This document shows positions 1-64,000 of a stretch of 64,000 nt of DNA, one piece after another (within the stretch, counting starts at the first letter, position 1; every line of letters begins with the position of its first letter). Both the position numbers and the translations under genes were made by a program. Source of the stretch: Candidatus Helarchaeota ASGARD archaeon Hel_GB_B (lineage in GTDB: Archaea; Asgardarchaeota; Lokiarchaeia; Helarchaeales; HEL-GB-B); contig SUPR01000001.1 of NCBI GenBank assembly GCA_005191425.1, positions 5,762 to 69,761 of the forward strand, written 5' to 3'. Under the pieces are notes generated by a model. That model made no database searches. It was not told where the DNA came from and worked only from the letters and a program-made list of their open reading frames with translations.

Positions 1-579
1 AAATGATGAATAACTTTTATAATATATATAATCTAACAACTCTTTCTCCATTTTTTCCATAAAATTAGTACCTAAAGGTACAATAACAAAACCATAATCA
101 GTAATATATTCGATAATTTTATTCATAGATTTGATCGATAACTTAGAAATATCCTTTTTTATATCCTCAAATTTTAAAATTAATACAGGCTGGTTCTCTA
201 AAAGAGTGTAAAAGAGAGAATATGTATTATTCTTAAAAAACAATTTATTATGAACTGACAATAAAAAATTTTTAAGTTCAATGTTCAATTTATTGATTTC
301 AGAATTGTCATTATAATAAAATATTATAAAAAAACCAAACCCACCAATTGTAGCCGCCCATACTGCCATTAATATATAATTAGAATATTCACTAAACAAA
401 AAAAGCGAAATTATATAAAATAAATATATAAAAATCAAAAATAATAGATATAAATATTTGAAATATGGCTTAATTTTATCATATTTTTTTTGTAAATAAT
501 TTTCTCTATGGTTTATTATTTTTGATTTTTCATTGAGGATTTTTTGAATTTTTTCCTTTATATTGTTTTGATTATTCAT
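1..579 (-). CDS. Partial membrane protein of unknown function. The 5' part (ATG at 579-577 on the minus strand) is in the window; the ORF runs off the window start with no stop.
   Basis: Hand translation gives MNNQNNIKEKIQKILNEKSK... with two hydrophobic segments (LYLLFLIFIYLFYIISLFLF, ILMAVWAATIGGFGFFIIFYY). No stop codon found before position 1. It overlaps the stop of the upstream gene by 8 nt. It is absent from the ORF track because it is incomplete. Confidence 0.35.
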   Translation of the reverse strand, partial: MNNQNNIKEKIQKILNEKSKIINHRENYLQKKYDKIKPYFKYLYLLFLIFIYLFYIISLFLFSEYSNYILMAVWAATIGGFGFFIIFYYNDNSEINKLNIELKNFLLSVHNKLFFKNNTYSLFYTLLENQPVLILKFEDIKKDISKLSIKSMNKIIEYITDYGFVIVPLGTNFMEKMEKELLDYIYYKSYSSF

Positions 580-2467
580 TTTCTTTATCCATTTCATTGA
601 TAAGATTTTTAAGAATGTTTTTTAATTCGTTATCAGGGAGATATATTATATTTTGTAATTTGGAATAGGTTAGATTAGAATTTTCTTTTATATATTTTTT
701 TAACCAATTTTGAAATCTAATTTTATCTAATATGACCAAGGTTGAATTATTTTTCGCAATAATATAGCGTAAATTATTATCATTATTAACCAATTTTCTA
801 ATTGTATTATCAAATTTTTTAAATGTAATATTGTTCTTTTTACAAAATTCCGTTATTTTAATGGTTTTATTTGAATTTAATAGCTTATATATTAATTTTT
901 CAATTCTTTTTGATTTGTTTAAAATTATATATCCAATAGTAAAAATTAAAGTCAATATTATTATTAATAATATTAACAAAAGTAGATAAAAAGGGTTCAT
1001 ATAAAATGGGTTTACTATTAAGTTCAACGAATAAATGCCGAGAATATTGCTAAAATAATAAATTATTATAGAAACTGAAGCGTTTCCAGGAGGAGATGTC
1101 CATGACATAGTTAATTTTAAGCTAAAATTGTTTTCTCCGGGAGTTATATTAATTAGTTTATATGTTTCATATATCCGATCGCTAGAAAAAATTAAGATGG
1201 TAATATTTATCGAATAATTATAATAATTGTTATAATTAACATTCATTACAATATTTTCTCCAGGATATACAGTAATTTTTGGACAATTAAATTTAAAACT
1301 ATAGGGCTTATTAATTATTATTGACAAATTACGAAAGTATATTTGTAAATCACTACCATTAAACGATTTATTTATATAAATTTTAACGATAAGATAGGTT
1401 TTTTTTGGTAGTGCATTATATTGACATTTAATATTACCGTCTATCTTTCTATTTAATTCATATTTATAGAGCACACCAGTAAGCTCATCATTTTCAAAAA
1501 ATTGGGAAATAAAATTTATTCTATAAGAAAAATTGGAATCACAATAATTTGAAATCGTAAGGTTGTAAAATAGCGAGTTGAACAATAAAATCTGGGAATT
1601 ATAATTAAAATTTGTGATAAATGGAGTGCTAAAAAATCGGTTAATAACTAACGAATAAATCCAATTACCAATTGTAGTAAAATTTAATGTATCAATCCAA
1701 TCAGCATGTACCCTGATAAAATACCCCCGCCCGTTTTTAGGTTGAAATAAAATAGGATCAGCCAAATCACCATTTTGACAATATAATTCGTAATAAATAG
1801 AATTTGACTCCAATAAACTAATAGAAGTGAAAATATCATTAGTATGAGAAAATAATTTCGGAATATAGTATTTTCCAAGCGTCGTTGGAATTACAAGTTG
1901 ATCAGACCTAGTTATAATATAATTCATATCTAAGACTTTTTGACCACCATTATGTCCATATTCTTTGTTTGTCCCATTTGGATAACTTATCCAATAAAAC
2001 TCTTCACATCCAGTCCAGAGAATTATTCCTCCATTGTCCAACCATTTTTCAATTAATGAATTTTCAGACCCATTCCAAATAAAATATGGAAGGATACCCA
2101 TTGAAACTATTAAAATTCCTTTAGAATTATTCTCTAAAAAGTTAAGTAAATGTATATCGTCTAAGATATTGCTCTTAATTCCAAAATTATTAAAACTTGT
2201 ATTTAAAAAATCAGCTAATTCTTTAGAATATGAGATCCAAGGGGCAGAATAATTGTCATCATAAAAAATAACAACAGGTAATAAATTATTTTTTGAATTA
2301 CTATAAATATTGCCATTATTTAGAAATTTTTGAGGGACTTGACCAAAATTAGTCAGATTTACATTTAAAATAAATGAAAAAAAATAACCTGATGCAATAA
2401 ATAATAAAATACCATATAATTTTGTTTTTCTCAAATAAATGACCAATAAAAATGTTAGTTTAATCAA
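572..2467 (-). CDS. Large type-I membrane / surface protein. It has an N-terminal signal-anchor, a ~480-aa ectodomain with about 16 N-glycosylation sequons, a C-terminal TM helix and a short cytoplasmic tail. Candidate surface (S-layer-like) glycoprotein.
   Basis: N-terminus MIKLTFLLVIYL...LLFIASGYFFSF is hydrophobic. There are many N-x-S/T sequons (NLT, NTS, NGS, NGT, NFT, NKS, NYS, NIT, NAS...). A TM segment FYLLLLILLIIILTLIFTIGYIIL lies near the C-terminus. It sits next to a nucleotide-sugar / glycosyltransferase cluster. Confidence 0.6.
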   Translation of the reverse strand: MIKLTFLLVIYLRKTKLYGILLFIASGYFFSFILNVNLTNFGQVPQKFLNNGNIYSNSKNNLLPVVIFYDDNYSAPWISYSKELADFLNTSFNNFGIKSNILDDIHLLNFLENNSKGILIVSMGILPYFIWNGSENSLIEKWLDNGGIILWTGCEEFYWISYPNGTNKEYGHNGGQKVLDMNYIITRSDQLVIPTTLGKYYIPKLFSHTNDIFTSISLLESNSIYYELYCQNGDLADPILFQPKNGRGYFIRVHADWIDTLNFTTIGNWIYSLVINRFFSTPFITNFNYNSQILLFNSLFYNLTISNYCDSNFSYRINFISQFFENDELTGVLYKYELNRKIDGNIKCQYNALPKKTYLIVKIYINKSFNGSDLQIYFRNLSIIINKPYSFKFNCPKITVYPGENIVMNVNYNNYYNYSINITILIFSSDRIYETYKLINITPGENNFSLKLTMSWTSPPGNASVSIIIYYFSNILGIYSLNLIVNPFYMNPFYLLLLILLIIILTLIFTIGYIILNKSKRIEKLIYKLLNSNKTIKITEFCKKNNITFKKFDNTIRKLVNNDNNLRYIIAKNNSTLVILDKIRFQNWLKKYIKENSNLTYSKLQNIIYLPDNELKNILKNLINEMDKENE

Positions 2468-2560
2468 ATTATTAAAAAGATATATTTATGAATATTTGTC
2501 AACCAAATCATATTTATTACTATTAAATAAATATTTTACTAAAAAATTGGTGATCTTAAA

Positions 2561-3598
2561 ATGAAAATAATAGTAACTGGTGGGTCTGGTTTTATCGGCT
2601 CAAATTTAGTTTATAATTTAATGCAAGACCAAGAAAACGAAATTTTTATAATCGATAGTTTGATTAGGGAGGGGTCTCAGTATAATTATGAATGGTTATC
2701 TGGCCAATTTAAGAGTTACGAGAATTTTCATTTTATTCAAGAAGATATAAGAAAATTTGATAGTATTAAAAATTATTTTAAAGATGTAGACATGGTTTTT
2801 CATATAGCAGGGCAAGTTGCGGTGACTACATCAGTAATAGATCCGATAACTGATTTTGAGATTAATGCTAGAGGTACCTTAAATATATTAGAGAGTTCTA
2901 GATTGTCAAATAATGACCCAATTATTTTATTTACATCAACAAATAAGGTGTATGGAAATTTAGAAATCTATGATGTTGTTTTAAGAAATAACAGATGGGA
3001 TTTTAAAGATTTAAAAAAAGGTAATAGTGAAACCACACCTGTAGATTTTCATAGTCCTTATGGGTGTTCTAAAGGGACTGCTGATTCTTATATGAAGGAT
3101 TATTATAGAATTTATGGCTTAAAGACTATTGTTTTTAGGATGTCTTGCATTTATGGCACAAGGCAATTTGGAAATGAAGACCAAGGCTGGGTTGCTCATT
3201 TTATAATTTCAAGCATTTTAAACAAAAAATTAACAATTTATGGCGATGGTAAACAAGTAAGAGATATTTTATTTGTAGATGATTTGATAAATGCAATGAA
3301 ATTAGCTACTACTAATATTGATAAAACAAAAGGAAATGTTTATAATATTGGTGGTGGGCCAAGTAATGTAATATCGCTTCTAGAATTAATTGAAATACTT
3401 GAAAATAAACTAAAAAGGAAAATACCACTGAATTTCGATGATTGGAGACCTGGAGACCAAAAAGTTTACTATTCAAATATTACAAAGGCTAATAATGATT
3501 TTAAATGGACCCCAAATATTAATAAAATTGACGGTATTTCAAAATTATACAATTGGGTAATAGAAAACAAGGAAATGATCAAAAAAATATTTAAATAA
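2561..3598 (+). CDS. NAD-dependent epimerase/dehydratase (extended SDR; UDP-sugar 4-epimerase or dehydratase-like)
   Basis: N-terminal Rossmann motif VTGGSGFIGSNL. Catalytic YxxxK (YGCSKGTADSYM). Length 345 aa. Confidence 0.8.
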   Translation: MKIIVTGGSGFIGSNLVYNLMQDQENEIFIIDSLIREGSQYNYEWLSGQFKSYENFHFIQEDIRKFDSIKNYFKDVDMVFHIAGQVAVTTSVIDPITDFEINARGTLNILESSRLSNNDPIILFTSTNKVYGNLEIYDVVLRNNRWDFKDLKKGNSETTPVDFHSPYGCSKGTADSYMKDYYRIYGLKTIVFRMSCIYGTRQFGNEDQGWVAHFIISSILNKKLTIYGDGKQVRDILFVDDLINAMKLATTNIDKTKGNVYNIGGGPSNVISLLELIEILENKLKRKIPLNFDDWRPGDQKVYYSNITKANNDFKWTPNINKIDGISKLYNWVIENKEMIKKIFK

Positions 3599-3619
3599 CT
3601 CAAGAGGGGTTATATTTAT

Positions 3620-4516
3620 ATGAAAATTAAAAAAGCAATAATTCCAAGCGCTGGACTGGGGACTCGCTTATTACCTGCCACTTTTGCACAACCAAAAGAA
3701 ATGTTGCCAGTGGGTAGAAAACCAACTATTCAATATGTAGTTGAGGAACTGGCAAATGCAGGTATTTCAGATATTTTAATTATAACCGGACGAAATAAAC
3801 GCGCAATTGAAGACCATTTCGATATAGATTATACATTACTTGAAAATCTTAAACAACATGGAAAAAATAAATTACTAGAACAAATGAGTTTTTTAGAAAA
3901 ATTGAAAGTTAATATATTTATTACTCGACAATCAAAACCCACAGGACTTGCAGACGCCGTTCTTCTAGGAGAAGCATTTATCGAAAATGAACCATTTGCA
4001 GTCGCATTGGGAGACACGATTATAAAATCTTCTAAAAAGAATAATAACTATCTAAAAAGGTTATGCGAGTTCCACCTCAAAAAAAATTCTTATGGAACTA
4101 TTGGAGTTGAACCAGTCAGCCTAGAACAAGTCTCAAAATACGGAATTATAGAAGGTAATCAAGATAATGAAGGAATTTACAAAGTATTAAACTTAATAGA
4201 AAAACCTTTACCTTCTGAAGCACCTAGTAATCTTGCTATTAACGGTAGATATGTTTTTAATCCTGAAATTTTTGACTGTATTAAAAAAACAAAAATTGGA
4301 ATTGGAAATGAACGACAATTGACGGATTCAATTCGAATTTTATTAGATTTAAAAAAGAATGATATTTGGGCTATCTGTATGAAAAAAGGAGAAAAACGAT
4401 ATGACATCGGAAATCCTCTAGATTATGCAAAAGCATTTATAGAATTATGTCTGGACGACTCAGAAATTAAAGATGATTTAATAATTTTTCTTAAAAAATT
4501 CATAAAGAATTTATAA
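3620..4516 (+). CDS. galU: UTP-glucose-1-phosphate uridylyltransferase (sugar-1-phosphate nucleotidyltransferase)
   Basis: KAIIPSAGLGTRLLPATFAQPKEMLPV is the classic GalU/NTP-transferase N-terminal signature. Length 298 aa. Confidence 0.75.
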   Translation: MKIKKAIIPSAGLGTRLLPATFAQPKEMLPVGRKPTIQYVVEELANAGISDILIITGRNKRAIEDHFDIDYTLLENLKQHGKNKLLEQMSFLEKLKVNIFITRQSKPTGLADAVLLGEAFIENEPFAVALGDTIIKSSKKNNNYLKRLCEFHLKKNSYGTIGVEPVSLEQVSKYGIIEGNQDNEGIYKVLNLIEKPLPSEAPSNLAINGRYVFNPEIFDCIKKTKIGIGNERQLTDSIRILLDLKKNDIWAICMKKGEKRYDIGNPLDYAKAFIELCLDDSEIKDDLIIFLKKFIKNL

Positions 4517-4529
4517 TTTCAAACTCATA

Positions 4530-5741
4530 ATGACTCAAATCGTTTTAATTGGTCCACCGTTAATAAGCATACCACCTAAAAGTGGAGGTGCAATCGAAAA
4601 ATATATTTTTGAATTGGGGACTTATCTATCAAAATTGAACTTTAAAATTATCATCTTTACAATAAAAGACATAAATAATAATAAAGTAGAAGTTTTAAAT
4701 GAAAATTTGAGGATAGTTAAGGTTAAAACTTTTCAAATACCAATTTTAAGAGGTATAATCTATAATTTTAAAGTTTTTCTACGATTACTCCAATTAAAAG
4801 AAAAGAAAATTATATGGACTAATGGTATTTCTCAGATTTTAATTATTATGATTATTAAATTATTTTCTAAAAATATTGCAACCATATTTACAACGCATAA
4901 TATAAGGCCATGGTTTAAGACGGGGACGCATTCAAAAGTTAGAGATATAATTGATCTGTTTTTAGGTATTCAATGTCTTAGATACTCGGATTTTATTATT
5001 ACGCTTACAAATAGGATGAAAAATTACTTGAATAATAGATTCTTAAAAGAAAATAAATTTGAAGTCATCCCAATAGGCATATCAAAAAACATCCTTAAAA
5101 AGTTCCCCTTAAAAAAATATCCCGAAGAACAAGCGAAAAAGCTTTTTCAAATTATTTATATCGGTCAAATTAATAAATTAAAAGGATTGGACATTCTTAT
5201 TGAATCTATACATCAAATAAATAATAGAAACTTAAATTATAAGTTATTTCTTAAGATAATTGGTCAACTTAGCAATGATATTGCTTCAGATATGCATAAA
5301 AAAAGAAAATATTTAACAAAAATTAGAAATTTAATAAAAAACCTTCAATTAAATAATTTTGTCGAATTTAAGGGAAAACTTGAGTCGAGTAAGGTTTTTA
5401 ATGAGATTTATGATTCAGATTTGTATGTTTTACCGTCAATGGGAGAAACTTTTAATTTAAGTGCATTAGAATCTCTTGCAATTGGTACTCCAATTGTAAT
5501 TACAAATAGTACAGGAATCTCAGAATATCTTACACATGGAAAAAATTGCCAAATCATTTTAAAGAGAAATTCTATATCGATAACCAATGCAATTTATTCT
5601 CTCTTGAAAAATTTAAGTCTAACAAATCAAATTAAGATTAATTCAAGAAAAATAGTGTCTGAAAAATTTCTGTGGGACAATTTAATTAAAAAATATGAAA
5701 AATTTATACGAAATATATTAGAGAAACATAAAATGAAGTGA
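4530..5741 (+). CDS. Glycosyltransferase, GT4 (GT-B) family
   Basis: C-terminal block FVEFKGKLES...LYVLPSMGETFNLSALESLAIGTPIVITNSTGISEYL is typical of GT1/GT4 retaining glycosyltransferases. Confidence 0.7.
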   Translation: MTQIVLIGPPLISIPPKSGGAIEKYIFELGTYLSKLNFKIIIFTIKDINNNKVEVLNENLRIVKVKTFQIPILRGIIYNFKVFLRLLQLKEKKIIWTNGISQILIIMIIKLFSKNIATIFTTHNIRPWFKTGTHSKVRDIIDLFLGIQCLRYSDFIITLTNRMKNYLNNRFLKENKFEVIPIGISKNILKKFPLKKYPEEQAKKLFQIIYIGQINKLKGLDILIESIHQINNRNLNYKLFLKIIGQLSNDIASDMHKKRKYLTKIRNLIKNLQLNNFVEFKGKLESSKVFNEIYDSDLYVLPSMGETFNLSALESLAIGTPIVITNSTGISEYLTHGKNCQIILKRNSISITNAIYSLLKNLSLTNQIKINSRKIVSEKFLWDNLIKKYEKFIRNILEKHKMK

Positions 5742-5754
5742 AATTTAAATCTTA

Positions 5755-6783
5755 TTAATGCCATTCGGCACTGCATTGTAAACATCGGTGTTTTTTAGCA
5801 TAAATTGGTCTTCCAGCTGCAATATATAAAATTCTACTCTTATCAATTTCCTCAACTACTCTCTTTGATCCGCATTTAGGACATCTCCAATGATCTTCTA
5901 GAGTAACATTTTCGGTAGCAGTAGTGTCTGGTGCATTAACTGCGGGAGTTGCAACAGGACTGGATACAGATTTTTCGGCGGGTACACTTTCAATTAACTT
6001 TTGACCTTCTTGAAATGCAGACTGAGGTTGAGGCGCTTGAGTTCGAGTTTGTAATGATTGAATTTGATATTGCAAGCTAGATATTTCTTCATTTAATTTT
6101 GCAATTTGTTGGTCTTTTTCATTAATAACTGACTGTAATTGAGCTATTTCAGAATCTTTTTGTGATATAATCTCTTGAGAACTACTAGCAGCCTGTAACT
6201 GAGCTTCTAACTCTTTAATTTTTTCTTCATTTTGGCGTATCTCATTTAATAATTCATCATTGTCTTTCATTAGACTTATAATTTCATTTTCTTTTTCCTT
6301 AATTTTTGAGTCAAACTGAGCAGTATTCTGATTTATTTGCACCATTTGATCTCTTAAGGACTGTATCTCATTATCTTTTTCGGCTATTATTGAATCTTTT
6401 TCATTAATTATTTTATCTTTATTTGCAATTTCGGCTTTAACTGTATTTACAGCTTCTTGAACATCATTTATTGCTTGTTTTAATTCCTTAATGTGATTAT
6501 CTTTAGTGGTCAATTGTAATTTTAAATCACTTATTATCTTAGTATTTTCGTCATTAGTTTGTTCTAATTCTGCTAATTTATCACTTAATGTTTTTTCTTG
6601 GACTTTTAGCTGCTCTTCTAAATCCTTTATTTTTGAATTTGCTTCTTGATTTAAAATTTGAACCTTTTTTAATTCAGCTTCAAGCATAACAATTTTTTTC
6701 TTGCGGTCTAAAAGATATATACCTGAAACTTTATAAGATTTCTCTGGCTTTTCTTGTATCTTTTCCCAATCTGGTTCTTCCAT
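5755..6783 (-). CDS. Coiled-coil protein with a C-terminal C4 zinc ribbon
   Basis: About 230 aa of heptad-like, E/K/Q-rich sequence, then a proline-rich linker and CPKCGSKRVVEE...HRCLQCSAEWH. Confidence 0.6.
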   Translation of the reverse strand: MEEPDWEKIQEKPEKSYKVSGIYLLDRKKKIVMLEAELKKVQILNQEANSKIKDLEEQLKVQEKTLSDKLAELEQTNDENTKIISDLKLQLTTKDNHIKELKQAINDVQEAVNTVKAEIANKDKIINEKDSIIAEKDNEIQSLRDQMVQINQNTAQFDSKIKEKENEIISLMKDNDELLNEIRQNEEKIKELEAQLQAASSSQEIISQKDSEIAQLQSVINEKDQQIAKLNEEISSLQYQIQSLQTRTQAPQPQSAFQEGQKLIESVPAEKSVSSPVATPAVNAPDTTATENVTLEDHWRCPKCGSKRVVEEIDKSRILYIAAGRPIYAKKHRCLQCSAEWH

Positions 6784-6959
6784 TCATATCACCTAAATAT
6801 AGACCTAAATAAAGGCAAAAATAAAAATCATGTCCTATTTTTCTAAAATTTATAATTTATAATAATTTTATTCATATTGTAATGATGTATTTTTCAAGTA
6901 ATATTTATTTTATTGATATTTAATTATATTGAAAATTATAATTTTACGAAATAATAAAA

Positions 6960-7877
6960 TTATTCAGTTTCTATATGGATCCACCCTTTTAGTTGATATT
7001 TGTTAATCACATCAAGTATCTCAGTTTCCGATTTCTTTGTTAATTCAGCAATTTGTTTAATAGAATGTTTCCCATCACAAAATTGAATAACTTGGCCCTC
7101 TTCAAATGAAAATTTTTTATCAATGTATTTTTCTAATAAAATGGGATAAAGCTCGATATCACCTTCATTTTCTTTTTCAGATATATCAGGAGTAGCACTG
7201 ATATATGTTTTACCAATAATTTTACTTTTATATAATTCGTCTTCGGATATAGTAGTAATTATTTCAATCCAACCTTTGTCTTTATATGTATTTATTATTG
7301 ATAAAATCTCTGCTTTTGGCAATTTTACTTGCTTAATTATTTCGGCGATTGTTTTTTCACCATCGCATAATTTTAATACAAGCCCTTCGTTATATGCATA
7401 TTTTTTATCTTTATATTGCTGCCTCAAAAGGGGGCACTGTATTTCTTCTAAACTTTTTGGAATTTCTCTTTTCTTTAACTTAATTATTTTATGAGCATTC
7501 TTTTCAATTTCTTCCATTTGAACAATGTTTTCAATATACTCATTAATTTTAGGAGTATAATTCTTAACTATACCTTGAAACAGTAAAATATTTCCGCTTT
7601 GCCCCTTTTCTAAATAAATTGCAACTAATATATTTTCAGATATCCGAAAAAAACCTAAAGGCGCAGAAATTGGTAGTGAATACTGCCCAATATTTATGTT
7701 CAAATTTTTATAAAAATCCTCGATTATATCTTTTTGTGCGTCTAATTGTTTATCATAGTAATAGTATTTACCATTTAAATCTAAAATTGCAAGATATGGT
7801 GTATCTGCAATAATTGATTTCATTTTTGTTTTTATTTCCTTGACCAAATTATCAAATGGATTGAAAGTCATCTTCAA
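6960..7877 (-). CDS. Hypothetical protein with an N-terminal roadblock/LC7-like domain followed by two tandem ~65-aa winged-helix-like repeats
   Basis: N-terminus (PYLAILDLNGKYYYY...NILVAIYLEKGQSGNILLF) has a roadblock-like beta-alpha-beta pattern. An internal repeat is present: KKYAYNEGLVLKLCDGEKTIAEIIKQVKLPKAEILSIINTYKDKGWIEI versus KKFSFEEGQVIQFCDGKHSIKQIAELTKKSETEILDVINKYQLKGWIHI. Confidence 0.45.
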   Translation of the reverse strand: MKMTFNPFDNLVKEIKTKMKSIIADTPYLAILDLNGKYYYYDKQLDAQKDIIEDFYKNLNINIGQYSLPISAPLGFFRISENILVAIYLEKGQSGNILLFQGIVKNYTPKINEYIENIVQMEEIEKNAHKIIKLKKREIPKSLEEIQCPLLRQQYKDKKYAYNEGLVLKLCDGEKTIAEIIKQVKLPKAEILSIINTYKDKGWIEIITTISEDELYKSKIIGKTYISATPDISEKENEGDIELYPILLEKYIDKKFSFEEGQVIQFCDGKHSIKQIAELTKKSETEILDVINKYQLKGWIHIETE

Positions 7878-7898
7878 TACCTCATTTTAAATTATTAT

Positions 7899-9101
7899 TC
7901 AATATAAATAAAGGTTTTCTACAATATTAATTGTTTTATCAAATAATTTTTCTCTTGAATCTCCCAAAATCTGAATAGTTAATATTGGGTCACCCTTTTT
8001 TATTATTGTCCCTAATGATGGAATATCAAAAAATATTGGCTTTTTAAAACTTTTATTAACTTTAAAGTCATTTTTTGCATATGGTATAATCTTAATTCCA
8101 TATTTATTTTTTGGGAATTGTGGGCGAATTATTTTCCCTTTACAAGAATCTATATGCAGTTTAACCATATTAAAACCAGATAATAACTCTAATAATTCCA
8201 TTGTACCTGGGAACCGCGGATTTACCTCCATAAAATAAATATTACCGCCATAAATTTTAAGATCAACTCCATTTATTCCACGTAATTTTAAAAATTTTAG
8301 CAAATCCTTGGTTGATTTTATTATTTTGTTTTTTATTTTATTATCTAAATCAATTGGTATAATATTTCCACAATATGCAAAAGGAGTAGGTGCATTACAT
8401 TGTTTTAATCCAATTAATTGCTCATTTATTGAAATTATATGCACTTCTTCTTCATTATTTAAGGAAGTTATACTAATATCCTTGCCAGGGATATATTCTT
8501 GTACCACCATGTCCGCCTTTTTCTCATCTCCTAATAAAAATTTCCAAGATGCATTAATATTTTCTTCACTATTTATTCTTAAAATTCCGCGTCCGCCTCC
8601 ACTAGCCCATGAAGCACGCAACACAAGTGGATACCCATTTTCTTTACCAAAATCAATAATCTGACTTGGTTTATAAACAATTTTAGATTTTGGGACTTTT
8701 AGACCAAATTGCCCGACTTTTTTATTTAAATTGATACGATCTCTTGCTCTTTTTATTTTTATCGGTTCATTACCTTCAACCCAGACCAATTTTGAAATAT
8801 TTTGCCAAATATCATATCGATCGTCTAATCCACTACCAATTAATGCCGTATTGATTTCTGGATGCTTTTCTATCATTTTCTTGGTTAAATAAAACAAAAT
8901 ATCACTAAATTGTACATTTTTACCCAAGATATTTTCTTTTTTATCTTCAAAATCACGTACTACTAAGATATCATTTGCTATTTTCCGGAGATCTTGGTCT
9001 CCCCAGTAATCTATTACATTTACTTTTAGCCCCAATGCCTTGGCAGATGCCGCAATCGGTCTTGAATTCACACCTATTACTAAAATTGATTCACTATTCA
9101 A
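7899..9101 (-). CDS. ATP-grasp domain protein (uncharacterised archaeal carboligase-like, COG2232-like)
   Basis: Pre-ATP-grasp N-terminal domain ILVIGVNSRPIAASAKALG. ATP-grasp core PLVLRASWASGGGRGI...MVVQEYIPG...YFMEVNPRFPGT. Confidence 0.65.
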   Translation of the reverse strand: MNSESILVIGVNSRPIAASAKALGLKVNVIDYWGDQDLRKIANDILVVRDFEDKKENILGKNVQFSDILFYLTKKMIEKHPEINTALIGSGLDDRYDIWQNISKLVWVEGNEPIKIKRARDRINLNKKVGQFGLKVPKSKIVYKPSQIIDFGKENGYPLVLRASWASGGGRGILRINSEENINASWKFLLGDEKKADMVVQEYIPGKDISITSLNNEEEVHIISINEQLIGLKQCNAPTPFAYCGNIIPIDLDNKIKNKIIKSTKDLLKFLKLRGINGVDLKIYGGNIYFMEVNPRFPGTMELLELLSGFNMVKLHIDSCKGKIIRPQFPKNKYGIKIIPYAKNDFKVNKSFKKPIFFDIPSLGTIIKKGDPILTIQILGDSREKLFDKTINIVENLYLY

Positions 9102-9203
9102 ATTATATCAATCGAAAATTTAATTTAAATTAATTTTTAATTCTTTATTTTTCAAAATACTTAAAATTATTTATTAAAAATTATTATCATTATTTTACTG
9201 GAA

Positions 9204-9992
9204 GTGAAAATTAAATTGAAAATCACTTTTCTTGGAACAATTGGGTCCGCACTAAGTTCAACTTTAACATATTCTAGTATCCTTATAAATAATGACCTAT
9301 TACTTGATTGCGGCGAAGGTACTACTCAAAAATTAATTTTACTTGACAAAATTGATACAATTAATACTATATGTATTACACACCTCCATAATGACCACTT
9401 TTTAGGAATATTCTCTCTATTATGGTATTATTGGATTATTTCTCAAAGAACTAGACCATTAAAAATCATTGGGCCTCCACAGATAGATTACACGATTAGA
9501 ACAATTTTAAAATTAATTAATACACCTTCAAATGCCTTAAAATTTGATTTGGACTTTATGGTCCTTAAAGATTCCAATAAATTTCAATTGGTCAATGTAA
9601 ATGACTATATAATTACTGCTGCTAAAGTTGAACATATCCCAATTACTTTCGCGTATAAAGTTGAAGAAAAACTCTCAAATAAATCTCTTTGTTATACAGG
9701 TGATACAAGACCTGTTGAAAATATTATTAAATTGTCTTCAGGTTGTACATTATTAATTTGTGAAGCAACATTCCCGGACTCTTTAGCAGATTTCGCCCAT
9801 AAATATTACCATTGCACACCATCAGATGCCGTAAAATTGGCAACTCAAGCTAATATAAGAAAACTTGCATTAACTCACATTTCAGCTGCATTCCATAATG
9901 AAAACATCTTGAAAAAAATTAAAGAACAATCTGAAAAGAAATTTATGAATGAAGTAATAATGGCAAAAGATTTGATGACATTAAACATTTAA
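9204..9992 (+). CDS. rnz: Ribonuclease Z-like MBL-fold metallo-hydrolase
   Basis: ITFLGTIGS...LLDCGEGTTQKL and the HxHxDH motif ITHLHNDHFLG. C-terminal HCTPSDAVKLATQANIRKLALTHIS matches the RNase Z C-terminal motif. Confidence 0.6.
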   Translation: MKIKLKITFLGTIGSALSSTLTYSSILINNDLLLDCGEGTTQKLILLDKIDTINTICITHLHNDHFLGIFSLLWYYWIISQRTRPLKIIGPPQIDYTIRTILKLINTPSNALKFDLDFMVLKDSNKFQLVNVNDYIITAAKVEHIPITFAYKVEEKLSNKSLCYTGDTRPVENIIKLSSGCTLLICEATFPDSLADFAHKYYHCTPSDAVKLATQANIRKLALTHISAAFHNENILKKIKEQSEKKFMNEVIMAKDLMTLNI

Positions 9993-10306
9993 TCTTGAAC
10001 TGTCTCTAATAACGATACAGTATTCCAAATTCTTGTTCTAGCATATAATGGACAATTTGGATCTTGTGAAATTTCGTCTAATATCGAAATAGCGTTTGAT
10101 GCCTTATGAGCTGGTGTACCTTCACCTGATTTTAAAACATTTATAGCTTCATCTGCTGCTCTACGTATATTTCTAGGTACCGAATTATCATTGCTTATTT
10201 GTGTTAATAATTGTATTATTTGTGCAATAATTTCTTCAGGGTCTTCTTCATCTTCATCCCATTCTTCTTCATCTTCATTCTCTTCTTCATCAGAATCCTG
10301 AGCCAT
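9989..10306 (-). CDS. UPF0147-family small archaeal protein with an acidic N-terminal extension
   Basis: Core NDNSVPRNIRRAADEAINVLK...ISILDEISQDPNCPLYARTRIWNTVSLLETV resembles conserved UPF0147 proteins. The N-terminus is strongly acidic (DSDEEENEDEEEWDEDEEDPEE). Confidence 0.5.
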   Translation of the reverse strand: MAQDSDEEENEDEEEWDEDEEDPEEIIAQIIQLLTQISNDNSVPRNIRRAADEAINVLKSGEGTPAHKASNAISILDEISQDPNCPLYARTRIWNTVSLLETVQD

Positions 10307-10698
10307 TTTTAATCACATCTCTTATGTTTTAAAATTTGGTTAAAATTAAGTTATTCTTTATTTTAATTTTATTTCCGTTTTTTTATTTGATTATTAAAAA
10401 AATATTTTTAATTATTGGTAAATAATTCAGTATTACTTTTAAAAATTTTTAAATTTATCTTTTTATTAATTTAAAACACATTTCTAAATTATATATTAAT
10501 TAAATCTTTATTCTCCTCTAATTTTGCCCATAATTATATTTCACCACGCCATTTATTCAAAGGTATTCTATTTATTATTATTATTTAAAATTGTTATTTA
10601 ATCAAGTATTCCCAAGATAATATACAGATAATCTATGGATTAATGAAATATAATTTACCTTATATTTCAATAATAGCAATAATCCAAGCTGATTAAAA

Positions 10699-11754
10699 AT
10701 GATTGATACTTCAATGGTTTCATTAATCGATTCACCTGAAAATGAAAAAAAGCTGTCCAACAGTTCAATTAAACTAATTGACGAGTTCTTTGAATTTAAT
10801 AGAAAACTTGGAAAGTCTGATTCATTGATTAGAAATTATAGATATGATATTATGCATTTCGTTAATTCGTGTAATATTGAAAATATTGAAAATACGATTG
10901 TAGAAGATATTGAGGACTACATTGCAATTTTACGTGAAAGAAAGTGTTCAGGAGCTACTATTAACCGCAGATTGTGTGCTTTGAAAACTTTATTTAGATT
11001 TCTTAGACGTAAATACCACAGAACATTAAGACGTGAAAAACGAAACCATAACAATCCTGATTTGCTAGACCAAATAAGATCATTAATTGAAGAATATGAT
11101 GATATTTTAAATTTGGAATCTGTTCAATCTATTAAAAAAGAGAAATTACCATTCAATATGGAAGAAATAGCTGCAATGCTATCCGAAATTAAAAAGCCAG
11201 AAAATAACAGGTATTCAATGGAAGGAATTAGAAACTACCTAATAATAAAATTGAGCGCTGTTGGGACTGGTGCTAGAAACACAGCAATTAGACAACTTCT
11301 AATAAAAGACCTCTCTTGCTCAAAATGCGATGGAAATTGCGATAAATGCATCCCTACAATTAATATCCAAAGAAAAGGTAAAAAAGAATTCAATAGAACT
11401 AAAGTCAGGGTAAAAATTGAAAAAGAAACTTGTAAGGAACTCAGAAATTACCTAAAAATGCTTAACTTTACTGATGTAAATCAACCTGTTTTCCTCTCTA
11501 GGAAAAAAAACTTTTTATCTATAGCTCAAATGAACCGAATTTTACAGAAAGCAATGGAACTTGCAAATATAGACCCTAAGGGTAGAACATTTCACTCTCT
11601 TCGACATACCTTTATCACAGAATGTATTAAAAATGGGACACCTTGGGGACATATGATGATCCAAGTCGACCACAAAGCAAAACTGGGTATAACAGCAAAA
11701 TATGAACACTTACAACCCGAAGACCTAATAATCAAGTTCCCTAAATTGCCTTGA
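10699..11754 (+). CDS. Tyrosine site-specific recombinase (XerA/XerC/XerD-like integrase)
   Basis: N-terminal SAM-like core-binding region (SGATINRRLCALKTLFRFL). C-terminal catalytic box HSLRHTFITECIKNG...Y (R-H-R-Y family). Contains a Cys-rich insertion CSKCDGNCDKC. Confidence 0.75.
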   Translation: MIDTSMVSLIDSPENEKKLSNSSIKLIDEFFEFNRKLGKSDSLIRNYRYDIMHFVNSCNIENIENTIVEDIEDYIAILRERKCSGATINRRLCALKTLFRFLRRKYHRTLRREKRNHNNPDLLDQIRSLIEEYDDILNLESVQSIKKEKLPFNMEEIAAMLSEIKKPENNRYSMEGIRNYLIIKLSAVGTGARNTAIRQLLIKDLSCSKCDGNCDKCIPTINIQRKGKKEFNRTKVRVKIEKETCKELRNYLKMLNFTDVNQPVFLSRKKNFLSIAQMNRILQKAMELANIDPKGRTFHSLRHTFITECIKNGTPWGHMMIQVDHKAKLGITAKYEHLQPEDLIIKFPKLP

Positions 11755-11854
11755 TTATTTATACTTTTTAATTTTTCACTAAATTTTATCCTATTGAATT
11801 TTCCCCAATTTTTATAATTTTAGATTTTTATAATAAAAACCTAATAAAATTAGA

Positions 11855-12820
11855 TTAATATAACTTCTCTAATTCAGTACCACATTTAGGACATCTATAT
11901 CTTGCAGGTTTTGGGACTTTATATTGAACATTACAATATCTACATATCATAGGATAACTCTTTTTTTCTTGTTGTTGTCTGGCTTGTTCTATGAGCTTAT
12001 TACAATAGTCGATTTGCTCTTGTAACCAAGTCATTCCATCTTCAAATTTGACTTTACTTGCATATTCATATGCTTGCTTAAATAGATTTAACGCTTCATG
12101 ATGATCCCCAGATTGTAATCTGGATAACGCTACATTTGAAAGCTTTTTATAATTTTCCAATGCTTTTAAATATGCTTGCTGGTCAAATGATTCTTGAGCC
12201 TCTACAGTTTCTCCCTGTTGATTTGCTTGCGATACTTGCGTCTGAGTTTGCGTTGCTGTAGACGCTGTGCTACTTATTGTCGGCATGCCAATGTCTTCTC
12301 GCTCACCTATTAATAATTTAGTTAATGCATAAAATACCTCGTTTACACTTTGCCCTGATTTTGCAGATGATTCAATATAACTAACCCCTCTTTGGGCTGC
12401 AAACTCCCGCGCCTCTTCCACTGACACTTCACGATCTGGTAAGTCGGCCTTATTTCCCACTAATACCCACGGAATATTACTGCCACAATTTGTGAATACC
12501 TCATTGAACCATGTATTAGATAAACTCTCAAAACTCTTACGATTCGTAATATCAAAAGCAAAGATCGCACCAGAAGCACCTTTATAGTAAAGTGGACGAA
12601 TATAAGCGAACCTTTCCTGCCCACCAGTGTCCCATATTTGTAATTTGACTTTCTTTCCATTAATTTCAATTGTTTTTATTGAGAAATCTACCCCAATTGT
12701 CATTTTATATTGGTCTCTAAAAATTCCTTGCGCAAAACGGGTAGTTAATGCTGTCTTACCTACACCACCTGATCCGATCACAATTATCTTAAATAAATAG
12801 TCAAAATCTCCATTTGTCAT
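11855..12820 (-). CDS. Rab-like small GTPase (Ras superfamily) with a C-terminal extension ending in a C4 zinc ribbon
   Basis: G1 GSGGVGKT, switch I TIGVDF (RabF1-like), G3 WDTGGQERF, G4 NKAD, G5 SAK; YYKGA (RabF4-like). The C-terminal ~120 aa ends in CRYCNVQYKVPKPARYRCPKCG. Confidence 0.8.
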   Translation of the reverse strand: MTNGDFDYLFKIIVIGSGGVGKTALTTRFAQGIFRDQYKMTIGVDFSIKTIEINGKKVKLQIWDTGGQERFAYIRPLYYKGASGAIFAFDITNRKSFESLSNTWFNEVFTNCGSNIPWVLVGNKADLPDREVSVEEAREFAAQRGVSYIESSAKSGQSVNEVFYALTKLLIGEREDIGMPTISSTASTATQTQTQVSQANQQGETVEAQESFDQQAYLKALENYKKLSNVALSRLQSGDHHEALNLFKQAYEYASKVKFEDGMTWLQEQIDYCNKLIEQARQQQEKKSYPMICRYCNVQYKVPKPARYRCPKCGTELEKLY

Positions 12821-13424
12821 ACTGATTCACTCACAAGTTCTCAAATACTATATTTATGTTTGATAATTTTAATATTTAATCAGATTAATCAATTTTGATT
12901 TTATTATAATCAATTATAATTTAAAAGCTTTTTTTAATTTAAGAATAATTTTTTATTTGTCATAGAAATTACAAAAGTAAATATAATAAAAAATTACAAA
13001 TAAGTGGGATTTTTTATTTACTAAATTTTTTCAACATGAATTCTAGAACAACTTAACAAATCAAACTGCTTAAATTCTATTTTATTTATTATTTTGAAAC
13101 CATTTAAAAAGATTTAAACCTAGATAGTTATATTTCCATAAATGTTATGTCCATATAAATTTATTTTATAGATTTTAATTGAATTTATAATAATTAACTA
13201 ATTTTAAAAAGAGATTAAATGGTTATTTCTTGACGAATTTTTTAATTACTTTGCTTATTTTTAATTTTGTTTGTTTGATTTTCCTTCGAAATAAAATGTT
13301 TTTCACTAAAATTTAGCATTTTGTTTGTTATTTTGTTAAATATTTTTAATGATAATTTTATATTTTATATTGATGTTAATAATTATTAACTTAAATCGAT
13401 GATTTAACTTTAGGCGGATAAAAA

Positions 13425-14129
13425 ATGTTCGAAATTGATGATGTTTTAAATGAATACCATTTTGTAAAGCGATTGAATAAATATACAGGAATTATAAAAA
13501 AGGGTAAAAGTTCAGAAAAAGTTTACGTACCGAATCCAGGACGTCTAAAGAATTTATTAGTCCCCAACGCCCCTGTTTTTGTTAAAAAAACAGACAAGCC
13601 AAACAGAAAAACTCAATTTGATCTATTAGCGGTAAAAAATAAAGAAGACATAATTGTGGGTATTGATTCCCGACTACCAAATTGGTTATTTGAGTTTCTT
13701 CTTAAAAATAATGAAATTGAAGAATTAAAAAACTATTCGATAAAAAAGAAAGAATATAGAATAGGGAATTCACGTATTGATTATCTCCTTGAAAATAAGA
13801 AAAAAAAGTACTTGGTCGAATTAAAAATTTGTACTTTAGTCGAAAAAAGTACCTTATTATTCCCGGACGCAGTTTCAGCTAGGTCTACGAAGCATTTATT
13901 AGATTTAATTAAAATAAATAAACAAGAATACCAGATTATAGTATATTTTCTAGGGCTTAGGTCTGACCCAACTAACTTTAGACCAAACTCAGAAGTAGAC
14001 CCTAAATTTAGTGATGCTTTTAATTCGGCACTAAAAGAATCCATTGATTTAATACCTGTTAAGTCCGATATAGAATATAAAAACAATAAACTTCTATTTT
14101 CTAATTTTGAGAAAATCCCTATAGCCTAA
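13425..14129 (+). CDS. sfsA: SfsA-family protein (sugar fermentation stimulation protein homolog; nuclease-like fold)
   Basis: YVPNPGRLKNLL...NRKTQFDLL...RIDYLLE...YLVELKICTLVEKSTLLFPDAVSARSTKHLLDL parallels the E. coli SfsA blocks (HCPNTG..., RIDFML, YIEVKSVTL...FPDAVTERGQKHLREL). Confidence 0.75.
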   Translation: MFEIDDVLNEYHFVKRLNKYTGIIKKGKSSEKVYVPNPGRLKNLLVPNAPVFVKKTDKPNRKTQFDLLAVKNKEDIIVGIDSRLPNWLFEFLLKNNEIEELKNYSIKKKEYRIGNSRIDYLLENKKKKYLVELKICTLVEKSTLLFPDAVSARSTKHLLDLIKINKQEYQIIVYFLGLRSDPTNFRPNSEVDPKFSDAFNSALKESIDLIPVKSDIEYKNNKLLFSNFEKIPIA

Positions 14130-14402
14130 TTAATTCCTCTTTTTATTTTAAACTTCCTTTTTAGTCCAAATTTCAATATATCGATATATAATAATTTTTA
14201 AATTTGGACTTGTCGGTCTTTTAATAAAAAAATTAAAAATAAAGTATCCTCTAATTCTTATTGAATATTATAGACTAAAAATTGTAAATTAAAGAGATAT
14301 TTAGAAAAATACGCCCATATTTCAATTGATATTTTAAAAAAATTACGCTAAAAAATTGAGAATTTTTCTAAATACAATTTATTATTCCTACAAACTGGAA
14401 CT

Positions 14403-14960
14403 GTGAAGAATAAAATGGAACTGAATATCGTCTGGGGTATTACAGGTTGCGGAGATTTTATTCAAGAAACTTTTGATTTGATAAAATTGATTGTAGATAA
14501 ATATAAAATTAATATTACAATTATTATCTCTAAACAAGGTGAGATGGTCTTAAAATGGTATAAATTATATAAGCCACTCATGAGTCTATTTCCTAAATGC
14601 TTTTGCGAGATTGGTCCTAATCAACCTTTTCTGGCAGGGCCATTACAACGCGGTAAATATGATTTTTTATTCGTCTGTCCTGCTTCTGGAAATACAGTTG
14701 CAAAAATAGTCTATGGAATTGCCGATACCTTAATTACAAATTGCGTTGCTCAAACAATTAAAGGTTTTGTACCTGTTTACATTTTTCCCGTTGATCAGCG
14801 GCCTGGAGATATCACTACAACTCTACCCAATGGACAAAAGCTTAAATTAAGAATGAGAAAAATTGATTTAAAAAATGTGGAATTATTAAGAAATATGGAA
14901 GGTATCACAGTACTTTCTCACCCAAAAGAAATCATAAAGGTCATTGAAAAAAGAATTTAA
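14403..14960 (+). CDS. afpA: Archaeoflavoprotein AfpA (HFCD flavoprotein family)
   Basis: IVWGITGCGDF...FVCPASGNTVAKIVYGIADTLITNCVAQTIKGFVPVYIFPVDQ closely matches AfpA signature blocks. Confidence 0.7.
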   Translation: MKNKMELNIVWGITGCGDFIQETFDLIKLIVDKYKINITIIISKQGEMVLKWYKLYKPLMSLFPKCFCEIGPNQPFLAGPLQRGKYDFLFVCPASGNTVAKIVYGIADTLITNCVAQTIKGFVPVYIFPVDQRPGDITTTLPNGQKLKLRMRKIDLKNVELLRNMEGITVLSHPKEIIKVIEKRI

Positions 14961-15271
14961 ATTTTTAATAAAAGCATATACTCTAAAAATTAAACAATTT
15001 CTACTTTTATTTTTTCTTATTTCTATTTCATTTATTATTCTTTCATCAAATGTGAAAATTCTTTCCATATAATATATAAAATTCAATGTCTTTTCCATAT
15101 TGACTCCATCCTCCCGGTTTTAAACTTTTTTTATTTTAACAATTAAAAAAATAAAGTTTACTCTTTTACTAATGTAATTTTAAAAGTAATTTAAAAATTT
15201 GAACATAAATTCTTAGTTAATAAAATATAAGAATCAAATTAAAATTAAAAAAAATAAAAAAATTGAGATAA

Positions 15272-16456
15272 TTAATCTGGGTGGCCTAAGATTGTCACAG
15301 AACAAACAGAATAAGCTCCACCTAAATTATGTGCAAGCGCAAGATTTGGATCTTTTACTTGCTCGCCTAACGCTTTTCCTTGTAATTGTTTATAACATTC
15401 CCAGATCATTCTACAGCCTGTAGCACCAATTGGATGCCCAAAGCACTTTAGTCCACCAGATGGATTGACAGCTACTTGGCCATCAACATTGAAAAACCCT
15501 TCTTTTAATTTTGTTGGAGCCTCACCTATTTCACAAAACCCTAAATCTTGGCAATTTAATAATTCGGTTATTGTAAAACAGTCATGGACTTCAGCAAGCG
15601 AAATTTCTTGAGCAGGGTTAGTAACGCCAGCTTCATGATATGCGAGTTCAGCAGCTCTTCTGGTAGCAGGGAATTTAATAAAATCGAATTTTGGGTCGTA
15701 CCAGGGAGTTGCGGTTTCAACGGCAACGGCATTTGCTTTAACAATGATATAATCAGAGTTAAAAGAGGGAGCCAATTCTGGAGTGGTGATAACAAGTGCG
15801 GCGGACCCATCAGACATAGCGCAGCAATCGTATCTGCCCAATGGATCAGCAATCATAGGAGCGTTCATTGCGTCTTCAATGGTAATAGCACGCCTAAAGT
15901 GAGCTTTGGGATGTTTTACGCCATTTTTATGGTTTTTGACGGCGACTCTAGCCAAATCTTCTTTAGTCCAGCCGTGTTCATGAAAAGACCTGGTAGCTGC
16001 AAAGCAGAACATAGCAGGCGCCGAGGGCAATGGAAGAAGAGGATGGCCCATTTGTTTAAAGCCAGGTAGCCCGGATGAGCCTTCGTCCATTAACTTTTCA
16101 ACGCCACAAGCCAGTACTACATCATTGACGCCAGATGCAACTGCAAAGCACGCATTTCTAAAGGCGTCCATACCAGATGCACAGAAATTTTCTACTCGAG
16201 TGATAGGTTTTCCATAGAGTTTTAAGGAGTCAGCAGCAGTAACACCAGCTAGGCCAGTAAACCAATATTGATTTCCAAGCCAGATAGCTTCGATAGTATT
16301 TTCAATTTCATCATGATCTTTAAAGCCAGCGTCATTAAAAGCTTCATAACCAGCTTCAATTAAAAGGTCTTCAACGCCCATATCCCATCTTTCGCCAAAT
16401 TTAGTAGCGCCACCACCAATAATTGCTACACGATCTCTAATACCTTTTTTACCCAT
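15272..16456 (-). CDS. Acetyl-CoA C-acetyltransferase (archaeal thiolase, mevalonate pathway)
   Basis: Thiolase fold with catalytic Cys context NFCASGMDA, and C-terminal GHPIGATGCRM...NLGGAYSV. Immediately downstream of the HMG-CoA synthase. Confidence 0.85.
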   Translation of the reverse strand: MGKKGIRDRVAIIGGGATKFGERWDMGVEDLLIEAGYEAFNDAGFKDHDEIENTIEAIWLGNQYWFTGLAGVTAADSLKLYGKPITRVENFCASGMDAFRNACFAVASGVNDVVLACGVEKLMDEGSSGLPGFKQMGHPLLPLPSAPAMFCFAATRSFHEHGWTKEDLARVAVKNHKNGVKHPKAHFRRAITIEDAMNAPMIADPLGRYDCCAMSDGSAALVITTPELAPSFNSDYIIVKANAVAVETATPWYDPKFDFIKFPATRRAAELAYHEAGVTNPAQEISLAEVHDCFTITELLNCQDLGFCEIGEAPTKLKEGFFNVDGQVAVNPSGGLKCFGHPIGATGCRMIWECYKQLQGKALGEQVKDPNLALAHNLGGAYSVCSVTILGHPD

Positions 16457-16458
16457 AT

Positions 16459-17916
16459 TTATTCAGCCTCCGCCTTTTTTACAGAAGGTTTACATTTATA
16501 ATAATAACCAATCATATTTTGGTGTTGTTCAAGGTCTCCGCCTTCATGTAATTTTCTAAAGATGATATCAACTTTATCCCCGATTTTAACTTCATAAGGA
16601 TTGCAATCGGTCATATTTAGGAGAATTCTGCCGCCACCATCAAGTTCGATAACGCACCTTGGGACAGGTGTTTCAAAGTATTCGGCTCCGATTAAGTGAT
16701 CAAGGGTAAAAGTATAAATGGTACCATGTCTGGGGAGTTTATAAAGTTCCCAATTATCTTTAGCTCCGCAGACCATACAAGCTCGCCAGTTTGGATATTG
16801 GACAGCACCACAATTTTTACATTTTATTCCATAGAGTTTATGAACTCTGAGGGCTTCTCTCCAGATCAAAACAGGGCTAGCTTTACGGGTTAATGGTTTT
16901 TTAGATTTAACAAGGTATCGATTTTTAAGATATGTATTATAATTATCAAGAGTTTTTTGTTTTCTAATGCGTTTCTTAACTTTCATTCTATCTTTGCTTA
17001 GTTCTTTTCCGGAACCCGTTCCAGTTAAATAGAAGGCATCAGCCCCATCACCATAACCACCTAGAAGGATATTTTGACCTTCTTTAACTTTTTCGAAGAC
17101 CGTGGCTAGAGATATAAAAGGTAACGGTGTACCTACGTTTGATAAGTCCATCCATAATGGGTCAACTACTGCTTTTTTATCAAATTTCATTATTTTAGCT
17201 ATAGTTCCATGGAATCGAGGGTCTGGAGCATAGTAAGCTGCTTTATCGACTTTATCAGGAGTCAATTCAAATTTTTCCATTAGTCCTTTAAAAGCACGTA
17301 CCATAGAATCGGTATAATTTAATTTAGTTTCGACTTTAATTTCGAATGTCCTTACAAATTCATCAAAAGATCGCCTATAAGGGCCAACAGTATTAGTGCT
17401 TATGGAATAATAACCCTCAATATTAGCAATGCCAGGTTCACTAGAAACTAATACCGAAGCAGCTGCGTCACCGAAAGCATATTCATACATAGTTAAAGGT
17501 TCAGGGTCTCTTTTATCAGAAGTTACAATTAATATATTTTTAGCATCACCTGCTTTGATAGTGTCGTAAGCAACTCGGAGAGCTGTTGTTGCTGCTCGAG
17601 TAGTTCCAAGGAAATCATTAGTTAAAATATCATCATTTAAGTCAAGGACAGTAGTAATAAGAGATGCATTTAATTTTTCAGCATATGGAGCAGTAGTGGA
17701 AGCAAAAAATAGACCATCAACAGATTTAAGGTCAATACCTTTTAAGCATTCAAGACCGGCTTCAACTGCCATTGTAATGCTGTCTTCGTCATAATTAGCT
17801 ACAGATTTTGTTCCAGGTACAATTGGAAAATCCCAAGCTTCACCAATTTTCTTTCTAGGGAGTTTATAACCTGGGAGATAAGTACCCCATGATTTTATAG
17901 ACACCAATTTTTCCAA
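16459..17916 (-). CDS. Hydroxymethylglutaryl-CoA synthase fused to a C-terminal DUF35 (Zn-ribbon + OB-fold) domain
   Basis: N-terminal ~350 aa is a thiolase-like condensing-enzyme fold (SIKSWGTYLPGYKL..., catalytic Cys region). The C-terminus carries CKNCGAVQYPNWRACMVCGAKD followed by an OB-fold-like segment, typical of DUF35. A 2-nt spacer separates it from the thiolase gene. Confidence 0.8.
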   Translation of the reverse strand: MEKLVSIKSWGTYLPGYKLPRKKIGEAWDFPIVPGTKSVANYDEDSITMAVEAGLECLKGIDLKSVDGLFFASTTAPYAEKLNASLITTVLDLNDDILTNDFLGTTRAATTALRVAYDTIKAGDAKNILIVTSDKRDPEPLTMYEYAFGDAAASVLVSSEPGIANIEGYYSISTNTVGPYRRSFDEFVRTFEIKVETKLNYTDSMVRAFKGLMEKFELTPDKVDKAAYYAPDPRFHGTIAKIMKFDKKAVVDPLWMDLSNVGTPLPFISLATVFEKVKEGQNILLGGYGDGADAFYLTGTGSGKELSKDRMKVKKRIRKQKTLDNYNTYLKNRYLVKSKKPLTRKASPVLIWREALRVHKLYGIKCKNCGAVQYPNWRACMVCGAKDNWELYKLPRHGTIYTFTLDHLIGAEYFETPVPRCVIELDGGGRILLNMTDCNPYEVKIGDKVDIIFRKLHEGGDLEQHQNMIGYYYKCKPSVKKAEAE

Positions 17917-18187
17917 CTCATATAATTTATCTATTTTTTATATGTTTTAATATTTGAAGTTATGTTTAAATTATTCTGGAAGTTTAGTTATTTCTTATTT
18001 TTGCTATTTTTATTCTTCCAAAAATTACGAATCAGTATAAATTAGATGATCAAGTTTTTAAAAAAAATTTTCTATGCAGTAAATTTTTTTTAAAGTATCA
18101 ACTAAATTAGAATTATTAAAAGATTTGAGTTCAATAGTTCAAGTGGGCGATAAATATTTATAAAAATGAGGGTTTAAATAATGAAAG

Positions 18188-19528
18188 TTGGTCAAAATGA
18201 ATAATATAAAAATTGGAAAAATTGGTATAATAGGACTCGGATATGTTGGGTTTATATCAGCTGTAGGATTTGCACTGAAAGGGTATAAAGTTAAATGTGT
18301 TGATATATTAGAAAACAATGTTAAGATGGCAAACAATGGTGAAGTGCCATTTTTTGAGCCGAATTTAAGAGAAAATCTTGGTAAAGTCCTTGAAAGTAAA
18401 AGATTTAGTGCGTCAAAGGATTATACAATATTAAAAGACACGGATATTTCGTTTATTTGTGTTGGGACGCCTTCATTAAAGACTGGAGAGATAGATTTAA
18501 AATATATAAAGAGTTCTGCGGAAAATTTGGGTAAAGTTCTTGGGACGATGGACCATTTTCATGTAGCTGTTGTAAAAAGTACAGTAGTACCGGGTACAAC
18601 AGAAGAAGTGGTATTACCAATTCTTGAGAAATTTTCAGGTAAGAAGTGTGGAGTAGATTTTTCTATAGCAATGACGCCCGAATTTTTAAAAGAGGGAGAT
18701 GCTATGAATGACTTTTTGAATCCAGATAGAACAGTTATAGGGGCATCAGACCAAAGAACAGCAAATTTATTAAAAAATTTGTTTATGCAATTAGGAGGAA
18801 AAATATTGATTGTTAGAAATCCAAGGACAGCTGAAATGATAAAATATGCAAATAATACTTTCTTAGCAATGAAAATTTCGTTTATAAATGAATTGGCAAA
18901 TATATCCAGGACAATTGGAGGAATAGATATTAATGAAGTAGCCCAAGGAATTGGTCTAGACCAGAGAATTTCCGGTAAATTCTTGAAGGCAGGGTGCGGT
19001 TTTGGTGGTTCATGTTTCCCTAAAGATGTAAAAGCAATTAAAGAATTTGCTAAAAATAGGGGGTATAACCCAATATTAATCAATGCTATTCTAGATGTTA
19101 ATGAAAAACAACCATTAATCATGATCAAAATTTTGAAAGAAGCAATTGGTAATTTAAAAGGGAAAAAGATTGCAATTTTAGGGTTATCTTTCAAACCGAA
19201 TACCTCGGATATGCGGGAAGCCCCTTCGATCAAAATAATAGACCAATTAGTAAAGGAAGGTGTAATACTTAATGCATACGACCCAGTTGCTATTGATGAG
19301 GCTAAAAAATTAATTAAAGGTACAATTAATTATTCAAACTCACTTTTAAATTGTATAAAAGGCGCCGATGCTTGTTTAATAATAACCGAGTGGGATGAAT
19401 TTCGAGAATTAACCCCAGATTTCTTTATAAAAAATATGAAAGAACCAATTATTATCGATGGACGTAAAATTTATGATTTTAATTTATTTTCGAGTAAATT
19501 AAAATATTATACGATTGGCCAAAAATAG
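18188..19528 (+). CDS. Nucleotide-sugar 6-dehydrogenase (UDP-glucose / UDP-N-acetyl-mannosamine dehydrogenase family)
   Basis: N-terminal NAD-binding IGIIGLGYVGFISAVGFA and catalytic-Cys motif GFGGSCFPKD. Length 446 aa. Confidence 0.8.
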   Translation: MVKMNNIKIGKIGIIGLGYVGFISAVGFALKGYKVKCVDILENNVKMANNGEVPFFEPNLRENLGKVLESKRFSASKDYTILKDTDISFICVGTPSLKTGEIDLKYIKSSAENLGKVLGTMDHFHVAVVKSTVVPGTTEEVVLPILEKFSGKKCGVDFSIAMTPEFLKEGDAMNDFLNPDRTVIGASDQRTANLLKNLFMQLGGKILIVRNPRTAEMIKYANNTFLAMKISFINELANISRTIGGIDINEVAQGIGLDQRISGKFLKAGCGFGGSCFPKDVKAIKEFAKNRGYNPILINAILDVNEKQPLIMIKILKEAIGNLKGKKIAILGLSFKPNTSDMREAPSIKIIDQLVKEGVILNAYDPVAIDEAKKLIKGTINYSNSLLNCIKGADACLIITEWDEFRELTPDFFIKNMKEPIIIDGRKIYDFNLFSSKLKYYTIGQK

Positions 19529-19632
19529 AAGTCTTTTTGAGTAAATTAAAAAATGATATCAATTTTTTAATTTTTTGAGTTATTTATTACAATTTTTTTA
19601 ATCTAGAAATTGATTTAAAATTAAAAACATGT

Positions 19633-19857
19633 TCATTTATGATTTTTTGACGAACTTTTCTTAATATGTTGAGCAAAAGAGCTAAATTTATAAAATAAAA
19701 GTGAATTATCAATTACATTTTCTTTACATTGACGACAAATCCAAATATTAGGTTCATATTCAATCCAATTTATATAAAATGAAACATTTTCCAGCTTTTC
19801 TGCTTGTTTTTTACAAATATTACATGTAATTTTAATACGAATCCCCCAATATGACAT
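19633..19857 (-). CDS. Small zinc-ribbon protein (hypothetical)
   Basis: CNICKK...CRQCKE. Sits 12 nt downstream of, and co-directional with, the VWA/MoxR pair. Confidence 0.35.
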   Translation of the reverse strand: MSYWGIRIKITCNICKKQAEKLENVSFYINWIEYEPNIWICRQCKENVIDNSLLFYKFSSFAQHIKKSSSKNHK

Positions 19858-19869
19858 AAATTTAGAGAA

Positions 19870-21048
19870 TTAAACTAGATTTTTAACAGCGTTTTCAATT
19901 CCTTCTAAAGTTAAAGGAAACATTGGAAAAATAGTCCGGATTACTTTTACCGTATAACCACCCCAGACATTTTCATTCATTGGGTTTAGCCAGACTGATT
20001 TTTTGAAATGTTGACGGAGTCTGTTTAACCAGACAATTCCAGCAGTCCCATCAGTATCTGTATAATATAAGCTGCCCCCACTGCACATGAGTTCTGAATG
20101 GGCCATAGAAGCATCACCGACCATTATCAATTTATAATCTTCATCACATTTCCTTAAAATATCGCTCGTATATATTGTTTCATCTTGGTTCATATCTTTA
20201 TATGAAATTTGATAAACACAATTATGAAAATAATAATATTTAAAATCTTTAAAAAATCTAAGTGAGTGAGCTGCGGAGAATAGTCGGTTTACTATATCAA
20301 TATACGGGTCCATTGAGCCGCCTGCGTCCATCATTAACAAGACTTTAATCCTATTTTTTCTTGGAGGTTGCATGCAAATTTCTAATTCACCTCCATTTTT
20401 ACATGTTTTATCGATAGTACCATCAAGGTCTAATTCATCTTCAATACCAACTCTTTTAAATCGACGGAGTTTCTTAAGTGCCATTTGAATTTGACGAATA
20501 TCAAGTCTAATGTCATTACGATAATTTCTATAATATCGTTGCATTGCAATTTTTACTGCTGTACCAGCGCCATGAGTACTAGAGAAGCTAATTCCAGTTG
20601 GATGGGCGCCATAATTTCCAAAAGGAGAAGTTCCACCAGTACCTATCCATCTATTGCCCCCATCATGTCGTTCTTTTTGTTCTTTCAATCTCTCTTCAAA
20701 CATTTTTAATAGTTCATCAAGCCCCAATTTTTTTAATTGCTCTAATTGCTCTTTTGTTAAATTTAATCTTTTAGGGTCTTCTAACCATTTTAAAATTTCA
20801 TCTCGAATTGAAATTGGAATATCTAAGCCTTGAAAATATTTAAGAAAAATGCGATCATATTCATCATAATATATAATGTCTTTTACAAGAAGAGAACGTG
20901 CTAAAAAGTAGAAATTCTCTAGATTACAATTTTCGAGTCCTAACTCCAATGCTTTAATTAATGTCATAAACTCGGTAATAGAAACCGGGATTCTGCTTTT
21001 TTTCAATTCATAGAAGAAATCAATAAACATTTTTTTATTCCCAATCAA
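19870..21048 (-). CDS. VWA-domain protein, partner of the MoxR-type AAA+ ATPase (CoxE/CbbO-like)
   Basis: Lies 3 nt downstream of the MoxR ATPase gene. C-terminal region (LLMMDAGGSMDPY...) has a VWA-like MIDAS context; overall architecture as in VWA partners of MoxR. Confidence 0.55.
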   Translation of the reverse strand: MIGNKKMFIDFFYELKKSRIPVSITEFMTLIKALELGLENCNLENFYFLARSLLVKDIIYYDEYDRIFLKYFQGLDIPISIRDEILKWLEDPKRLNLTKEQLEQLKKLGLDELLKMFEERLKEQKERHDGGNRWIGTGGTSPFGNYGAHPTGISFSSTHGAGTAVKIAMQRYYRNYRNDIRLDIRQIQMALKKLRRFKRVGIEDELDLDGTIDKTCKNGGELEICMQPPRKNRIKVLLMMDAGGSMDPYIDIVNRLFSAAHSLRFFKDFKYYYFHNCVYQISYKDMNQDETIYTSDILRKCDEDYKLIMVGDASMAHSELMCSGGSLYYTDTDGTAGIVWLNRLRQHFKKSVWLNPMNENVWGGYTVKVIRTIFPMFPLTLEGIENAVKNLV

Positions 21049-21051
21049 TAA

Positions 21052-21897
21052 TTAATATGATGAACTACTTTTTAGAAATGAATAACTGGAACGTTTTGCA
21101 AGGTTCTCCAAATCTTGTTCTTTTTTTATTAAAGTTCCAATAAAAGGTACATTCTCTTTAAGGTCTTTCTCTGTTAAACCTGCTTTTATCAAGACCCCAA
21201 GCCAATCAATAAGCTCTGAGGTGCTGGGTTTCTTTCGTAAGTAAGGCACTTTTCTTAACTCGTAAAATTTGTCCATTGCATTCCATAATAGCGTTTTTTT
21301 GATGTTTGGATGGTGCACATAAATAATTTTTTCCATTAACTCTGGATCCGGAAATTCGATATAATGAAAAATACATCTCCTCAAAAATGCATCAGGTAAT
21401 TCTTTTTCAGCATTGGATGTGATAATCACGATTGGTCTATGCTTGGCTTTAATAATTTCATCAGTCTCCATAATATGAAATGACATTTCATCAAGTTCAT
21501 TTAATAAATCATTAGGAAATTCTATATCAGCTTTGTCAATTTCGTCTATCAATAAGACAACTTGTTCATCACTTGTAAATGCTTCACCTAACTTACCTAA
21601 TCGTATATAATTCTTGATATTCGATACATCTTTATCTCCAAATCGACTATCATAAAGCCTCTGGACAGTATCATATATGTAAAGTCCATCTTTTGCTTTT
21701 GTTGTACTTTTAATATTCCAAACAATTAGTCGTTTACCTAAAGCTTTAGCTATTGAATGAGCTAATAAAGTTTTACCAGTACCAGGTTCTCCTCTTATTA
21801 ATAATGGACGCTCAAGGGCTATCGCTACATTAACAATATTCTTTAATTGCTCACTTACGATATAATCATCAGATCCAAAATATTTCTCAAAATTCAT
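21052..21897 (-). CDS. MoxR-like AAA+ ATPase
   Basis: Walker A LIRGEPGTGKTLLAHSIAKALG, Walker B VLLIDEIDKA, sensor region ITSNAEKELPDAFLRRC. Confidence 0.8.
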   Translation of the reverse strand: MNFEKYFGSDDYIVSEQLKNIVNVAIALERPLLIRGEPGTGKTLLAHSIAKALGKRLIVWNIKSTTKAKDGLYIYDTVQRLYDSRFGDKDVSNIKNYIRLGKLGEAFTSDEQVVLLIDEIDKADIEFPNDLLNELDEMSFHIMETDEIIKAKHRPIVIITSNAEKELPDAFLRRCIFHYIEFPDPELMEKIIYVHHPNIKKTLLWNAMDKFYELRKVPYLRKKPSTSELIDWLGVLIKAGLTEKDLKENVPFIGTLIKKEQDLENLAKRSSYSFLKSSSSY

Positions 21898-22561
21898 TTT
21901 GTTTCCCGATTACTTTCATTCTTTTTTTTTATCGCTCTAAACAAAAATATGTAGACTATTAAAATTATTGGTGATCAATTTTAAATCATAATCTAAAAAT
22001 TATTTATTAAATTTTTTAATTCCAATTTTTTAAATAATTAGAGTTTATTTATTTTCCTTAGCTTGAAAATAGAAAAATAATTTTTTATTTATTCCATATG
22101 AATAGATTTCGGAATGACCCCAAGCATTTCTATCTTGCCTTTCTTTAATCTGAATATTTGATTTGGAGATTTTCTTAACTTCTTACTACCTTGTCCAAAT
22201 ATATTTTGCTTGATTATTATACTTCTTAATATTAACTTTTAAGATCTTTCTTCAATTATTTAATAAAGTTAGTATTAATTGTATTTTTTAGCATATCTAA
22301 TTGATGTTTTAAACTTCTTTGGGTTAAATTATTTTGGTAACAGGATTAAATTTTTGGAGTTGTATATATTATCTGTTTAATTAAACATAAGTAATTTTTT
22401 TAATATATATTTGGGAATTGCTCTTTTGATTTCCTCAATTAGGTCTATGAACTGGCTAATAAGGTCAGAAATTGATTTTTCAAGTGCATTTATTTCCAAA
22501 TCGAACTATTCCTCTTTGGATATTTTTATTAAATCAACAAGTTTAATTTATATGTTATTCA

Positions 22562-22981
22562 CTAAAAGACAATTTGGGGTGTGAAATAACGAATATATTG
22601 AATTTCTTTTTTATTATTTATTTTAGAAATAGTGTTTATTAGTTTAATCAATTTGGTTTCGGCATTTTCTAAGAATTCTTGATTAAAATTCTCTTTTAAT
22701 TCTATTGTAGTTATAATCGTATCGATTATATTAAGATAACTATCAATATCTTTGATTTCGTTTTGAATTAGATTAATTATATCTAAATATTTATTATGAT
22801 TATTTTTAATTTGTGAATTCATTTTCTTAAGTTTTTGAAATTTTTTATGATTAAATTCTATTTTTTTTAAGAATGCATTAATAATAAACAATCCCGTTGT
22901 AAACATTTCGGATATATTTCCTAACAAGAGTAATTTTCTTTCCAATTCGATCGGATCGTTTTTTTCATTTTCTAAGATCAT
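22562..22981 (-). CDS. Hypothetical low-complexity protein (possibly spurious ORF in an AT-rich spacer)
   Basis: ORF only. Composition is N/K/I-rich with no recognisable motif. Confidence 0.2.
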   Translation of the reverse strand: MILENEKNDPIELERKLLLLGNISEMFTTGLFIINAFLKKIEFNHKKFQKLKKMNSQIKNNHNKYLDIINLIQNEIKDIDSYLNIIDTIITTIELKENFNQEFLENAETKLIKLINTISKINNKKEIQYIRYFTPQIVF

Positions 22982-23745
22982 AAATTAGACCACCTTAATT
23001 TATCACTCCTTCTCTTTAACATTTTAATTATTTAAAAATAATATTATTAAATTCATTAGTAAAACCATTTTAAATAAGGTTTCTTTTATAATCTATGCTA
23101 TATTATATAGTTAAACCTATAAAAAATCCACAATAAATAATTTTTGGTAGTAATATCATTTTTTTTTAGATGGAGTATTATTAAAAAGAATAAATAGTTT
23201 TATTTTATAAAAAATAACAAAAAGATAGGCCGATTAAATTTCCATTTTCTCTAAAAGTTTTTGTCGGGGTTCTCTATCTAACTAATTAAAATAATGGATG
23301 TAATAACAGGCCAAACTATTTTTAGAACTAAAGAGAGATATCTTGGTAGAAGGTTGGTGAGTAAATAGTATGTATAAAAAGAAATGCGAATAATATTATA
23401 GTATGTATAATAATTTGGGTGGAAATATGAGTTATCAATACGAAATTACTGGATGTTTTTAATATAAAATATATTATTATGCATATCTACTCACATAATA
23501 TATAAAATTCAAAAGATTTTCGCCAGTATATTTTTTAAAAATATAGAAAAAGGAAAATGAGTGTGTTATTACCGGAGTGTCAGATCTCGGTAACTCAGTT
23601 TCTCGCAAACTTTTCAGATAATAATAGATTAAAAAGTCCCACTTTATTTTGGATATCAATTTTCTTTAAATAATCAAATAAAAAATTTTGAGATATGCAA
23701 AATTTAAAAATTTAATTTCAACGAAATTTAATTAAGGTGTAAAAA

Positions 23746-25011
23746 TTGTATAATCGACATTCTTCAAAAACAATAATAGGAGCAGATAGTGAAATTTTGA
23801 AGGGTAAGAAAATTGCTTTATGCATAACAGGTTCGGTAGCAGCTATGCAGACACCAATTATAGCAAGAAATTTAATGAGATATGGTGCAGAAGTTTTTCC
23901 TGTAATGACTAAAGCGGCAACTGAATTAATTAATCCAAATACACTACAATGGGCTACTGGAAATGAAGTTATTACTAAACTTACTGGAAGAGTTGAGCAT
24001 ATTACTCTTGCAGGAGATGAAATTGGTCATGTTGATATTATCTTGGTCTGTCCTGCTACTGCCAATACAATTAGTAAAATTGCGTGCGGAATTGATGATA
24101 CACCAGTTACTACTGTGGTTACTACTGCATTTGGAACTGGAATTCCAATTATTATTGTCCCTGCAATGCATGAAACAATGTATAACCACCCAATAGTTAT
24201 GAAAAACATTAAAGAATTAGAAAAATATGGTGTTAAATTCGTCGGTCCTAGAGTTGAAGAGAAAAAGGCAAAACTTGCTAAAGTAGACGAAATTGTCAAT
24301 ACTGTGATTAAAGAATTAACTACAAAATCACAAGATTTAAAGGGACTTAAATTTCTCATAACAACTGGCCCTACAAGAGAATATATTGATGCGATTAGAT
24401 ATATTAGTAATCCATCAAGTGGTAAAATGGGATTAGAAATTGCTATTAATGCAAAAAATAGAGGTGCAGATGTAACTCTTATTTATGGTGAAGGTACTAC
24501 TGTAGATATTCCGTCATATTTTGAAACAATTAAAGTCACTTCTACTGAAGATCTTTCTAATGCTATTTGTAATGAATTAGAAAAAAAACATTACGATGTT
24601 TTTATTTGCGCAGCAGCTATTAGTGACTTTACTGCAGTAAATAAATTAGACGAGAAAATCTCCTCAACGACCCCTGAACTATTAGTAAAATTAAAGCCAA
24701 CGCCTAAATGTATTGATAGAGCCCGAGAGGTAGATAAAAATATATATATATGTGGATTTAAAGCAGAATATCGAGTTTCTGAAGAAGAATTGGTCCAAAG
24801 AGCAAGAACAAAAATGAATGAAGCAAACATTAATTTAATGGTAGCTAATGATGTCGGAAAAGAAAAAAGAGGATTTAACACTGAAACTAATGAAGTCTTT
24901 TTAGTTTCAAATGATACTGTTGTCCATCTACCATTAGAAAACAAAAAGAAAATAGCTTCCAAAATTATTGATCATATTATTGATGATTTAAATGCTAAGA
25001 AGGAAAATTAA
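23746..25011 (+). CDS. coaBC: Bifunctional phosphopantothenoylcysteine decarboxylase / phosphopantothenate-cysteine ligase
   Basis: N-terminal flavoprotein domain (KKIALCITGSVAAMQTP...PATANTISKIACGIDD). C-terminal CoaB domain (ITTGPTREYIDAIRYISNPSSGKMG). Confidence 0.85.
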   Translation: MYNRHSSKTIIGADSEILKGKKIALCITGSVAAMQTPIIARNLMRYGAEVFPVMTKAATELINPNTLQWATGNEVITKLTGRVEHITLAGDEIGHVDIILVCPATANTISKIACGIDDTPVTTVVTTAFGTGIPIIIVPAMHETMYNHPIVMKNIKELEKYGVKFVGPRVEEKKAKLAKVDEIVNTVIKELTTKSQDLKGLKFLITTGPTREYIDAIRYISNPSSGKMGLEIAINAKNRGADVTLIYGEGTTVDIPSYFETIKVTSTEDLSNAICNELEKKHYDVFICAAAISDFTAVNKLDEKISSTTPELLVKLKPTPKCIDRAREVDKNIYICGFKAEYRVSEEELVQRARTKMNEANINLMVANDVGKEKRGFNTETNEVFLVSNDTVVHLPLENKKKIASKIIDHIIDDLNAKKEN

Positions 25012-25831
25012 ATTTAATTAATATTTTAGTTTCTATTTTAAATTTAAAAAGTGAATATATGTTAATAAAATAAATAATAATTCCCGTAGATTTTAATTTA
25101 TTATTATTTAATTTTTTTCTCTATAAGATTTTTTCTCTAAAAATTTTAAAAATAAGTAATTTTGAGTGAATCTTCTTAAATTATTCTAATTTCTTTATTC
25201 CAATTCATATTATGGCAAAAAATCTTTATTATAAACTTTTTATTCCATTTTTTTAACCAAAATACGAAAATTACATTTGAACATTCTTGAGTAGGCGCCC
25301 CCTATTATTTGTAAATATTTACCCAACATCAGTAATTAATTTTAAATCAAAAAGAGCACTACAACGCATTTTTTTCCATTTTGGTTTTATTTCCAATCTT
25401 GACTTATTTAAAACTTTTTGAAACTTTAATTTTCTTCTTATTTTTAAGTATTTAGAAAAACTTTTTATTTATTTTCTTTTCCTATAAAACAATTACAATT
25501 GATTTGATCTATTTTACAAGTTGAGTTTTTGTCGGTAATGGATTTTATTCATTGAAAAATTTTTTATTATAAAATAAAAAGATTTAAAAAGAAAGATTAG
25601 AGAATAAGTAAATTATGATTAAATAGATCGATTTTCGATATATTATAATCATTAATTTATCCCTAATCACCCATAATATAGATCAATATTATTATCACAA
25701 TTAATTATTAAAAATATAATTGTATGAAATTAATTAGGAGTTTAAATATCATCTAAACCGTAGAGATATTAATTAGCTAAATTAATACCCCATCGCTCCT
25801 AATTGACTATATTTAAAGATGTGGAATAAAA

Positions 25832-28800
25832 TTGGCACAAGTTGAAGTTATCACGAAAGATGTTATAATAGATGTACTGACAAATAACTGGCTAACAAAG
25901 CCAGAATTATTTAAAAAACTTCCACCGATAAGAGAACAGAGTACTGTAAAAGTTATTAATGATTATTTAGATACATTAACCCAAAAAGGAATTGTTACAA
26001 AAAAAATAATAAAAGGTAGAATTTGTTTTGGAATTTTTAAAGAAAAAGGGAACGAACCACATCTTAAACAAACAAAATTGGACCAAATAATGCCTAAAGA
26101 CCGGCAAATTAAAAAGACGGAGTCAAGAGTAAAAATAGGAAAAACTGTTTACACAAAAACAGTACCAAAGACAAAAGTAACTAAATCCAATAAAAAGACT
26201 TCAAATAAAATAAAAAAATCTGTGGATAATACTCAACTTAAAACTAAAAAAGAAAAAGGTACACCGAAAACAGATTCGATTGAAAAAAAGGACAATATTA
26301 AAAAAGAATCTATCAAAAAAAAGGAAACTCCAGCTAAATCTGACCTAAAAAATAGACCAGACCAAAAGCCAAATTTACCAATTAAATCCAAATCTAAATC
26401 TGAAAGTAAATCAAAAGCCGCAACTGATATTAAATCAGATCAAGGAGCAGAATCACATCCAAAATCTAAAGAAACTCAAAAACCTGAATTTAAAGAAAAA
26501 ACCGAATTATCAAATATAATAGAAAAGGAGAAAATAAAAGTTAGCCACAAATATAAAAGACGAAAAATTAATAAATCAGGAATTTTACCGACACGAGAAT
26601 ATGTCATGAGCAAAAAAGAAGAAGTTGGTACAGATAGAGCTTATCAACAACTTTCTCCCGCTGAATTTTTTAAGAAGAATAAAGCAATTGCAGGTTTTGA
26701 TAATGATCAAAAGGCAGTTTATACAACAATTAGAGAATTAGTTGAAAATTCTATTGATGCAGCTGAAGCAATCGAAAAGCCCCCAGATATTTTTATAAAA
26801 ATGGAGTCGCTTCCGAATAATAGATATAAGATTACAATCCGTGATAATGGCTCAGGGGTACCTGATGAAGAGATCCCAAAATGTTTTGGTATATTATTAT
26901 ATGGATCTAAATATATAAGAAAACAAGGAAGAGGTGCATTTGGTTTTGGAGGTAAGATGGCAATATTATATGGACAGATATCAACATTAGAACCTGTCGA
27001 AATAAAAAGTTCTACTAATGGAAAAGAAATTTATTATTACAAAATGAGGATTGATATAAAAAATAATGAACCGATAATTGAAGAATATAAAGTAATACCA
27101 AATTCGGATAATTGGACAGGAACAGAAATATCATTTAAATTTAAAGGAGATTATCCTAGAGTACGAAAAAAAGTATTAGAATACTTAAATAAAACTGCAA
27201 TTATCACACCTCATGCAGAAATCGAATATATTGAACCAATAGATGAGCGATGTGAAAAATGTAGATCAGATAGAGTTGAAACTCTTGGAGATGTGATATA
27301 CTGTAAAAAATGTAGTAATAAATTTATTCATAATATAAATATTAATGATAATTTTACTTTAAAAAAGATATTTCAAAATAAAATCGGTGGAATTGATAAA
27401 GACCTCTTTAACAAAATAAAATTGGATTTGTCGGATATTTTAGACGCTGAAATTGATAAACTCAGTAATTTAAGAGAAATATATAATAAAATTGAAGATA
27501 TTTATGGAAGTCCAATAGGAATAACCAAGGATAATTTAATTAATAAAATTTTTAAATTAATTTTAAAAGGAATTAAGAACTTTACAATTATTTCTAAGAA
27601 ATATAAGAATATTTCAGAAATAGATGTTACTACAAAAAAAGAAATAATAGAATTAATTGAAAATATAAATAATTTGTTTAAATATGTGGGTGGAAAGTCA
27701 TTCCCAATTACAAGTTTAACACCCGCAAATATTAAAACAAAATTAGAACATGAAAAAAAATTTCTAACTAGAGCAAAAAATTTTGATGCTTTTCTTTTAG
27801 ATATAATTTCAGGACTTGGAAAAAAGACATTAAAAAAGGTAGAGGATGAATATGGAGAAAATTTAAAAATAGATATTTTCGAAGCAGAATCTAAAATTGA
27901 TATGAATAAATTATATAAAATATTATATAAAAATCTTACATCTGGATTAATAAACATTAAAGATTTGACATTTGAACAATTCAAACAACTTATAGAAGAA
28001 GTAAAAAAAGAAAAAATTAAATATATCTCTAAATTAAAAGATGGAGTCCTTGAATATATCAGAAAAGATGCGTTTCTATCTCAGAAAGAGCCCTATAAAT
28101 TTATAAATAATTCAGTGGAAAAATGTCCATATTGTAATTCATCAGATATAATACAAATTGGGGACTGGAGGCAATGTCAAGTAAGTTCATGCAAGCATAA
28201 TTATTTAAATATTTATAGACACATTTATAGAAGAGGTACTACAGAATTACCGCCAAACCCGACTGCCAGTCTTCCGCATCCGCACGGAATTGATGCAGAT
28301 ACATTATTAGAAATGATTAAAGCAGAATTAAGCGAATTTTATATCACCTATGAACCTATAGGTAATTATTCTATGCAAAAACTATTAAGAAAAAATATTA
28401 AAGGAATTGGAAAAGAAACACTCAATAAGATTGAAGAATTAACGCCCGAATCCCTTGAGAAAGATGCCGATAAATTTAGAAATGTTAATCAATTGTATAA
28501 GGCAATTGAAAAAGCAGTGGGACATCCAATAGGAAAAGTTGAGGGTAAAAAAACAGTTTACAACATTAATAATTTAAAATTTGAAGAATTTAAAGAAATT
28601 ATTAACAATGAACTTTCAAATAATACTAATTTAGACTCTATTTTGAAAAAGTTATTTTCAAGATTGCGGGTTAAAATCTTAAATGAAATTAAAAAAGAAT
28701 TAGATATACAAATCGACCAACAGATTCCTTCAAATATTGATTTAGAAAAGTTATACAAATTATTATTAAAAAAACTCCCTAAAACCAATTCAATTAATGT

Positions 28801-29878
28801 AAAAGAATTAACTCTTGAAAAATTAAAACAATTAATCGAAAATGTCAAAAAAGATAAACATGAAGAGTTTAGGAAAGCAAGCCCAAATTTTTATTCATTT
28901 ATGAATAAGAGATTTCAGAGGACCGGGAAAAAAACAATTAATAATTTCTGTGAATTTGCGCGGCAAAATTCAACATTAAAGCTTTATCCAGAAACTTTAC
29001 TAATGGACCTAGATAAAGATGCCATAGTTAAAATCACGGATTTACTTCAAAAATTTCCATTTATGAGGCCAGATGCTAGTTGTTTGGCTCCTATAGGAGA
29101 ACAATTGCTTTTAAAAGGAATTATGAAGGAGATGAACCCTGAATGGGCTAGTACAGTCCAAAGACCACCTGAAGTTTGTGAAGGACATCCATTTATAATT
29201 GAGATGGGACTTGCTTATGGAGGAAAAATAGATTCTTCGGGTGATTATTTACAAAGATTTGCTAACCGTATTCCATTACTTTATGAATCAAGTATGGGTG
29301 TTTGTGCTACTGCAATTAAAAAAATCAATTGGAGACATTATAAATTAGATTTAGATAAAATGCCAATACATATTTTTATTCACATAGTATCTACGAAAAT
29401 ACCGTGGGGACGCTTTGGCAAGGAATATATTGCAAATAAACCAGAAATTAGGTCAGAAATAGAAAAAGGGATCAAATACTTAGCGGGACAACTCCGTACT
29501 TATTTGAGTAAAATTAGAAAAAAGGAATCTATTAAAAAGAAAGTTTTTAAATTGAAAATTTTTGGCCGCGCATTAATAGAGCCTTTAGCAGAATTAGTTG
29601 AAGCAGATCCATCGATCATCGTTAGAATAATATATAATTATATTATAAGTAAAAGACCAAAAAAAGAAAAAAGTAAAAATCTGTATAAGAATTTTTCAAA
29701 CTTTTTTGATGATTTAAGTCTTTTTGATAAATTAGATTTAGAATATCTGAAATTACTGGTTAAAGAAAAAAGTAAGAATCCATTTAAGAATTTCTTAAAT
29801 TTTTTTGATAACTTTAATTATATAAACTTATTAATTAAACTAAAAATAAATGATCAAGATGTCGACCAAAAGAGTTAG
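25832..29878 (+). CDS. top6B: DNA topoisomerase VI subunit B, strongly expanded (1348 aa). It has an N-terminal wH-like domain, a Lys-rich low-complexity linker, a GHKL ATPase, a ~530-aa insertion, an H2TH/transducer region and a repeat-containing tail.
   Basis: Bergerat-fold motifs VYTTIRELVENSIDA, ITIRDNGSGVP, GRGAFGFGGKMAILYG. Transducer block MRPDASCLAPIGEQ...GHPFIIEMGLAYGG...IPLLYESSMGV...IFIHIVSTKIPWG. Directly followed by, and overlapping, top6A. Confidence 0.85.
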   Translation: MAQVEVITKDVIIDVLTNNWLTKPELFKKLPPIREQSTVKVINDYLDTLTQKGIVTKKIIKGRICFGIFKEKGNEPHLKQTKLDQIMPKDRQIKKTESRVKIGKTVYTKTVPKTKVTKSNKKTSNKIKKSVDNTQLKTKKEKGTPKTDSIEKKDNIKKESIKKKETPAKSDLKNRPDQKPNLPIKSKSKSESKSKAATDIKSDQGAESHPKSKETQKPEFKEKTELSNIIEKEKIKVSHKYKRRKINKSGILPTREYVMSKKEEVGTDRAYQQLSPAEFFKKNKAIAGFDNDQKAVYTTIRELVENSIDAAEAIEKPPDIFIKMESLPNNRYKITIRDNGSGVPDEEIPKCFGILLYGSKYIRKQGRGAFGFGGKMAILYGQISTLEPVEIKSSTNGKEIYYYKMRIDIKNNEPIIEEYKVIPNSDNWTGTEISFKFKGDYPRVRKKVLEYLNKTAIITPHAEIEYIEPIDERCEKCRSDRVETLGDVIYCKKCSNKFIHNININDNFTLKKIFQNKIGGIDKDLFNKIKLDLSDILDAEIDKLSNLREIYNKIEDIYGSPIGITKDNLINKIFKLILKGIKNFTIISKKYKNISEIDVTTKKEIIELIENINNLFKYVGGKSFPITSLTPANIKTKLEHEKKFLTRAKNFDAFLLDIISGLGKKTLKKVEDEYGENLKIDIFEAESKIDMNKLYKILYKNLTSGLINIKDLTFEQFKQLIEEVKKEKIKYISKLKDGVLEYIRKDAFLSQKEPYKFINNSVEKCPYCNSSDIIQIGDWRQCQVSSCKHNYLNIYRHIYRRGTTELPPNPTASLPHPHGIDADTLLEMIKAELSEFYITYEPIGNYSMQKLLRKNIKGIGKETLNKIEELTPESLEKDADKFRNVNQLYKAIEKAVGHPIGKVEGKKTVYNINNLKFEEFKEIINNELSNNTNLDSILKKLFSRLRVKILNEIKKELDIQIDQQIPSNIDLEKLYKLLLKKLPKTNSINVKELTLEKLKQLIENVKKDKHEEFRKASPNFYSFMNKRFQRTGKKTINNFCEFARQNSTLKLYPETLLMDLDKDAIVKITDLLQKFPFMRPDASCLAPIGEQLLLKGIMKEMNPEWASTVQRPPEVCEGHPFIIEMGLAYGGKIDSSGDYLQRFANRIPLLYESSMGVCATAIKKINWRHYKLDLDKMPIHIFIHIVSTKIPWGRFGKEYIANKPEIRSEIEKGIKYLAGQLRTYLSKIRKKESIKKKVFKLKIFGRALIEPLAELVEADPSIIVRIIYNYIISKRPKKEKSKNLYKNFSNFFDDLSLFDKLDLEYLKLLVKEKSKNPFKNFLNFFDNFNYINLLIKLKINDQDVDQKS
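29663..29830 (+). repeat. Imperfect ~45-bp direct repeat inside the 3' end of top6B. It encodes the duplicated peptides KSKNLYKNFSNFFDD and KSKNPFKNFLNFFDN.
   Basis: aaaagtaaaaatctgtataagaatttttcaaacttttttgatga versus aaaagtaagaatccatttaagaatttcttaaatttttttgataa, about 100 bp apart. Confidence 0.5.
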
Positions 29879-31082
29879 AAGTAGTAGTAAAAAGTCTACT
29901 GTAAAAAAGAAAACTACTAAAAATTCCAATAAAAAATTGACTAGTAAAAAAGAGGTTGAAAAAGAAAAAAAGAAGGAAATTTCAGAAGAATCATTAATTG
30001 TTATAGAAAATATTGATTTTTATGCAAATCAAATTTTAAAAGGATTTATTAATGGTAATCCAACCATAGAAATTCCAATTAGAGGAAAATCAAATGTTGA
30101 ATATGATGAAGAGAGGGGGATTATTAAAGTATTAGATAAATCAAAAGTTTCTGAACGATCTTTTCAAAATATTGCACATACAAAAAAATTTATGCAGTAC
30201 ATTATGGTCTTGAATTTTTGTAAAAAATTATTGAAGACAAACTCGACTTCTGATTTAAGAGATTTATATTATAGTTTAAAGAGAAAAATACCAGGGACAA
30301 GAAATAAAACATTTGATTCACAAGAAGAATCAAATCCAATTATTGAAGATATAGAAGTAGCTATGGACATATGGAGAGAACGATTACATATTTCTGCAGA
30401 TCCAAAGGGGTACATCGTTGGTGATATTATTTTTACTCAAAAATTAAAAAATAAAGACCAAAGAATTGATTGTAATGAGATGGGTACCGGTTGGGGAATT
30501 CCGAGTAATGTAGAAAGGGACATTTTAGAAATAGAAAATGTAAATGCAAAATATTTATTGGCTATTGAATCTGCAGGAATGTACAGCAGACTGGTTGAGG
30601 AAAATTTTCATGAAAATAATAAGTGTATATTAATTGCATTAAAAGGCCAAGCAAGTAGAGGGACTAGAAGATTAATAAATCGGATTGCTTATGAAAAGAA
30701 TATACCAGTTTATGTATTCGTAGATGGAGATCCATGGGGTTTTTATATTTATTCAGTGCTTAAATTCGGTAGTATGTCGTTATCTTTTATAGGGAGTAAA
30801 CTGGCTACACCTAAAGCAAAATTTATTGGAATGACGATGGAGGATATAAGCGACTATAAGTTAGAAGATTCAACTCATCCGTTAAGTAAAGTAGACATTA
30901 AAAGAATAGATGACCTATTGGATTTACCATGGTTCCAAAATGATGAATGGCAAACTGAACTAAAATTGATGAAAAAAATTCAAAAACGTATCGAACAACA
31001 GGCGCTTGCATCAAGGTCGTTAGATTTTGTAGCCACGACTTATTTACCTGAAAAAATTAAAAATAAGAAATTTTTACCTTAA
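29850..31082 (+). CDS. top6A: DNA topoisomerase VI subunit A (Spo11 family)
   Basis: CAP/winged-helix with catalytic Tyr context RDLYYSL. Toprim domain with AIESAGMYSRL (Glu) and FVDGDPWGFYI (DxD). Lys-rich N-terminal tail; the start may be the internal Met at 29859. Confidence 0.85.
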   Translation: MIKMSTKRVRSSSKKSTVKKKTTKNSNKKLTSKKEVEKEKKKEISEESLIVIENIDFYANQILKGFINGNPTIEIPIRGKSNVEYDEERGIIKVLDKSKVSERSFQNIAHTKKFMQYIMVLNFCKKLLKTNSTSDLRDLYYSLKRKIPGTRNKTFDSQEESNPIIEDIEVAMDIWRERLHISADPKGYIVGDIIFTQKLKNKDQRIDCNEMGTGWGIPSNVERDILEIENVNAKYLLAIESAGMYSRLVEENFHENNKCILIALKGQASRGTRRLINRIAYEKNIPVYVFVDGDPWGFYIYSVLKFGSMSLSFIGSKLATPKAKFIGMTMEDISDYKLEDSTHPLSKVDIKRIDDLLDLPWFQNDEWQTELKLMKKIQKRIEQQALASRSLDFVATTYLPEKIKNKKFLP

Positions 31083-31954
31083 TTAGAAAATTTTTGTTCA
31101 TATTTTAAATTACGTTGTTTTCGCTCTTCTGCGAGTTGTTTTAGAAATTCTAGTTGACGGAATCCCCAACGAGCTCTTCCAATAGAGACACCTGGAGCCC
31201 AAGTCCTTAGTATATCTAATTCTTCTTGTGTTGGAAGTGGTGTTTGTTTCAAATCATCAGCAACTTTTAAGTCCCAAGGGACAGAACGAAGTAACTTTTT
31301 TAGGTTCACTTTAGGGTGTATAGACTCTAGATAAATTTCTTTAGTATCTTTTTCGAATTTAAAAACACCTTTTTGAGTAATAACGGCATGCGGCCCACCA
31401 GGAAGTCCTGCTTCTTCGCGAGAATTTCCTCCTTTTAGCCAGCCGGGCGTGGTAATATATGGTAATTCATTAACAAATCTACCATGTCGCATCATAATAA
31501 CAATTCTTTTCGCATAACCACCAATTTCATTAGCACCACCAGAACCAGCTATACGTTTATCGGGGAAACGTTGAAAAGAAGTATTAATATTTCCATATTT
31601 ATCTATTTGAGAGGCGCCTAGAAATCCCACATCAAAATATCCGCCAAATAAATAATAGCCGAAAATTTCGATTAGTTCACAAGATGCAGCACAACCTTTC
31701 ATTGCGGTCATATCAGCTATGTGTATAGGAGGTCGATACAAGTTAAATTCAATTATTCCTCCTTCCATAATTAAAGTGAGGTTTTTTCCAGATTTTTTAG
31801 CTAATAATGCAGCAAGAATAGGATAGCCTTGCCCTACGAATACGACATCTCCATCATTTAATTCGCGAGAGGCAGCAGAACACATAATTTCTTCATATGT
31901 AAGTTTAATCGTTTTAATTTTCATCAACCTCCACTTCAAACATTTCAGGTGCAT
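31079..31954 (-). CDS. CoA-transferase family I, beta subunit (glutaconate/3-oxoacid CoA-transferase B-like)
   Basis: DGDVVFVGQGYPILAALLAK...YYLFGGYFDVGFLGASQID is typical of subunit B. The true start is probably the internal Met at ~31924, giving an 11-nt overlap with the alpha-subunit stop. Confidence 0.55.
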   Translation of the reverse strand: MHLKCLKWRLMKIKTIKLTYEEIMCSAASRELNDGDVVFVGQGYPILAALLAKKSGKNLTLIMEGGIIEFNLYRPPIHIADMTAMKGCAASCELIEIFGYYLFGGYFDVGFLGASQIDKYGNINTSFQRFPDKRIAGSGGANEIGGYAKRIVIMMRHGRFVNELPYITTPGWLKGGNSREEAGLPGGPHAVITQKGVFKFEKDTKEIYLESIHPKVNLKKLLRSVPWDLKVADDLKQTPLPTQEELDILRTWAPGVSIGRARWGFRQLEFLKQLAEERKQRNLKYEQKFSN

Positions 31955-32936
31955 CTAAAATATCATCCATTTTCAGTTCAAGGAGCTCCATATCCTTTAG
32001 AAATGAAGAACCTAAATTGACAGATGCAGAAGGATAGACCCTAGCTCGGAGTTTATGCAAAGGTTGCATACCATAGACGTCAGTATAATGTTCGATATAA
32101 TGATATCGATCTTCAATATTATAAATCCATTCATCTACCCAAGAGGAGAAGAGAGATTTTGAAACAGATGCAGCTGAATATAGTCCTACCATCATCCTAT
32201 CCATATCATAATAACCAAGGACTTCTGATGGGTGAGCACCCCAAGGTTCAATACATATTGCATCAACTCTAAAACCAGGAATGATAGTATTATTAGGCGA
32301 TAATCTTACAACTTCACGGGGTACCATTTCCTCAGCCGAAACAATAATTCTTTTACTTGCAAGAGCTCCATGTTTAACAGTACCAAGAGCACCCCAAAGT
32401 TGAGCATTTCCATCTTGATCAACTCTTTGGCAATGGACAATTGCAACATCAGGTTTTATTGCAGGGACAAGAAGTACTTTTTCTTTAGGATTAAACGGAT
32501 TGTCAATTAATTTAAACATTCCTTCTTTATGACGATTCCAGATATCAGTATATAAAATAGATGGTTTTGCTGGAAAAAATGGTAAATTTAATGCACCAGC
32601 CATTAGCATTGCAGCTACAGTATAATTGGTATAATCTTGAACTTCAATATTATATTCAACTACTCCTCTATCAAAGGCTCTCTGCCCTTTAACTATTCTA
32701 TATGACCATGATGAAATGACTTTTTTAAGGCAACCACAGCCTGCCAGCAAATCAAGCTCGTGCATACAAGTGGCTTGTACTGCAGTTAAATTTTTCTTTT
32801 TTTGTCTAATTATTTCATGTATTAATGCATATGGTCCTGCAGTACCACAGCTTGTAATTGATAAAGTATCTCCATCATGGACAAATTTTTTAATTGCTTC
32901 TTTTGTGGACATTAATTTGGGAGATTCATTTATCAT
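31914..32936 (-). CDS. CoA-transferase family I, alpha subunit (GctA-like)
   Basis: STKEAIKKFVHDGDTLSITSCGTAGPYALIHEI is a subunit-A N-terminal signature. Paired with the beta subunit immediately downstream. Confidence 0.55.
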   Translation of the reverse strand: MINESPKLMSTKEAIKKFVHDGDTLSITSCGTAGPYALIHEIIRQKKKNLTAVQATCMHELDLLAGCGCLKKVISSWSYRIVKGQRAFDRGVVEYNIEVQDYTNYTVAAMLMAGALNLPFFPAKPSILYTDIWNRHKEGMFKLIDNPFNPKEKVLLVPAIKPDVAIVHCQRVDQDGNAQLWGALGTVKHGALASKRIIVSAEEMVPREVVRLSPNNTIIPGFRVDAICIEPWGAHPSEVLGYYDMDRMMVGLYSAASVSKSLFSSWVDEWIYNIEDRYHYIEHYTDVYGMQPLHKLRARVYPSASVNLGSSFLKDMELLELKMDDILDAPEMFEVEVDEN

Positions 32937-33332
32937 TTTTGTACACTTTTTTCTTAAAAGAATATAGATTAAATATTAAAATTTTTTATTTCATAGAAGA
33001 TTTTTTGAATTTTATTATATAAATTAAAATTAATTATAGAAATGGAAATAGAAAATTAAACATTAGAATAATATGGTAAATTTTATAATATTTTCTGGAT
33101 GTTTTGAATCTATAAATAATTAAAGAATAATAAATACTCTTAAAAATATATGAGAATTTCAAAATCAAAGTATTTAAAATAATTTTAATATTTAGTTTTT
33201 TTCCAATAAAATTAATAATTAAAATAAAAAATATTAAGGAAAAGGTTTTTTTTACTTTAATACATGAAGTTTAATAGAAGATCCTTTAAATTAATAATGT
33301 ATACAAAAAAATAAAAATAAAAGTAGGTTCAA

Positions 33333-34751
33333 TTGACGATTACTATAATGAAATTTGGCGGAAGTTGTCTGAAAGACGCTGGTTCATTTAAAAAAACATT
33401 ATCTGCAATTAAAAAATTTAAGAACGATAAATTAGTACTAGTTTGTTCAGCCCTTAATGGAGTTACTAATTATTTATTGGAAACAAGTTTAGAGATTGAA
33501 AACAGAACATATAAACCTGAAGAACGATTAGCTTTTTTAAGAAACAGACATATAGAACTTGCCAAAAATGTAATATCTAATAAAAAATTTTTGGAACAAT
33601 GTATAAAATTTATTGAAAATTCACTTGAAAGGTTACAAAATACATTATACGGAGTATACGAAATAGGTTCTACGACTCGCTCCACAGATTTTATACTCTC
33701 GTTCGGTGAGCGTTTATCGACATATATATTATATGAATTTTTGCAATCAAATAATTTTAAAGCAGAATACAAGAGCGCTGACAAGTTCATTTATACAAAT
33801 ATTGAGTATAAGAACCAATTGCCTTTATTTGAAAAAAGTAAAGAAGCAATTTTAGAAGAATTCAAAGAATCAATTAAAGATAGAATTTGTGTAGTAACAG
33901 GCTACATTTCAAGAAATATAAGAGGAAATGTAACAACTTTAGGAAGAGGAGGTAGCGACTTAACCGCGACGATATTAGGTTATAGCTTAAAAGATTTAGA
34001 CACAGACATTAAAATAATTTTATGGAAAGATGTCCCAGGGCTTTTAACAGCAAATCCAAAAGTAGAAAACAAAGCGAGGCTCATTAAAACAATTTCTTTT
34101 GAAGAAGCGCGCGAAATGGCTTATTTTGGGTCAAAAGTTTTACACCCATTATGTATAATTCCGGCACAAAAAGCTGGAATTCCCATCGAATTACGAAACA
34201 TTAATGACCAAAATTCTGAGATGTTTACTACAATAGGAAATTTTAGGAGAGGCCCAGAAACGCATAAATTGCATCCCGTAAAAGCAATTACTTCATCTAA
34301 TGCAGCAATGATTACTGTTAGTGGTGAAGCAATGGTATCATTGCCAGGGACTGCAGCTCGAATATTTAATGTTATGGGAGATAATAATATTAATGTAATA
34401 ATGATTTCACAAAGCTCGTCTGAAAATAATATTACATTTTTAGTAGAAGACAAGGAAAATGAAATATCTAAAGCAAAAACAGCTCTTGAAAATTCTGAAT
34501 TTTTCGGAAAAAAATTTTTTGATATTAAAATTGATGATAATGTTAGTTTAATAGCAGTAGTTGGACCAATGGCATATATCCCGGGTATTGCAGGAAAATT
34601 GTTTAGTTTAATGGGTGAAAATAAAATTAATATACGTGCTATAGCTCAAGGTAGCTCTGAATTAAATATTTCGTTCGTTATCGATAGAGACCAATGTCAG
34701 AAAGCAATTAAAATAATTCATGAAGGATTTGAATTATATAAAGAAAATTAA
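33333..34751 (+). CDS. lysC: Aspartate kinase with two C-terminal ACT domains
   Basis: MKFGGSCLKD..., LVCSALNGVTN, GRGGSDLTATILG; tandem ACT-like C-terminus. The likely start is the Met at ~33348 (MKFGG). Confidence 0.8.
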   Translation: MTITIMKFGGSCLKDAGSFKKTLSAIKKFKNDKLVLVCSALNGVTNYLLETSLEIENRTYKPEERLAFLRNRHIELAKNVISNKKFLEQCIKFIENSLERLQNTLYGVYEIGSTTRSTDFILSFGERLSTYILYEFLQSNNFKAEYKSADKFIYTNIEYKNQLPLFEKSKEAILEEFKESIKDRICVVTGYISRNIRGNVTTLGRGGSDLTATILGYSLKDLDTDIKIILWKDVPGLLTANPKVENKARLIKTISFEEAREMAYFGSKVLHPLCIIPAQKAGIPIELRNINDQNSEMFTTIGNFRRGPETHKLHPVKAITSSNAAMITVSGEAMVSLPGTAARIFNVMGDNNINVIMISQSSSENNITFLVEDKENEISKAKTALENSEFFGKKFFDIKIDDNVSLIAVVGPMAYIPGIAGKLFSLMGENKINIRAIAQGSSELNISFVIDRDQCQKAIKIIHEGFELYKEN

Positions 34752-34762
34752 GGGAGGAAAAA

Positions 34763-35338
34763 TTGCATATTAATACACATATTGCTCTTGGGATCATAAT
34801 AACATTATTATACTCATATTTATTAAATCCCATATTTATAGAAGTGTTTATCGTATTTTGTTTTAGCTTTTTAATTGATTTCGATTTTATACTATCAAAA
34901 TATGCAAAAAATAGAAATCATCGAGTACTACCTACACATGGAATAATGATTTATTTATTTCTAATCCCATTCGGTTTCTTATTACCAATTTTCTTTTTTT
35001 TAAGTGTTGCAGGTGTTGTTCATGTATTTATAGATTGTATTGATTGGGGGACAGCCATATTAAGTCCCTTTTCTAAGAAGATCTATTTTGGAATACTCCC
35101 CAAACCACCTGAAAATATTATCTCTGAAAAATCGTTAAATAAGAGGCAATGCTGGTTTACTTTAACATATTATAAATCAAAAATTTTAATGAGTATTGAA
35201 ATAATCATTTTTATAATTTCAATTATTTCTATTATATTAATCAATTTTTTTTATTGGTGGTTTTTAATTTTTTATTTTCTTTTTCTTTTTATTCATTTAT
35301 TTTCTTTCTATAAATGTAAAAACTTAAAAGATAAATAG
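34763..35338 (+). CDS. Integral membrane protein (possibly a DUF457-like membrane-bound metal-dependent hydrolase)
   Basis: MHINTHIALG N-terminus and 4-5 hydrophobic helices; no strong motif. Confidence 0.35.
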   Translation: MHINTHIALGIIITLLYSYLLNPIFIEVFIVFCFSFLIDFDFILSKYAKNRNHRVLPTHGIMIYLFLIPFGFLLPIFFFLSVAGVVHVFIDCIDWGTAILSPFSKKIYFGILPKPPENIISEKSLNKRQCWFTLTYYKSKILMSIEIIIFIISIISIILINFFYWWFLIFYFLFLFIHLFSFYKCKNLKDK

Positions 35339-35392
35339 AAAAGAGTCCAATTTATAGAATAATATTTTAAAAATATTTTTGAAGTGTAAATT

Positions 35393-36157
35393 ATGTTACA
35401 TTCATTTCATGTTATTGAGAAAATAAGTGGAAGATCAATTTTTTCTAAATTATTTAAAGAGTTATTGATAGATCCAGCACTATTAAGTGGGTTTCTTTCA
35501 GCTATGAATTCATTTGCAATGAGTGAATTAGCAGATAAGGGAATTGAAAATATTGATATGAAAAATATTCGTTGGGTTTATATTGATGATAAAGATTTAT
35601 TATTTATTATTGGCGCAGATAAAGAAGATGAAGCAGAAATGCTAAAGAACCAACTAAAAGTCCTCAAGGATTCTTTTATTGAGTTTTTTTACATCAAGGA
35701 TGGGTTCAGTAATATCAACTGGGATGGTAATACAACTATTTTCCAAGATTTTGAGCCTGTTTTGGAGGAAAATGTTAAGAGCTGGGAAGAAGCTAAAAAA
35801 GTAAAAAATGCAGCAGCATTAATGGACTTGCTAGATATTTATCAAAATTTATTTGCTAAGCTTGCATTATTTCCAGAAGCAAAACCACTTGATTTAGAAA
35901 ATATCGATATCATGGAAATGGCATTTGATGAACAAAATGCATCATGGAACGTCCATAAATTAGCTAAATTAGATGAACAAGATTTAAGAGCGAAACTTAA
36001 GGACGTAATCAGTAAATTTGTAATAATTTTGCAAAAAACTGCAAAAGATTATTATACCAAAATCAAGACCTTTGTTTTTCCATACATTAGAGAAGATTGG
36101 CAACGAATTAAAGATGCTAAAATGGACGAAGATATAATTAATTTATTCTTAACTTAG
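35393..36157 (+). CDS. Hypothetical protein with an N-terminal longin/roadblock-like domain
   Basis: Residues 1-100 (LLSGFLSAMNSFAMSELAD...WVYIDDKDLLFIIGADKEDEAEMLKNQLKVLKDSFIEFF) follow a beta-beta-alpha-beta-beta-alpha longin/roadblock-type pattern. The rest is a helical acidic region. Confidence 0.35.
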   Translation: MLHSFHVIEKISGRSIFSKLFKELLIDPALLSGFLSAMNSFAMSELADKGIENIDMKNIRWVYIDDKDLLFIIGADKEDEAEMLKNQLKVLKDSFIEFFYIKDGFSNINWDGNTTIFQDFEPVLEENVKSWEEAKKVKNAAALMDLLDIYQNLFAKLALFPEAKPLDLENIDIMEMAFDEQNASWNVHKLAKLDEQDLRAKLKDVISKFVIILQKTAKDYYTKIKTFVFPYIREDWQRIKDAKMDEDIINLFLT

Positions 36158-36466
36158 ATAATTGATAATTAAATTAAGAAATTTCTTGTTAATTTTCATT
36201 AAAAATTTCATATATAATAACATTCTATAAATCCAATTATATAATCAATTATCTTTCACGAAAAATTTATATAATTTTCTTTCATTATGCAAAAATTGTA
36301 ATTAATATGAATAAATTTAATAAATCATAATTCAAATTTATATTATCAAGATGAATGAAATCCAAATTTTACAAATTTTAAAATGGATTAGAGAAACGAT
36401 AGCTCAATTCAAGAAAGAACCTAATTTTTTCTTTATTAAATTTTTTTGACTTGGTGAAGATATTTA

Positions 36467-37153
36467 ATGAAAAAAAAATCAAAAGAAAATAATTTAAATA
36501 ACGATAATAAAAAAGAAACCCATTTAAAGTTCATTAAAAAATGGAAAGAATATACAGAAGTTACTAATGCAGGGCCAATATATAGACGATTTTTTGTAAA
36601 AAATGGTTTTGATGGAGCTCTTACAATTTTAGGCGTTATAATTGGCGCTTGGCTTGCAAATGGAGGTTTATGGGAAATACCCGCAAGTTTAATTTTTTCA
36701 GCCCAAGAAGTCCAATTTATAATATTGACAGGGCTTGGCGCTTCACTTTCAATGGGTATTTCAGGTCTTTGGGGTAGTTTTTTGACAGAATCTGCAGAAA
36801 GGAAAAAAGAATTGGATGATTTAGAAAAATCAATGGTAGTAACAAAAGGAAAATTTAAAAATACATATATTACTAGAGCTCAGCGTTTTGCAGCGATCTT
36901 TGCAGCTATAATAGATGGGGTCTCGCCAGCTATATTTGCAATAATTTGTTTGATTCCATTTTTTGTTGGGTTTTTCTTCCCCTTAGGATATTTTATTTTT
37001 ATTGGTTCATTGATTCTAACATATTTGATGCTATTTTTACTGGGAACTTTTCTTGGAAAAATATCTAAAAAGAACATTTTAATTTATGGCTTAAAAATGG
37101 CTTCTGCAGGAGTTGTTGTAGCACTTATTTTCATGTTTCTACCGACAGCATAA
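36467..37153 (+). CDS. VIT1/CCC1-family membrane protein (putative Fe/Mn transporter)
   Basis: NGFDGALTILGVIIG resembles the ANDGLVS motif of the VIT family. Two hydrophobic blocks separated by a cytoplasmic helical segment. Confidence 0.4.
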   Translation: MKKKSKENNLNNDNKKETHLKFIKKWKEYTEVTNAGPIYRRFFVKNGFDGALTILGVIIGAWLANGGLWEIPASLIFSAQEVQFIILTGLGASLSMGISGLWGSFLTESAERKKELDDLEKSMVVTKGKFKNTYITRAQRFAAIFAAIIDGVSPAIFAIICLIPFFVGFFFPLGYFIFIGSLILTYLMLFLLGTFLGKISKKNILIYGLKMASAGVVVALIFMFLPTA

Positions 37154-37473
37154 TATCTATAATAATCAAAATTAATTATTTTTGACTTTTTACAAAATCC
37201 TATGCTTTAAAAATTAAACACTTTTCATTTTAATATTTTTTCACTATTTTTCCACCGCAATTCTCTATTTCTTTTAATACAAGTCCCATCCATCTTTCTA
37301 ACATTTTTCTCCTATTTCCCCCTTTCAACATAATAAGAAAAACAGTCCCGAAATCTTTTAATAAAGTGGACGGGATAGAGGCGTTTGGGGTCACGCCAAT
37401 ATCTGTTCGTATAGAATAAAAATAAAATTTATTTTCCTATTATTAGCATAGGAAAATGAATAAACCCTTATTT

Positions 37474-38112
37474 TTATATTTTTATGTCTAAATATTCTGA
37501 AATTAATTTTTTAAGTTCTGAATAGTTATTAGCTACTGGGAAATTTGGAAATTCTTTAACTACATTTGGAGGCGGACTAAAAAGAATACCAAACGTGGCA
37601 TCAGATAACATTCCAATATCATTATATGAATCACCTATTGCAATTACTTTGTAATTCATTTGAAGTAGTGCGTTAACTGTTTTTCGTTTCATGTCATTTA
37701 TTCTAATACGATAATTTTTGATCATTCCAGCATTATTTACTTCAAGGTCATGACACAATAAAGTCGGATAGTTCATTTTTTTCATTAATAACATACCAAA
37801 TTCAATAAAAGTATCAGAAACAATTAAAAATTGGGTATGTCTACGAAGCCATTCTATAAAATCAAGAGCACCTGGTAAAAGTTCCATTTCATTTATGATT
37901 TTTTGAATATCTTTTAGAGTGATATGACGCTCTTTTAAAATTCTTATACGATTTTTCATTAATTCATCATAATCAGAAATATCTCTGGTCGTAAGTTTTA
38001 ATTCCTCAATTCCAGTCTTCTTTGCAATATTGATCCAAATTTCGGGAGTGAAAATGCCTTCAAGATCTAAGCAAATCATGAACATAATAATTAGGGATGA
38101 TACAAAATTCAT
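37474..38112 (-). CDS. HAD-superfamily phosphatase (phosphoserine-phosphatase-like)
   Basis: Motif IV GDSYNDIGML; motif II LIVSDT; conserved Lys region. Motif I is atypical (LDLEGIFT). Confidence 0.65.
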   Translation of the reverse strand: MNFVSSLIIMFMICLDLEGIFTPEIWINIAKKTGIEELKLTTRDISDYDELMKNRIRILKERHITLKDIQKIINEMELLPGALDFIEWLRRHTQFLIVSDTFIEFGMLLMKKMNYPTLLCHDLEVNNAGMIKNYRIRINDMKRKTVNALLQMNYKVIAIGDSYNDIGMLSDATFGILFSPPPNVVKEFPNFPVANNYSELKKLISEYLDIKI

Positions 38113-38247
38113 TTAAATGTTGCTTAAAAATATTCAGATTGAAATTGATATTGATTATTATTAAAACAAATTATTTAAAAATTATTTATCAATTTAAGAT
38201 TTATCTAAATAATAGTAAATTAAAATAAAAAAACTAAAATCTGGTAA

Positions 38248-38754
38248 GTGGAAATTTTGAATGTAGAAATGGAATTGGAATTGGTAGATTCTCCGGGTCA
38301 ACTAATAAAAATATTAGTACCAATTGGAAAGTTTGGTGGAAATATTATTAATATTTTTCATATTAGAGATCGCATAAAAAATAATTATGTTCCAGTTATT
38401 CTTAATTTTGATATCCCAGACATTAACAAATTAAATAAAATAAAAGAAAAATTACAAGAAATTGGAATCAAAATTATTAGATTAGAAAGAGATGTCGGTG
38501 CATATAAAGGACATGTTATTCTTATTGGTCATGTATTTGATTCAGATATTAATGATACAATAGATGAAGTAATTAATATTAACATTGAAAAAATTCAAAT
38601 AAGAAAAATAAGTGCATTAATTAGAGACCCAAAGAAGCCATCGTCCGTAAAATTTTTAATCCAAACAGAAACTGAAGATTTAATGGAAAAAGCATACCAG
38701 AAATTTGAAGAGATATCAAAACACAAAAATCTATTAATGATCAAGGAACTTTAA
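38248..38754 (+). CDS. Small ACT-domain-like protein preceding homoserine dehydrogenase
   Basis: Sits 5 nt upstream of hom, as in many archaea. Two beta-alpha-beta-beta-alpha-beta-like halves (ELELVDSPGQLIKIL...). Confidence 0.4.
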   Translation: MEILNVEMELELVDSPGQLIKILVPIGKFGGNIINIFHIRDRIKNNYVPVILNFDIPDINKLNKIKEKLQEIGIKIIRLERDVGAYKGHVILIGHVFDSDINDTIDEVININIEKIQIRKISALIRDPKKPSSVKFLIQTETEDLMEKAYQKFEEISKHKNLLMIKEL

Positions 38755-38759
38755 TAAAA

Positions 38760-39785
38760 ATGAAGGAATTTAAATTCATTATTATAGGATTTGGGACTGT
38801 AGGTCGGTCTTTAGCTAAATTGGTTGTTAAAAAAAATGAGCAATTTAAAAAGAAGTGGGGAATTAATCTCAAATGTGTTGCTATTTTTGAGTATAATGGC
38901 GCTTTTGTTGATGAAATAAATGGGCTCGATCTCAAGACCATAGTTGATTTGCCCCCAAATGAATTTAGTTCATCTCCAAATTGGAAAAATGGTTATCTTG
39001 CAAATGACCACTTAAATTCAATTGATAGTAATATAGTCGTTGAATTGACTAAAACCAATATTAAAGATGCAGAGCCGGCTTATACATATATTAAAACATC
39101 ACTGCTCAATAATAGAGATGTCGTGACTTCTAATAAAGGCCCATTATCATTATATTACCCAGAATTGATGAAAATAGTCAGCAGCAATAATAGACTGTTT
39201 AGGTTTGAAGCTTCTGTAGGGGGTATAATCCCAATTTTGGGGACTTATAAAAATTTGTTGCTGGCAAATAAAATAATAGCCATTTCAGGAATATTAAACG
39301 GGACATCTAATTACATTTTAACTAAAATGACACTTGAAAAAATACCATTTGATATCGCATTAAAAGAAGCTCAAGAAAATGGATATGCTGAAGCTGACCC
39401 TTCTTTAGACATTCAAGGTATTGATGCAGCCTCTAAGTTAGTAATCTTAGCAAATAGTATTTTAGGTTATGAATCCTCACTTTCAAATGTCAAAAGACAA
39501 GGGATTGATAAAATAACCCCTGAAGCAATAGAACTTGCAAGAGAAGAAAGATATGTAATCAAACATGTGGCAGTTGCAAGGGACGGAAAATTAGAAGTTG
39601 CGCCCAAATTAATTCCTGAAAATCATACCCTAAATATTAGTGGGACTAAAAACATTATCATATTAAAAACTGAAGAAGCTGGAGAAATTGTCCTTAGCGG
39701 AAGAGGAGCTGGCGGAATTGAAGCAGCTTCAGCTGTACTCTCCGATATTTTGTATATTTGTAAAACAAGAAAAAAAGAAATATAA
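38760..39785 (+). CDS. hom: Homoserine dehydrogenase
   Basis: NAD-binding IIGFGTVGRSLAKLV and catalytic region VVTSNKGPL. Length 341 aa. Confidence 0.8.
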   Translation: MKEFKFIIIGFGTVGRSLAKLVVKKNEQFKKKWGINLKCVAIFEYNGAFVDEINGLDLKTIVDLPPNEFSSSPNWKNGYLANDHLNSIDSNIVVELTKTNIKDAEPAYTYIKTSLLNNRDVVTSNKGPLSLYYPELMKIVSSNNRLFRFEASVGGIIPILGTYKNLLLANKIIAISGILNGTSNYILTKMTLEKIPFDIALKEAQENGYAEADPSLDIQGIDAASKLVILANSILGYESSLSNVKRQGIDKITPEAIELAREERYVIKHVAVARDGKLEVAPKLIPENHTLNISGTKNIIILKTEEAGEIVLSGRGAGGIEAASAVLSDILYICKTRKKEI

Positions 39786-39800
39786 TTTAAAATTTATACT

Positions 39801-40208
39801 TTAAAATGGACTCTGTAGTGGATTATACCCAGTTAATCCTAATATGACATTATTTGTAATTACGATAAATAGAATTGTTAAGAAGGAAATTAAAACTGCT
39901 TTTTGCCACTCAATGTCCATAAGCCAATAGGTCAGGAAAATCAGTATAAAAAAAGCAACATATGGACTTAGGTTCTGAAATAATTGAGTCATATAGGGAG
40001 GAATATAAATAGGTATCTGGTCTAGTGCCATTGCTAAATACGGGATTAATAATACAATGATAATTCCAAGTAATATAGAAACTGCAATTCGTCTTTTTGC
40101 TTTGTATTTGCCTGCAATTATAAGAACAGATAAATACATAGCTAAAATAGCAATTACTATCATTACCGTCAAATATATTAAATTTACAATCCACTCTAAT
40201 TGCATCAT
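39801..40208 (-). CDS. Small integral membrane protein (hypothetical)
   Basis: Four hydrophobic helices; no motif. Confidence 0.35.
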   Translation of the reverse strand: MMQLEWIVNLIYLTVMIVIAILAMYLSVLIIAGKYKAKRRIAVSILLGIIIVLLIPYLAMALDQIPIYIPPYMTQLFQNLSPYVAFFILIFLTYWLMDIEWQKAVLISFLTILFIVITNNVILGLTGYNPLQSPF

Positions 40209-40439
40209 AAACTTTTACACCTAAATTTAAATTTTAATATCAGTTATTAAAATTTTTTTTTAAAACGTTCAACACAATGTTTTAAAAATTCATATACAAA
40301 TTTGGATTTAATTAGATTTTGAATATTCTTTTAAAAAAGATTATAGTAAATTTTAGTATTTTATAAATTATGAGAAAACTTTAAATTTTTAGTTAAAAAA
40401 AAGTTTCTTAACCATAATAATAATAAAGGATTAATAAAA

Positions 40440-41018
40440 ATGGAAATTTTTGAGGTCTTAGATAGTGGAGAAACGCGCTTCTTGACAGTAAATACCGTTA
40501 AAGAAGCCCTTCGACCTGATAAAGTAATTATTATTTTAGACCATGACAAAAAATCAGTTTATATTCACGTTGGTAAAAATGCTTCAACTCGTCTGAAGTT
40601 TTCAAGTGCGAGGTCTTCACGGTCAATACTTCAAGAACGAAATTTGGCTTATAGAGTTAAGACTATTGATGAAGAGGATCTACCATCATGGTTTGAGAGT
40701 ATTACCAATAAGATAGTTAGAGATAATATAAGGGCTGAACCCCCACCACTTGAAATTCTAAAAATATTAAGAAAAATAGAAAACGCAGAACCTATTGAAG
40801 GATATAAAAGTGAAGCTGCTATTGTTAAAAATAAATTTTATAATTTAGAAACTACAGCTACTACAATTATGGGACAAAACCATTCTATTGAAAAATTTAA
40901 AGAAGTCCGAGATCTACCTGAGGGTTTTTATGTATTACCAAATACATATAAAGCAAGACTAATCATCGAAAAAGGTAAAGTTGTGGGAATTGAACTATTA
41001 AAAGAACGACCTACTTAA
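40440..41018 (+). CDS. Gelsolin/villin-type domain protein (candidate Asgard-type gelsolin)
   Basis: KVIIILDHDKKSVYIHVGKNASTRLKFSSARSS matches the gelsolin-repeat core pattern (D-x-F-I-L-D ... I-Y-x-W-x-G ... S-S). Length 192 aa, possibly two repeats. Confidence 0.4.
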   Translation: MEIFEVLDSGETRFLTVNTVKEALRPDKVIIILDHDKKSVYIHVGKNASTRLKFSSARSSRSILQERNLAYRVKTIDEEDLPSWFESITNKIVRDNIRAEPPPLEILKILRKIENAEPIEGYKSEAAIVKNKFYNLETTATTIMGQNHSIEKFKEVRDLPEGFYVLPNTYKARLIIEKGKVVGIELLKERPT

Positions 41019-41163
41019 GATTAATTTTTATGCCCTTTTTTAAAATTTATTAATTTATTTTGATATTTATTAAATTAAACAAATTTATACCCCAAACTAA
41101 TGGGATTTATGGATTAATTTTAATTTACTAATAATTGCCCAAGATTACATAAATTGAGAAATA

Positions 41164-41697
41164 ATGAGCGAAGAAATTTATAAATTTTTTGAGGAACTTG
41201 TCAGAGACTATAAAATTCTATTAGAATTAGTTCCAGTTAATAATAACGCTATAAATATAATTACCCAATATTTCCCGCTTAATTTCGAGGCTAATTTTAT
41301 AATATCTGACACTGGAGAAGAATTTTTTATTAGAATCTCCCCAGAATCCAATGTAATAAAGAAAAGAAGAAATCCATTTTCTATCATGACTATTATTACG
41401 GATAAAAATACCTTATTAAAGATAATTAGAAGACAAACTTCAATATTACGCGAATTTAATTTTCAAAATTTACATATATCTAATTTAAAACAAGTTTATA
41501 TGTATCGAATTATTTTATTAGGGATGTTAATACAATCTAAAGCAGAATATGATAATAGAAGAAAAATTCTGCGGTTCTTACCAATTAAAATTATCAGAAA
41601 TTTCTTGTTGATATTTTTAGAAGATAAATCATTTGTTCTTATTAAATTGATTTTAAAAAAATTAATTCCAAAAATTATGGGTATTCTAGTTAAATAA
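41164..41697 (+). CDS. Hypothetical protein
   Basis: ORF only; weak resemblance to SCP2-like alpha/beta. Confidence 0.3.
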   Translation: MSEEIYKFFEELVRDYKILLELVPVNNNAINIITQYFPLNFEANFIISDTGEEFFIRISPESNVIKKRRNPFSIMTIITDKNTLLKIIRRQTSILREFNFQNLHISNLKQVYMYRIILLGMLIQSKAEYDNRRKILRFLPIKIIRNFLLIFLEDKSFVLIKLILKKLIPKIMGILVK

Positions 41698-41716
41698 AAT
41701 AAGATGATTAATAAAA

Positions 41717-42109
41717 ATGAGTGAATTATTTAACAAAATAGAATTTTTCTGTCAAGCATACAAAAAGAATTCTAAAAAATTACTTAATTTTAAAATAGGG
41801 AGTATTTCTAACTATTATCCCCAGGGAATTAAAGTTAATATTATAGTATTAGACAATAAAATTGAAAATTATACCCTGTTAATATCAGATACTTCTTGTA
41901 AAGTTGTAAAAGGATTTTCTTCATCCCAATTAAATTTATCAGCCCTACCAGATGTGTGGGACAAGATTTTTTCAGGTAAATACCGGGTAATTAAAGGAAT
42001 TATGGAGGGTAAAATAAAAGTAAGGGGGATAAGGTCAATGGTCAGTCCGTTGATAATATTATCATCATTATTTTATTTATATTCGGAGGATTTTGATAAT
42101 AATGACTAA
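41717..42109 (+). CDS. SCP2-like (sterol-carrier-protein-2 fold) small protein
   Basis: C-terminal SALPDVWDKIFSGKYRVIKGIMEGKIKVRGIRSMVSPL resembles the SCP2 motif (GKLNP..AFM.GKLKI.GD). Confidence 0.35.
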   Translation: MSELFNKIEFFCQAYKKNSKKLLNFKIGSISNYYPQGIKVNIIVLDNKIENYTLLISDTSCKVVKGFSSSQLNLSALPDVWDKIFSGKYRVIKGIMEGKIKVRGIRSMVSPLIILSSLFYLYSEDFDNND

Positions 42110-43568
42110 AAATACAGTTGCTGAAGATATTGCAGAATTTGTAGTAAATTTGAAATATAAAGATATCCCCAACCGTATTATCAAAAAGGCAAAAGATCAA
42201 ATATTAGGAGTAATTGCTGCAATTTATGCGGGCTCACTTACAGATGAAGGAAAAATAATAATTAATACAGTTAAACAATTTGGTGATAAAGAGGAATCAA
42301 GTTTAATACCTTCGGGATTTAAAACTTCAGTAAGAAGTAGTGTATTATGTAATTCGAGCGTAGGAGTTGCTCTTGACTATGTAGATTATCTATTAAGTGG
42401 GCATACGGGAGTCTCGGCAGTTCCGGTCTCTCTTGCAGTCGGAGAATCATTGAATTCTACAGGAAAAGAAGTTATAACAGCTCAGATCATTGCAAATGAA
42501 ATAGAAGGAAGATTAGGAACAAGCGTATTTCTAGGGCCACAAAATGGACAATTATGGTCGTATATTCATTTAATTGGTGGAGCAGTAGCTGCTTCACGAT
42601 TATTAGGTCTTAATGAAGATCAAGTAGCTAACGCAATTGGAATTGCACTCGCCCAAAGCACATATACAATTTTTAGAGGTTATTTTGCAATGGCAAAACT
42701 TTTTGTAAGCGGACTCCCTGCCCAAATTGGAGTTCAAGCTGCTTATTTTGCAAAAAATGGCTTAAGAGGGGCTCATGATATCATTGAGCACCCATTGGGG
42801 TTCTGTAATTTAATGGCAGATATACCATTAAAATTTATTACTAATTCCGCATTGGGTAAAGCTTGGGTTACAGATACTCTCTGTTATAAAATTTATCCAG
42901 GTTGCGCTTATGTCGATGCTATTGCAGATTGTATTCTTGATTTACATAAAGAATTTGATATTAATTACAAGGAAATTAAGAGAGTTGAAGTATTCTCAAG
43001 TATTTTAACCACGGCGATGGACGATTTTGCAGCACCATTTACTACGATAGATTCGCTAAAAAAAGAACAGACTCATGTAGCGCTAAATTTTACAGTACCT
43101 TATACAGTGGCAGCAACTCTTATAGATAAAGAATTGACACCACGACAATTTAAAAAAGAAAGATATTTGAACCCAGAAATACATAATCTTGCTAATAAAG
43201 TAAAAATAATACCAGATTCTAAAATTTCATCAGAAATCCTGGGTACTTTGCCAGCTATTAAAATTCCAAGCTTAAAAGAGATTATATCTGGAAAATATTC
43301 GTTAGCAGATATAAATTTAGATGATGTAACAGTTGCTTTTGCCGGCGCAGTAAAGATAATAATGAATAACGGAAAAAAATACTATAAAAAACAAAATATT
43401 CCTTATGGAGCTCCAGGAAATCCTTATGATTTAAAGAAAAAATTTACACAAGAAGCTATAAATATATTACCAAGCGAAAAAATAGACCCAGCAATTCGCG
43501 CTATAAATAATATTGAAGCCATCGAAAATATTGGTGATTTAATACAAAAAATTTGTTCTCAAATATAA
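42093..43568 (+). CDS. MmgE/PrpD-family protein (2-methylcitrate dehydratase-like)
   Basis: Size 491 aa with an all-helical N-terminal half. ALDYVDYLLSGHTGVSAVPVSLAVGE resembles the PrpD HDFDDT...HPS block. Confidence 0.5.
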   Translation: MIIMTKNTVAEDIAEFVVNLKYKDIPNRIIKKAKDQILGVIAAIYAGSLTDEGKIIINTVKQFGDKEESSLIPSGFKTSVRSSVLCNSSVGVALDYVDYLLSGHTGVSAVPVSLAVGESLNSTGKEVITAQIIANEIEGRLGTSVFLGPQNGQLWSYIHLIGGAVAASRLLGLNEDQVANAIGIALAQSTYTIFRGYFAMAKLFVSGLPAQIGVQAAYFAKNGLRGAHDIIEHPLGFCNLMADIPLKFITNSALGKAWVTDTLCYKIYPGCAYVDAIADCILDLHKEFDINYKEIKRVEVFSSILTTAMDDFAAPFTTIDSLKKEQTHVALNFTVPYTVAATLIDKELTPRQFKKERYLNPEIHNLANKVKIIPDSKISSEILGTLPAIKIPSLKEIISGKYSLADINLDDVTVAFAGAVKIIMNNGKKYYKKQNIPYGAPGNPYDLKKKFTQEAINILPSEKIDPAIRAINNIEAIENIGDLIQKICSQI

Positions 43569-44025
43569 TTATGCTCATTAACTTTTTACTCTATAAATAT
43601 TTAAATTCATTTACCAATGGTCCAACTATTATCCTATAATTTACTACTTGTTTATATTATTAAAGAGATTTCGAATGAATTTTCAATTTATTTTTCAATT
43701 ATTAACAGCATTAATTTGTTGTTATTTTATTTATATTCAATTCATCTAAAAAATACAAATTTCTCGTCTATTAAAGCAAAATTTGTCAATTTTTATTGAA
43801 TTAAAATTAATTGCACCTAACGAATGTAAATAAAAAATTTATATTAAAAATTCGAATTCTGTGGACTTTACCTAAGATAAATATCAATGATTAATATAGA
43901 TAAAAATTAATATAATTAAATTATTTTTTACTTTTTTAGGATGTTCGACTTTTGTATAATTCTAATTTAGACTTTCAAATTTTATGAATACAATAAATTT
44001 TTAAGAAAAATATGGAAAAAAAAGG

Positions 44026-44100
44026 TGGTCAGGCATCTAAAAATTCAATTATATGAATTGAGGGATGAAATATGGCTAATTTCTTAATGGAGCCTGACCA
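44026..44100. other. Perfect 9-bp inverted repeat (tggtcaggc / gcctgacca) with a 57-nt spacer in an intergenic region
   Basis: Read directly from the sequence. Only a low-complexity 65-aa ORF overlaps it. Confidence 0.4.
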
Positions 44101-44269
44101 TATTTTAAATGGTCTAGAAACCAAAAATATAATAGTTATTAAGTTATAAAAAATTTTGTAAAATAGATTTTTATTTGTTTTTTTATACAAATTATAGACC
44201 AGAATAATTGAGCAATTAGTCCACAAAAATTTTTGAAGAATAGTAAATTTTTATCAATGTGAAACAATT

Positions 44270-44758
44270 ATGAGTATAAATAATAAAATAAAATATGACT
44301 TTAAGAATAAATCACTAGCTGATATCCTGCTTGACGAGCTAAAGTATCTAAGGTCAAGGACAGGTATTAGAGTAAGCATCATTTTATCTCAAAGTGGTAA
44401 AATACTGTCAATTCATGAGGATGCAGCATATGTGCCCGACCAATTAAGATATGGAGCAAGAAATCAACATATTGATAAAGAATATTTATCAAAATGGATT
44501 GTTTCTACTTCTAGGACTATAGAATTCGTTTCAGAAAAAATGTTTACCGATGGAATAAAATTTATTATTTTAGAAGGAAATGATAAGAAAGAAGCAATAA
44601 TAATGAATTATAAAGACCCAGATCCAGATATTTCCTTTATTTTAATGGGTTTATTAACAAAAGCTGGATCAATTGGACTTGGATATCAAGAAATAAAAGA
44701 GAGTTCTGAAAGAATAAAAGATATTTTAATAAGCTATAAAAATTATCAGAATTTATAA
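44270..44758 (+). CDS. Roadblock/LC7-domain protein
   Basis: LADILLDELKYLRSRTGIRVSIILSQSGKILSIHED...GIKFIILEGNDKKEAIIMNYKDPDPDISFILMGLLTKAGSIGLG follows the roadblock beta-alpha-beta-beta-alpha-beta pattern. Confidence 0.45.
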   Translation: MSINNKIKYDFKNKSLADILLDELKYLRSRTGIRVSIILSQSGKILSIHEDAAYVPDQLRYGARNQHIDKEYLSKWIVSTSRTIEFVSEKMFTDGIKFIILEGNDKKEAIIMNYKDPDPDISFILMGLLTKAGSIGLGYQEIKESSERIKDILISYKNYQNL

Positions 44759-44938
44759 TATAATTAGGTATTATTAAAGAATAGTGATATTTTTATTAAG
44801 TATATTGAGAAAATAAATATATGAATTAATGACAAGATTTTTATGATGTTTTAATAAAATCTTAAATTTCAATTATAAATCGTTTTAGTATAAAGATTAA
44901 CCAAATCAAATTTCAGAAAGTTCAGGAGTTTAGAAATT

Positions 44939-45331
44939 TTGTCAGAATTTGCTAGATTTATGGAATCTATTTCATCAGAAGCAACTGAAACAAAGATAAA
45001 TGAACTTTCTGATGTCCTTAATAAAGTACTTCAGATAATAACAAAAGCACTTGATGATTTAACTGTAAAGATGGTCGGACTTGAAGAAGAAATATATTTT
45101 TTAGAGCAAAAGATTGAAAATATCCAGAGGAGGTCAAAGAATATTCAAGCATCACTGTCCAGACAAGAGGTAAGCCAGAAGGTAGTGACTAATAAAGAAA
45201 CTAAACCACCAACTACCCAAACACAGATTAATCAACCTCAAAAACAAACCACAGAAAATGTAAAACCTGTACCCCTTAGATCTGCAGTAAATACTGAACT
45301 TAAAGATCTATTTAAAAAATTGAAAAAATAA
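44939..45331 (+). CDS. Small coiled-coil protein, paralog 1 of a tandem pair, with a conserved C-terminal amphipathic motif
   Basis: N-terminal coiled coil, Pro/Thr/Gln-rich linker, C-terminal VNTELKDLFKKLKK. Its stop is immediately followed by the start of paralog 2. Confidence 0.5.
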   Translation: MSEFARFMESISSEATETKINELSDVLNKVLQIITKALDDLTVKMVGLEEEIYFLEQKIENIQRRSKNIQASLSRQEVSQKVVTNKETKPPTTQTQINQPQKQTTENVKPVPLRSAVNTELKDLFKKLKK

Positions 45332-45774
45332 TGATGTTCAAAATGAGTGATAATTTTTTTAATATTTTAATGAAATCATCTACGGCTTCAATTGATGAAA
45401 AAATAAAGAAACTAAGCATGGTATTAGACAAAATTATGGAAGTTGCAATCAAGTCAATAAGTGGAATTGAAAATCAAGTTCAAACTTTTGACGCAATATT
45501 AGCAGAAATTAGAAATAAAATTGAAGGACTAGAAGCTAATTTGACCGTTTTGGAACAGAAACAAGAAGCAATGGCAAAATCAAGTATTGGTAGCAGTACA
45601 ACATTAGAAACGCCAATGCCCTCCCAATCTTCTCGTCCAGTTGAAACAAAACCTATAAATAAACCATTGGCACCTCCTGTATCAGCATCAACTCCAAAAC
45701 CAACTCGGCCAATTAACCCCAGAGCTGAATTACAATCAGAATTAAAAGCACTTTTTTCAAAAATGAAGCGTTAA
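45331..45774 (+). CDS. Small coiled-coil protein, paralog 2 of the tandem pair
   Basis: Same architecture as paralog 1; C-terminal RAELQSELKALFSKMKR aligns with ...TELKDLFKKLKK. Confidence 0.5.
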   Translation: MMFKMSDNFFNILMKSSTASIDEKIKKLSMVLDKIMEVAIKSISGIENQVQTFDAILAEIRNKIEGLEANLTVLEQKQEAMAKSSIGSSTTLETPMPSQSSRPVETKPINKPLAPPVSASTPKPTRPINPRAELQSELKALFSKMKR

Positions 45775-45785
45775 AAAAAGAAGTT

Positions 45786-46697
45786 TTATTTATTAAAAAA
45801 ATTTAATATTTCAGTTGCACCACTTTTTAATGCAAGCCCTGCTAATTGAGTAGAGGAATTAGGGCCAATTTGAGTTATTATTAAAAATCCGCTTTTTTTG
45901 TTAGGAATTTTTACTGGCATTAAAATTAATTTGCCTCGTTCACCATCAATTGTTGAGAAGGTCTTACCAATATTAAAAGCATCGCCCACAGAATTTGCAG
46001 ACAATGCCACTGTTGATGCAATTAATGAACCAATATTGACATCAATTTCATGTGGAAAAGTCGAGAATAAAACACGCCCCTCAGTGGTAGAAATTAATGC
46101 AGCTATTGCTCCAGCTTTTGTTTTTATAGTTTCCATGATTTTATTTAGAGCTTTCATTGTTTCTTCATCATATAAAGGGACATTTTCTTTAGGTCCAATT
46201 AAAAATTTGCACATTTTATCTCCTTTGGCAATACATTCAGTTTCATTTATCTCAACTTCAGAATCGAATAATACACTAGCCATACCTTTTAATATTCCTT
46301 GAATACCAAAACATGATGCTATTCCTTCTTCGTAAGCTTCAGGGGAGTTTTGAATCTCAATATATATTTTTTTATTATCTTCATCTATATTTATATTCCC
46401 CAATGTTGCACCCCAGCCTCCTCGTTCTAAGCTTCTTAAGATAAACCTAAACGCGGTATTTTTATCTGCTTTTTTCTTATCTATAACAAGTTCCATAAAT
46501 CTTTTACCAATATCTTCTCCAATTTTAATATAAATTGGCCGAAGACCCTCTTTTAAAAATTTATTTGCAGTGAGATACATCTGTCTAAAATGTTCAATAT
46601 GAAGTATAATTATTCTGAAATTGAAGCCTTTAATTTCTCCTTTAAAAATAGAAAAATCTTTGAAAGTAAAATTTTTAGTCTCTTCTAACAAGCCCAT
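45786..46697 (-). CDS. V4R (Bet3/TRAPP-like) domain fused to a C-terminal roadblock/LC7 domain
   Basis: V4R signature SCFGIQGILKG...EVEINETECIAKGDKMCKFLI (C-x-G ... E-x-E-C-x-x-G-D-x-x-C-x-F). C-terminal IAALISTTEGRVLFSTF...GERGKLILMPV...GFLIITQIG roadblock pattern. Confidence 0.7.
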   Translation of the reverse strand: MGLLEETKNFTFKDFSIFKGEIKGFNFRIIILHIEHFRQMYLTANKFLKEGLRPIYIKIGEDIGKRFMELVIDKKKADKNTAFRFILRSLERGGWGATLGNINIDEDNKKIYIEIQNSPEAYEEGIASCFGIQGILKGMASVLFDSEVEINETECIAKGDKMCKFLIGPKENVPLYDEETMKALNKIMETIKTKAGAIAALISTTEGRVLFSTFPHEIDVNIGSLIASTVALSANSVGDAFNIGKTFSTIDGERGKLILMPVKIPNKKSGFLIITQIGPNSSTQLAGLALKSGATEILNFFNK

Positions 46698-46760
46698 ATT
46701 TTACACCTTTTATTATTAAAAAAGATAAATCATTTAAAATAAAAATAGAGTTAGATAGAT

Positions 46761-49700
46761 TTAAACTCTTGTAATTTTGGTAGATGAAGCCATCCAAATG
46801 GGTCCAATTATTTCGTGAATTAACGCTACCAAAGTTTCTTGTTGAGATACTAATGCAGTTAATTGTGTTAGGTCGTATTTTTCAGAATATGGTGCAATTA
46901 ATACTTCTTCACCGTCTCTACCAACTGCAAATAGGTTCATCTCAGGTCTTTGCCTTATTTGTACATTTCCTAATTCTAGCAACTCTCTAACCTGGTCTTT
47001 TGCTTCGTTCAAGATACGAGATGCAACAATTATTCTTATTCTTCGACTAGCGGATTTAATAGTTTCTAGAGGCAGGTCACTAAAATCAGGAGCTACAATA
47101 GATACAGTTGATTTTGTTCTCATAAGAATGTCCCGGATATATTCTTTTATTGCCTCAACACCTACTAATGGCCAAGTAAGTTCGCCGGATTTCGCTAGTA
47201 TATTAGTAGTTTCCTGCCATACTGCTCTTAGAAGTTGACTTACTTTTAAGGTTTCACCTTCAGCTTCTCTGAATGTAAATGCCGCATCTTTATTAGTGTT
47301 TGTAAGTCGCTCTGTTAATATAGAATCGGTTTCATCTAATTTTGCAGCTAATTTTTCATTTAATGAATTTGCGTTTGATTCATAGTCAGTTTGGTGTTGG
47401 CTAGCTAATTGTAGTAAATCAGTTTCTAGTTTTGCAGCATCTGCTTGGAATCCTGCGGCATGGTTGGAAATTGTTTCTTTACATTCCTCATAAGTTTTGG
47501 TAGTCAATTCTTTAATTTGTGCTAAATATTTATTATCAATTTCGTTTATATCGTTTTTTATTTGTGAAAATCCTTCATTCATAGTATTAGATATTTGCTC
47601 TTGGACATCATTTGCCATTTTATTAACTCGTTCGTTATCATTGTTGACAAAATCTTTAATAGTATTTTTCATTTGATTTAATGCTTCGTGGCCACGGTTT
47701 TTAACATCATCTACTCGTTTAATTTCGGTCTGTACTATATTTGCGACATCATCTTTTTTCTCGTCTATCGATTTATTCATATTAGCTGTTATTTCATCTA
47801 ATTCTCCTAACTTATTATCATCAATTTCTTGAAGATTTTTCTTATGCTCCTGGATTATATTTGCAAGCAATGAAATAGATTTATTACGAATTTCATGTGA
47901 TTGTGATTCAACATTACCTACTCTTAAGTCTAATGCTTTATAAAATTCATCACGCATTGAATCAAGTTCGTTTTGATATTCTTTGATTCTATCATCTAGA
48001 GTATCAGAAAGAACTTGCTCCAATTTACTTGTATCTTCTTGTAAAAGTTTATTTTGGCCGGAAATCTTGGATAAAAATTCGTCTTTCAATTTATTTAGTA
48101 AGTCGCTGTATCTTTTTATGACATCATCTGATTTACTAACTATCGAGTCCTTCATTTTGTAAAAATCTAATTCTATTGCTTCTACTTGAGAATTAATTAT
48201 TTCTTGAGACTGGTCACCATATTTAGAAGCATTATCCTTGAACCAATTTAAGTTATTATTATTATATTTGTCAAAAACAGCAGATACATTTTCCTTTTTA
48301 GTATTTATCGATGAAATTTCGGAACTGATAATATCAGCAAGATTTTCAGTAGTATCGTTTGACCATTTGTCTAAAGATTCATTTACCTTATCTTGATAGT
48401 CTTTAATATTTACTTCTAACTCTTTAACTAAATTTTTTGATGTTTCATTTATGGTATTAATTAATTGTTCATTAGCCCCGCGTTCTTCCTTAATTTTTTC
48501 ATTTAATTTTCTAATAGCATTATCAATAATTTCCTTAATTTCAGGTCTGTCTTTACTATATTCTTTTAATTCATTTTCCAGTTCTTTTTCCCAGTCACGG
48601 AGATTATGAATTGTTTTTGTTATTTCCCCTGATGAAACATTTTTAATTGAGTCGACCTTGGTCTGAATTTCGTCATGTAAAGTTTTCGATAAAGATTTTA
48701 TCTTATTTTTTTCTTCAGATTTCAGATTTTTAATTGAATTATTTGCTTTTGATTTTAAATCATCCAAATTTTTGTTTAAATTAGAAATACTTGCATCTAA
48801 TTCTTGATTGAATTCACTCCTTGCGGAATTTATTTCATCTGTTAATTGAGCTAAACGCTCGTCTAAATTCGAAGTTAATGTTTTTTCCAAATCAGTTGAC
48901 CCGGCTTGAAGCCTTTTAATTTGACTTGTAAATTTGTCAAGAAATTCCTGTTGTATATCACCAACTAATTGCTTGAACCTTGAAATTAAATCATTTGTAA
49001 AATTTGCTACATCATTTGTAAATTGATAGAATTCGGTATCTCGTTTAGTAATTTCATTATTAAACAATTTTTCAGCAGTTTCACGAAAATTGCTGGCTCT
49101 ATTTTTAAACCATTCCATATGATTATTTTGTGAATTTTGAATTTCAGACCTTAATTCCTTATCTTTTTCCCAAGTAGCTTCAATTTCCTTTTTTATCATT
49201 TCTAAGAATTCGTCTGATAAATTTTTATGCCATTCATCATAGGCAGTGTAATTTTGATTGCGATTACTATTAATAATATCATTTACTCCTTTGACATATT
49301 CGACCATTATTCGATCAGTGAATTCATCAAATACGCCATCAATGCGAGTATTAAGTAGATTTAATCCTTCTACATTTTCGGCAGAGACTTTATCGAGAAT
49401 TTCATTGCCGTAATTGTCCAAGACATTATCAATATTATTATTTAAATTATTTAATTCATTTTTATGTTCATCGGCTGTAGTATCATGTATATTTTTAGTT
49501 TTTTGCATTAATTCATTATATCTATTTTCCAGGTCATTAGCCAAAGTGTCTTCATATTCATGAATTAATTTATTGTGGTCATCATTACGCTGATTAAAAT
49601 TGTTAGTTATCTCTTCTTTTCTCGATTCCACATCAGAATTTAATTTTATTACTTGATTTGTAATTAAATTAGAAATTCCATCTCTAGCATTAATTGTATC

Positions 49701-50132
49701 TTTGGCAAATTGTTCTAATTGAGTATTTATAGCCTCTGCTACTTGATCTTTAAGAGTTATGACCTCTTGCTTTAAGTCATTAATATGTTTATTAATGTTA
49801 GAATCGAAATCCTCTCGTTGTTTGATAGTTTTTTCTCTATATTGATCCAAAAATTGAGTAAAGGCAGAATAAGGGACGACTGGCATATATCTATTTATAT
49901 CTTTAGCTGCTGAACCTATTGCAACAGCAAGGTTATTATCTAAAAATTTTTGTATTGTATTTCTCGCTTCTTCCATTGAGATATTTGCCAATGCCGCTAA
50001 AGATGATTCAGTTATATATCCTTTTGCATATAATGCGACAAAGGCTCTTGCTTCAGCTTCTGTTAATGTAACACCTCGTTCTTTAAAAGTATCTATAATT
50101 ATTTGAAACATATTTTGGTTTTGTACACTCAT
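46761..50132 (-). CDS. Giant (1123 aa) coiled-coil protein with an N-terminal TrmB-like winged HTH and a ~170-aa globular C-terminal domain
   Basis: N-terminus FQIIIDTFKERGVTLTEAEARAFVALYAKGYITESSLAALANISMEEARNTIQKFL is a TrmB-type wHTH. About 850 aa of E/K/N/D-rich heptad-like sequence with no Walker motifs. The C-terminal domain is non-repetitive. Confidence 0.7.
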   Translation of the reverse strand: MSVQNQNMFQIIIDTFKERGVTLTEAEARAFVALYAKGYITESSLAALANISMEEARNTIQKFLDNNLAVAIGSAAKDINRYMPVVPYSAFTQFLDQYREKTIKQREDFDSNINKHINDLKQEVITLKDQVAEAINTQLEQFAKDTINARDGISNLITNQVIKLNSDVESRKEEITNNFNQRNDDHNKLIHEYEDTLANDLENRYNELMQKTKNIHDTTADEHKNELNNLNNNIDNVLDNYGNEILDKVSAENVEGLNLLNTRIDGVFDEFTDRIMVEYVKGVNDIINSNRNQNYTAYDEWHKNLSDEFLEMIKKEIEATWEKDKELRSEIQNSQNNHMEWFKNRASNFRETAEKLFNNEITKRDTEFYQFTNDVANFTNDLISRFKQLVGDIQQEFLDKFTSQIKRLQAGSTDLEKTLTSNLDERLAQLTDEINSARSEFNQELDASISNLNKNLDDLKSKANNSIKNLKSEEKNKIKSLSKTLHDEIQTKVDSIKNVSSGEITKTIHNLRDWEKELENELKEYSKDRPEIKEIIDNAIRKLNEKIKEERGANEQLINTINETSKNLVKELEVNIKDYQDKVNESLDKWSNDTTENLADIISSEISSINTKKENVSAVFDKYNNNNLNWFKDNASKYGDQSQEIINSQVEAIELDFYKMKDSIVSKSDDVIKRYSDLLNKLKDEFLSKISGQNKLLQEDTSKLEQVLSDTLDDRIKEYQNELDSMRDEFYKALDLRVGNVESQSHEIRNKSISLLANIIQEHKKNLQEIDDNKLGELDEITANMNKSIDEKKDDVANIVQTEIKRVDDVKNRGHEALNQMKNTIKDFVNNDNERVNKMANDVQEQISNTMNEGFSQIKNDINEIDNKYLAQIKELTTKTYEECKETISNHAAGFQADAAKLETDLLQLASQHQTDYESNANSLNEKLAAKLDETDSILTERLTNTNKDAAFTFREAEGETLKVSQLLRAVWQETTNILAKSGELTWPLVGVEAIKEYIRDILMRTKSTVSIVAPDFSDLPLETIKSASRRIRIIVASRILNEAKDQVRELLELGNVQIRQRPEMNLFAVGRDGEEVLIAPYSEKYDLTQLTALVSQQETLVALIHEIIGPIWMASSTKITRV

Positions 50133-50146
50133 TTTATATTTCCTCC

Positions 50147-52030
50147 TTATGAACTACCTCCTTCTATGGCTACTTTTGTTCTATTTAACTTTTCTACAAA
50201 ATCAGCCAACCCTAAATTTTGGAATTTTTGAATGGAATCCTCCAAAATGTCCTTGGCTTTATCTACTTGCCCTTGAATTGCATATACATTTGATAAGTTA
50301 GTATAAAATTGCCATGCATAAAAATATTCATTATTTGAAAAGAATGTCTTTGCTGCTTTTGTTAGTACATTTATTACTTCATTTGTGGCATTTATTTCTT
50401 CGAAATACTTTTTAGCTTGAGTATAGTTTGCTCTGGCTAATGGATATGCCTTGTCCTTAATGCAATCTTCGGCTTTTTCGACAAATAAATTAGCCAATTT
50501 ATTTATTAATTCTTTCACTTTTTCGGGTTCTCCTAAGCTTCTATTTACATCAATTGCATTAATGAGGACATCCCTGCCATAATCTAATAACCCTTTTTCG
50601 AGGAACTTTTCTGTAAAACTTTCCAAAATATTTGCGGCTTTTTCTTTTTCATTAACTTTTACGAGACTATCCCCTGCAAGTAATATAAACTTAAAAACTT
50701 CATTATAATATCCATAATTATAATAATTCATAGCTATATCATAATAACCATTTGCGATATGCTCAACTGCAGATACCAGTCCCGCTGTTAGAGAATCAGA
50801 TCTTAGACGTTCTAATTCTTCGAATTGAAAATCTTCCAATAATCTTCCATTTTCAGCCAAATTCATTGCAACTTTAATTAGACCTCTTGCTTGCGCATCT
50901 ACTGCAATATCACCCAAACTACTTCGTAAATAAATCCAAAAACTGTCTAATGTAATATAATAAACACTATCTTCTTTACTCAAATATTTTCCAATCATTT
51001 TTTCAAGTATTGGTTTGATATCTTCACTTTTTGCGCCAATCGAACGAGCTATTATATCAATATCTGCAAAATTTGCATTTTCCATTGCAAATGACTGTAA
51101 TATTTTTCTTTCGTCCTCAGTTAATTCTTTAAGTTCTCGTCCAAAACCTTCTTTAACTCCGCCTTCAGCTTTAAACCATACATCTTTACCTAGTTCTCTT
51201 GTATCGCCTCTATTTTCATACAACCATCCGCCATTATAAACTAAATAAAGAGGAATTCCACCACTATGTCTTAATAAATTCTCTTTTATCTCTTCACTAA
51301 ATTTAATTCCTGCTGCATCTGCTCTTTTATCAAGTAATTCTATTGCATCAGCATTATTTAAAGTTGGTAAACCTATTTCGTGAAAATCCTCTAATACATA
51401 ACGAACTTTTGGATAATACTTTTCCCAAACAGACATCAAAAAGAGAACAGGGAGGTTTGGATTTTTTACATCCGTTTTTATAGCGTCTACTATTGCTTTT
51501 AATACATCAAATGCATTGTCATGATTTAATATTATAAATCTTTCAACAAGATTAGAAACAATTAGAATACCTTTTTTATTGAATTTATTACCTTGAATAT
51601 TTTTAATAATTTTAGGTAATTTTTTAACAATTTTTTTCAAAAAAGAATCAATATACTTACTCATATCAGGGATTTCATAGCTGCTTTTTAAAAGCGGAGC
51701 TTTTTTACCTGGTTTTGTAATAGGTTTCTTTTTGTCCACGGGTTTCGTTATTTCATCTAATTCATTGCTTATTACATCGAAATAACCTTCAATATTTATC
51801 AATGGTACATCATATCTAATTACCAGAAAACCATTTGATGAAGCTATGGACTCGATTTGTTTTAAAAAACTTCTTCTACCAATTCCTTCGCGTCCATGTA
51901 ATATTAAGCCATGTGAAATATTTTCTCGGTCAGCTATTTTTTGCAAAATTCCTGAAAATTGATCTATTTCTCTTTTTCTTCCCACAAAGAATTTCGCTGG
52001 GCATGTTTCTAATTTAAATGGGTCCGTCAT
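50147..52030 (-). CDS. Arch-ATPase-like (PF01637-type) P-loop protein with a C-terminal TPR-like helical repeat region; the Walker A is degenerate
   Basis: FVGRKREIDQFSGIL...LILHGREGIGRRSFLKQIE aligns with the Arch_ATPase block FvGRe.El..L...vyGpRRvGKTsLl, but the Walker A Lys-Thr is replaced (GIGRRS). The C-terminal ~250 aa has TPR/helical repeats (YYNYGYYNEVF..., AWQFYTNLSNVYAIQGQVDKA). Confidence 0.6.
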   Translation of the reverse strand: MTDPFKLETCPAKFFVGRKREIDQFSGILQKIADRENISHGLILHGREGIGRRSFLKQIESIASSNGFLVIRYDVPLINIEGYFDVISNELDEITKPVDKKKPITKPGKKAPLLKSSYEIPDMSKYIDSFLKKIVKKLPKIIKNIQGNKFNKKGILIVSNLVERFIILNHDNAFDVLKAIVDAIKTDVKNPNLPVLFLMSVWEKYYPKVRYVLEDFHEIGLPTLNNADAIELLDKRADAAGIKFSEEIKENLLRHSGGIPLYLVYNGGWLYENRGDTRELGKDVWFKAEGGVKEGFGRELKELTEDERKILQSFAMENANFADIDIIARSIGAKSEDIKPILEKMIGKYLSKEDSVYYITLDSFWIYLRSSLGDIAVDAQARGLIKVAMNLAENGRLLEDFQFEELERLRSDSLTAGLVSAVEHIANGYYDIAMNYYNYGYYNEVFKFILLAGDSLVKVNEKEKAANILESFTEKFLEKGLLDYGRDVLINAIDVNRSLGEPEKVKELINKLANLFVEKAEDCIKDKAYPLARANYTQAKKYFEEINATNEVINVLTKAAKTFFSNNEYFYAWQFYTNLSNVYAIQGQVDKAKDILEDSIQKFQNLGLADFVEKLNRTKVAIEGGSS

Positions 52031-52566
52031 ATTAAAAACCTTTTTTATTTTAATTTATCCTTAATATATATGTGTGGTTTTAAAAATTTTGAACATTGAA
52101 TTATTTTAAATTATATTGATCTTTAATATTTATATGTTTAATTTAAAGGTTTAATTTAAAGAGATTTTGATGATTTTTTAAAAATACAAATTTTAATTTT
52201 TTAATTTATATTTTTAGGAATTTCTGTATTACACATAAAAATATTAGACTTTTTGAGAGAAATATCCGTTATTTATATTTTTAAATATTTTGTTATTATA
52301 TTTTCTGACTGTAAAAAAGCAGATTTTAGATTAGACATATTTAAAATACAATAAATTACTGATAAAAAGGTTAGTAATTTAATATCTTACATTTTATAAT
52401 TTTTTTTATAAGTCAGATTAACTGAAATTTATATTGATTAAGTTTAAATAAAATAATAATGTTTCAAATATTAATTTTTTAATCGATAACGAAATATAAA
52501 TATAATAACTACTAATAGTTAATATCAAAATCACTATTTAATTTGTTTTCACTTTAAAAAGTTAAT

Positions 52567-53235
52567 TTAAAAAAAGGTGTTAATGAAAGAAATTATCGAA
52601 TAACCATTGAATTGGAGATATACTTCAATAATTGAGATTATTAATATGATAAGAAGAAAAATGTAATTATTAAAAATTCGCCAAATCCGATCATTTGTAT
52701 AAATTATTTCACTATTTTTTGGATTTTTAATATTTAAAATTTTACATAAACCCATTCCTAAGAATAATCCCGAAAATATACTTATAATCGCAAATAAGGC
52801 ATCTTCAGAATAATCAAATATACCTACTAAAAACCGGTAATTCACTATTAGGTCAAATAAAACTAACATTATAATTAATGTACAGACTCCAGAAATGATT
52901 ACTGCTATAATAGAATTTTTTGATAATTGGATTATAGGTTGCACCATAAAAACTATGCAAATTAAAATTAATAGAATGTACGGAATGAATTCATAATATT
53001 GAGCAAAAATTAACGGTACACCTAATGATATTGTAGAAATTATATCCAATATAGTAAAAAATAAAAACATTTCACCTGCTAAAAAATAAAATAAAGACCC
53101 CCAGCTTAATTTTGGTTTTTCATCTGATTTTAGACCCCAGAAATTAAAACTACTAATAACTTTCGGTATAAAAAATAAAATTATCCCAAATAAATAATAA
53201 GAAATTCTTAAATCAATCATTTTTACAATCTCCAT
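52567..53235 (-). CDS. Integral membrane protein (hypothetical)
   Basis: Six predicted hydrophobic helices. Overlaps the upstream gene's stop by 13 nt. Confidence 0.4.
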   Translation of the reverse strand: MEIVKMIDLRISYYLFGIILFFIPKVISSFNFWGLKSDEKPKLSWGSLFYFLAGEMFLFFTILDIISTISLGVPLIFAQYYEFIPYILLILICIVFMVQPIIQLSKNSIIAVIISGVCTLIIMLVLFDLIVNYRFLVGIFDYSEDALFAIISIFSGLFLGMGLCKILNIKNPKNSEIIYTNDRIWRIFNNYIFLLIILIISIIEVYLQFNGYSIISFINTFF

Positions 53236-54431
53236 GGGTTTGTTTGGTTTAATGTTAAACTATCAAATATAACACCATTTTGATCAATTGCATGTATTGT
53301 TAATCGGGTATTATTTATTTCAACATGACAAAACTCGTAAACTGACCTAATTATCGCAGAATTTGGGTGAGTATTATAAGCCATAGCTTCTAACTCTGCT
53401 CCGCCACCACCTGTAATTATATAATGAGTCCCATTTACATTCAGTCTCTCGTAATAATGAATATGTCCATTGAATACAACATCCACTTTATAACGTTCTA
53501 ATAATGGAATAATTTCTTGTACCACTTTATATTTCCCTGCAGATGCATAAGCAGGATAATGCCAGTACCCAATTATCCAATTTATATTTTTACTTGCATT
53601 TGCTTTAAATAATGTTTCATTCAACCAATCTAGTTCAGCTTGGCTAATTCCGTTTCTATTAATATAAGTTTCGGTATTTATATCAAGAGCAAAAAAACAA
53701 GTATTACTATAATTGAAAGCATAATAAAAATCATTATGAGTATAATTCATAAAATATTCAAACCTATGACCATAATCAGGTGCATATTCAATAGTTTCAT
53801 GGTTACCAATTGAGCACATATAAGGGTGAGTGCTTGCATAATCATTAATATCTATGCTATCAAAAAAGCGCTGCCAGTGGTCCTCTCGATTTGGAGCTAA
53901 GACAATATCTCCAATATTTAAAATAAAATTTGGATTTGTTTCTATCATTTTTTTCATGATAATTCTCTGAGCAGAATACCCAAAAAAATCAGGCCTTGTA
54001 TCTCCTACCACATTAAATGAAAAAACAGGTTTATTTGATGACGGTGCAGTCCTAAATTTATAATCTTTATTCATATAATATAAATTACATTCACTGCTAT
54101 TAATTTTATAATGATATTCTGTGTCCGGCTTTAAAGATGTAATATTAAAATGATGAATTCTTACAGCTACGGGGTCACTTATGTTAAGGTCTAAATAACT
54201 AGAATTTTTTCCCAAAAATACAGTTGTTATACATTTTTTCGGGGTTTGAAATGATATCCCAATAGCACTAGAAGCATTTCCAGTAACAATTGAAAGATAC
54301 GGAGCTTTTTCATAATAATTATTATTAACCCCAAAATTAAAATCTCCTGAAAATATTACCAACATAAATGCCCCATATATAATAATAAATAAAAAGATTT
54401 TCGCGAGAATTTTTTTACCCATTTTTCTCAA
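53223..54431 (-). CDS. Calcineurin-like metallophosphoesterase (purple-acid-phosphatase-like), secreted or membrane-anchored
   Basis: N-terminal signal/TM segment. MPE motifs GDTRPD, GDIV, GNHE, GHIHYYER. A PAP-like N-terminal beta domain. Confidence 0.75.
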   Translation of the reverse strand: MRKMGKKILAKIFLFIIIYGAFMLVIFSGDFNFGVNNNYYEKAPYLSIVTGNASSAIGISFQTPKKCITTVFLGKNSSYLDLNISDPVAVRIHHFNITSLKPDTEYHYKINSSECNLYYMNKDYKFRTAPSSNKPVFSFNVVGDTRPDFFGYSAQRIIMKKMIETNPNFILNIGDIVLAPNREDHWQRFFDSIDINDYASTHPYMCSIGNHETIEYAPDYGHRFEYFMNYTHNDFYYAFNYSNTCFFALDINTETYINRNGISQAELDWLNETLFKANASKNINWIIGYWHYPAYASAGKYKVVQEIIPLLERYKVDVVFNGHIHYYERLNVNGTHYIITGGGGAELEAMAYNTHPNSAIIRSVYEFCHVEINNTRLTIHAIDQNGVIFDSLTLNQTNPWRL

Positions 54432-54971
54432 ACCTATTAAATCAGTTTAGTATTTTAATAAAAATATTATATAATTAAAAAGATATCAGATAATATTTAT
54501 ATTTTATTATTCATTTCTTAAAAAAATATTAAATAGTCGAGACTTGGAAAATATCCAAATTTTTTTATCCTCATTTTAATTACTTGAGTCCTTAAATGTC
54601 AATTATTAATGAAAATAATTGATATAAACACGTAAAATTGTTATAACCAAATCAATTTAATATTATAAACAAAAAATTAAAAAGCATCTTAGATATAAGA
54701 AAAGAACAGATATATTAAATGCACTTTGACCAGAAATATACGGTATAGAATGATGTAAAATTTGGTATTCTAAAATTTACTTGAATTATAATTAGAAACC
54801 ATTTTGGTTCATGACAAAATAGTTTAATTTAAAATTCATATGTTAAATTATTCTTTTTTTGAAATTAATTTTATGTTTTCTGTTTAAATTATTTGTTTAA
54901 AATATTTTTAGCCTAACTTTTAAAAATTCTTGTTATTTATTTGAATTATTAAGTGTCAATAAAGGGAGTTT

Positions 54972-55475
54972 ATGCAAGTCTATATTACAACACTTGGGCG
55001 ATCTGAATGGGCAGTTATCAATAGTTATTATGCAGTTGTTAAAAATAAGAGATATTACCCAGATTTAATTTATATCATAACTGAAGATTTGTTCCAAGAT
55101 AGAATTCACAAGATAATAGATGGTCTAAATATCATTTCAAATGAGTTTGGATTTAATCCAGAATATAAATTGACAATTGTAAAAGAATCCGAGTTTTCTG
55201 ATGCAAAGAATAAAATCGATATAATCGCAAAAGATTTAGAAAATTCTAATAATATGATTGCCGTAGATATTACATCTGGTCGAAAAGTATTAGTAATTAA
55301 TATTCTCTTATTAATATTCTATTCAAAAATAAAAGTTCAACATATTTTTTATTTAGCAATAAAGACAATTAAAGGGGTTAATAAACCATATGAAATGATA
55401 CCAATTCAAATTCAATCATTAAGAGATTTTATCCAAGAAATTAATGAGGTGAAAAATAGACCAAATGGCACATGA
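54972..55475 (+). CDS. CARF-domain protein (cyclic-oligoadenylate sensor-like Rossmann domain), standalone
   Basis: MQVYITTLGRSEWAV (compare the Csm6/Csx1 TLGTS loop) and AVDITSGRKVLVI (compare the CARF D-[IL]-T-[SH]-G-[TF]-[KR] motif). Length 167 aa. Confidence 0.55.
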   Translation: MQVYITTLGRSEWAVINSYYAVVKNKRYYPDLIYIITEDLFQDRIHKIIDGLNIISNEFGFNPEYKLTIVKESEFSDAKNKIDIIAKDLENSNNMIAVDITSGRKVLVINILLLIFYSKIKVQHIFYLAIKTIKGVNKPYEMIPIQIQSLRDFIQEINEVKNRPNGT

Positions 55476-56472
55476 AACAATAATTAATCCCCCAGAATTA
55501 CAAATTTTATTGAACAAATTTGACGACTATTCGATATCATTTCCTGCTTTTTCTAAAGATACAATTTTAACTGCAACACCATTTAATGATTGTTATAAAA
55601 TAAAAGTAAATGATAATTATTTTGATTCCGATCGAGATGGTCTTAACATTTTTAACGATATTTATTATTCAGAAATACCAAATAATCAAGATTTTCTAGA
55701 ATGTCTCTTGTCAAGTAATTGTATTACCTATCCTAACGTGGGAGATTTTGAGTATATAAGAAAATCATATAAAAATATCCATAAAAAGGTATATTTTGCT
55801 GTGGATACAAATATTCTCTATCATAGGTTTATCTCTTTCTCTAAATTAAAAGAAGAGAAAATCGTATTAGCACCTACCATTAAAGATGAAATAGAGTCAT
55901 CAATAAATTATAAATATAATAGGGAGGAAATTAATGAAATTAAAAAAATTGTAAGATATAACAAAAATTTATTTGATGAATTTAGAAATAGACGCATAAA
56001 AAAGTCAAGAAAGGCAGCATATCTTGCATTAAATGAGCTAAAACTTTTAAATATCCTTAATATAGACAGCGTAAAAATAGAGCAAGAAAATTATGAACAA
56101 AATGATTTAAAAATTGTTAGAGAGTTAAAAGCTTTTGAAAATGACTCAGGAGCGTTGGTAGTATTATTAACAGCAGATAGAGCAATGGTAGATTTCTGCA
56201 GAATAGAGTCCTTAGATTATTTTAATTTTGATTATCCAAACACATTTAATATAAATACATGTTCGGCACAACAATTTAGGTCTTTAATTTTTAATTTAGC
56301 CGTTGTTTTTGGATTTATAAAATTAAATTCGACAATAATATTCGGCGAATTTTCAGGAAAACACGAGTTAGACAATTTGAAAATTAGATTTTTAAACAAA
56401 AACTTGTATAATAAATTCGAAAAAGATTTAAGCATCTGCCGGAAGTTAGAAAAACTAAATTTTGATTTTTAA
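55465..56472 (+). CDS. PIN-domain nuclease with a ~110-aa N-terminal domain of unknown function; overlaps the CARF gene by 11 nt
   Basis: VYFAVDTNILYHRF (first Asp), PTIKDEIE (Glu), VVLLTADRAMVDF (third Asp), ESLDYF; the spacing fits the PIN fold. Confidence 0.5.
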   Translation: MAHETIINPPELQILLNKFDDYSISFPAFSKDTILTATPFNDCYKIKVNDNYFDSDRDGLNIFNDIYYSEIPNNQDFLECLLSSNCITYPNVGDFEYIRKSYKNIHKKVYFAVDTNILYHRFISFSKLKEEKIVLAPTIKDEIESSINYKYNREEINEIKKIVRYNKNLFDEFRNRRIKKSRKAAYLALNELKLLNILNIDSVKIEQENYEQNDLKIVRELKAFENDSGALVVLLTADRAMVDFCRIESLDYFNFDYPNTFNINTCSAQQFRSLIFNLAVVFGFIKLNSTIIFGEFSGKHELDNLKIRFLNKNLYNKFEKDLSICRKLEKLNFDF

Positions 56473-56677
56473 AAATAATTTAAAACGAAATAAAAGTTCA
56501 TTTTTTACTAATTATTATTTTTTTATATTAATTTTATAGAATTTATAGAATTTTTATAATCTATATAAATTTTGAAATCTTTAACAAATTAAGAATTTTA
56601 TATGGTAAACTTTTTAAAAGTTTATAGTTTTCAAAACTTGAAAAAAATGGTGTTGTCATTTATGAAAAGGTGTCATA

Positions 56678-57589
56678 TTGGAACGAGTTAAAGTATTTGT
56701 CCCGGGCCATTTAACTGGCTTTTTTGAAATTTGCAATGGACCTAATTTATTATCGACCGGTTCTAGAGGCGGTGGGTTATCGATCAATAGTGGTATGCTT
56801 ACTGAAATTTTAGTTAAAAATTATGATGAAGATGTAATTAATATAAAAATTAATGGTAAAAAAGTAAATAATGCAATTGTAAGTAAATATATTGTAGATT
56901 ATTTTTTGAAACAAGTAAAACCAAATAATTATTATGTAGAAATAAATCATACTACTGAATTTCCAATTGGAAATGGGTTTGGGATGTCTGGGGGTGGTGC
57001 TTTAGGAATTTCCTATGGATTGAATATACTCTTAGAGTTGAACAAAACTAGGAATGAATGCGCTCAGATTGCACATATAGCAGAAGTAAATAGTAAGACG
57101 GGTTTAGGTGATGTGATTGCACAAACCTTTGGAGGCGTAGAGATAAGAGTGGAACCTGGAGCACCTGGAATTGGAGTTCTAGAAAATATACTATTTATCC
57201 CAAATTTGAAGGTAGTTTGTTATACAAATGGAAAAATAGATACTAATTCAATTATAAGTAATAAAGATCGAATAAATGATATTAATAAAGCTGGGAATAT
57301 GTTAGTAAAAAAACTATTGAAATCACCATCTATTTCCAATTTAATGGAATTATCATTCCAATTTGCTCAAAGTTCTGAGCTGATAACGGATGATGTTTTA
57401 GATTTATTAAAAATCCTTCATTCATATGGGTTTCAAAATGCATCTCAGATTATGTTAGGTCGTTCAATTTTTTGTATAGTAAATGAGAATGAAGTGGATA
57501 AAGTTAAAGAAATAATTAATGACCATACGTCTAAAGGAAATATATTTATTGCAAATATTGACAATCAAGGAGCAAGAATAATAGGTTAA
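56678..57589 (+). CDS. GHMP-family kinase, candidate archaeal pantoate kinase
   Basis: GHMP motif PIGNGFGMSGGGALG. Start VFVPGHLTGFFEI. Sits at the head of the pantoate/CoA cluster. Confidence 0.55.
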   Translation: MERVKVFVPGHLTGFFEICNGPNLLSTGSRGGGLSINSGMLTEILVKNYDEDVINIKINGKKVNNAIVSKYIVDYFLKQVKPNNYYVEINHTTEFPIGNGFGMSGGGALGISYGLNILLELNKTRNECAQIAHIAEVNSKTGLGDVIAQTFGGVEIRVEPGAPGIGVLENILFIPNLKVVCYTNGKIDTNSIISNKDRINDINKAGNMLVKKLLKSPSISNLMELSFQFAQSSELITDDVLDLLKILHSYGFQNASQIMLGRSIFCIVNENEVDKVKEIINDHTSKGNIFIANIDNQGARIIG

Positions 57590-57594
57590 TATAA

Positions 57595-58401
57595 ATGATA
57601 GAAATACCAGATGATCATCCAAGGGCTGAATCGCTTAGAATAAGGCATGTAATGGAAAAAGGATACATGAATAGAATTGTTGCATTAGCAGGGTTAATTG
57701 CACATGGTAGAGGAGAAGCTTTTGATTACATTATTGGAGAGAAAACAACTCCTCCAGCATTAAAGTCAATAGAAGCAGCATTATCTATGATTAAATTAGC
57801 AAAATATCCAGTATTTAGTATTAACGGAAATACAGCGGCTCTTGCACCAAATGAGATTGTCAAATTTGCAGAAATCTCGGGAATAAAATTGGAAATCAAT
57901 TTGTTTTATAGAACGGAGGAACGTATACAGGCGATTAAAAAACATTTATTAGATGTAGGGGCTAAAGAACTTTTTGGTATCTCAGATAGAAAAGCACAAA
58001 TTCAGGAGTTATCAAGCAATAGAAGGTTTGTTGATAAAGATGGAATATTAAAATCAGATGTAATATTAGTACCTTTAGAAGATGGAGATAGGACTGAAGC
58101 ACTAAGAAAAATGGGAAAAATAGTTATTGCCATTGATTTAAATCCTCTCAGTAGAACTGCCCAATGGGCAAATATTACTATAGTAGATAATTTTTTAAGA
58201 GTTATTAAATTATTTATTGAAAAATGGCCAGATATTGAAAAAAAATCAGAATCAGAACTAAAACAAATAGTGAGAAATTTTGATAATAAAGAGAATTTAA
58301 GAGAAATGATAAAATATTCAATTGATTATTTAAATAAAATTTCAAATAAAGGAATATATATTGATGAAGTTTTGAATTTCGGATATAAAATAAGAATATA
58401 G
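57595..58401 (+). CDS. Candidate archaeal phosphopantothenate synthetase (4-phosphopantoate:beta-alanine ligase, COG1701-like)
   Basis: About 270 aa. Conserved-looking N-terminal HPRAESLRIRHVMEKGY...GLIAHGRGEAFDYIIGE. Lies between the GHMP kinase and panE. Identity rests mainly on context and a remembered family pattern. Confidence 0.45.
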   Translation: MIEIPDDHPRAESLRIRHVMEKGYMNRIVALAGLIAHGRGEAFDYIIGEKTTPPALKSIEAALSMIKLAKYPVFSINGNTAALAPNEIVKFAEISGIKLEINLFYRTEERIQAIKKHLLDVGAKELFGISDRKAQIQELSSNRRFVDKDGILKSDVILVPLEDGDRTEALRKMGKIVIAIDLNPLSRTAQWANITIVDNFLRVIKLFIEKWPDIEKKSESELKQIVRNFDNKENLREMIKYSIDYLNKISNKGIYIDEVLNFGYKIRI

Positions 58402-58408
58402 TGATTAT

Positions 58409-59722
58409 ATGAGTAAAAATTATAGTGAGAATGTAAAAGTCCAAGTTGCACTTGATTTAATGAATCTTGATCGTGCTGTTCAGATTGCTAAAGAAGCTGT
58501 TGAAGGTGGAGTAGATTGGATAGAAGTAGGGACACCATTAATAAAGTCAGAAGGAATGAATGCAGTTAGAACGCTTAAAAAAGAATTTCCAGACCATAAA
58601 ATTGTAGCAGATATGAAAATTATGGATGTTGGAAGTTTAGAAGTAGAAATGGCTTCTAAAGCAGGGGCAGATATTGTAATAATTTTAGGTGTTAGTGATA
58701 ATTCTACTATTTTGGAGGCTGTTGAAGCGGGTAAAAAATATGGGTCCCAAATTATGGTAGATTTAATTAATGTAAATAATTATATTGAGCGAGCTATTAC
58801 TTTAGAAAAAATGGGTGTAGACATAATCTGTATTCACATTGGAATAGACCAGCAAGTTTTGGGTATGAACCCTGTGAAAATAACAAAAGAAATAAATGAG
58901 GTAATTTCTAATGTAAAATTGGCTATTGCAGGTGGTCTTAATTCAGAGACTGCACCTTTAGCTGTAGAAGCAGGTGCTGAAGTTCTTATCATTGGGCATG
59001 CTATAACGGCTGCTGAAAGCCCCACAGAAGCAGTCAAAACAATTAAAAAGGCAATAAAAACTGGAAAACCGATTGAATCAAAATTGATGAAAAAATATAA
59101 CGAACAAGAATTTTATAAAGTCTTTTCATTAGTTTCAACTCCAAATATCTCAGATGCAATGCACAGACACCCATGTCTTGAGGGTATACGACCTGTTTGG
59201 AAAGGTGCGAAATTAGTCGGGAGAGCAGTAACTGTAAGATGTTATAATGGTGATTGGAGTAAACCAGTTGAAGCAATAGATATAGCACAAAAAGGAGACG
59301 TTATTGTAATTGATGAGGGTGGAGGCGACATTGCAGTTTGGGGAGAATTAGCCAGCTGGTCATGCAAAATGAAAGGGATTAATGGAGTAGTTATCGATGG
59401 CGCAATTAGAGATGTTGAGGACATAGCAAAAATTGAGTTCCCTGCATTTTCTAGATTCATAAAGTCCAATGCAGGAGATCCTAAAGGTTTTGGCGAGGTT
59501 AATATTGAAATTGACTGCGGAGGACAAAAAATTAGACCAGGTGATTGGATAATTGGTGATGATAATGGTGTTATTGTTATTCCAAAGGAAAAAGCTCAAG
59601 AGATGGCAAATAGAGCAATAATGATCCATGAAAATGAAAATCGAATTAGAGAAGAAATTAAAAGAGGTAGTACTTTATCTAAAGTTTTGAAATTAAAAAA
59701 ATGGGAAAAAGTATTAGGTTAA
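58409..59722 (+). CDS. Fusion protein: N-terminal 3-hexulose-6-phosphate synthase-like (OMPDC-family TIM barrel) plus C-terminal RraA/MenG-like (class II aldolase/decarboxylase family)
   Basis: N-terminal VQVALDLMNLDRAVQIAKEAVEGGVDWIEVGTPLIK...IVADMKIMDVG (HPS/KGPDC-type). C-terminal ISDAM...GRAVTV...KGDVIVIDEGGGDIAVWGELAS...GVVIDGAIRDVEDI...FPAFSRF (RraA family). Confidence 0.7.
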   Translation: MSKNYSENVKVQVALDLMNLDRAVQIAKEAVEGGVDWIEVGTPLIKSEGMNAVRTLKKEFPDHKIVADMKIMDVGSLEVEMASKAGADIVIILGVSDNSTILEAVEAGKKYGSQIMVDLINVNNYIERAITLEKMGVDIICIHIGIDQQVLGMNPVKITKEINEVISNVKLAIAGGLNSETAPLAVEAGAEVLIIGHAITAAESPTEAVKTIKKAIKTGKPIESKLMKKYNEQEFYKVFSLVSTPNISDAMHRHPCLEGIRPVWKGAKLVGRAVTVRCYNGDWSKPVEAIDIAQKGDVIVIDEGGGDIAVWGELASWSCKMKGINGVVIDGAIRDVEDIAKIEFPAFSRFIKSNAGDPKGFGEVNIEIDCGGQKIRPGDWIIGDDNGVIVIPKEKAQEMANRAIMIHENENRIREEIKRGSTLSKVLKLKKWEKVLG

Positions 59723-59732
59723 GGTTATATAA

Positions 59733-60650
59733 TTGAAGATTGGTGTTATGGGCGCCGGAGCAATTGGAAGTTTATTTGGTGGCTATTTAAAAAAGTCAGG
59801 GCAAGATGTTATCCTAATAGGAAAAGAATGGAACGTAAAACCCATTAAAGAACATGGACTGGAGCTTGTTCCTTTTAATTCTGAGGATACTCTGAACATA
59901 AAAATAGAAGCAACAACTGACCCTGCTACGTGTGGATTCCAAGATTTGGTAATTTTAACAGTAAAAGCTTATGACACAAAATCAGCGCTAATTGATGCAG
60001 AACCAATAATAAAATCTGGACACACTCGTATTTTATGTTTACAAAATGGTTATGGTACCGAAATTATAGCATCACAATTATATGGCAAATCTTCAACATT
60101 AAGAGGTGTAACTTCACATGGAGCAGTTATTACACCCGGGCACGTAATTCACACTGGTTTAGGTGATACGTTTATTGGTCAGTTAGACCCTAACACCAAA
60201 ATTGATGATATTATAGAAATTTTCAATCAAGCTAATATAAAAACAAAATTTGTTGAAAACATCCAAGATATTATTTGGAGTAAAGTATTGGTTAATGCTT
60301 CAATAAATCCATTTGGCGCATTAACAAAATTAAGAAATGGTCAATTACTTGAAAATTCTGATATTGTAGAATGTATGAAACAAGTTATAAGGGAAGGAGT
60401 TAATGTCCTTAATTCACATGGAATAAAATTAAATATCAATAATGCAATTGAAAATGCAATTAGAGTAGCCAAAATGACTGCGTTGAATAAAAACAGTATG
60501 TTGCAAGACATTGAGAAAGGACGCCGTACAGAAATAGATTATATAAATAAAGCGATATCAGAATTAGGTAAAGAAAATGGGATAAAAACCCCTATGAATT
60601 ATTTATTAACTGCTTTGATAAAAGGATTAGAATATTCTATTAAAAATTAA
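59733..60650 (+). CDS. panE: 2-dehydropantoate 2-reductase (ketopantoate reductase)
   Basis: MKIGVMGAGAIGSLFGGYL Rossmann; ApbA/PanE length and C-terminal helical domain. Confidence 0.75.
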   Translation: MKIGVMGAGAIGSLFGGYLKKSGQDVILIGKEWNVKPIKEHGLELVPFNSEDTLNIKIEATTDPATCGFQDLVILTVKAYDTKSALIDAEPIIKSGHTRILCLQNGYGTEIIASQLYGKSSTLRGVTSHGAVITPGHVIHTGLGDTFIGQLDPNTKIDDIIEIFNQANIKTKFVENIQDIIWSKVLVNASINPFGALTKLRNGQLLENSDIVECMKQVIREGVNVLNSHGIKLNINNAIENAIRVAKMTALNKNSMLQDIEKGRRTEIDYINKAISELGKENGIKTPMNYLLTALIKGLEYSIKN

Positions 60651-60663
60651 ATGGTTTAATAAA

Positions 60664-61866
60664 ATGCAAGAATTTGGAGTACCTGAAAAAGAAATTATTT
60701 TAAGACTAACAAAACTATTAAAAGACGATAAAAAATATGACTCAGGAAGAATTCTTGGGTCTATGTGTACAAAACCACTTACTATTGCAATAAAAATTTA
60801 CCAAGATTTTTTCGATAAAAACTTAGGAGACCCCGGATTATTTCCTGCAACATGGGCTATTGAACGCGATGTTATACGTATGATGAGTACTTTATTAAAT
60901 AATCCAAACGGTGTCGGTTACTGCTGCTCGGGTGGTACTGAGGCAAACCTTATTGCAATGAGAATGGCAAGAAATTCTCATGATATTAAACATCCAGAAA
61001 TTATTGTCCCTCTTTCAGCTCATGCTTCATTTGATAAAGCAGCTGATTTAATGAATTTAGACATAATTAAAGTACCTTTAAATGAAAATTATCAAGTTGA
61101 CGTTGAAGGCGTGAGAGCTGCTATTTCAAAAAATACCGTTGCGATTGTTGGAATTGCTGGGACTACATCATTAGGTGTCATTGACCCAATCAAAGAATTA
61201 AATGAAATTGCTATAGAAAATGACATATATTTTCACGTGGACGCGGCATTTGGTGGACTTGTTTTGCCATTTTTAAAACGACTTGGATATAATATCCCTA
61301 AATTTGACTTTACTCTTGATGGTGTTAAATCAATTACAGCAGACCCACATAAAATGGGAATGTCTCCGATAGGTACTGGTGGTATAATTTTTAGAGATGC
61401 CTCAATTGTTAGGTCCAATGCTTTTGAAATACCATATCTAGCTGGTGGTAATTTTAAACAGGCAACAATAATAGGAACGAGGTCTGGAGCATCAGTAATA
61501 GCAACATGGGCAATATTCAAATATTTAGGAATAGATGGCTACTCAAAAATAGTTAAAAAATGTATGAATCTTACACATATCCTTTCAAAAGGAATTAAAC
61601 AAATTGATGGCGTATCTCCAGTGATAGACCCAATTATTAATATAGTGGGCTTTGAGTCTGACCGCTACAATATACATACTATTGATAGGGAATTAAGAAA
61701 ACGGGGATGGGCTTTAGGTGCATTTCCAAATTTCTTAAGAATTGTAGTAATGCCGCATATTAGAAAATGCCATATTGATGAATTTTTATCTGACTTAGAA
61801 GATATTGTTCATCATTTAAAGGAAAAATCAAGTTATGTACAAAAAACACCCGTAAAAGCATTTTAA
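60664..61866 (+). CDS. mfnA: MfnA-type PLP-dependent decarboxylase (archaeal L-aspartate/L-tyrosine decarboxylase; likely beta-alanine supply for CoA)
   Basis: GSMCTKP, GGTEANLIAM, SITADPHKMGMSPIGTGGIIFRD (PLP-Lys). 400 aa. Confidence 0.75.
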   Translation: MQEFGVPEKEIILRLTKLLKDDKKYDSGRILGSMCTKPLTIAIKIYQDFFDKNLGDPGLFPATWAIERDVIRMMSTLLNNPNGVGYCCSGGTEANLIAMRMARNSHDIKHPEIIVPLSAHASFDKAADLMNLDIIKVPLNENYQVDVEGVRAAISKNTVAIVGIAGTTSLGVIDPIKELNEIAIENDIYFHVDAAFGGLVLPFLKRLGYNIPKFDFTLDGVKSITADPHKMGMSPIGTGGIIFRDASIVRSNAFEIPYLAGGNFKQATIIGTRSGASVIATWAIFKYLGIDGYSKIVKKCMNLTHILSKGIKQIDGVSPVIDPIINIVGFESDRYNIHTIDRELRKRGWALGAFPNFLRIVVMPHIRKCHIDEFLSDLEDIVHHLKEKSSYVQKTPVKAF

Positions 61867-62082
61867 TATCACAATTTTTTTGTCCTATTATATATTATAC
61901 TACCTATTTACTTTTTTTGATTACTCTTAATGAGTTTATTAATTTTAATATTCTAAATAATTCTTGTTTTGAATCCTAAACTCTTCTGAACATTAATTTT
62001 TTAGCATGAGTTCAAAATTTTTATAAATTTATATTTTATTTTTGATTTTATATTAGAAAATTATATTATATTTAAGGTCTTT

Positions 62083-63222
62083 ATGATGGAAAATGATTAT
62101 AAAATGGAGTTAGAAGCTCTACCATATTTTAAACAACATAAATCTTATCAAGTTTCTACACATGCCCATGATAGATTAGTTGCAAATTATGGACATTTAA
62201 AAAAGTTTTATGAACAAGGTATAAAACATAGAGATCATGTATCTATCGGCCCTGGAGAAACCTTCACATTCCCAGAAATGATTGGCCCCGGAAAAATTAA
62301 CAATATATGGTTTACAGCAATGCCTATGATAAAAGCCAAAAAAGGACAACCTATGAAAGAGCCAAAAAGTATTTTAACTTTACTTAGACGCCCTAATTTA
62401 TTAAAAAGAATAAATAAATATCATAAATTCCCATTTTTATTAAAACATCTATATATTAGAATATATTTTGATAATTCTAAAACTCCAAGTGTTGACGCCC
62501 CTTTTGGTGTCTTTTTCGGCTCGGGATTTGGAGAGTACAAACATTTTATGTCTAGATATATTGGTATGACGGCAGGTTCTTACATTTGTCAATTTCATAT
62601 GCCTTTTTGGAAAAAAGCTAAAGTAGAGATAGTTAATACATTAGAAGATAGAGGCATTTTGGCTTTTTTTGGAGCCATTACATATATGCGATATGATTCA
62701 GATAAATATCTCGAAAATCAAGGATATTTTCATGCAAAATATTATAGTGAAGAACCTACTTCTGAAAAAAAACCATATACAATTCTTGATATACCTAATG
62801 GTAAAGGACATTTTATGGGTCTAGTTTTAAATACGCAGAGTTTAAAAAGAAAAAATGGCTTTTTAAATCTAGAAGGAAATATGGAAATCTATGTTGATGG
62901 AGAAACAGAACCTTCATTGGAATATACTGGGACTGAAGATGTATTTCAAGGTGCATGGTATTATACAAAATTGAGCACAAGAAATCAATCAGAATTTTAT
63001 ACTCCGTATCATGGACTGACAGTTAAATCGTTAAATAAATGGGACACAATAATGGGATATTTACTTCAACCAAGAATACATTGTAAATCTAGTCAATATA
63101 GATTCTTTCCTGAAGGTATACCATTTAAAAAAAGCTTTAAATGTATAATTCATCATGGAGAATTTGACGAAATCCCTTGTAATTATAATTCTGTAGCTTA
63201 TTGGTATCAAAACACACCATAA
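62083..63222 (+). CDS. Hypothetical protein (possibly a DUF2961-like beta-sandwich)
   Basis: ORF of 379 aa; GTEDVFQGAWYY and IGPGKINNIWFT blocks are reminiscent of DUF2961, from memory only. Confidence 0.35.
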   Translation: MMENDYKMELEALPYFKQHKSYQVSTHAHDRLVANYGHLKKFYEQGIKHRDHVSIGPGETFTFPEMIGPGKINNIWFTAMPMIKAKKGQPMKEPKSILTLLRRPNLLKRINKYHKFPFLLKHLYIRIYFDNSKTPSVDAPFGVFFGSGFGEYKHFMSRYIGMTAGSYICQFHMPFWKKAKVEIVNTLEDRGILAFFGAITYMRYDSDKYLENQGYFHAKYYSEEPTSEKKPYTILDIPNGKGHFMGLVLNTQSLKRKNGFLNLEGNMEIYVDGETEPSLEYTGTEDVFQGAWYYTKLSTRNQSEFYTPYHGLTVKSLNKWDTIMGYLLQPRIHCKSSQYRFFPEGIPFKKSFKCIIHHGEFDEIPCNYNSVAYWYQNTP

Positions 63223-63365
63223 TTTATTTCTTTTAATGATTGTTCAATATTTAATTAAATAATCTTAATAAAAATTAAGGAAATGTAATATTTAAAAATT
63301 AAAACATAGAATAGATGTACAATTATTATTATGGTGATAATATTTCAATGGATGTGAACAAAGAA

Positions 63366-64000
63366 ATGTATAACAAGAATTTACCAAAACAAATTATGAA
63401 TTTTAAATTAAAAGACTATGTCGGAATATTAACTGGTGGTGGGCCTGCACCTGGATTAAATGCTACAATACAATCATTTGTTTATACTGCTTACGAAAAT
63501 AATATAGGGGTTTTGGGTTTTCATGATGGGTATGCAGGTATTTTAAATAAAGACTTTAGTATTTTAGTTCCAGAAGCATTAGACCCTAACAGGACTCATA
63601 TATCTTCTATAAATAATATTAACGTAATAAGCGTTACAGGTATTGTGGGACAACCTGGTTCTATCCTACGAAATTCTAGGACAAATTTAATGAAGATAGA
63701 GGGTGGAATTAAAAAGGCTAAAGAAAACCTTGATGAATTAAATATTAGAGCTTTAGCATGCTTGGGCGGTGACGATACATTATCTGTCGCAAATGAACTA
63801 AATAAAAGTGGAATAAATGTAGTAGGTGCACCAAAAACTATTGATAATGATGTACCTGGAACAGATTATTGTTTTGGATTTGATACGGCTATTAACGCAG
63901 TAGCAAACTTCATTAGAAATTTATATTGGGATGCAAAAACAACTAATGGCGTAATGGTGGTAGAAACCATGGGAAGACGTGCAGGCTGGATTGCATTGGA
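63366..64000 (+). CDS. pfkA: 6-phosphofructokinase (ATP- or PPi-dependent), 5' portion; continues beyond the window
   Basis: GILTGGGPAPGLNATIQSFV, LGGDDTLSVANEL, MVVETMGRRAGWIAL. An in-frame stop lies upstream at 63354-63356; the first ATG is at 63366 (alternative 63396). Confidence 0.75.
   Translation, partial: MYNKNLPKQIMNFKLKDYVGILTGGGPAPGLNATIQSFVYTAYENNIGVLGFHDGYAGILNKDFSILVPEALDPNRTHISSINNINVISVTGIVGQPGSILRNSRTNLMKIEGGIKKAKENLDELNIRALACLGGDDTLSVANELNKSGINVVGAPKTIDNDVPGTDYCFGFDTAINAVANFIRNLYWDAKTTNGVMVVETMGRRAGWIAL

Follow-up and report, generated by a model that had tools for sequence, protein, structure and literature searches.

The Rab-like GTPases described so far in archaea are proteins of about 180 amino acids, cut short at the C-terminal end and carrying "no membrane association signal" (PMC4915359; PMC10933270). 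The papers dealing with them stress this truncation, together with the lack of a prenylatable cysteine and of a recognisable targeting signal (PMC4915359; PMC10933270). Here we analyzed a gene lying in a stretch of 64,000 nucleotides (hereafter, the window) of contig SUPR01000001.1 from Candidatus Helarchaeota ASGARD archaeon Hel_GB_B. The gene is intact and codes for a Rab-like GTP switch whose C-terminal tail is predicted to fold into a bundle of three helices followed by a C4 zinc ribbon. The features of the locus are reported in Table 1.

Table 1. Features of the gene and of the encoded protein, with their positions in the window.
Feature	Residues	Position	Strand	Evidence
Complete CDS, Rab-like GTPase with C-terminal tail (321 aa; stop codon 11855-11857)		11855..12820	minus	ORF list
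G domain, Ras fold, Rab-like	8-175	12296..12799	minus	Pfam, PDB matches, Foldseek, AF2
P-loop/G1, GSGGVGKT	16-23	12752..12775	minus	G16, V20, G21, K22 and T23 invariant in 31-sequence alignment
G3/switch II, DTGGQE (catalytic-position Q68)	64-69	12614..12631	minus	D64-E69 invariant; aligns to Rab35 DTAGQE
G4, NKAD (guanine specificity)	123-126	12443..12454	minus	N123, K124 and D126 invariant
Disordered Thr/Gln/Ala-rich linker (lineage-specific insertion)	177-212	12185..12292	minus	pLDDT, identity, spacing
Three-helix bundle, MIT/TPR-like	213-286	11963..12184	minus	AF2, Foldseek, hhalign
C4 zinc ribbon (CRYC 293-296, beta hairpin, CPKC 310-313)	289-318	11867..11956	minus	Invariance, AF2

The open reading frame is single and uninterrupted; it starts with an ATG and reaches just two codons upstream of it. 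Public databases hold a protein identical to the 321-aa product (P0001), and a member of its cluster is annotated as "MAG: GTP-binding protein [Candidatus Helarchaeota archaeon]". In the translation, IGVDF is found at residues 42-46, KLQIWDTGGQERF at 59-71, YYKGA at 78-82 and CRYCNVQYKVPKPARYRCPKCG at 293-314, with a Thr/Gln-rich stretch at about residues 184-205; the codons of CRYC can be read directly from the DNA at positions 11933-11944. The protein terminates in ...ELEKLY (...CPKCGTELEKLY), and the sole cysteines of its C-terminal portion are the four residues of the CxxC/CPxC ribbon knuckles, placed at least eight residues from the end. The inspection of the translation revealed that CaaX, CC and CXC motifs are absent from this end, in agreement with the first-pass annotation of this DNA, which had reported the lack of a prenylation box. 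The same annotation mentioned an extension of about 130 aa; the extension is indeed there, but it spans about 146 aa past the end of the G domain (about residue 175).

An extension of this type might be the outcome of an annotation or assembly artefact, in which a GTPase gene has been falsely joined to a downstream zinc-ribbon ORF. When the tail profile was used in a word-indexed search of proteins, just two fragment proteins were retrieved, one of which (P0343, 157 aa) resembles a stand-alone tail ORF. However, P0343 arises from a run of 10 N in the G domain of contig CAZYEE010000122.1, and the frame goes on at either side of it; moreover, the frame of the GTPase gene is continuous in the window. 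The same C..C-x13-15-CP.C tail is shared by 43 of the 120 homologues listed, the architecture being recovered from many independent assemblies. Furthermore, the comparison with an orthologue sharing 80% identity gave dN/dS values of 0.042 for the helices, 0.084 for the ribbon and 0.067 for the G domain. Since the tail is under purifying selection as strong as that acting on the G domain and is shared by homologues, it is not a mis-joined ORF and belongs to the same gene, as had been proposed; we consider the probability of an artefact negligible.

The sequence elements of the Ras superfamily (GSGGVGKT, T41, DTGGQE, NKAD and SAK) are all present in the G domain and invariant among 31 sequences of the family, and the RabF2 motif KLQIW (residues 59-63) directly precedes G3. 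The Pfam Ras profile (PF00071) matches residues 11-169 with an E-value of 9.8e-57 (191.5 bits vs. a cut-off of 21.6), and the small_GTP profile TIGR00231 gives an E-value of 3.9e-33 (114.5 bits vs. 42.5). The competing Pfam profiles Arf (1.3e-13, 51 bits) and Gtr1_RagA (4.3e-5) score much lower than Ras; EngA, Obg and LepA range from 4e-4 to 9e-3. Rabs account for 60 out of 60 among the PDB sequence matches listed (E-values from 1.7e-48 to 8e-41), with Rab35 as the best one (1.7e-48) and the Thorarchaeota Rab 7ezb (1.3e-42) included. The AF2 model of the G domain, with a pLDDT mostly above 90, superimposes on Rab8, Rab1, Rab35 and Sec4 with a TM-score of 0.95 and an rmsd of 1.0 Å (Foldseek). 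As regards the Rab-specific motifs, whose RabF1-RabF5 consensus is IGVDF, KLQIW, RFrsiT, YYRGA and LVYDIT (Pereira-Leal & Seabra, as quoted in PMC4915359), RabF1 and RabF2 are exact, RabF4 (YYKGA) shows a conservative change, and RabF3 (RFAYIR) and RabF5 (FAFDIT) are partial matches. The prenylatable cysteine of the eukaryotic Rab family is lacking. The pairwise identity of the G domain is 43-47% with Rab35, Rab1 and Rab11, 39% with HRAS, 36% with RAN, 33% with RAC1 and 27% with ARF1 (the last alignment being partial). According to these data, the protein is Rab-like both in sequence and in fold, with an intact G domain that resembles Rab more closely than Arf, Rag or MglA, and its closest relatives are from Asgard archaea. 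The assignment to an Asgard-type Rab-like family, made in the first reading of the sequence, is thus corroborated by the PDB matches and by the fold; the MglA/Arf-like placement that had been named as its alternative is contradicted both by the profile scores (1e-13 for Arf vs. 1e-56 for Ras) and by the identities (about 27% with ARF1 vs. 45-47% with Rab1 and Rab35).

A simple neighbor-joining tree was built on 130 G domains. The tailed family groups with other Asgard Rab-likes, outside the eukaryotic Rabs, at deep nodes with bootstrap values below 35, which leave the branching order between it and the Rab, Ras and Rho families of eukaryotes without support. Ribbon-less paralogues nest within the tailed family, in a clade (bootstrap 94) embedding 15 sequences with the ribbon and 8 without it; some paralogues, at least, can therefore do without a ribbon. 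All the full-length homologues and nearly all the close homologues of the G domain come from Asgard MAGs. Among the species-representative genomes, the full architecture was retrieved in five only, and those bearing an organism name are Helarchaeota; the carrier genomes hold several GTPase paralogues, some with the ribbon and some without it, and one of the five holds four paralogues of the full architecture. The idea that this architecture is general to Asgard archaea does not agree with such a distribution. As it was found only in genomes of the Helarchaeota type, the architecture represents an elaboration of one lineage rather than a eukaryote-like trait of ancestral origin.

In the tail, 31 full-length homologues show no variation at Y224, A254, W265, C293, C296, C310, P311 and C313. 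This conservation, which goes far beyond chance, bears out, along with an AF2 pLDDT of about 90, the C-terminal helical region and C4 ribbon that had been recognized from the sequence. The model of the tail only (pLDDT 90.1) comprises a three-helix bundle and two beta hairpins, with helices at residues 214-236, 240-256 and 260-285, and the family signature of the bundle is Y..Y...A......GN..EAL..LK.A..WAK...FEDG..W.EDQ. The modelled bundle shows the asymmetric three-helix arrangement of the MIT fold. In a Foldseek search of the PDB, MIT domains were the commonest named fold among the best matches (about one third of the top 50, no match reaching E<1e-3), with a TM-score up to 0.74 and E-values of 0.03-0.5 (0.03-0.1 for the best ones); the rmsd is 1.5 Å both to 2w2u_A and to the archaeal 2v6y_A (the Vps4-like MIT of S. 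solfataricus, over 70 columns), and de novo designed three-helix bundles match about as well. The top Foldseek match of the tail was rubrerythrin (E-value 0.027), a protein built of bundled helices plus a rubredoxin tail; the rmsd of 12-15 Å pointed to an architectural coincidence, and this candidate was discarded.

The alignment of the tail with a Vps4 MIT profile (119 sequences) by hhalign gave a local probability of 75.7% and a score of 29.3, with helices 1 and 2 in register; the maximum score over 200 column shuffles was 21.0, the real one lying about 8 sd above the shuffles. The global probability is only 11%, helix 3 is left unaligned, and the single VPS4A MIT sequence is matched with a probability of 28% and a register off by one helix. 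The Pfam MIT profile (PF04212) did not match any of 24 tails at E<=1. The TPR_12 profile matches weakly in 7 of the 24 members, with 18.5-19.6 bits vs. a cut-off of 30.1, and the HMM of the helices recognizes genuine TPR proteins, as multiple weak stretches, about as well as MIT. Hence, the predicted bundle resembles both MIT and TPR domains, homology being unproven. The same helical module was detected in other contexts, that is, HEAT-repeat proteins without a GTPase (P0145 and P0154), a HEAT-GTPase-module-ribbon protein (P0133), proteins in which the GTPase and the module are followed by other regions (P0143 and P0153) and a tandem arrangement (P0195). Judging from these sequences, it is a probable mobile interaction domain.

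The Thr/Gln-rich linker noticed in the first-pass annotation does exist in this protein, but it is not a feature of the family, representing an insertion of 25-40 aa limited to P0001-P0004, i.e., the protein analyzed here and the three homologues nearest to it. In these sequences, 60-72 aa separate G5 from the helical module; in all the others the distance is 32-41 aa, with 33 and 36 as the usual values, and in the other members of the family the tail begins about ten residues past helix alpha5. The linker has an AF2 pLDDT below 50 at residues 178-210, and its identity with the 80%-identical orthologue is just 47%. Such spacing is relevant to the idea that the tail works on the GTPase itself, either folding on the switch/interswitch surface as an autoinhibitory pseudo-effector or pairing two GTPases. 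Indeed, a module located about ten residues past alpha5, as in most members, must adjoin the G domain, and the several paralogues per genome, with and without the ribbon, could pair with each other. Eukaryotic Rab-binding domains are often made up of helices and a zinc finger (rabphilin, EEA1 and rabenosyn-5), and Rag GTPases dimerise via their C-terminal domains; both would represent precedents for such an arrangement. In this protein, however, about 35 disordered residues lie between the two parts, and the AF2 model of the whole protein, with a pTM of only 0.55, gives no sign of confident docking; in addition, Rab-effector structures are absent from the fold matches of the tail, and the same module is found in proteins without a GTPase. 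We therefore regard an intramolecular or dimerising role as improbable.

As for the ribbon, AF2 places beta strands (residues 289-293 and 298-302) ahead of the second knuckle, with a pLDDT of about 90. It has two CxxC-type knuckles with four ligands conserved in the 31 sequences, its identity with the 80%-identical orthologue is 94%, and it is predicted to bind zinc. The profile matches are all generic and below threshold; they include HypA, TFIIB, RPB12/RpoP, HVO_2753-like proteins and the lunapark Zn_ribbon_10 (PF10058), the latter with 19.2-21.5 bits vs. a cut-off of 24.2 in 6 out of 24 members. The first reading had also equated this ribbon with that of a coiled-coil protein encoded at 5755-6783 on the minus strand. 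A C4 motif (CPKCG-x27-CLQC) is indeed present at the end of that protein; its membership in the same ribbon family was rejected, the HMM of the GTPase ribbon giving E>1 on it and CPxCG representing there the first knuckle and not the second. The two proteins share just a generic CPxCG knuckle.

Three destinations had been put forward for the tail, i.e., a membrane, a nucleic acid or a protein partner, and the last one turned out to be better supported than the other two. According to the membrane hypothesis, prenylation would be replaced by the binding of the ribbon, either by itself or jointly with the helices, to lipid head groups or to a membrane protein, which would place the switch on the cell membrane. 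In its favor, Asgard Rab-likes have neither a prenylatable cysteine nor known membrane signals (PMC4915359; PMC10933270), the ribbon is basic in this protein (net charge +5), and the best lunapark match (21.5 bits), to the zinc finger of an ER-shaping protein, hints in the same direction. However, this match falls under the Pfam cut-off, and the tail has no transmembrane segment and no hydrophobic or amphipathic segment beyond the packed bundle. The net charge of the ribbon varies between 0 and +7 among the members of the family, which have no basic patch in common. Moreover, in CdpC, the one archaeal case that has been characterised, the membrane is contacted by an amphipathic helix, whereas the C-terminal ribbon binds a protein (bioRxiv 10.64898/2026.07.16.738847). 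The suggestion that the ribbon is a membrane device substituting for lipidation finds no direct support in these data, and we consider it unlikely.

If the ribbon bound nucleic acid, the protein would be a GTPase associated with RNA or DNA and linked, e.g., to the ribosome or to transcription. The basic character of the ribbon in this orthologue and its weak matches to RPB12/RpoP, TFIIB, eL43 and ribosome-bound HVO_2753-like proteins (E-values 0.02-0.3) would fit this possibility; nevertheless, none of these matches reaches its threshold and all of them stem from the generic CxxC...CPxCG pattern, the basic patch is not maintained across the family, and the G domain is Rab-like rather than of the translation-factor or ribosome-biogenesis type, as the E-values of EngA, Obg and LepA indicate. 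This role thus appears very unlikely.

In six loci of the GTPase, the genomic neighborhood was examined for a roadblock, longin, GAP or GEF gene conserved as an operon partner, and none was found; the gene is transcribed alone (monocistronic), and the neighboring genes differ between subfamilies. A V4R-roadblock gene lies 33 kb away in the window, with no sign of a link to the GTPase.

On the whole, we favor the interpretation of the protein as a GTP switch with a built-in protein-docking tail, to which, as a complete explanation, we assign a probability of roughly 55%. In this scenario, the G domain would be a catalytically competent Rab-like GTP/GDP switch, belonging to a paralogue-rich, Helarchaeota-restricted subfamily of Asgard Rab-likes and recruiting or releasing other factors through its switch/interswitch surface (F46, W63 and Y78) according to the nucleotide state. 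The MIT/TPR-like bundle and the C4 ribbon would form a module standing in place of the hypervariable region and the prenylated cysteine, parted from the G domain by the flexible Thr/Gln-rich insertion only in the P0001-P0004 orthologue group. The tail might then act as a tethered protein-protein docking module, fixing the site of the GTPase or its partner. Both the docking and the partner involved in it are inferred; the partner could be a helical peptide motif similar to the MIM of ESCRT-III, or else a protein that forms filaments. Among archaea, CdpC offers a precedent for a tail with a C4 ribbon that binds protein, since its C-terminal domain binds FtsZ1 in a zinc-dependent manner (bioRxiv 10.64898/2026.07.16.738847).

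The comparison with the known Asgard Rab-likes (the Thorarchaeota Rab 7EZB and the Lokiarchaeal proteins of Surkont & Pereira-Leal 2016) shows that they share with the GTPase the Ras-fold G domain, RabF1/RabF2/RabF4-type motifs, the catalytic glutamine and the absence of a prenylatable C-terminal cysteine; single-domain Asgard homologues are 55-62% identical to it over residues 5-172. With respect to the described Asgard proteins, the tailed subfamily adds a conserved region of at least about 120 aa (about 146 aa here) made up of the bundle and the C4 ribbon. Eukaryotic Rabs (Rab35, Rab1, Rab8 and Sec4/Ypt) provide the best matches (43-47% identity, TM-score 0.95, rmsd 1.0 Å), and the GTPase retains their hydrophobic triad (F46, W63 and Y78); unlike these proteins, the GTPase lacks the hypervariable region and the CC/CXC/CaaX end, and has DTGGQE in place of DTAGQE. 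Our searches did not yield any eukaryotic Rab ending in a zinc ribbon. The likeness of the bundle to the MIT domains of Vps4/CdvC (PF04212) lies in the up-down-up arrangement of three helices, the length of about 70 aa and the motif N-Y-x-E-A-L-x-L-[YK]-x-A, whereas helix 3 (FEDG..W.EDQ) does not align. CdpC, the membrane anchor of the FtsZ1 ring in Haloferax volcanii, also bears a C-terminal C4 ribbon on a flexible linker and binds protein in a zinc-dependent way (bioRxiv 10.64898/2026.07.16.738847), but it is not a GTPase, and its likeness to the tail, FtsZ1 partner included, is by analogy.

A second Asgard architecture (e.g., P0059, P0060 and P0069) consists of a Rab-like G domain, a Pro-rich linker and a C-terminal Zn_Ribbon_1 (PF13240), and it is the sister group of the tailed family in the neighbor-joining tree, with weak support (bootstrap 14). 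It resembles the GTPase in the G domain (53-63% identity), in the C4 ribbon end and in the lack of a prenylation motif; it differs in having no three-helix module, a ribbon of the form CPxC-x9-W[KR]FCTYCG and a low-complexity linker of 200-330 aa with SLDEAL and F[IT]PF motifs. This group has, apparently independently, a different ribbon at its end, and ribbons may thus have been adopted repeatedly as C-terminal tails by Asgard Rab-like GTPases. One may speculate that ribbon tails in these two forms, with an MIT-like bundle or with a long Pro-rich linker, localise Asgard Rab-likes without prenylation, and that the module docks on a polymer or membrane-remodelling assembly (ESCRT-III-type helical tails, FtsZ- or actin-like filaments). 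We hold this wider proposal to be rather doubtful; if true, it would imply a protein-based address system for Rab-type GTPases, independent of a lipid anchor. At any rate, the tailed subfamily shows that some Asgard Rab-likes do bear a conserved and selected C-terminal module of the addressing type, and its tail of about 110 aa, together with the related group ending in a ribbon, offers a tractable handle on the partners and sites of these proteins. In conclusion, the GTPase analyzed here belongs to a kind of protein already known, the Asgard Rab-likes, of which it represents a variant specific to one lineage.

The Rab-like GTPase gene (11855..12820, minus strand) is, according to the ORF listing of the window, a single uninterrupted ORF of 321 aa with an ATG start, upstream of which the frame stays open for only two codons. 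All the motifs quoted in the first-pass annotation were found in its translation, and the CRYC codons were confirmed on the DNA at 11933-11944. The protein ends in ...ELEKLY, with no CaaX, CC or CXC box at its C-terminus. An identical protein is already present in public databases, and its 90% cluster includes an entry named "MAG: GTP-binding protein [Candidatus Helarchaeota archaeon]".

Residues 11-169 match Pfam Ras with an E-value of 9.8e-57 and the protein matches TIGR00231 (small_GTP) at 3.9e-33. The search against all PDB sequences retrieved exclusively Rabs among the best 60 distinct matches, Rab35 (1.7e-48) ranking first, followed by Rab30, Sec4, Rab1, Rab43, Rab8 and others; the crystallised Thorarchaeota Rab (7ezb) was matched at 1.3e-42. 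In the full-length AlphaFold2 model, whose pLDDT is 82.9 for the entire chain and mostly exceeds 90 in the G domain, this domain superimposes on Rab8, Rab1, Rab35 and Sec4 with a TM of 0.95, an rmsd of 1.0 Å and 40-50% identity. Its pairwise identity is 47% with Rab35, 45% with Rab1A, 43% with Rab11A, 39% with HRAS, 36% with RAN, 33% with RAC1 and 27% with ARF1. The latter value, together with Pfam Arf at 1.3e-13 (and Gtr1/RagA at 4.3e-5) versus the Ras score, speaks against the MglA/Arf-like identity that the first-pass annotation had considered. The protein harbors an intact Rab-like switch: the alignment of 31 family members shows no variation in G1-G5 or at the three positions of the Rab effector triad (F46, W63 and Y78), and RabF1 and RabF2 are exact, with RabF4 being conservative. 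Since the matches are to Rabs, RabF3 and RabF5 are only partial, and bootstrap values stay <35 at the deep nodes of a crude NJ tree covering 130 G domains, we describe the G domain as "Rab-like (Asgard type)" without assigning it to the eukaryotic Rab family.

The extension following the G domain (hereafter the tail, comprising a helical module and a C4 zinc ribbon) belongs to the GTPase gene, as had been proposed, and does not derive from a mis-joined downstream ORF. Indeed, 43 of the 120 best database homologues (262-333 aa, mostly 293-305 aa) share the C..C-x13-15-CP.C ending; C293, C296, C310, P311 and C313 are invariant in the 31-sequence alignment, as are Y224, A254 and W265, several other tail residues being at least 90% conserved. 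The tail is also under selection: against an 80%-identical orthologue (locus L001), dN/dS is 0.042 in the helical region and 0.084 in the ribbon, compared with 0.067 in the G domain. These ratios are approximate, dS being near saturation; the linker shares just 47% identity with this orthologue. The one database entry resembling a separate tail ORF (P0343) is the product of a ten-N run inside the G domain of its contig (CAZYEE010000122.1, L006/L007). The gap falls in the G5 region of a 90%-identical orthologue and splits its annotation into ORFs of 155 aa and 157 aa, which leaves a spurious "tail-only" protein in the databases.

Features of the GTPase, of related database proteins and of other genes in the window
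Feature	Location or protein	Source or description
IGVDF	residues 42-46	GTPase translation
KLQIWDTGGQERF	residues 59-71	GTPase translation
YYKGA	residues 78-82	GTPase translation
Disordered segment	residues 178-210	AlphaFold2 full-length model, pLDDT <50
Thr/Gln-rich stretch	residues ~184-205	GTPase translation
Helices	residues 214-236, 240-256, 260-285	AlphaFold2 full-length model
Beta hairpins with both Cys knuckles	C-terminal to helix 260-285	AlphaFold2 full-length model
CRYCNVQYKVPKPARYRCPKCG	residues 293-314	GTPase translation
HEAT-repeat proteins without GTPase, helical module present	P0145 (annotated Helarchaeales), P0154	Helarchaeales; FEDG..W.EQ three-helix module and uncharacterised ~180-aa C-terminal domain
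HEAT-GTPase-module-ribbon protein, helical module present	P0133	Scaffold of P0145/P0154 with a Ras-like GTPase inserted and a zinc ribbon
GTPase-module-other proteins, helical module present	P0143, P0153 (annotated Lokiarchaeota)	
Tandem modules, helical module present	P0195	
Second Asgard Rab-like group	P0050, P0056, P0059, P0060, P0069, P0071, P0079, P0096, P0107	Database proteins, outside the window
Coiled-coil protein	5755-6783 (minus)	342 aa; C4 ending CPKCG-x27-CLQC; weak ATG16-/crescentin-like matches; apparent orthologue in syntenic position in L001 (338 aa, no Pfam match, cut by the locus end)
Winged-helix protein	6960-7877 (minus)	305 aa; HTH_47/TrmB match at residues 167-208; apparent second, repeated wHTH-like segment near the C-terminus; neighbours are the coiled-coil gene (5755-6783) and an ATP-grasp gene, order kept in L001
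Topoisomerase VI B subunit	25832-31082 (plus)	1348 aa, unusually long; ~650 aa between HATPase (residues 292-413) and transducer (residues 1080-1237), ~290 aa ahead of the ATPase domain; the extra length could be an intein or other insertion; A subunit next
Possible longin-type GTPase regulator	35393-36157 (plus)	254 aa; weak match to FUZ/MON1/HPS1 first longin domain (E 9e-4); 23 kb from the GTPase
V4R + Roadblock/LC7 fusion	45786-46697 (minus)	303 aa; directly downstream of the next two, same-strand genes; the three could form an operon (45786-52030)
Large protein	46761-50132 (minus)	1123 aa; weak apolipoprotein-/ATG17-like matches, suggestive of coiled coil
Large protein	50147-52030 (minus)	627 aa; SNAP/TPR-like C-terminus
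Csa3-N-like (CRISPR-associated Rossmann) protein, then PIN_4 domain protein	54972-56472 (plus)	Overlapping reading frames

The tail-only AlphaFold2 model is confident (pLDDT 90.1), and in the predicted fold the four invariant Cys are placed as zinc ligands. The Thr/Gln-rich linker noticed at first is present in this protein but is not a trait of the family. In most members G5 and the helical module are 32-41 aa apart (usually 33 or 36), so that the module starts ~10 residues beyond helix alpha5; a spacing of 60-72 aa is confined to the GTPase and its three closest homologues.

We conclude that the helical module is an MIT/TPR-like three-helix bundle. Foldseek against the PDB gave no match at E<1e-3; MIT domains make up about one third of its top 50 (VPS4A/B, SKD1, spartin and NRBF2 included), the archaeal Vps4-like MIT (2v6y_A/2w2u_A) superimposing with an rmsd of 1.5 Å over 70 columns (TM 0.73-0.74), and designed three-helix bundles match equally well. 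Pfam retrieved only weak TPR matches on the tails, and none to MIT. We then aligned with hhalign a profile of 119 PF04212-annotated homologues of the VPS4A MIT (sequence checked as identical to PDB 2jq9/1yxr) and a 58-sequence alignment of the module. The local alignment (probability 75.7%, score 29.3, 33 columns) sets helices 1-2 in register with MIT (..GN..EAL..LK.A.. versus ..kNYeEALrLYehA..); the scores of 200 column shuffles averaged 10.2 (sd 2.4, maximum 21.0), and the reversed profile scored 8.1. The global alignment reached a probability of just 11%, leaving helix 3 (FEDG..W.EDQ) unaligned. Homology to MIT is suggestive, not established.

The ribbon retrieved only generic zinc-ribbon models, all of them sub-threshold: lunapark Zn_ribbon_10 (21.5 bits, cut-off 24.2), HypA, TFIIB, RPB12/RpoP and HVO_2753-like ones. 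Family members differ in the net charge of the ribbon (0 to +7), and a conserved basic patch is thus lacking. Binding of nucleic acid by the tail is possible and less supported than docking on a protein, and the same applies to direct binding of lipid. The first-pass annotation had assigned the same ribbon to the coiled-coil protein at 5755-6783; this likeness did not hold beyond the ubiquitous CPxCG knuckle, since the ribbon and helix HMMs of the family both miss that protein, and all the other ORFs of the window, at E<=1.

In an exhaustive HMMER search of 1.84 billion representatives with the tail profile, just two full-length clusters (50% identity) proved to carry the entire tail; two further matches are fragments of it. 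In 185,579 GTDB species-representative genomes, the GTPase has relatives in 295 stretches, and matches spanning residues 1-320 in only nine loci from five genomes, titled Helarchaeota or "uncultured archaeon"; four full-length paralogues reside in MAG LW55_61. Lokiarchaeum ossiferum, P. syntrophicum MK-D1 and Thor-, Odin-, Heimdall-, Hod-, Frey-, Jord-, Atabey-, Sigyn- and Borrarchaeia have G-domain-only matches. In this genome set the full architecture is confined to Helarchaeota, with paralogue expansion; some listed homologues bear Loki-, Hod- or Promethearchaeota names, a sign that MAG naming is loose. The NJ tree unites the module-bearing GTPases in a single, weakly supported clade (bootstrap 24) composed of well-supported subclades (89 and 94). 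Nested in one of these subclades are eight paralogues of 252-261 aa that lack the ribbon and stop at helix 3 or shortly after it, consistent with a secondary loss of the ribbon.

The helical module also occurs in other protein contexts and is therefore a mobile interaction-type domain. Autoinhibition or dimerisation of the GTPase by the tail is a further possibility, again with less support; the module is found in GTPase-free HEAT proteins, too. A second Asgard Rab-like group ends in a different ribbon, CPxC-x9-W[KR]FCTYCG (PF13240), preceded by a Pro-rich, disordered linker of 200-330 aa with a conserved "SLDEAL..L" and repeated "F(I/T)PF" motifs; this linker looks like an oversized "hypervariable region", with the ribbon where the prenyl group would be.

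The gene context indicates no partner at the loci examined, since the GTPase gene is monocistronic (with an AT-rich upstream intergenic region of ~600 bp), neighbours differ, and the V4R-roadblock gene lies 33 kb away. A convergent tyrosine recombinase gene lies downstream. Synteny is kept with the locus of the 80% orthologue; other subfamily members have quite different neighbours, i.e., housekeeping genes, and two Hef-adjacent loci, syntenic with each other, contain no recognisable regulator. Elsewhere the window has the gene content of an ordinary archaeal chromosome, e.g., topoisomerase VI, enzymes of CoA and pantothenate metabolism, a thiolase and a tyrosine recombinase.

Bundles of the MIT/TPR-like type bind peptides and helices. 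Given this type of bundle, the presence of the module in GTPase-free HEAT proteins and the characterised precedent of the archaeal CdpC, in which a C4 ribbon, attached at the C-terminus through a flexible linker, binds FtsZ1 in a zinc-dependent manner (bioRxiv 10.64898/2026.07.16.738847), we infer that the tail is a protein-docking module; by docking on a protein partner, it would set the address of the Rab-like switch or couple the switch to that partner.

Asgard Rab-like GTPases are already known. In MKD1, 35 of the 74 small GTPases are single-domain and 26 are fusions with a roadblock or longin domain, while the other architectures carry "various domains of unknown function" (PMC10933270), and multidomain Asgard signature proteins mostly have lineage-restricted architectures (Liu et al., bioRxiv 10.1101/2020.10.19.343400). 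No Rab-like GTPase combining an MIT/TPR-like bundle with a zinc ribbon was described in the literature searched; hence, we take this lineage-specific tail as a new feature of a known kind of GTPase. The protein represents a tractable entry point for studying how Asgard archaea target their Rab-like GTPases. Archaeal Rab-likes have been described as having a truncated C-terminus with neither Cys nor membrane signals (Surkont & Pereira-Leal, PMC4915359; Tran et al., PMC10933270), whereas the GTPase analyzed here carries a bundle and a ribbon at that end.

Follow-up and report, generated by a model that had tools for sequence, protein, structure and literature searches.

An enlarged topoisomerase VI B subunit with additional H2TH-like modules and putative zinc ribbons in a Helarchaeota genome

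The 64,000-nucleotide stretch of contig SUPR01000001.1 from Candidatus Helarchaeota archaeon Hel_GB_B (hereafter the window) encodes a topoisomerase VI B subunit (Top6B) of 1348 aa, and its enlargement is real, conserved, lineage-specific and under purifying selection. The best overall explanation, which we consider probable, is that of a catalytically intact Top6B in which amplification of the H2TH domain has yielded five tandem modules and two C4 zinc ribbons have been gained, with a role that we infer below from characterised enzymes. The observation made in a preliminary description of the window was thus confirmed, and its interpretation partly supported.

The enlarged protein reported there is borne out by the list of open reading frames and by two NCBIfam Top6B equivalogs, both of whose cut-offs it exceeds (NF003218, 481.6 versus 274; TIGR01052, 413.5 versus 380.7). 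Its catalytic motifs are intact, as are those of the partner Top6A, whose RDLYY, E and DxD motifs can be recognised in its sequence. The GHKL domain aligns with residues 6-207 of Sulfolobus shibatae Top6B and retains the E/N, DxGxG and glycine-loop motifs; the transducer carries the switch lysine (GKE) and a W(R)xY motif. E-values for these two stretches against S. shibatae Top6B were 1e-52 and 3e-36, respectively, and the whole-protein model superimposes on canonical archaeal Top6B with a TM-score of ~0.85 (normalised to the target). The order of elements is GHKL, [zinc ribbon 1, Q1, R1, helix, zinc ribbon 2], linker, Q2, R2, canonical H2TH, transducer (Table 1). Part of the excess length lies beyond the originally described interval (27242-28830), namely a 262-aa N-terminal extension, composed of a winged-helix-like domain and a lysine-rich linker, and a C-terminal tail whose internal repeat is present as a single copy in the orthologue P0002. 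The winged-helix-like domain shares 81% identity with that of P0002 at a dN/dS of 0.14, a value that, like all those given below, is rough because dS between the two compared genomes is near saturation. This domain had no match in a Pfam search and is similar to the domain at the C-terminus of the other long Asgard Top6B type (z=9.3 versus P0070), while the lysine-rich linker is poorly conserved (38% identity, dN/dS 0.52).

Table 1. Predicted features of the enlarged top6B gene and its partner (positions in the window)
Feature	Position (nt)	Strand	Residues (aa)	Basis and remarks
top6B, complete gene	25832..29878	+	1348 aa	TTG start; ORF list; Pfam, NCBIfam and PDB matches to Top6B
Winged-helix-like N-terminal domain	25832..26041	+	1-70	outside the originally described interval
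Lysine-rich, low-complexity linker	26042..26617	+	71-262	net charge +33 (composition)
GHKL (Bergerat) ATPase domain	26618..27238	+	263-469	Pfam HATPase_c
Zinc ribbon 1, start of block A	27239..27346	+	470-505	Cys 474, 477, 491, 494
H2TH-like module Q1 and two-helix tail	27347..27715	+	506-628	collinear with Q2
H2TH-like module R1, then orphan alpha-1 helix	27716..28015	+	629-728	hairpin ISGLGKKT
Long connecting helix	28016..28111	+	729-760	model helix aa 714-749, low pLDDT
Zinc ribbon 2, end of block A	28112..28216	+	761-795	Cys 765, 768, 782, 787
Returning GHKL beta-strand and canonical linker	28217..28285	+	796-818	YRRGTTELPPNPTASLPHPHG; aligns to S. shibatae residues 214 onward
H2TH-like module Q2	28286..28561	+	819-910	hairpin IKGIGKET; aligns up to S. 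shibatae residue 273
H2TH-like module R2	28562..28792	+	911-987	degenerate hairpin FSRLRVKI; collinear with R1
Last, canonical H2TH module	28793..29065	+	988-1078	FQRTGKKT; aligns to S. shibatae residues 255 onward
Transducer domain	29066..29566	+	1079-1245	Pfam PF09239, E 3.7e-53; alignment to 1z59/1mx0
C-terminal tail	29567..29878	+	1246-1348	~100 aa; internal repeat KSKNLYKNFSNFFDDL / KSKNPFKNFLNFFDNF
top6A partner	29850..31082	+		overlaps top6B by 29 nt; Pfam TP6A_N and Toprim

Alignment to the characterised S. shibatae Top6B placed the boundaries of the extra sequence at aa 469, where the GHKL domain ends (residue 207), aa 799, where strand and linker resume (residue 214), and aa 1022, where H2TH and transducer resume (residue 255). 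Judged from this alignment, the extra sequence is not the single insertion originally proposed (aa 471-1000) but two blocks split by the canonical GHKL-to-H2TH linker, which sits in the middle of that interval (YRRGTTELPPNP..PHPHGID, aa 799-821) and continues as far as aa ~831 in the first H2TH helix. Block A (aa 470-795), which lies within the last beta-hairpin of the GHKL domain, opens and closes with a zinc ribbon; between the two ribbons are a pair of H2TH-like modules and then a long helix. Block B (aa ~832-1016) lies inside the H2TH region and adds two more H2TH-like modules before the canonical one; its 3' end, formerly put at 28830, falls at ~aa 1016-1020 (nt ~28880-28890). The PHPxG-to-LSPxG spacing is 270 aa, versus 81 aa in 12 of 15 canonical-length Top6Bs and 82-89 aa in the other three. 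Both resumed segments are strongly conserved, with 89% identity for aa 799-843 and 86% for aa 1020-1078 of the canonical H2TH (dN/dS roughly 0.04 in each case).

All motifs quoted in the preliminary description were recovered where it had placed them. The first Cys motif, CEKCRSDRVETLGDVIYCKKCS (aa 474-495, nt 27251-27316), has the pattern CxxC-x13-CxxC; its Pfam zinc-ribbon matches are sub-threshold only, and it is modelled as a beta-hairpin with low pLDDT. The second Cys cluster, CPYCNSSDIIQIGDWRQCQVSSCKH (aa 765-789, nt 28124-28198), resembles the first (z=4.8, a score reached by none of 2000 shuffles). The hairpin motifs GLGKKT, GIGKET and TGKKT are found at aa 661, 858 and 1031, and aa 693-728 and 973-1009 correspond to the pair of 'KLYK...' stretches. 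As to the helix-hairpin-helix-like label attached to these hairpins, none of the modules of the 1348-aa protein matched the Pfam HhH or H2TH models.

An internal duplication, as originally noted, is supported far above chance: a Smith-Waterman comparison of aa 465-798 with aa 799-1085 scored 207, against 50 +/- 9 for shuffled sequences (z=17.6), and a collinear alignment from the zinc ribbon through the modules (aa 462-760 versus 755-1085) scored 258.5 (z=16.4). By these scores, blocks A and B are collinear copies of each other. The suggested derivation from H2TH is likewise upheld. In hhalign comparisons, the repeat-unit profile matched the canonical H2TH profile with probabilities of 90.5% (E 1.3e-6) and 87.8% (E 3.3e-6), and the repeat-unit HMM matches the H2TH position of canonical Top6Bs. 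Q2, which was outside the training set, scored 25.5 bits against this HMM (E 6.8e-10), and the canonical first H2TH helix serves as its alpha-1. The canonical-H2TH HMM matched R2 at aa 917-978 (E 4e-5), a module with a pLDDT of 81-92 in the whole-protein model; its hairpin is degenerate in the 1348-aa protein, a point that counts against the DNA-arm proposal discussed below. Q1 matches weakly in the 1348-aa protein (4.9 bits) and better in orthologues (10.6-20.8 bits), and its modelled helix pattern fits an H2TH-like module.

Structural modelling is consistent with this assignment. Both zinc ribbons, Q1 and Q2 are modelled by AF2 with low confidence, and the secondary structure of the whole-protein model comprises five repeats of alpha-1, alpha-2, hairpin, alpha-3 and alpha-4. 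The model of one unit (R1, aa 624-743; pLDDT 83.4) was compared with the PDB using Foldseek, and the ten best matches were all S. shibatae Top6B, with an rmsd of 2.3-7.1 A over 68-88 columns; leaving one match aside, the figures were 2.3-3.8 A and 68-78 columns. The E-values for this single module (0.13-0.9) are not significant taken by themselves. The Top6B matches were followed by sIHF, chains from ribosome entries, which we take to be S13, and a chain of the yeast RQC complex, presumably Rqc2, which we also take to contain an H2TH domain. Both sIHF and S13 are listed among H2TH folds by Wendorff and Berger. From sequence and model together, the extra modules are homologous to the protein's own H2TH domain, giving five tandem H2TH modules in total. 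A zinc ribbon was probably inserted into the terminal GHKL beta-hairpin and the H2TH domain triplicated; a segment of ~290 aa, running from the zinc ribbon through Q and R to alpha-1, would later have been tandemly duplicated.

Homology to the host protein's own H2TH domain also bears on the reading of the insert as an intein or other mobile element, or as unrelated ORFs fused through an error of assembly or annotation. Other Top6B genes do carry inteins, such as P0033 and P0037, for which precomputed Pfam matches include PF14890 in both and PF14528 in P0037, families that we take to be intein-splicing and homing-endonuclease domains; in addition, a Cys lies just inside the start of block A and an 'HN' dipeptide close to its end. 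However, this dipeptide is followed by Tyr rather than Cys, Ser or Thr, and no Hint, intein or LAGLIDADG match was obtained even at E<=10. Composition is uniform along one uninterrupted ORF, and the cluster of P0001 (Helarchaeota, 100% match) comprises nine proteins from nine independent assemblies, all of 1348 aa, which together with the divergent orthologues argues against a chimera. Lacking an intein domain, homologous to its host's H2TH and recurring across assemblies and orthologues, the insert is most improbably of such origin, and this candidate was rejected.

The architecture is retained in orthologues at 57-73% identity, including P0002 (73% over aa 265-1250, with a shared gene neighbourhood) and another represented by P0040 and L068 together. 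All eight zinc-ribbon cysteines are invariant across three full-length orthologues, as are the hairpin motifs, and DAFLSQKEPYKFIN of the long connecting helix is kept as well. This conservation has to be weighed against the idea that replication slippage or unequal recombination in an AT-rich genome produced the expansion as a nearly neutral side effect, devoid of specific function and tolerated because it is located in surface loops. The genome indeed has a GC content of ~28%, module number among close relatives ranges from 5 to at least 13 (the latter in the 2053-aa P0039, which includes recent 222-nt tandem repeats of 74-79% nucleotide identity), and the insert's rate of evolution exceeds that of the core by a factor of 3-6 (rough dN/dS of ~0.24 versus 0.04-0.08). 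Its dN/dS is nevertheless well under that of the neighbouring lysine-rich linker, and the module copies of the 1348-aa gene, between which no DNA-level repeat is left, are old yet intact. Moreover, a second Top6B lineage has acquired tandem H2TH arrays of its own. We therefore regard neutral expansion as improbable.

By analogy with characterised topoisomerase VI, the added modules most likely provide an extended binding surface for the arms of the bent G-segment DNA; this proposal draws on the fact that H2TH in those enzymes contacts DNA, namely the distal arms of the sharply bent G-segment, where it also couples ATPase-gate closure to cleavage (PMC5922973; M. mazei Top6-minicircle cryo-EM, PMC13040014). 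With a longer lateral surface, each enzyme might hold more DNA, or crossings of DNA, with a firmer grip. The block-A excursion would have the zinc ribbons at its base, and additional, non-specific DNA affinity would come from the lysine-rich N-terminal extension. Basic G-x-G-K-K-T hairpins are retained in the added modules. Against the proposal count the module net charges of just 0 to +6 and the observation that H2TH mutants of M. mazei topoisomerase VI retain DNA-stimulated ATPase activity.

The same modest charges, together with the loss of the G-x-G motif from R2, would suit a mainly protein-protein or regulatory scaffold, in which the HhH-type helices serve protein contacts rather than DNA binding, and modules and zinc ribbons bring in chromatin or replication partners or help to build higher-order topoisomerase VI assemblies. 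Neither the Q1 tail nor the long connecting helix has a counterpart in a DNA-binding H2TH domain, plants possess the topoisomerase VI partners BIN4 and RHL1, and extra partner interfaces have been proposed for Asgard and eukaryotic topoisomerase VI (PMC9665070). Conversely, the best-conserved element of the repeat is the basic hairpin (ISGLGKKTLEKIE), the +33 linker and winged-helix-like domain of the same protein point to DNA, and no conserved partner gene adjoins the operon. A scaffold is in our judgement unlikely, if less so than neutral expansion, and extended DNA binding remains our preferred reading.

The second Asgard lineage (type-2; P0038, P0070, P0078, P0083, P0091 and others, 822-1349 aa, labelled Helarchaeota, Lokiarchaeota, Hodarchaeota or Heimdallarchaeota) occupies the same locus (CoaBC, Top6B, Top6A ... 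aspartokinase) and also displays tandem arrays, with 3-5 detectable H2TH domains, winged-helix-like terminal domains and, in some members, lysine-rich linkers. Its core is deeply divergent from that of the 1348-aa protein (24-30% identity for GHKL, 25-28% for the transducer, and 31% between the Top6A partners), and it is devoid both of zinc ribbons and of any block within the GHKL hairpin. The repeat profile matches the H2TH domain of the type described here but barely that of type-2, whose repeats derive from its own H2TH, so that the two arrays apparently evolved in parallel. No description of type-2 was found in the searchable literature.

Canonical archaeal Top6Bs (S. shibatae 1MX0/2ZBK; M. 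mazei 2Q2E, 9O8P) share with the enlarged protein the GHKL domain, linker, H2TH, transducer, switch lysine, W-x-x-Y motif and adjacent Top6A, but possess a single H2TH (~78 aa), and their terminal GHKL hairpin has a turn of six residues; in the 1348-aa protein, by contrast, there are five H2TH-like modules together with two zinc ribbons, the N-terminal extension and the C-terminal tail. The intein-containing P0033 (Woesearchaeota, 1056 aa) and P0037 (Thermoplasmata, 1162 aa) are likewise about twice the usual length, yet they keep the canonical 81-aa H2TH spacing, and no intein Pfam domain occurs in the 1348-aa protein. Type IA topoisomerases such as E. coli TopA and reverse gyrase carry C-terminal arrays of C4 zinc ribbons as accessory nucleic-acid-binding elements; these belong to another enzyme family and occupy another position, whereas here only two ribbons flank the inserted H2TH pair. 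Topoisomerase V of Methanopyrus kandleri offers an analogy only: its catalytic core is joined to a tandem array of small helical modules, 12 hairpin-containing, DNA-binding (HhH)2 domains (PMC9489208, PMC4838376), but it is a type IC enzyme, its module is (HhH)2 rather than H2TH, some modules bear AP-lyase sites, and the array is C-terminal instead of embedded between ATPase and transducer domains. Finally, the likeness to eukaryotic TOPOVIBL/MTOPVIB drawn in the preliminary description extends to size and sequence divergence from Top6B and otherwise fails, because those proteins are without an H2TH domain and often without ATP-binding motifs (PMC9665070, PMC11302465), whereas the Helarchaeota protein has multiple copies of H2TH and retains intact ATPase motifs.

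The top6B product is recognized as a topoisomerase VI B subunit by both NCBIfam equivalog models for the family (NF003218, score 481.6 against a cut-off of 274; TIGR01052, 413.5 against 380.7), contains the Pfam ATPase and transducer domains, and has as its closest PDB sequences the Top6B of S. shibatae and M. mazei. The ATP-binding motifs RELVENSIDA, DNGSGVP and GRGAFGFGGK (E/N box, DxGxG and glycine loop) align with S. shibatae Top6B, as does the switch-lysine stretch of the transducer (STKIPWGRFGKEYIA in the window, STKIPYKSAGKESIA in S. shibatae); the WKxY motif reads INWRHYKL against LDWKRYGI, with R in place of K. In the overlapping top6A, the RDLYY, E and DGD motifs can be read. To judge from these sequences, the enzyme has kept its ATP-binding motifs, switch lysine and W-x-x-Y, and its Top6A looks competent. 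The GC content is ~28% all along the window, composition is unbroken at top6B, and no RNA families were found in the window with Rfam. A Robl_LC7 gene, present 5' of top6B in the related loci L001, L002 and L003, was not found in the window by tblastn. The size of the protein had been likened to the expansion of eukaryotic TopoVIB-like proteins. Meiotic proteins of that kind possess no H2TH domain, usually have degenerate ATP-binding motifs and partner Spo11 (PMC9665070, PMC11302465); since the window protein carries H2TH five times and its ATP-binding motifs are intact, such an identity was rejected.

Features of the top6B-top6A region, with dN/dS by the Nei-Gojobori method between the window gene and the gene of its orthologue P0002 (dS is near saturation and the values are rough)
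Feature	Position (nt)	Strand	Residues (aa)	dN/dS	Details
AT-rich spacer 5' of top6B	25012-25831				820 nt; no ORF >=50 aa
top6B	25832..29878	+	1348		single unbroken ORF
N-terminal winged-helix-like domain	25832-26041		1-70		conserved; no Pfam match
Lysine-rich low-complexity linker	26042-26617		71-262	0.52	net charge +33; 38% identity
HATPase_c (Pfam)			292-372
Insert block A			470-795
Insert block B			~832-1016
Insert blocks				~0.24
Topo VI-B transducer, PF09239 (Pfam)			1080-1237		E 3.7e-53
GHKL, linker, H2TH, transducer				0.04-0.08
C-terminal tail	29567-29875		1246-1348		local duplication
top6A	29850..31082	+	410		29-nt overlap with top6B; TP6A_N and TOP6A-Spo11_Toprim (Pfam)
Lys/Ser-rich N-terminal tail of Top6A	29850-29990		~45 aa		likewise in L001 and L068 orthologues

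All motifs quoted in the preliminary description were recovered at their positions, but the single insertion at aa 471-1000 that it proposed resolves into two blocks separated by a canonical strand and linker. The boundaries are fixed by the match to S. shibatae Top6B, which falls into three pieces: window aa 271-469 correspond to residues 6-207 (GHKL domain), aa 799-852 to residues 214-273, a piece that takes in the returning strand as well as the linker YRRGTTELPPNP..PHPHG and reaches the beginning of H2TH, and aa 1022-1238 to residues 255-467 (H2TH and transducer). Block A extends over aa 470-798 by alignment, or to aa 795 if the returning strand of the AF2 model is left out; in this model it is flanked by strands at aa 463-467 and 796-799, and it stands where the last GHKL β-hairpin would otherwise turn within about six residues. 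Block B lies inside the H2TH region, and the distance from PHPxG to LSPxG is accordingly 270 aa in the window protein, against 81 aa in 12 of 15 canonical-length Top6Bs and 82-89 aa in the other three. Together the blocks account for ~515 extra aa, the other excess being a 262-aa N-terminal extension and the ~100-aa C-terminal tail. The tail duplication (KSKNLYKNFSNFFDDL... and KSKNPFKNFLNFFDNF...) is represented by one copy only in P0002, which ends 33 residues sooner. Among relatives of canonical length, P0003 (594 aa, from a Logan assembly; GHKL 46% and transducer 50% identical) is the nearest to the window core. It has a 77-aa insertion of its own, made of short helical repeats (IQEIEQKL, IQEIKQRL, IKEVERKL, IQIIRQKL), at the very point of H2TH where block B lies in the window protein.

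That the insert might be an intein, a mobile element or an artefact was regarded as refuted, and we give this reading almost no credence. No splicing signature was detected: Pfam Hint, intein and LAGLIDADG (homing-endonuclease) models gave nothing at E<=10, and whereas an intein would show Hint blocks, begin with Cys or Ser and end in HN before a Cys, Ser or Thr, the one 'HN' close to where block A ends precedes a Tyr. Two other long Top6Bs, P0033 and P0037, carry precomputed matches to PF14890 and PF14528, which we take to be intein families, and their H2TH spacing is 81 aa. An exact-sequence look-up of the window protein returned nothing, but the homology search gave P0001, a protein labelled Candidatus Helarchaeota that is a 100% match over the query region. 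An assembly chimera at the junctions is contradicted by the 90%-identity cluster of P0001, all nine members of which (9/9, from nine assemblies) are 1348 aa long, and the same architecture recurs in three orthologues: P0002, P0039, and one represented by the fragments P0040 and L068.

The two blocks also resemble each other. Zinc ribbon 1 with the helical modules Q1 and R1 (aa 465-760) is collinear with zinc ribbon 2, a linker and the modules Q2 and R2 (aa 756-1038), the alignment scoring 258.5 against 76 +/- 11 for shuffles (z=16.4); an alternative split of the insert gave z=17.6. BLASTP of the insert against itself printed no off-diagonal match, the repeat being seen only by Smith-Waterman with shuffles. 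Each block is a collinear copy of the other. No DNA-level tandem repeat of note is left in the window top6B, and the duplication in this gene is therefore old. The two Cys clusters noticed earlier both fit a C4 ribbon, that is, two CxxC (or Cx4C) knuckles ~13-14 residues apart, a β-hairpin and conservation among orthologues: the knuckles are C474, C477, C491, C494 and C765, C768, C782, C787, and all eight cysteines are invariant in the orthologues. The AF2 model renders both predicted ribbons as β-hairpins, at low pLDDT, and Pfam zinc-ribbon models match the window protein below their cut-offs. Ribbon 1 aligns with ribbon 2 at z=4.8, a score reached by 0 of 2000 shuffles.

The repeated helical module consists of α-1 (LTxxxLKxLLxxxK) and α-2, followed by a hairpin, α-3 (FLxxxISGLGKKTLEKIE), a loop and α-4 (IDLxxLYxxI), and this helix pattern occurs five times in the whole-protein AF2 model, which is of low confidence in the zinc ribbons and Q modules. 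The suggestion that the elaboration was copied from the H2TH domain is borne out by profile comparison: a profile from 15 repeat units matches the canonical Top6B H2TH profile over 50 columns (hhalign probability 90.5%, E 1.3e-6), and a second, longer unit alignment does so at 87.8% (E 3.3e-6), both in the same register over 50-52 columns. An HMM of the R units finds Q2, which lay outside its training set, at 25.5 bits, matches Q1 weakly, and also matches the H2TH position in ordinary Top6Bs. When an AF2 model of R1 (aa 624-743, from a paralogue alignment; mean pLDDT 83.4) was compared by Foldseek with 350,542 PDB chains, all top ten matches were S. shibatae Top6B; since the E-values (0.13-0.9) are non-significant by themselves, this structural evidence is supportive only. 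Nine of the ten matches cover 68-78 columns (rmsd 2.3-3.8 Å, probability 0.77-0.96); the other, 1mx0_E, is weaker (88 columns, 7.1 Å, 0.60). After Top6B came sIHF, ribosome-entry chains, which we take to be S13, and a chain of the yeast RQC complex, presumably Rqc2. Both sIHF and S13 are named as H2TH folds by Wendorff and Berger (PMC5922973). Membership of the modules in the helix-hairpin-helix families, to which their GLGKKT-like motifs had been likened, was not supported: no curated HhH model of Pfam (HHH_5, HHH_3 and others) was matched in the window insert; in P0039 such matches are sub-threshold (HHH_5, 25.5 against 27; HHH_3, 18.9 against 27). We are highly confident in the structural and evolutionary description of this protein as a Top6B with amplified H2TH modules.

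Conservation of the insertion in sister genomes is evident from P0002 (1326 aa, MAG GCA_054383595.1), which is 73% identical over query aa 265-1250 and 67% over its full length, and which shares with the window the neighbours CoaBC, Top6B, Top6A, two CoA-transferases and an aspartokinase (taxon labels throughout are as given by depositors). Exhaustive HMMER comparison of the insert profile with 1.84 billion representative proteins returned P0002, P0039 and P0040 only, so that the architecture is confined to a small clade labelled Helarchaeota/Promethearchaeota; a word-indexed search with this profile found the fragment P0040 alone and missed P0002, and the partial orthologue L068 was the sole addition from a metagenome scan. 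A contig scan with EFFKKNK and EIYYYKM listed mostly canonical-length Top6Bs from DPANN and a few other archaea, and is not informative for tracing Helarchaeota. The number of modules varies within this small clade: P0039, 2053 aa long with its gene reaching the contig end, has at least 13 module matches, among them two arrays of 222-nt (74-aa) tandem repeats with 74-79% nucleotide identity, and modules inserted even inside the last canonical H2TH. In the region equivalent to the lysine-rich linker, P0039 carries a 24-nt tandem repeat coding AEPKSKSK.

A weak match, P0038 (1256 aa, labelled Helarchaeota in its NCBI copy), led to a second Asgard Top6B. Its genes lie in the order CoaBC, Robl, Top6B, Top6A ... 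aspartokinase, the same locus as in the window, and its core used as query retrieved a large, deeply divergent type (type-2, the window lineage being type-1) from lineages labelled Odin, Thor, Loki, Frey, Baldr, Hod and Heimdall. Among these, a single H2TH is detected in each of 88 proteins of 600-760 aa, and three to five in tandem in each of 29 of 822-1349 aa (P0038, P0066-P0091, P0094, P0107). Many of the long ones are annotated merely as 'hypothetical' or 'ATP-binding protein'. Two further long members occupy the same locus. The window protein is 24-30% (GHKL) and 25-28% (transducer) identical to type-2; its GHKL domain is 44-48% identical to canonical-length Top6Bs of Fervidicoccaceae and relatives (P0003, P0005, P0006, P0008-P0013). 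When window positions 23746-34742 were compared with the loci L001, L002, L069 and L070, the flanking genes proved 50-54% identical between the window and the type-2 locus L002, against 31% for Top6A and ~27% for Top6B. That related Asgard MAGs have two operon types at one locus suggests either that the operon was replaced in situ or that it diverged to an extreme degree. An origin of the repeats by grafting out of type-2 arrays was rejected because the repeat profile fits the type-1 H2TH (E ~1e-6) and type-2 barely (E 0.0076). We read the pattern as probable parallel amplification of H2TH in two Top6B lineages sharing one locus. Near-neutral repeat growth, the alternative account of such arrays, is difficult to reconcile with the purifying selection on the insert, the invariant zinc-ribbon cysteines and this apparent parallelism, and we hold it to be very improbable. 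Residues 1-70 of the window protein resemble the C-terminal domain of the type-2 protein P0070 (Smith-Waterman 72, z=9.3, 0 of 1000 shuffles) and that of P0038 (z=4.9), and the accessory winged-helix-like domain thus stands at opposite ends in the two types. A 'KIG(K)TV(Y/H)T' stretch, picked out by eye, is possibly common to the window protein and P0038, in the lysine-rich linker of each.

In topoisomerase VI the G-segment is strongly bent, and H2TH contacts its distal arms (PMC5922973, PMC13040014). Mutation of H2TH breaks the coupling between ATP hydrolysis and strand passage (PMC5922973), and a cryo-EM study of M. mazei Top6 bound to a minicircle places the H2TH residues R263, K268 and K308 on the DNA arms in every state (PMC13040014). 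A basic G-x-G-K-(K/E)-T hairpin is retained in most modules, and by analogy we infer that they bind the nucleic-acid backbone. The extra modules, four per B subunit and eight per holoenzyme, would leave the same lateral face, from the terminal hairpin of GHKL and the H2TH position, and would lengthen the arm-binding surface, so that DNA which is long, bent or crossing would be bound more tightly; the zinc ribbons may brace the base of block A, and the +33 linker and the winged-helix-like domain could contribute general DNA affinity. Topo V, with its 12 tandem (HhH)2 domains, is a functional analogue. We give this DNA-arm mechanism about even chances. Alternatively, modules and ribbons might form a protein-interaction scaffold, as the modest charge of the modules, the degenerate hairpin of R2 and the extra helices would allow; beside the basic hairpins kept in most modules, we consider this unlikely.

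Neither in the surveys of Topo VI diversity (PMC9665070, PMC11302465) nor in a study of the Asgard replisome (PMC12680538) did we find a Top6B described with multiplied H2TH or with zinc ribbons, and the open-access full-text literature on H2TH in Asgard archaea likewise yielded none. Both the enzyme family and its module are familiar; no precedent was found there for multiplied modules flanked by zinc ribbons, nor for their appearance in parallel. For annotators, the lesson is that an entry of this kind, of 1100-2050 aa, is a Topo VI B subunit even where it is named 'ATP-binding protein' or 'hypothetical protein'. Asgard archaea are the archaeal group closest to eukaryotes, and their replication and topology proteins can evidently enlarge by internal domain amplification, a growth mode typical of eukaryotes. 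The H2TH is the feature that divides true Topo VI-B from meiotic TopoVIB-like proteins and, according to recent work, reads the bent G-segment arms and licenses cleavage. Enzymes with 1, 5 and at least 13 modules therefore make a useful natural series, a ready-made experiment relating DNA-arm contacts to the length of substrate, the preference for crossings and the ratio in which ATP use is coupled to strand passage. It is conceivable, if a long shot, that two unrelated Top6B lineages in Loki/Helarchaeota-type Asgards independently built H2TH arrays at one locus under selection to wrap or track much longer DNA. If so, how long a stretch of DNA is held would depend on the number of modules (5 to at least 13), and a new topological selectivity might result, for example for crossing chirality or for DNA that is looped or bound by histones, or even directional supercoiling. 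In function, this would compare with the wrapping of DNA by the C-terminal domain of gyrase.

Follow-up and report, generated by a model that had tools for sequence, protein, structure and literature searches.

Two small coiled-coil genes that adjoin roadblock-related genes in this Helarchaeota genome raise the question of which protein binds the helix that ends each product, and whether that partner is encoded next door. The window (the whole stretch of 64,000 nucleotides that was analysed) carries on its plus strand an open reading frame for a 162-residue protein (gene A, 44270-44758), followed by the two paralogs CC1 (130 residues, 44939-45331) and CC2 (a 147-residue reading frame, 45331-45774). 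ORF calls and the presence of homologues support all three as real and conserved genes of the plus strand, as first proposed. An 11-bp gap (45775-45785) separates the stop codon of CC2 from that of a minus-strand gene (45786-46697) encoding a 303-residue protein with V4R and Roadblock/LC7 domains (Pfam E-values of 1.3e-11 and 7.8e-6, respectively), which is considered here as context only. The preliminary description had placed the CC1/CC2 pair upstream of, and divergent from, this V4R-roadblock gene; instead the two are convergent and lie tail to tail, and therefore do not share a promoter.

CC1 begins with a TTG codon preceded by GGAG, and this start is supported by the conserved N-terminal sequence M[SA]EFARFMESIS, which is kept in orthologues P0011-P0016. 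For CC2, a start adjoining the CC1 stop at 45331 in a TAATG overlap had been assumed. Since every CC2 orthologue begins with MSEDF, the ATG at 45343 is probably the real start, giving a protein of 143 residues and leaving an 11-nt gap between the two genes as in locus L009. A protein identical to CC2 is present on nine metagenome contigs.

The description of gene A as roadblock/LC7-like holds at the level of the fold but not at that of the Pfam profile, as no match to Robl_LC7 (PF03259) was obtained at E ≤ 1. The AF2 model (pLDDT 67.8, pTM 0.70, with low confidence for residues 78-106) has the alpha-beta-beta-alpha-beta-beta-beta(-alpha) order of the roadblock fold. Foldseek returned 46 structural matches at E ≤ 1e-3, with E-values down to 5e-6 and TM scores of 0.5-0.68, and it is because the best 40 are all MglB, Roadblock or LAMTOR (Ragulator/EGO) chains that the term roadblock-like can be retained for the fold. 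The predicted alpha-beta-beta-alpha...beta-beta-alpha arrangement matches that of MglB, Asgard Roadblock3 (9jue), a Thor roadblock protein (7f8m) and LAMTOR2. In contrast, sequence identity to the structural matches is just 11-22%, and gene A differs from them by an insertion of about 40 residues (approximately residues 55-106, modelled with low confidence) and by a long C-terminal helix (residues 135-161). A PDB profile search gave no sequence relative of gene A, and an NCBIfam search matched no family for gene A, CC1 or CC2. Twenty-five homologues of gene A, 50-85% identical, occur in Helarchaeota and Promethearchaeota MAGs, and ACTSWR_01005 matches the copy of the window with 100% identity. 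In loci L021 and L022 the orthologue of gene A is accompanied neither by the coiled-coil pair nor by the V4R module, and no GTPase gene adjoins gene A in these two loci or in the window. As judged from its predicted structure, gene A is a divergent Roadblock/MglB-fold protein that is separate from the pair, and the adjacency of the two is confined to this lineage.

A full-length alignment of CC1 with CC2 has 29% identity (E = 1e-9 in composition-adjusted BLASTP), which bears out their designation as paralogs, and the two score 122.8 and 123.9 bits, respectively, against the family HMM. The family comprises about 60 sequence clusters whose named members all derive from Asgard MAGs, and homologues occur only in Hel-, Loki-, Thor-, Odin- and Freyarchaeota and in unclassified Promethearchaeota MAGs. 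A profile search of 1.84 billion representatives added about 45 short full-length relatives, a metagenome locus search with a subset of the family alignment yielded 12 loci, and a scan of genome contigs by the N-terminal pattern alone yielded 4; the family alignment and the motif counts given below comprise 58 member sequences. No Pfam, NCBIfam or PDB relative of the family was found. Members are 120-175 residues long in total, and Helarchaeota MAGs contain several paralogs each (at least three in ACTSWR, at least three in ACTSRP and at least four in ACTSPY). Tandem pairs occur in the clade of the window (window, L009, L010 and L043) and in a second clade (L013, L018, L020, L033 and L035), in which the first genes of the pairs group together, and the second genes likewise. 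In several clades the genes have been retained as a closely spaced tandem in which the first copy is distinct from the second. Sequence comparison places CC1 and CC2 in an undescribed family that is confined to Asgard archaea.

The family architecture consists of a conserved N-terminal helix, a heptad coiled coil of about 55-65 residues, a variable linker predicted to be disordered and a 17-residue basic helix. The AF2 model of CC2, computed from the 58-sequence alignment, exhibits helices at residues 3-18 and 21-86, followed by a helix at residues 130-146. The long helix (residues 21-86; 45391-45588), with pLDDT values of 89-98 across residues 21-80, opens with the conserved N-terminal segment DEKIKKLSMVLDKIMEV, in which K24 and L32 are invariant and I25, S29 and K34 nearly so, and continues as the heptad coiled coil. 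Residues 87-129 (45589-45717) form a Pro/Ser/Thr-rich linker that is predicted to be disordered from its composition and from the model, where it lacks secondary structure and has pLDDT values of 57-69. The terminal helix is a single continuous one predicted with confidence (pLDDT ~ 90), and together with the motif alignment it defines a candidate docking helix, RAELQSELKALFSKMKR (residues 131-147; 45721-45771). The motif alignment and the motif HMM locate the corresponding candidate in CC1, RSAVNTELKDLFKKLKK, at residues 114-130 (45278-45328). Neither the length nor the sequence of the linker is conserved across the family. The duplicated architecture of coiled coil, Pro/Thr/Gln-rich linker and basic amphipathic C-terminal helix is therefore real as originally described, except that the proline content of the linker, 22% in CC2, is only about 10% in CC1.

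PDB profile matches of the whole family are generic coiled coils, almost all of them trimeric (adhesin stalks, sigma-1, HA2 and fibritin). The small proteins HSBP1, BRK1/HSPC300, CCDC53/WASHC3 and the BLOC-1 subunits are similarly built from one long helix with an I/L/V core, but they lack the conserved terminal helix. Among the 58 members, Pfam matches below threshold were obtained to CCDC53 (15/58, best E-value 3.7e-5), BLOC1_2 (13/58) and HSBP1 (8/58). Membership of the CCDC53/WASHC3 family (PF10152) was rejected on the basis of CC1 and CC2, the members with reported scores, which reached 16 and 14.1 bits, respectively, against a cut-off of 24.6 bits. The matched profile positions are shifted between the two paralogs, and such inconsistent registers are as expected of generic coiled-coil similarity.

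The one conserved element after the linker is the motif R-x-A-[LI]-[QMN]-x-E-L-K-x-L-F-x-K-[RM]-K, whose core is near-invariant: E-L-K is kept in 55-57 of the 58 members and L-F in 50-52, and the polar residues R(-6), E(0), K(+2) and K(+7) hardly vary. With a net charge of +3 to +4, the helix presents L, L, L/F and M/L on its hydrophobic face, and many members extend 3-10 residues beyond the motif. A motif HMM built without the window clade assigned 46.6 bits to CC2 and 32.2 bits to CC1, far above the best of 2000 shuffles of each (9.7 and 13.7 bits, respectively), which shows that the C-terminal similarity is not mere compositional bias. When the motif HMM was run on the 1949 ORFs of all fetched loci it retrieved family members only, the weakest true member scoring 15.8 bits and the noise ceiling lying at 6.2 bits. 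A PDB profile search with the motif returned only chance matches and no WH2 or MIM chain. The motif does occur in other Asgard archaea, and it is nearly invariant across Asgard classes in the 58 members. Because it is maintained in this way while the linker varies freely, comparison of the sequences supports the view that the terminal motif behaves like a recognition element. The motif was never found apart from the N-terminal helix of the family, so that an intramolecular or intra-complex role would fit as well.

The best reading of these observations, which we hold tentatively and consider quite possible as a whole, is that the pair forms an oligomeric adaptor displaying several docking helices, for which actin is the lead candidate partner. 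CC1 and CC2 would be co-produced and would associate by way of the coiled coil as a hetero-oligomer, which could be a dimer or, given that the PDB profile matches are almost all trimeric, a trimer. The resulting stalk would carry two or three terminal helices on flexible arms and would therefore constitute a multivalent adaptor; this part of the reading appears rather likely. Comparable weight is given to the proposal that the terminal helix docks onto a protein conserved throughout the Asgard archaea and encoded elsewhere than next door, while the conserved N-terminal helix would provide a second, fixed site of attachment or assembly.

The assignment of this partner to the Asgard actin filament is drawn by analogy and is possible, though on balance doubtful. 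The coil for oligomerisation, the arm rich in proline and the basic helix for binding actin would be the components expected of a filament tether or elongation factor of the Ena/VASP type. The F-actin-binding (FAB) sequence of human VASP, as confirmed in PMC10340426, scored 9.5 bits against the motif HMM, a value reached by none of 1000 shuffles, and 12.0 bits against the leave-clade-out HMM, where none of 2000 shuffles reached the score and the shuffle maximum was 7.1. Scores of 9.5-12 bits exceed the noise ceiling, fall below the weakest member, are only borderline for a whole proteome and are near E ~ 1 at PDB scale (10-12 bits correspond to E ~ 1-3 for the motif HMM against 177,635 PDB sequences). 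This peptide was the sole standout among 28 known helical motifs scored, and the match had been spotted by eye prior to scoring. A Mena FAB peptide scored 11.1 bits; its sequence is unconfirmed in the literature and it was hence excluded as evidence. As a basic amphipathic helix the motif resembles the Ena/VASP FAB in its spacing, [LI]-M-x-E-[LM]-[KN]-x-[LM]-[FL]-x-[KR]-[RK]-[KR]. A proline-rich arm beside the helix, with GPPPPP-type tracts in some members of the coiled-coil family, may be a further parallel, and oligomerisation by a coiled coil, as predicted for CC1 and CC2, would be another. Directly upstream of the helix, 10/58 members have profilin-type proline runs of 5-8 residues and 9/58 have [GASL]PPPP; P0056 and P0077 are of this polyproline type. 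Polyproline is bound by the profilins of Heimdall and Thor lineages (PMC8410842).

The likeness is limited to one short motif and to the overall design, with no demonstrable homology. The VASP FAB is also of a simple type, a basic helix with amphipathic character. Polyproline runs are absent from the two window proteins (longest run 2), and the linker of some members is almost devoid of proline. In contrast to Ena/VASP, the family lacks an EVH1 domain and a separate G-actin-binding (KLRK) motif. Only one conserved motif follows the linker, and neither EVH1/WH1 nor VASP_tetra was matched by Pfam in CC1, CC2 or the 58 members. The coil also differs, being N-terminal with a heptad repeat, whereas that of VASP is a C-terminal right-handed tetramer. 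No actin, profilin or gelsolin gene adjoins the family at the loci examined. That the whole family consists of Asgard-only actin-filament binders, in which an oligomeric stalk bears proline-rich arms ending in an Ena/VASP FAB-like helix, we regard as unlikely on this evidence.

Among the other explanations, the one that survives best takes the terminal helix for a membrane-targeting sequence of the kind found in MinD, FtsA and SepF, so that the stalk would anchor the cargo of the N-terminal helix to the cytoplasmic membrane. The helix is at or near the C-terminus, follows a flexible linker, carries a charge of +3 to +4 and has a hydrophobic face, oligomerisation would confer avidity, and the targeting peptide of Escherichia coli MinD scores weakly above shuffles (58/1000). 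However, lipid-binding helices usually preserve amphipathicity rather than sequence, and here the four polar positions listed above are near-invariant. With a family mean of 0.27, compared with 0.57 for FtsA, the helix has only a modest hydrophobic moment; the mean hydrophobicity is negative, and the peptides of B. subtilis MinD and FtsA do not outscore shuffles. Membrane targeting is considered rather unlikely.

The preliminary description had suggested a common partner of the motif, possibly the neighbouring roadblock or V4R proteins, and a functional island shared with positions 45786-52030. The recognition-like character of the motif is retained from that suggestion, and the choice of partner is not. 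Roadblock dimers in Ragulator and dynein do bind helical segments of their partners, gene A has a predicted Roadblock/MglB fold, and gene A, CC1, CC2 and the V4R-roadblock gene adjoin in the window and in L009, L010-12, L037 and L043. These loci form one Helarchaeota subclade, the only one in which the pair lies beside gene A and the V4R-roadblock gene, and there the whole block of about 20 kb, including homoserine dehydrogenase and PrpD, is syntenic. Since housekeeping genes are part of what has been kept together among close relatives, the adjacency reflects shared ancestry and carries little information. At least six other family clades have different neighbours, with no roadblock or V4R gene beside the family, and neighbour clustering in 20 loci revealed no universally conserved neighbour, the recurrent ones being clade-specific and several of them metabolic. 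The convergent orientation of the pair and the V4R gene, and the occurrence of gene A orthologues without either in L021 and L022, also argue against a functional island. Moreover, gene A was found only in Helarchaeota and closely related Promethearchaeota MAGs, whereas the invariance of the motif extends across Asgard classes. Binding of the terminal helix by gene A or by the V4R-roadblock protein, with a single island extending over 45786-52030, is accordingly improbable. Because the flanking genes differ between clades, the neighbouring roadblock/V4R genes are probably not the partner; a roadblock-fold partner may be encoded elsewhere in the genome.

By analogy with coiled-coil GTPase effectors, the pair might instead be a scaffold for effectors or regulators of small GTPases, with its N-terminal or terminal helix binding an Arf- or Rag-like GTPase. 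In L013, L018, L033 and L035, which belong to one clade, genes for an Arf-like GTPase and for a conserved 216-residue protein are situated 1-3 kb away from the pair, and GTPases occur within 3 kb in L024 and L042. That an Arf GTPase is recovered together with Lokiactin by co-precipitation in L. ossiferum (bioRxiv 10.1101/2025.11.30.690169) also counts in favour of this scheme. On the other hand, small GTPases are so numerous in Asgard genomes that such proximity is expected by chance, and none is present near the window pair or in the clades of L026, L031, L036, L028, L030 and L038. Asgard GTPase partners are, in addition, generally not operon-linked (PMC10933270), which was counted against the scheme, and a GTPase scaffold is very unlikely. 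In L020 the 216-residue protein occurs near the pair without the Arf-like GTPase.

An ESCRT-III-type MIM1, bound by the MIT domain of an Asgard Vps4 or of another MIT protein, is a highly improbable identity for the terminal helix: both are short near-C-terminal helices with leucines spaced 4-3 and a K/R end, E-L-K-x-L-F-x-K-[ML]-K-[KR] superficially fits (D/E)xxLxxRLxxL(K/R), the CHMP1B peptide reaches 3.6 bits (7/1000 shuffles) and in L024 a family member has two Snf7 genes at a distance of about 9 kb, but 6/7 MIM1 peptides score no better than shuffles, Pfam detects no Snf7 domain, no MIM-containing PDB chain was retrieved, no ESCRT neighbourhood recurs and many members continue 3-10 residues past the motif. 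Membership of this class was rejected, as only CHMP1B scored weakly above shuffles and both the Snf7 core and ESCRT linkage are absent.

Resemblance to WH2 (WASP, WAVE, WIP and thymosin beta-4) is seen in R-x-A-[LI]-[QMN]-x-E-L, which recalls the R-x-x-L-L-x-x-I helix, in basic residues 7-9 positions further on, in the placement of the motif just after polyproline in some members and in short acidic tails in a few. The motif nevertheless lacks the LKK[TV] consensus (K-[RM]-K-K instead) and the glycine break, and is predicted as one continuous helix. A canonical WH2 (PF02205) was rejected: CC1 and CC2 gave no match at E ≤ 1, and the domain was not recurrent in the 58 members at E ≤ 10. Ten C-terminal peptides searched against Pfam at E ≤ 10 retrieved zero families, and with the motif HMM 12 WH2 peptides did not outscore shuffles. 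The C-region helices of WASP/WAVE were discarded because they, too, did not outscore shuffles.

The local roadblock/V4R island thus rests on synteny among close relatives, not on conserved linkage, and the interest of the locus shifts to the coiled-coil family. Profilins and gelsolins are essentially the sole Asgard actin regulators in published work (bioRxiv 10.1101/2025.11.30.690169; PMC9433394). If the actin assignment is true, the family would be a third class beside them, and could represent an archaeal forerunner of the eukaryotic polyproline-plus-basic-helix modules of Ena/VASP and the WASP family, or else their convergent analogue. The proteins are small, pan-Asgard and multi-paralog, have polyproline tracts of eukaryotic style in some lineages, and are short enough for peptide binding assays, which makes them a concrete low-cost candidate for a possible role in the nucleation, elongation or membrane tethering of Lokiactin filaments. 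Whether or not actin proves to be the partner, the motif defines an unannotated, Asgard-specific interaction module.

The three open reading frames of the preliminary description are present in the AT-rich window (GC ~28%), which derives from a Candidatus Helarchaeota MAG. Gene A (44270-44758), whose 162-aa roadblock-like product is 100% identical to ACTSWR_01005, is followed by the coiled-coil genes CC1 (44939-45331; 130 aa, TTG start) and CC2 (45331-45774; 147 aa), and the paralogy claimed for the latter two is borne out by a full-length alignment at 29% identity (E = 1e-9). The pair had been placed upstream of, and divergent from, the V4R-roadblock gene next to CC2 (45786-46697, minus strand; Pfam V4R 1.3e-11, Robl_LC7 7.8e-6). 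This minus-strand gene ends at 45786; the genes are convergent, with stop codons 11 bp apart, and thus share no common promoter region. The reported junction of CC1 stop and CC2 start at 45331, a TAATG overlap, probably has to be revised as well: since all CC2 orthologues begin with MSEDF, CC2 probably starts at the ATG at 45343, so that 11 nt separate it from CC1, the same spacing as at the orthologous locus L009.

Word-indexed searches with CC1 and CC2 as queries retrieved orthologues only from Helarchaeota, Lokiarchaeota and Promethearchaeota MAGs. When 1.84 billion cluster representatives were searched with a profile, 376 matched at E<=1e-3, and ~45 of these are short proteins (103-195 aa) aligned end to end; the long multi-stretch matches are coiled-coil noise. 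All short full-length matches with a source name come from Asgard MAGs (Helarchaeota, Thorarchaeota, Odinarchaeia, Freyarchaeota and unclassified Promethearchaeota). The single "bacterial" locus (L018, the 2.5-kb contig DATKTP010000202.1, binned as Candidatus Deferrimicrobium sp.) carries Asgard synteny, namely the tandem pair together with an Arf-like GTPase and a 216-aa protein; its bacterial assignment is probably a binning error. Third family members occur in the window's MAG (ACTSWR_12140) and in MAG ACTSRP (ACTSRP_10920), and a fourth type in MAG ACTSPY (ACTSPY_03705). No family for the CC proteins exists in Pfam or NCBIfam. What was observed is real and extends further than first suggested: the CC genes are not a local curiosity of the roadblock/V4R island and represent an unannotated family across Asgard archaea. 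The sole multi-domain architecture seen is P0125 (409 aa, Promethearchaeota MAG, MFX1450826.1), a fusion in which HEAT repeats at the N-terminus and a charged linker precede the CC module.

An alignment of 58 members divides the proteins into three parts: a conserved N-terminal helix (consensus ..EEK[IV]..LS.[IV]L.K[IV]M.I), a linker of ~25 to 80 residues with 0 to 46% proline, and the C-terminal motif K-P-x-x-P-[VIM]-[SN]-x-R-x-A-[LI]-[QMN]-x-E-L-K-x-L-F-x-K-[RM]-K-K. The last ranks among the best-conserved short motifs of these small proteins, with E in 57/58, L in 57/58, K in 55/58, L in 50/58, F in 52/58 and R(-6) in 48/58 members. The AlphaFold2 model of CC2 (mean pLDDT 81) comprises a single long helix at 21-86 (pLDDT up to 98) and a confidently predicted terminal helix at 130-146, with the segment between them (87-129) unstructured. 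The shared terminal motif of the pair does not reflect mere composition, as a motif HMM built without the window clade scored CC2 at 46.6 bits and CC1 at 32.2 bits (shuffle maxima 9.7 and 13.7). Among the 1949 ORFs of all fetched DNA the motif HMM recovered only family members, the top noise score being 6.2 bits. PDB matches to the coil region are almost exclusively trimeric coiled coils (adhesin stalks, reovirus sigma-1, HA2, fibritin, gp26), and the core positions are isoleucine-rich, which suggests that the CC proteins may form trimers rather than dimers.

Closely spaced pairs are found in the window clade (the window, L009, L010, L043) and in a second clade (L013, L018, L020, L033, L035); the remaining clades have a single CC gene at the locus. 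Within the second clade first genes cluster with first and second with second, and their assignment to CC1 versus CC2 is weakly supported. The long retention of differentiated neighbours at 1-170-nt spacing would fit co-expression and hetero-oligomer formation. At L013 the tandem paralogs (8101-8472 and 8643-9014) are identical over the last 19 residues and nearly identical over the last ~40 nucleotides, and the codons upstream of the shared end differ at synonymous sites, which suggests gene conversion limited to the motif-coding end.

CC1 and CC2 would assemble into an oligomeric coiled-coil stalk whose flexible arms present the sequence-specific docking helix in several copies. The architecture itself is shown; a docking role may be ascribed to the terminal helix because polar as well as hydrophobic residues are invariant. 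The profile search of representatives never returned the motif without the N-terminal helix, so a role of the terminal helix within the complex itself is also possible. Under the docking model the partner would be a protein conserved across Asgard archaea and encoded away from the locus.

For comparison with known systems, 28 short helical motifs were scored on the family motif HMM, each with 1000 composition-preserving shuffles. Nothing stood out among twelve WH2 domains, three WASP/WAVE C-regions, the VASP G-actin motif, three bacterial membrane-targeting helices and six of the seven ESCRT-III MIM1 motifs; CHMP1B (7/1000 shuffles) and E. coli MinD (58/1000) came closest. Even at E<=10, Pfam WH2 matched neither the CC proteins nor peptides from their C-termini, and a PDB search with the motif profile retrieved no WH2 or MIM chain. 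The sole exception was the F-actin-binding helix (FAB) of human VASP, residues 259-278 (sequence confirmed in PMC10340426), at 9.5 bits (0/1000 shuffles), and at 12.0 bits on the leave-clade-out HMM (0/2000 shuffles, maximum 7.1). The likeness had been noticed before scoring. A score of 10-12 bits corresponds to E of about 1-3 against 177,635 PDB sequences and, taken by itself, is thus marginal for a whole proteome. The FAB, moreover, is simply an amphipathic helix of basic character. The human VASP FAB shares the hydrophobic/basic spacing of the family motif, [LI]-M-x-E-[LM]-x-x-[LM]-[FL]-x-basic-basic-basic, and Thorarchaeota-type members are especially close (e.g. MMGELKALLAARRKKA in P0150). 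Proline runs of 5-8 residues occur in 10/58 members and [GASL]PPPP directly precedes the helix in 9/58 (e.g. APPPPPGAGAPPPPPPPPGGGAPPPPPG in P0077); the window's CC1 and CC2 have no polyproline. In Ena/VASP and formins, polyproline tracts of this kind recruit profilin-actin. For the profilins of Loki, Odin and Heimdall LC2, a lack of polyproline binding has been reported (PMC8410842). The searchable literature on Asgard archaea describes gelsolin-embedded WH2-like motifs only and no stand-alone protein of the CC kind. Actin filaments are the best single candidate for the partner, albeit a tentative and doubtful one. A membrane surface as the target of the terminal helix comes next and is unlikely.

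Pfam gave no Roadblock match to gene A at E<=1, and a profile of 25 homologues found no sequence relative in the PDB. An AlphaFold2 model from the same homologues (mean pLDDT 67.8, pTM 0.70; residues 78-106 poorly modelled) gave 46 Foldseek matches in the PDB at E<=1e-3 (E down to 5e-6, TM 0.5-0.68), the best 40 being MglB, Asgard and bacterial Roadblock, or LAMTOR (Ragulator/EGO) chains. The "roadblock-like" label thus holds at the level of the fold; gene A encodes a divergent member, marked by an insertion and by a long helix at its C-terminus. Upstream of it (41164-43568, +) lie two adjoining paralogous small genes (177 and 130 aa, the latter weakly SCP2-like) and, after them, an MmgE/PrpD-family gene. 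The same group recurs at L022 (6984-9414), and its linkage to gene A is kept in distant Helarchaeota without the CC pair. Gene A could be part of that upstream set instead of going with CC1 and CC2.

The preliminary description sought a common partner among the neighbouring roadblock or V4R proteins. The order gene A, CC1, CC2, V4R-roadblock gene, 1123-aa coiled-coil protein, 627-aa AAA/TPR protein is found at L001-L012, L037 and L043, and these loci are syntenic over the entire block (including VIT1, HAD, ACT, homoserine dehydrogenase and PrpD), so the adjacency reflects close relatedness. The second clade has an Arf-like GTPase, a 216-aa zinc-ribbon protein and sometimes a GHKL ATPase upstream, and a 382-aa protein and an aminotransferase downstream. 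Neighbours elsewhere are metabolic genes (L026, L031, L036), a MinD/ParA-type ATPase and an 1855-aa ORF (L028, L030, L038), a VTT-domain protein, a 410-aa protein and a GTPase (L024), proteins without known function (L040) or sugar-metabolism genes (L042). No actin, profilin, gelsolin, Vps4 or recurrent roadblock gene lies nearby at any family locus fetched. Co-location gives no support to the proposed roadblock/V4R partnership, given these different neighbours and the gene A orthologues at L021 and L022, which are followed by enoyl-CoA hydratases and lack the CC pair. A Roadblock-fold partner, gene A included, is quite improbable, a small GTPase is slightly less probable still, and the MIT domain of Vps4, the receptor of MIM1 motifs, is very improbable.

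Several neighbours have features of their own. The 1123-aa protein (46761-50132, -), whose gene is conserved alongside the V4R-roadblock and 627-aa AAA_16/TPR genes in the window subclade, is nearly all coiled coil, with weak Pfam matches to TrmB-like winged-helix (N-terminal) and FilR1_middle-like (C-terminal) domains and sub-threshold NCBIfam matches to the coiled-coil part of anti-phage ZorA (4e-7, 29 bits; cut-off 250 bits). For the two genes that follow the island downstream (54972-56472, +), the identical contig L001 shows weak Pfam marks of Csa3_N, a CRISPR-associated regulator, and faint ones of PIN_4. Past the 627-aa gene, the sister Helarchaeota loci L009 (17216-19354) and L010 (17756-19624) have three extra small Roadblock/LC7 genes, one LAMTOR5-like; in the window their place is taken by a 222-aa membrane protein and a metallophosphoesterase. 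Second-clade ~216-aa proteins (L013 5603-6241, -; L035 2357-3007, -; also L018, L020, L033) combine an N-terminal half judged by eye to be GRAM/PH-like with a C-terminal CxxC...CxxC zinc ribbon; the L013 copy has no match in precomputed Pfam annotation. At L013, L018, L033 and L035 this gene and the Arf-like GTPase gene stand tail to tail, immediately upstream of the two tandem genes. The third paralog of the window's genome, ACTSWR_12140, lies elsewhere; in relatives its orthologues (L038 8001-8450, L028, L030, L039) have a 171-179-aa gene and a 262-aa ATPase of MinD/ParA/CbiA type on their flanks, next to the 1855-aa ORF and a CCDC39-like coiled-coil gene.

The CC family falls outside WH2, Ena/VASP, ESCRT-III and all Pfam families, and its functional assignment is a lead only. 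Its design is a variant of the oligomeric adaptor with a terminal helix. As a candidate that can be tested directly, the family could represent a class of cytoskeletal or membrane adaptor still missing from the Asgard inventory.
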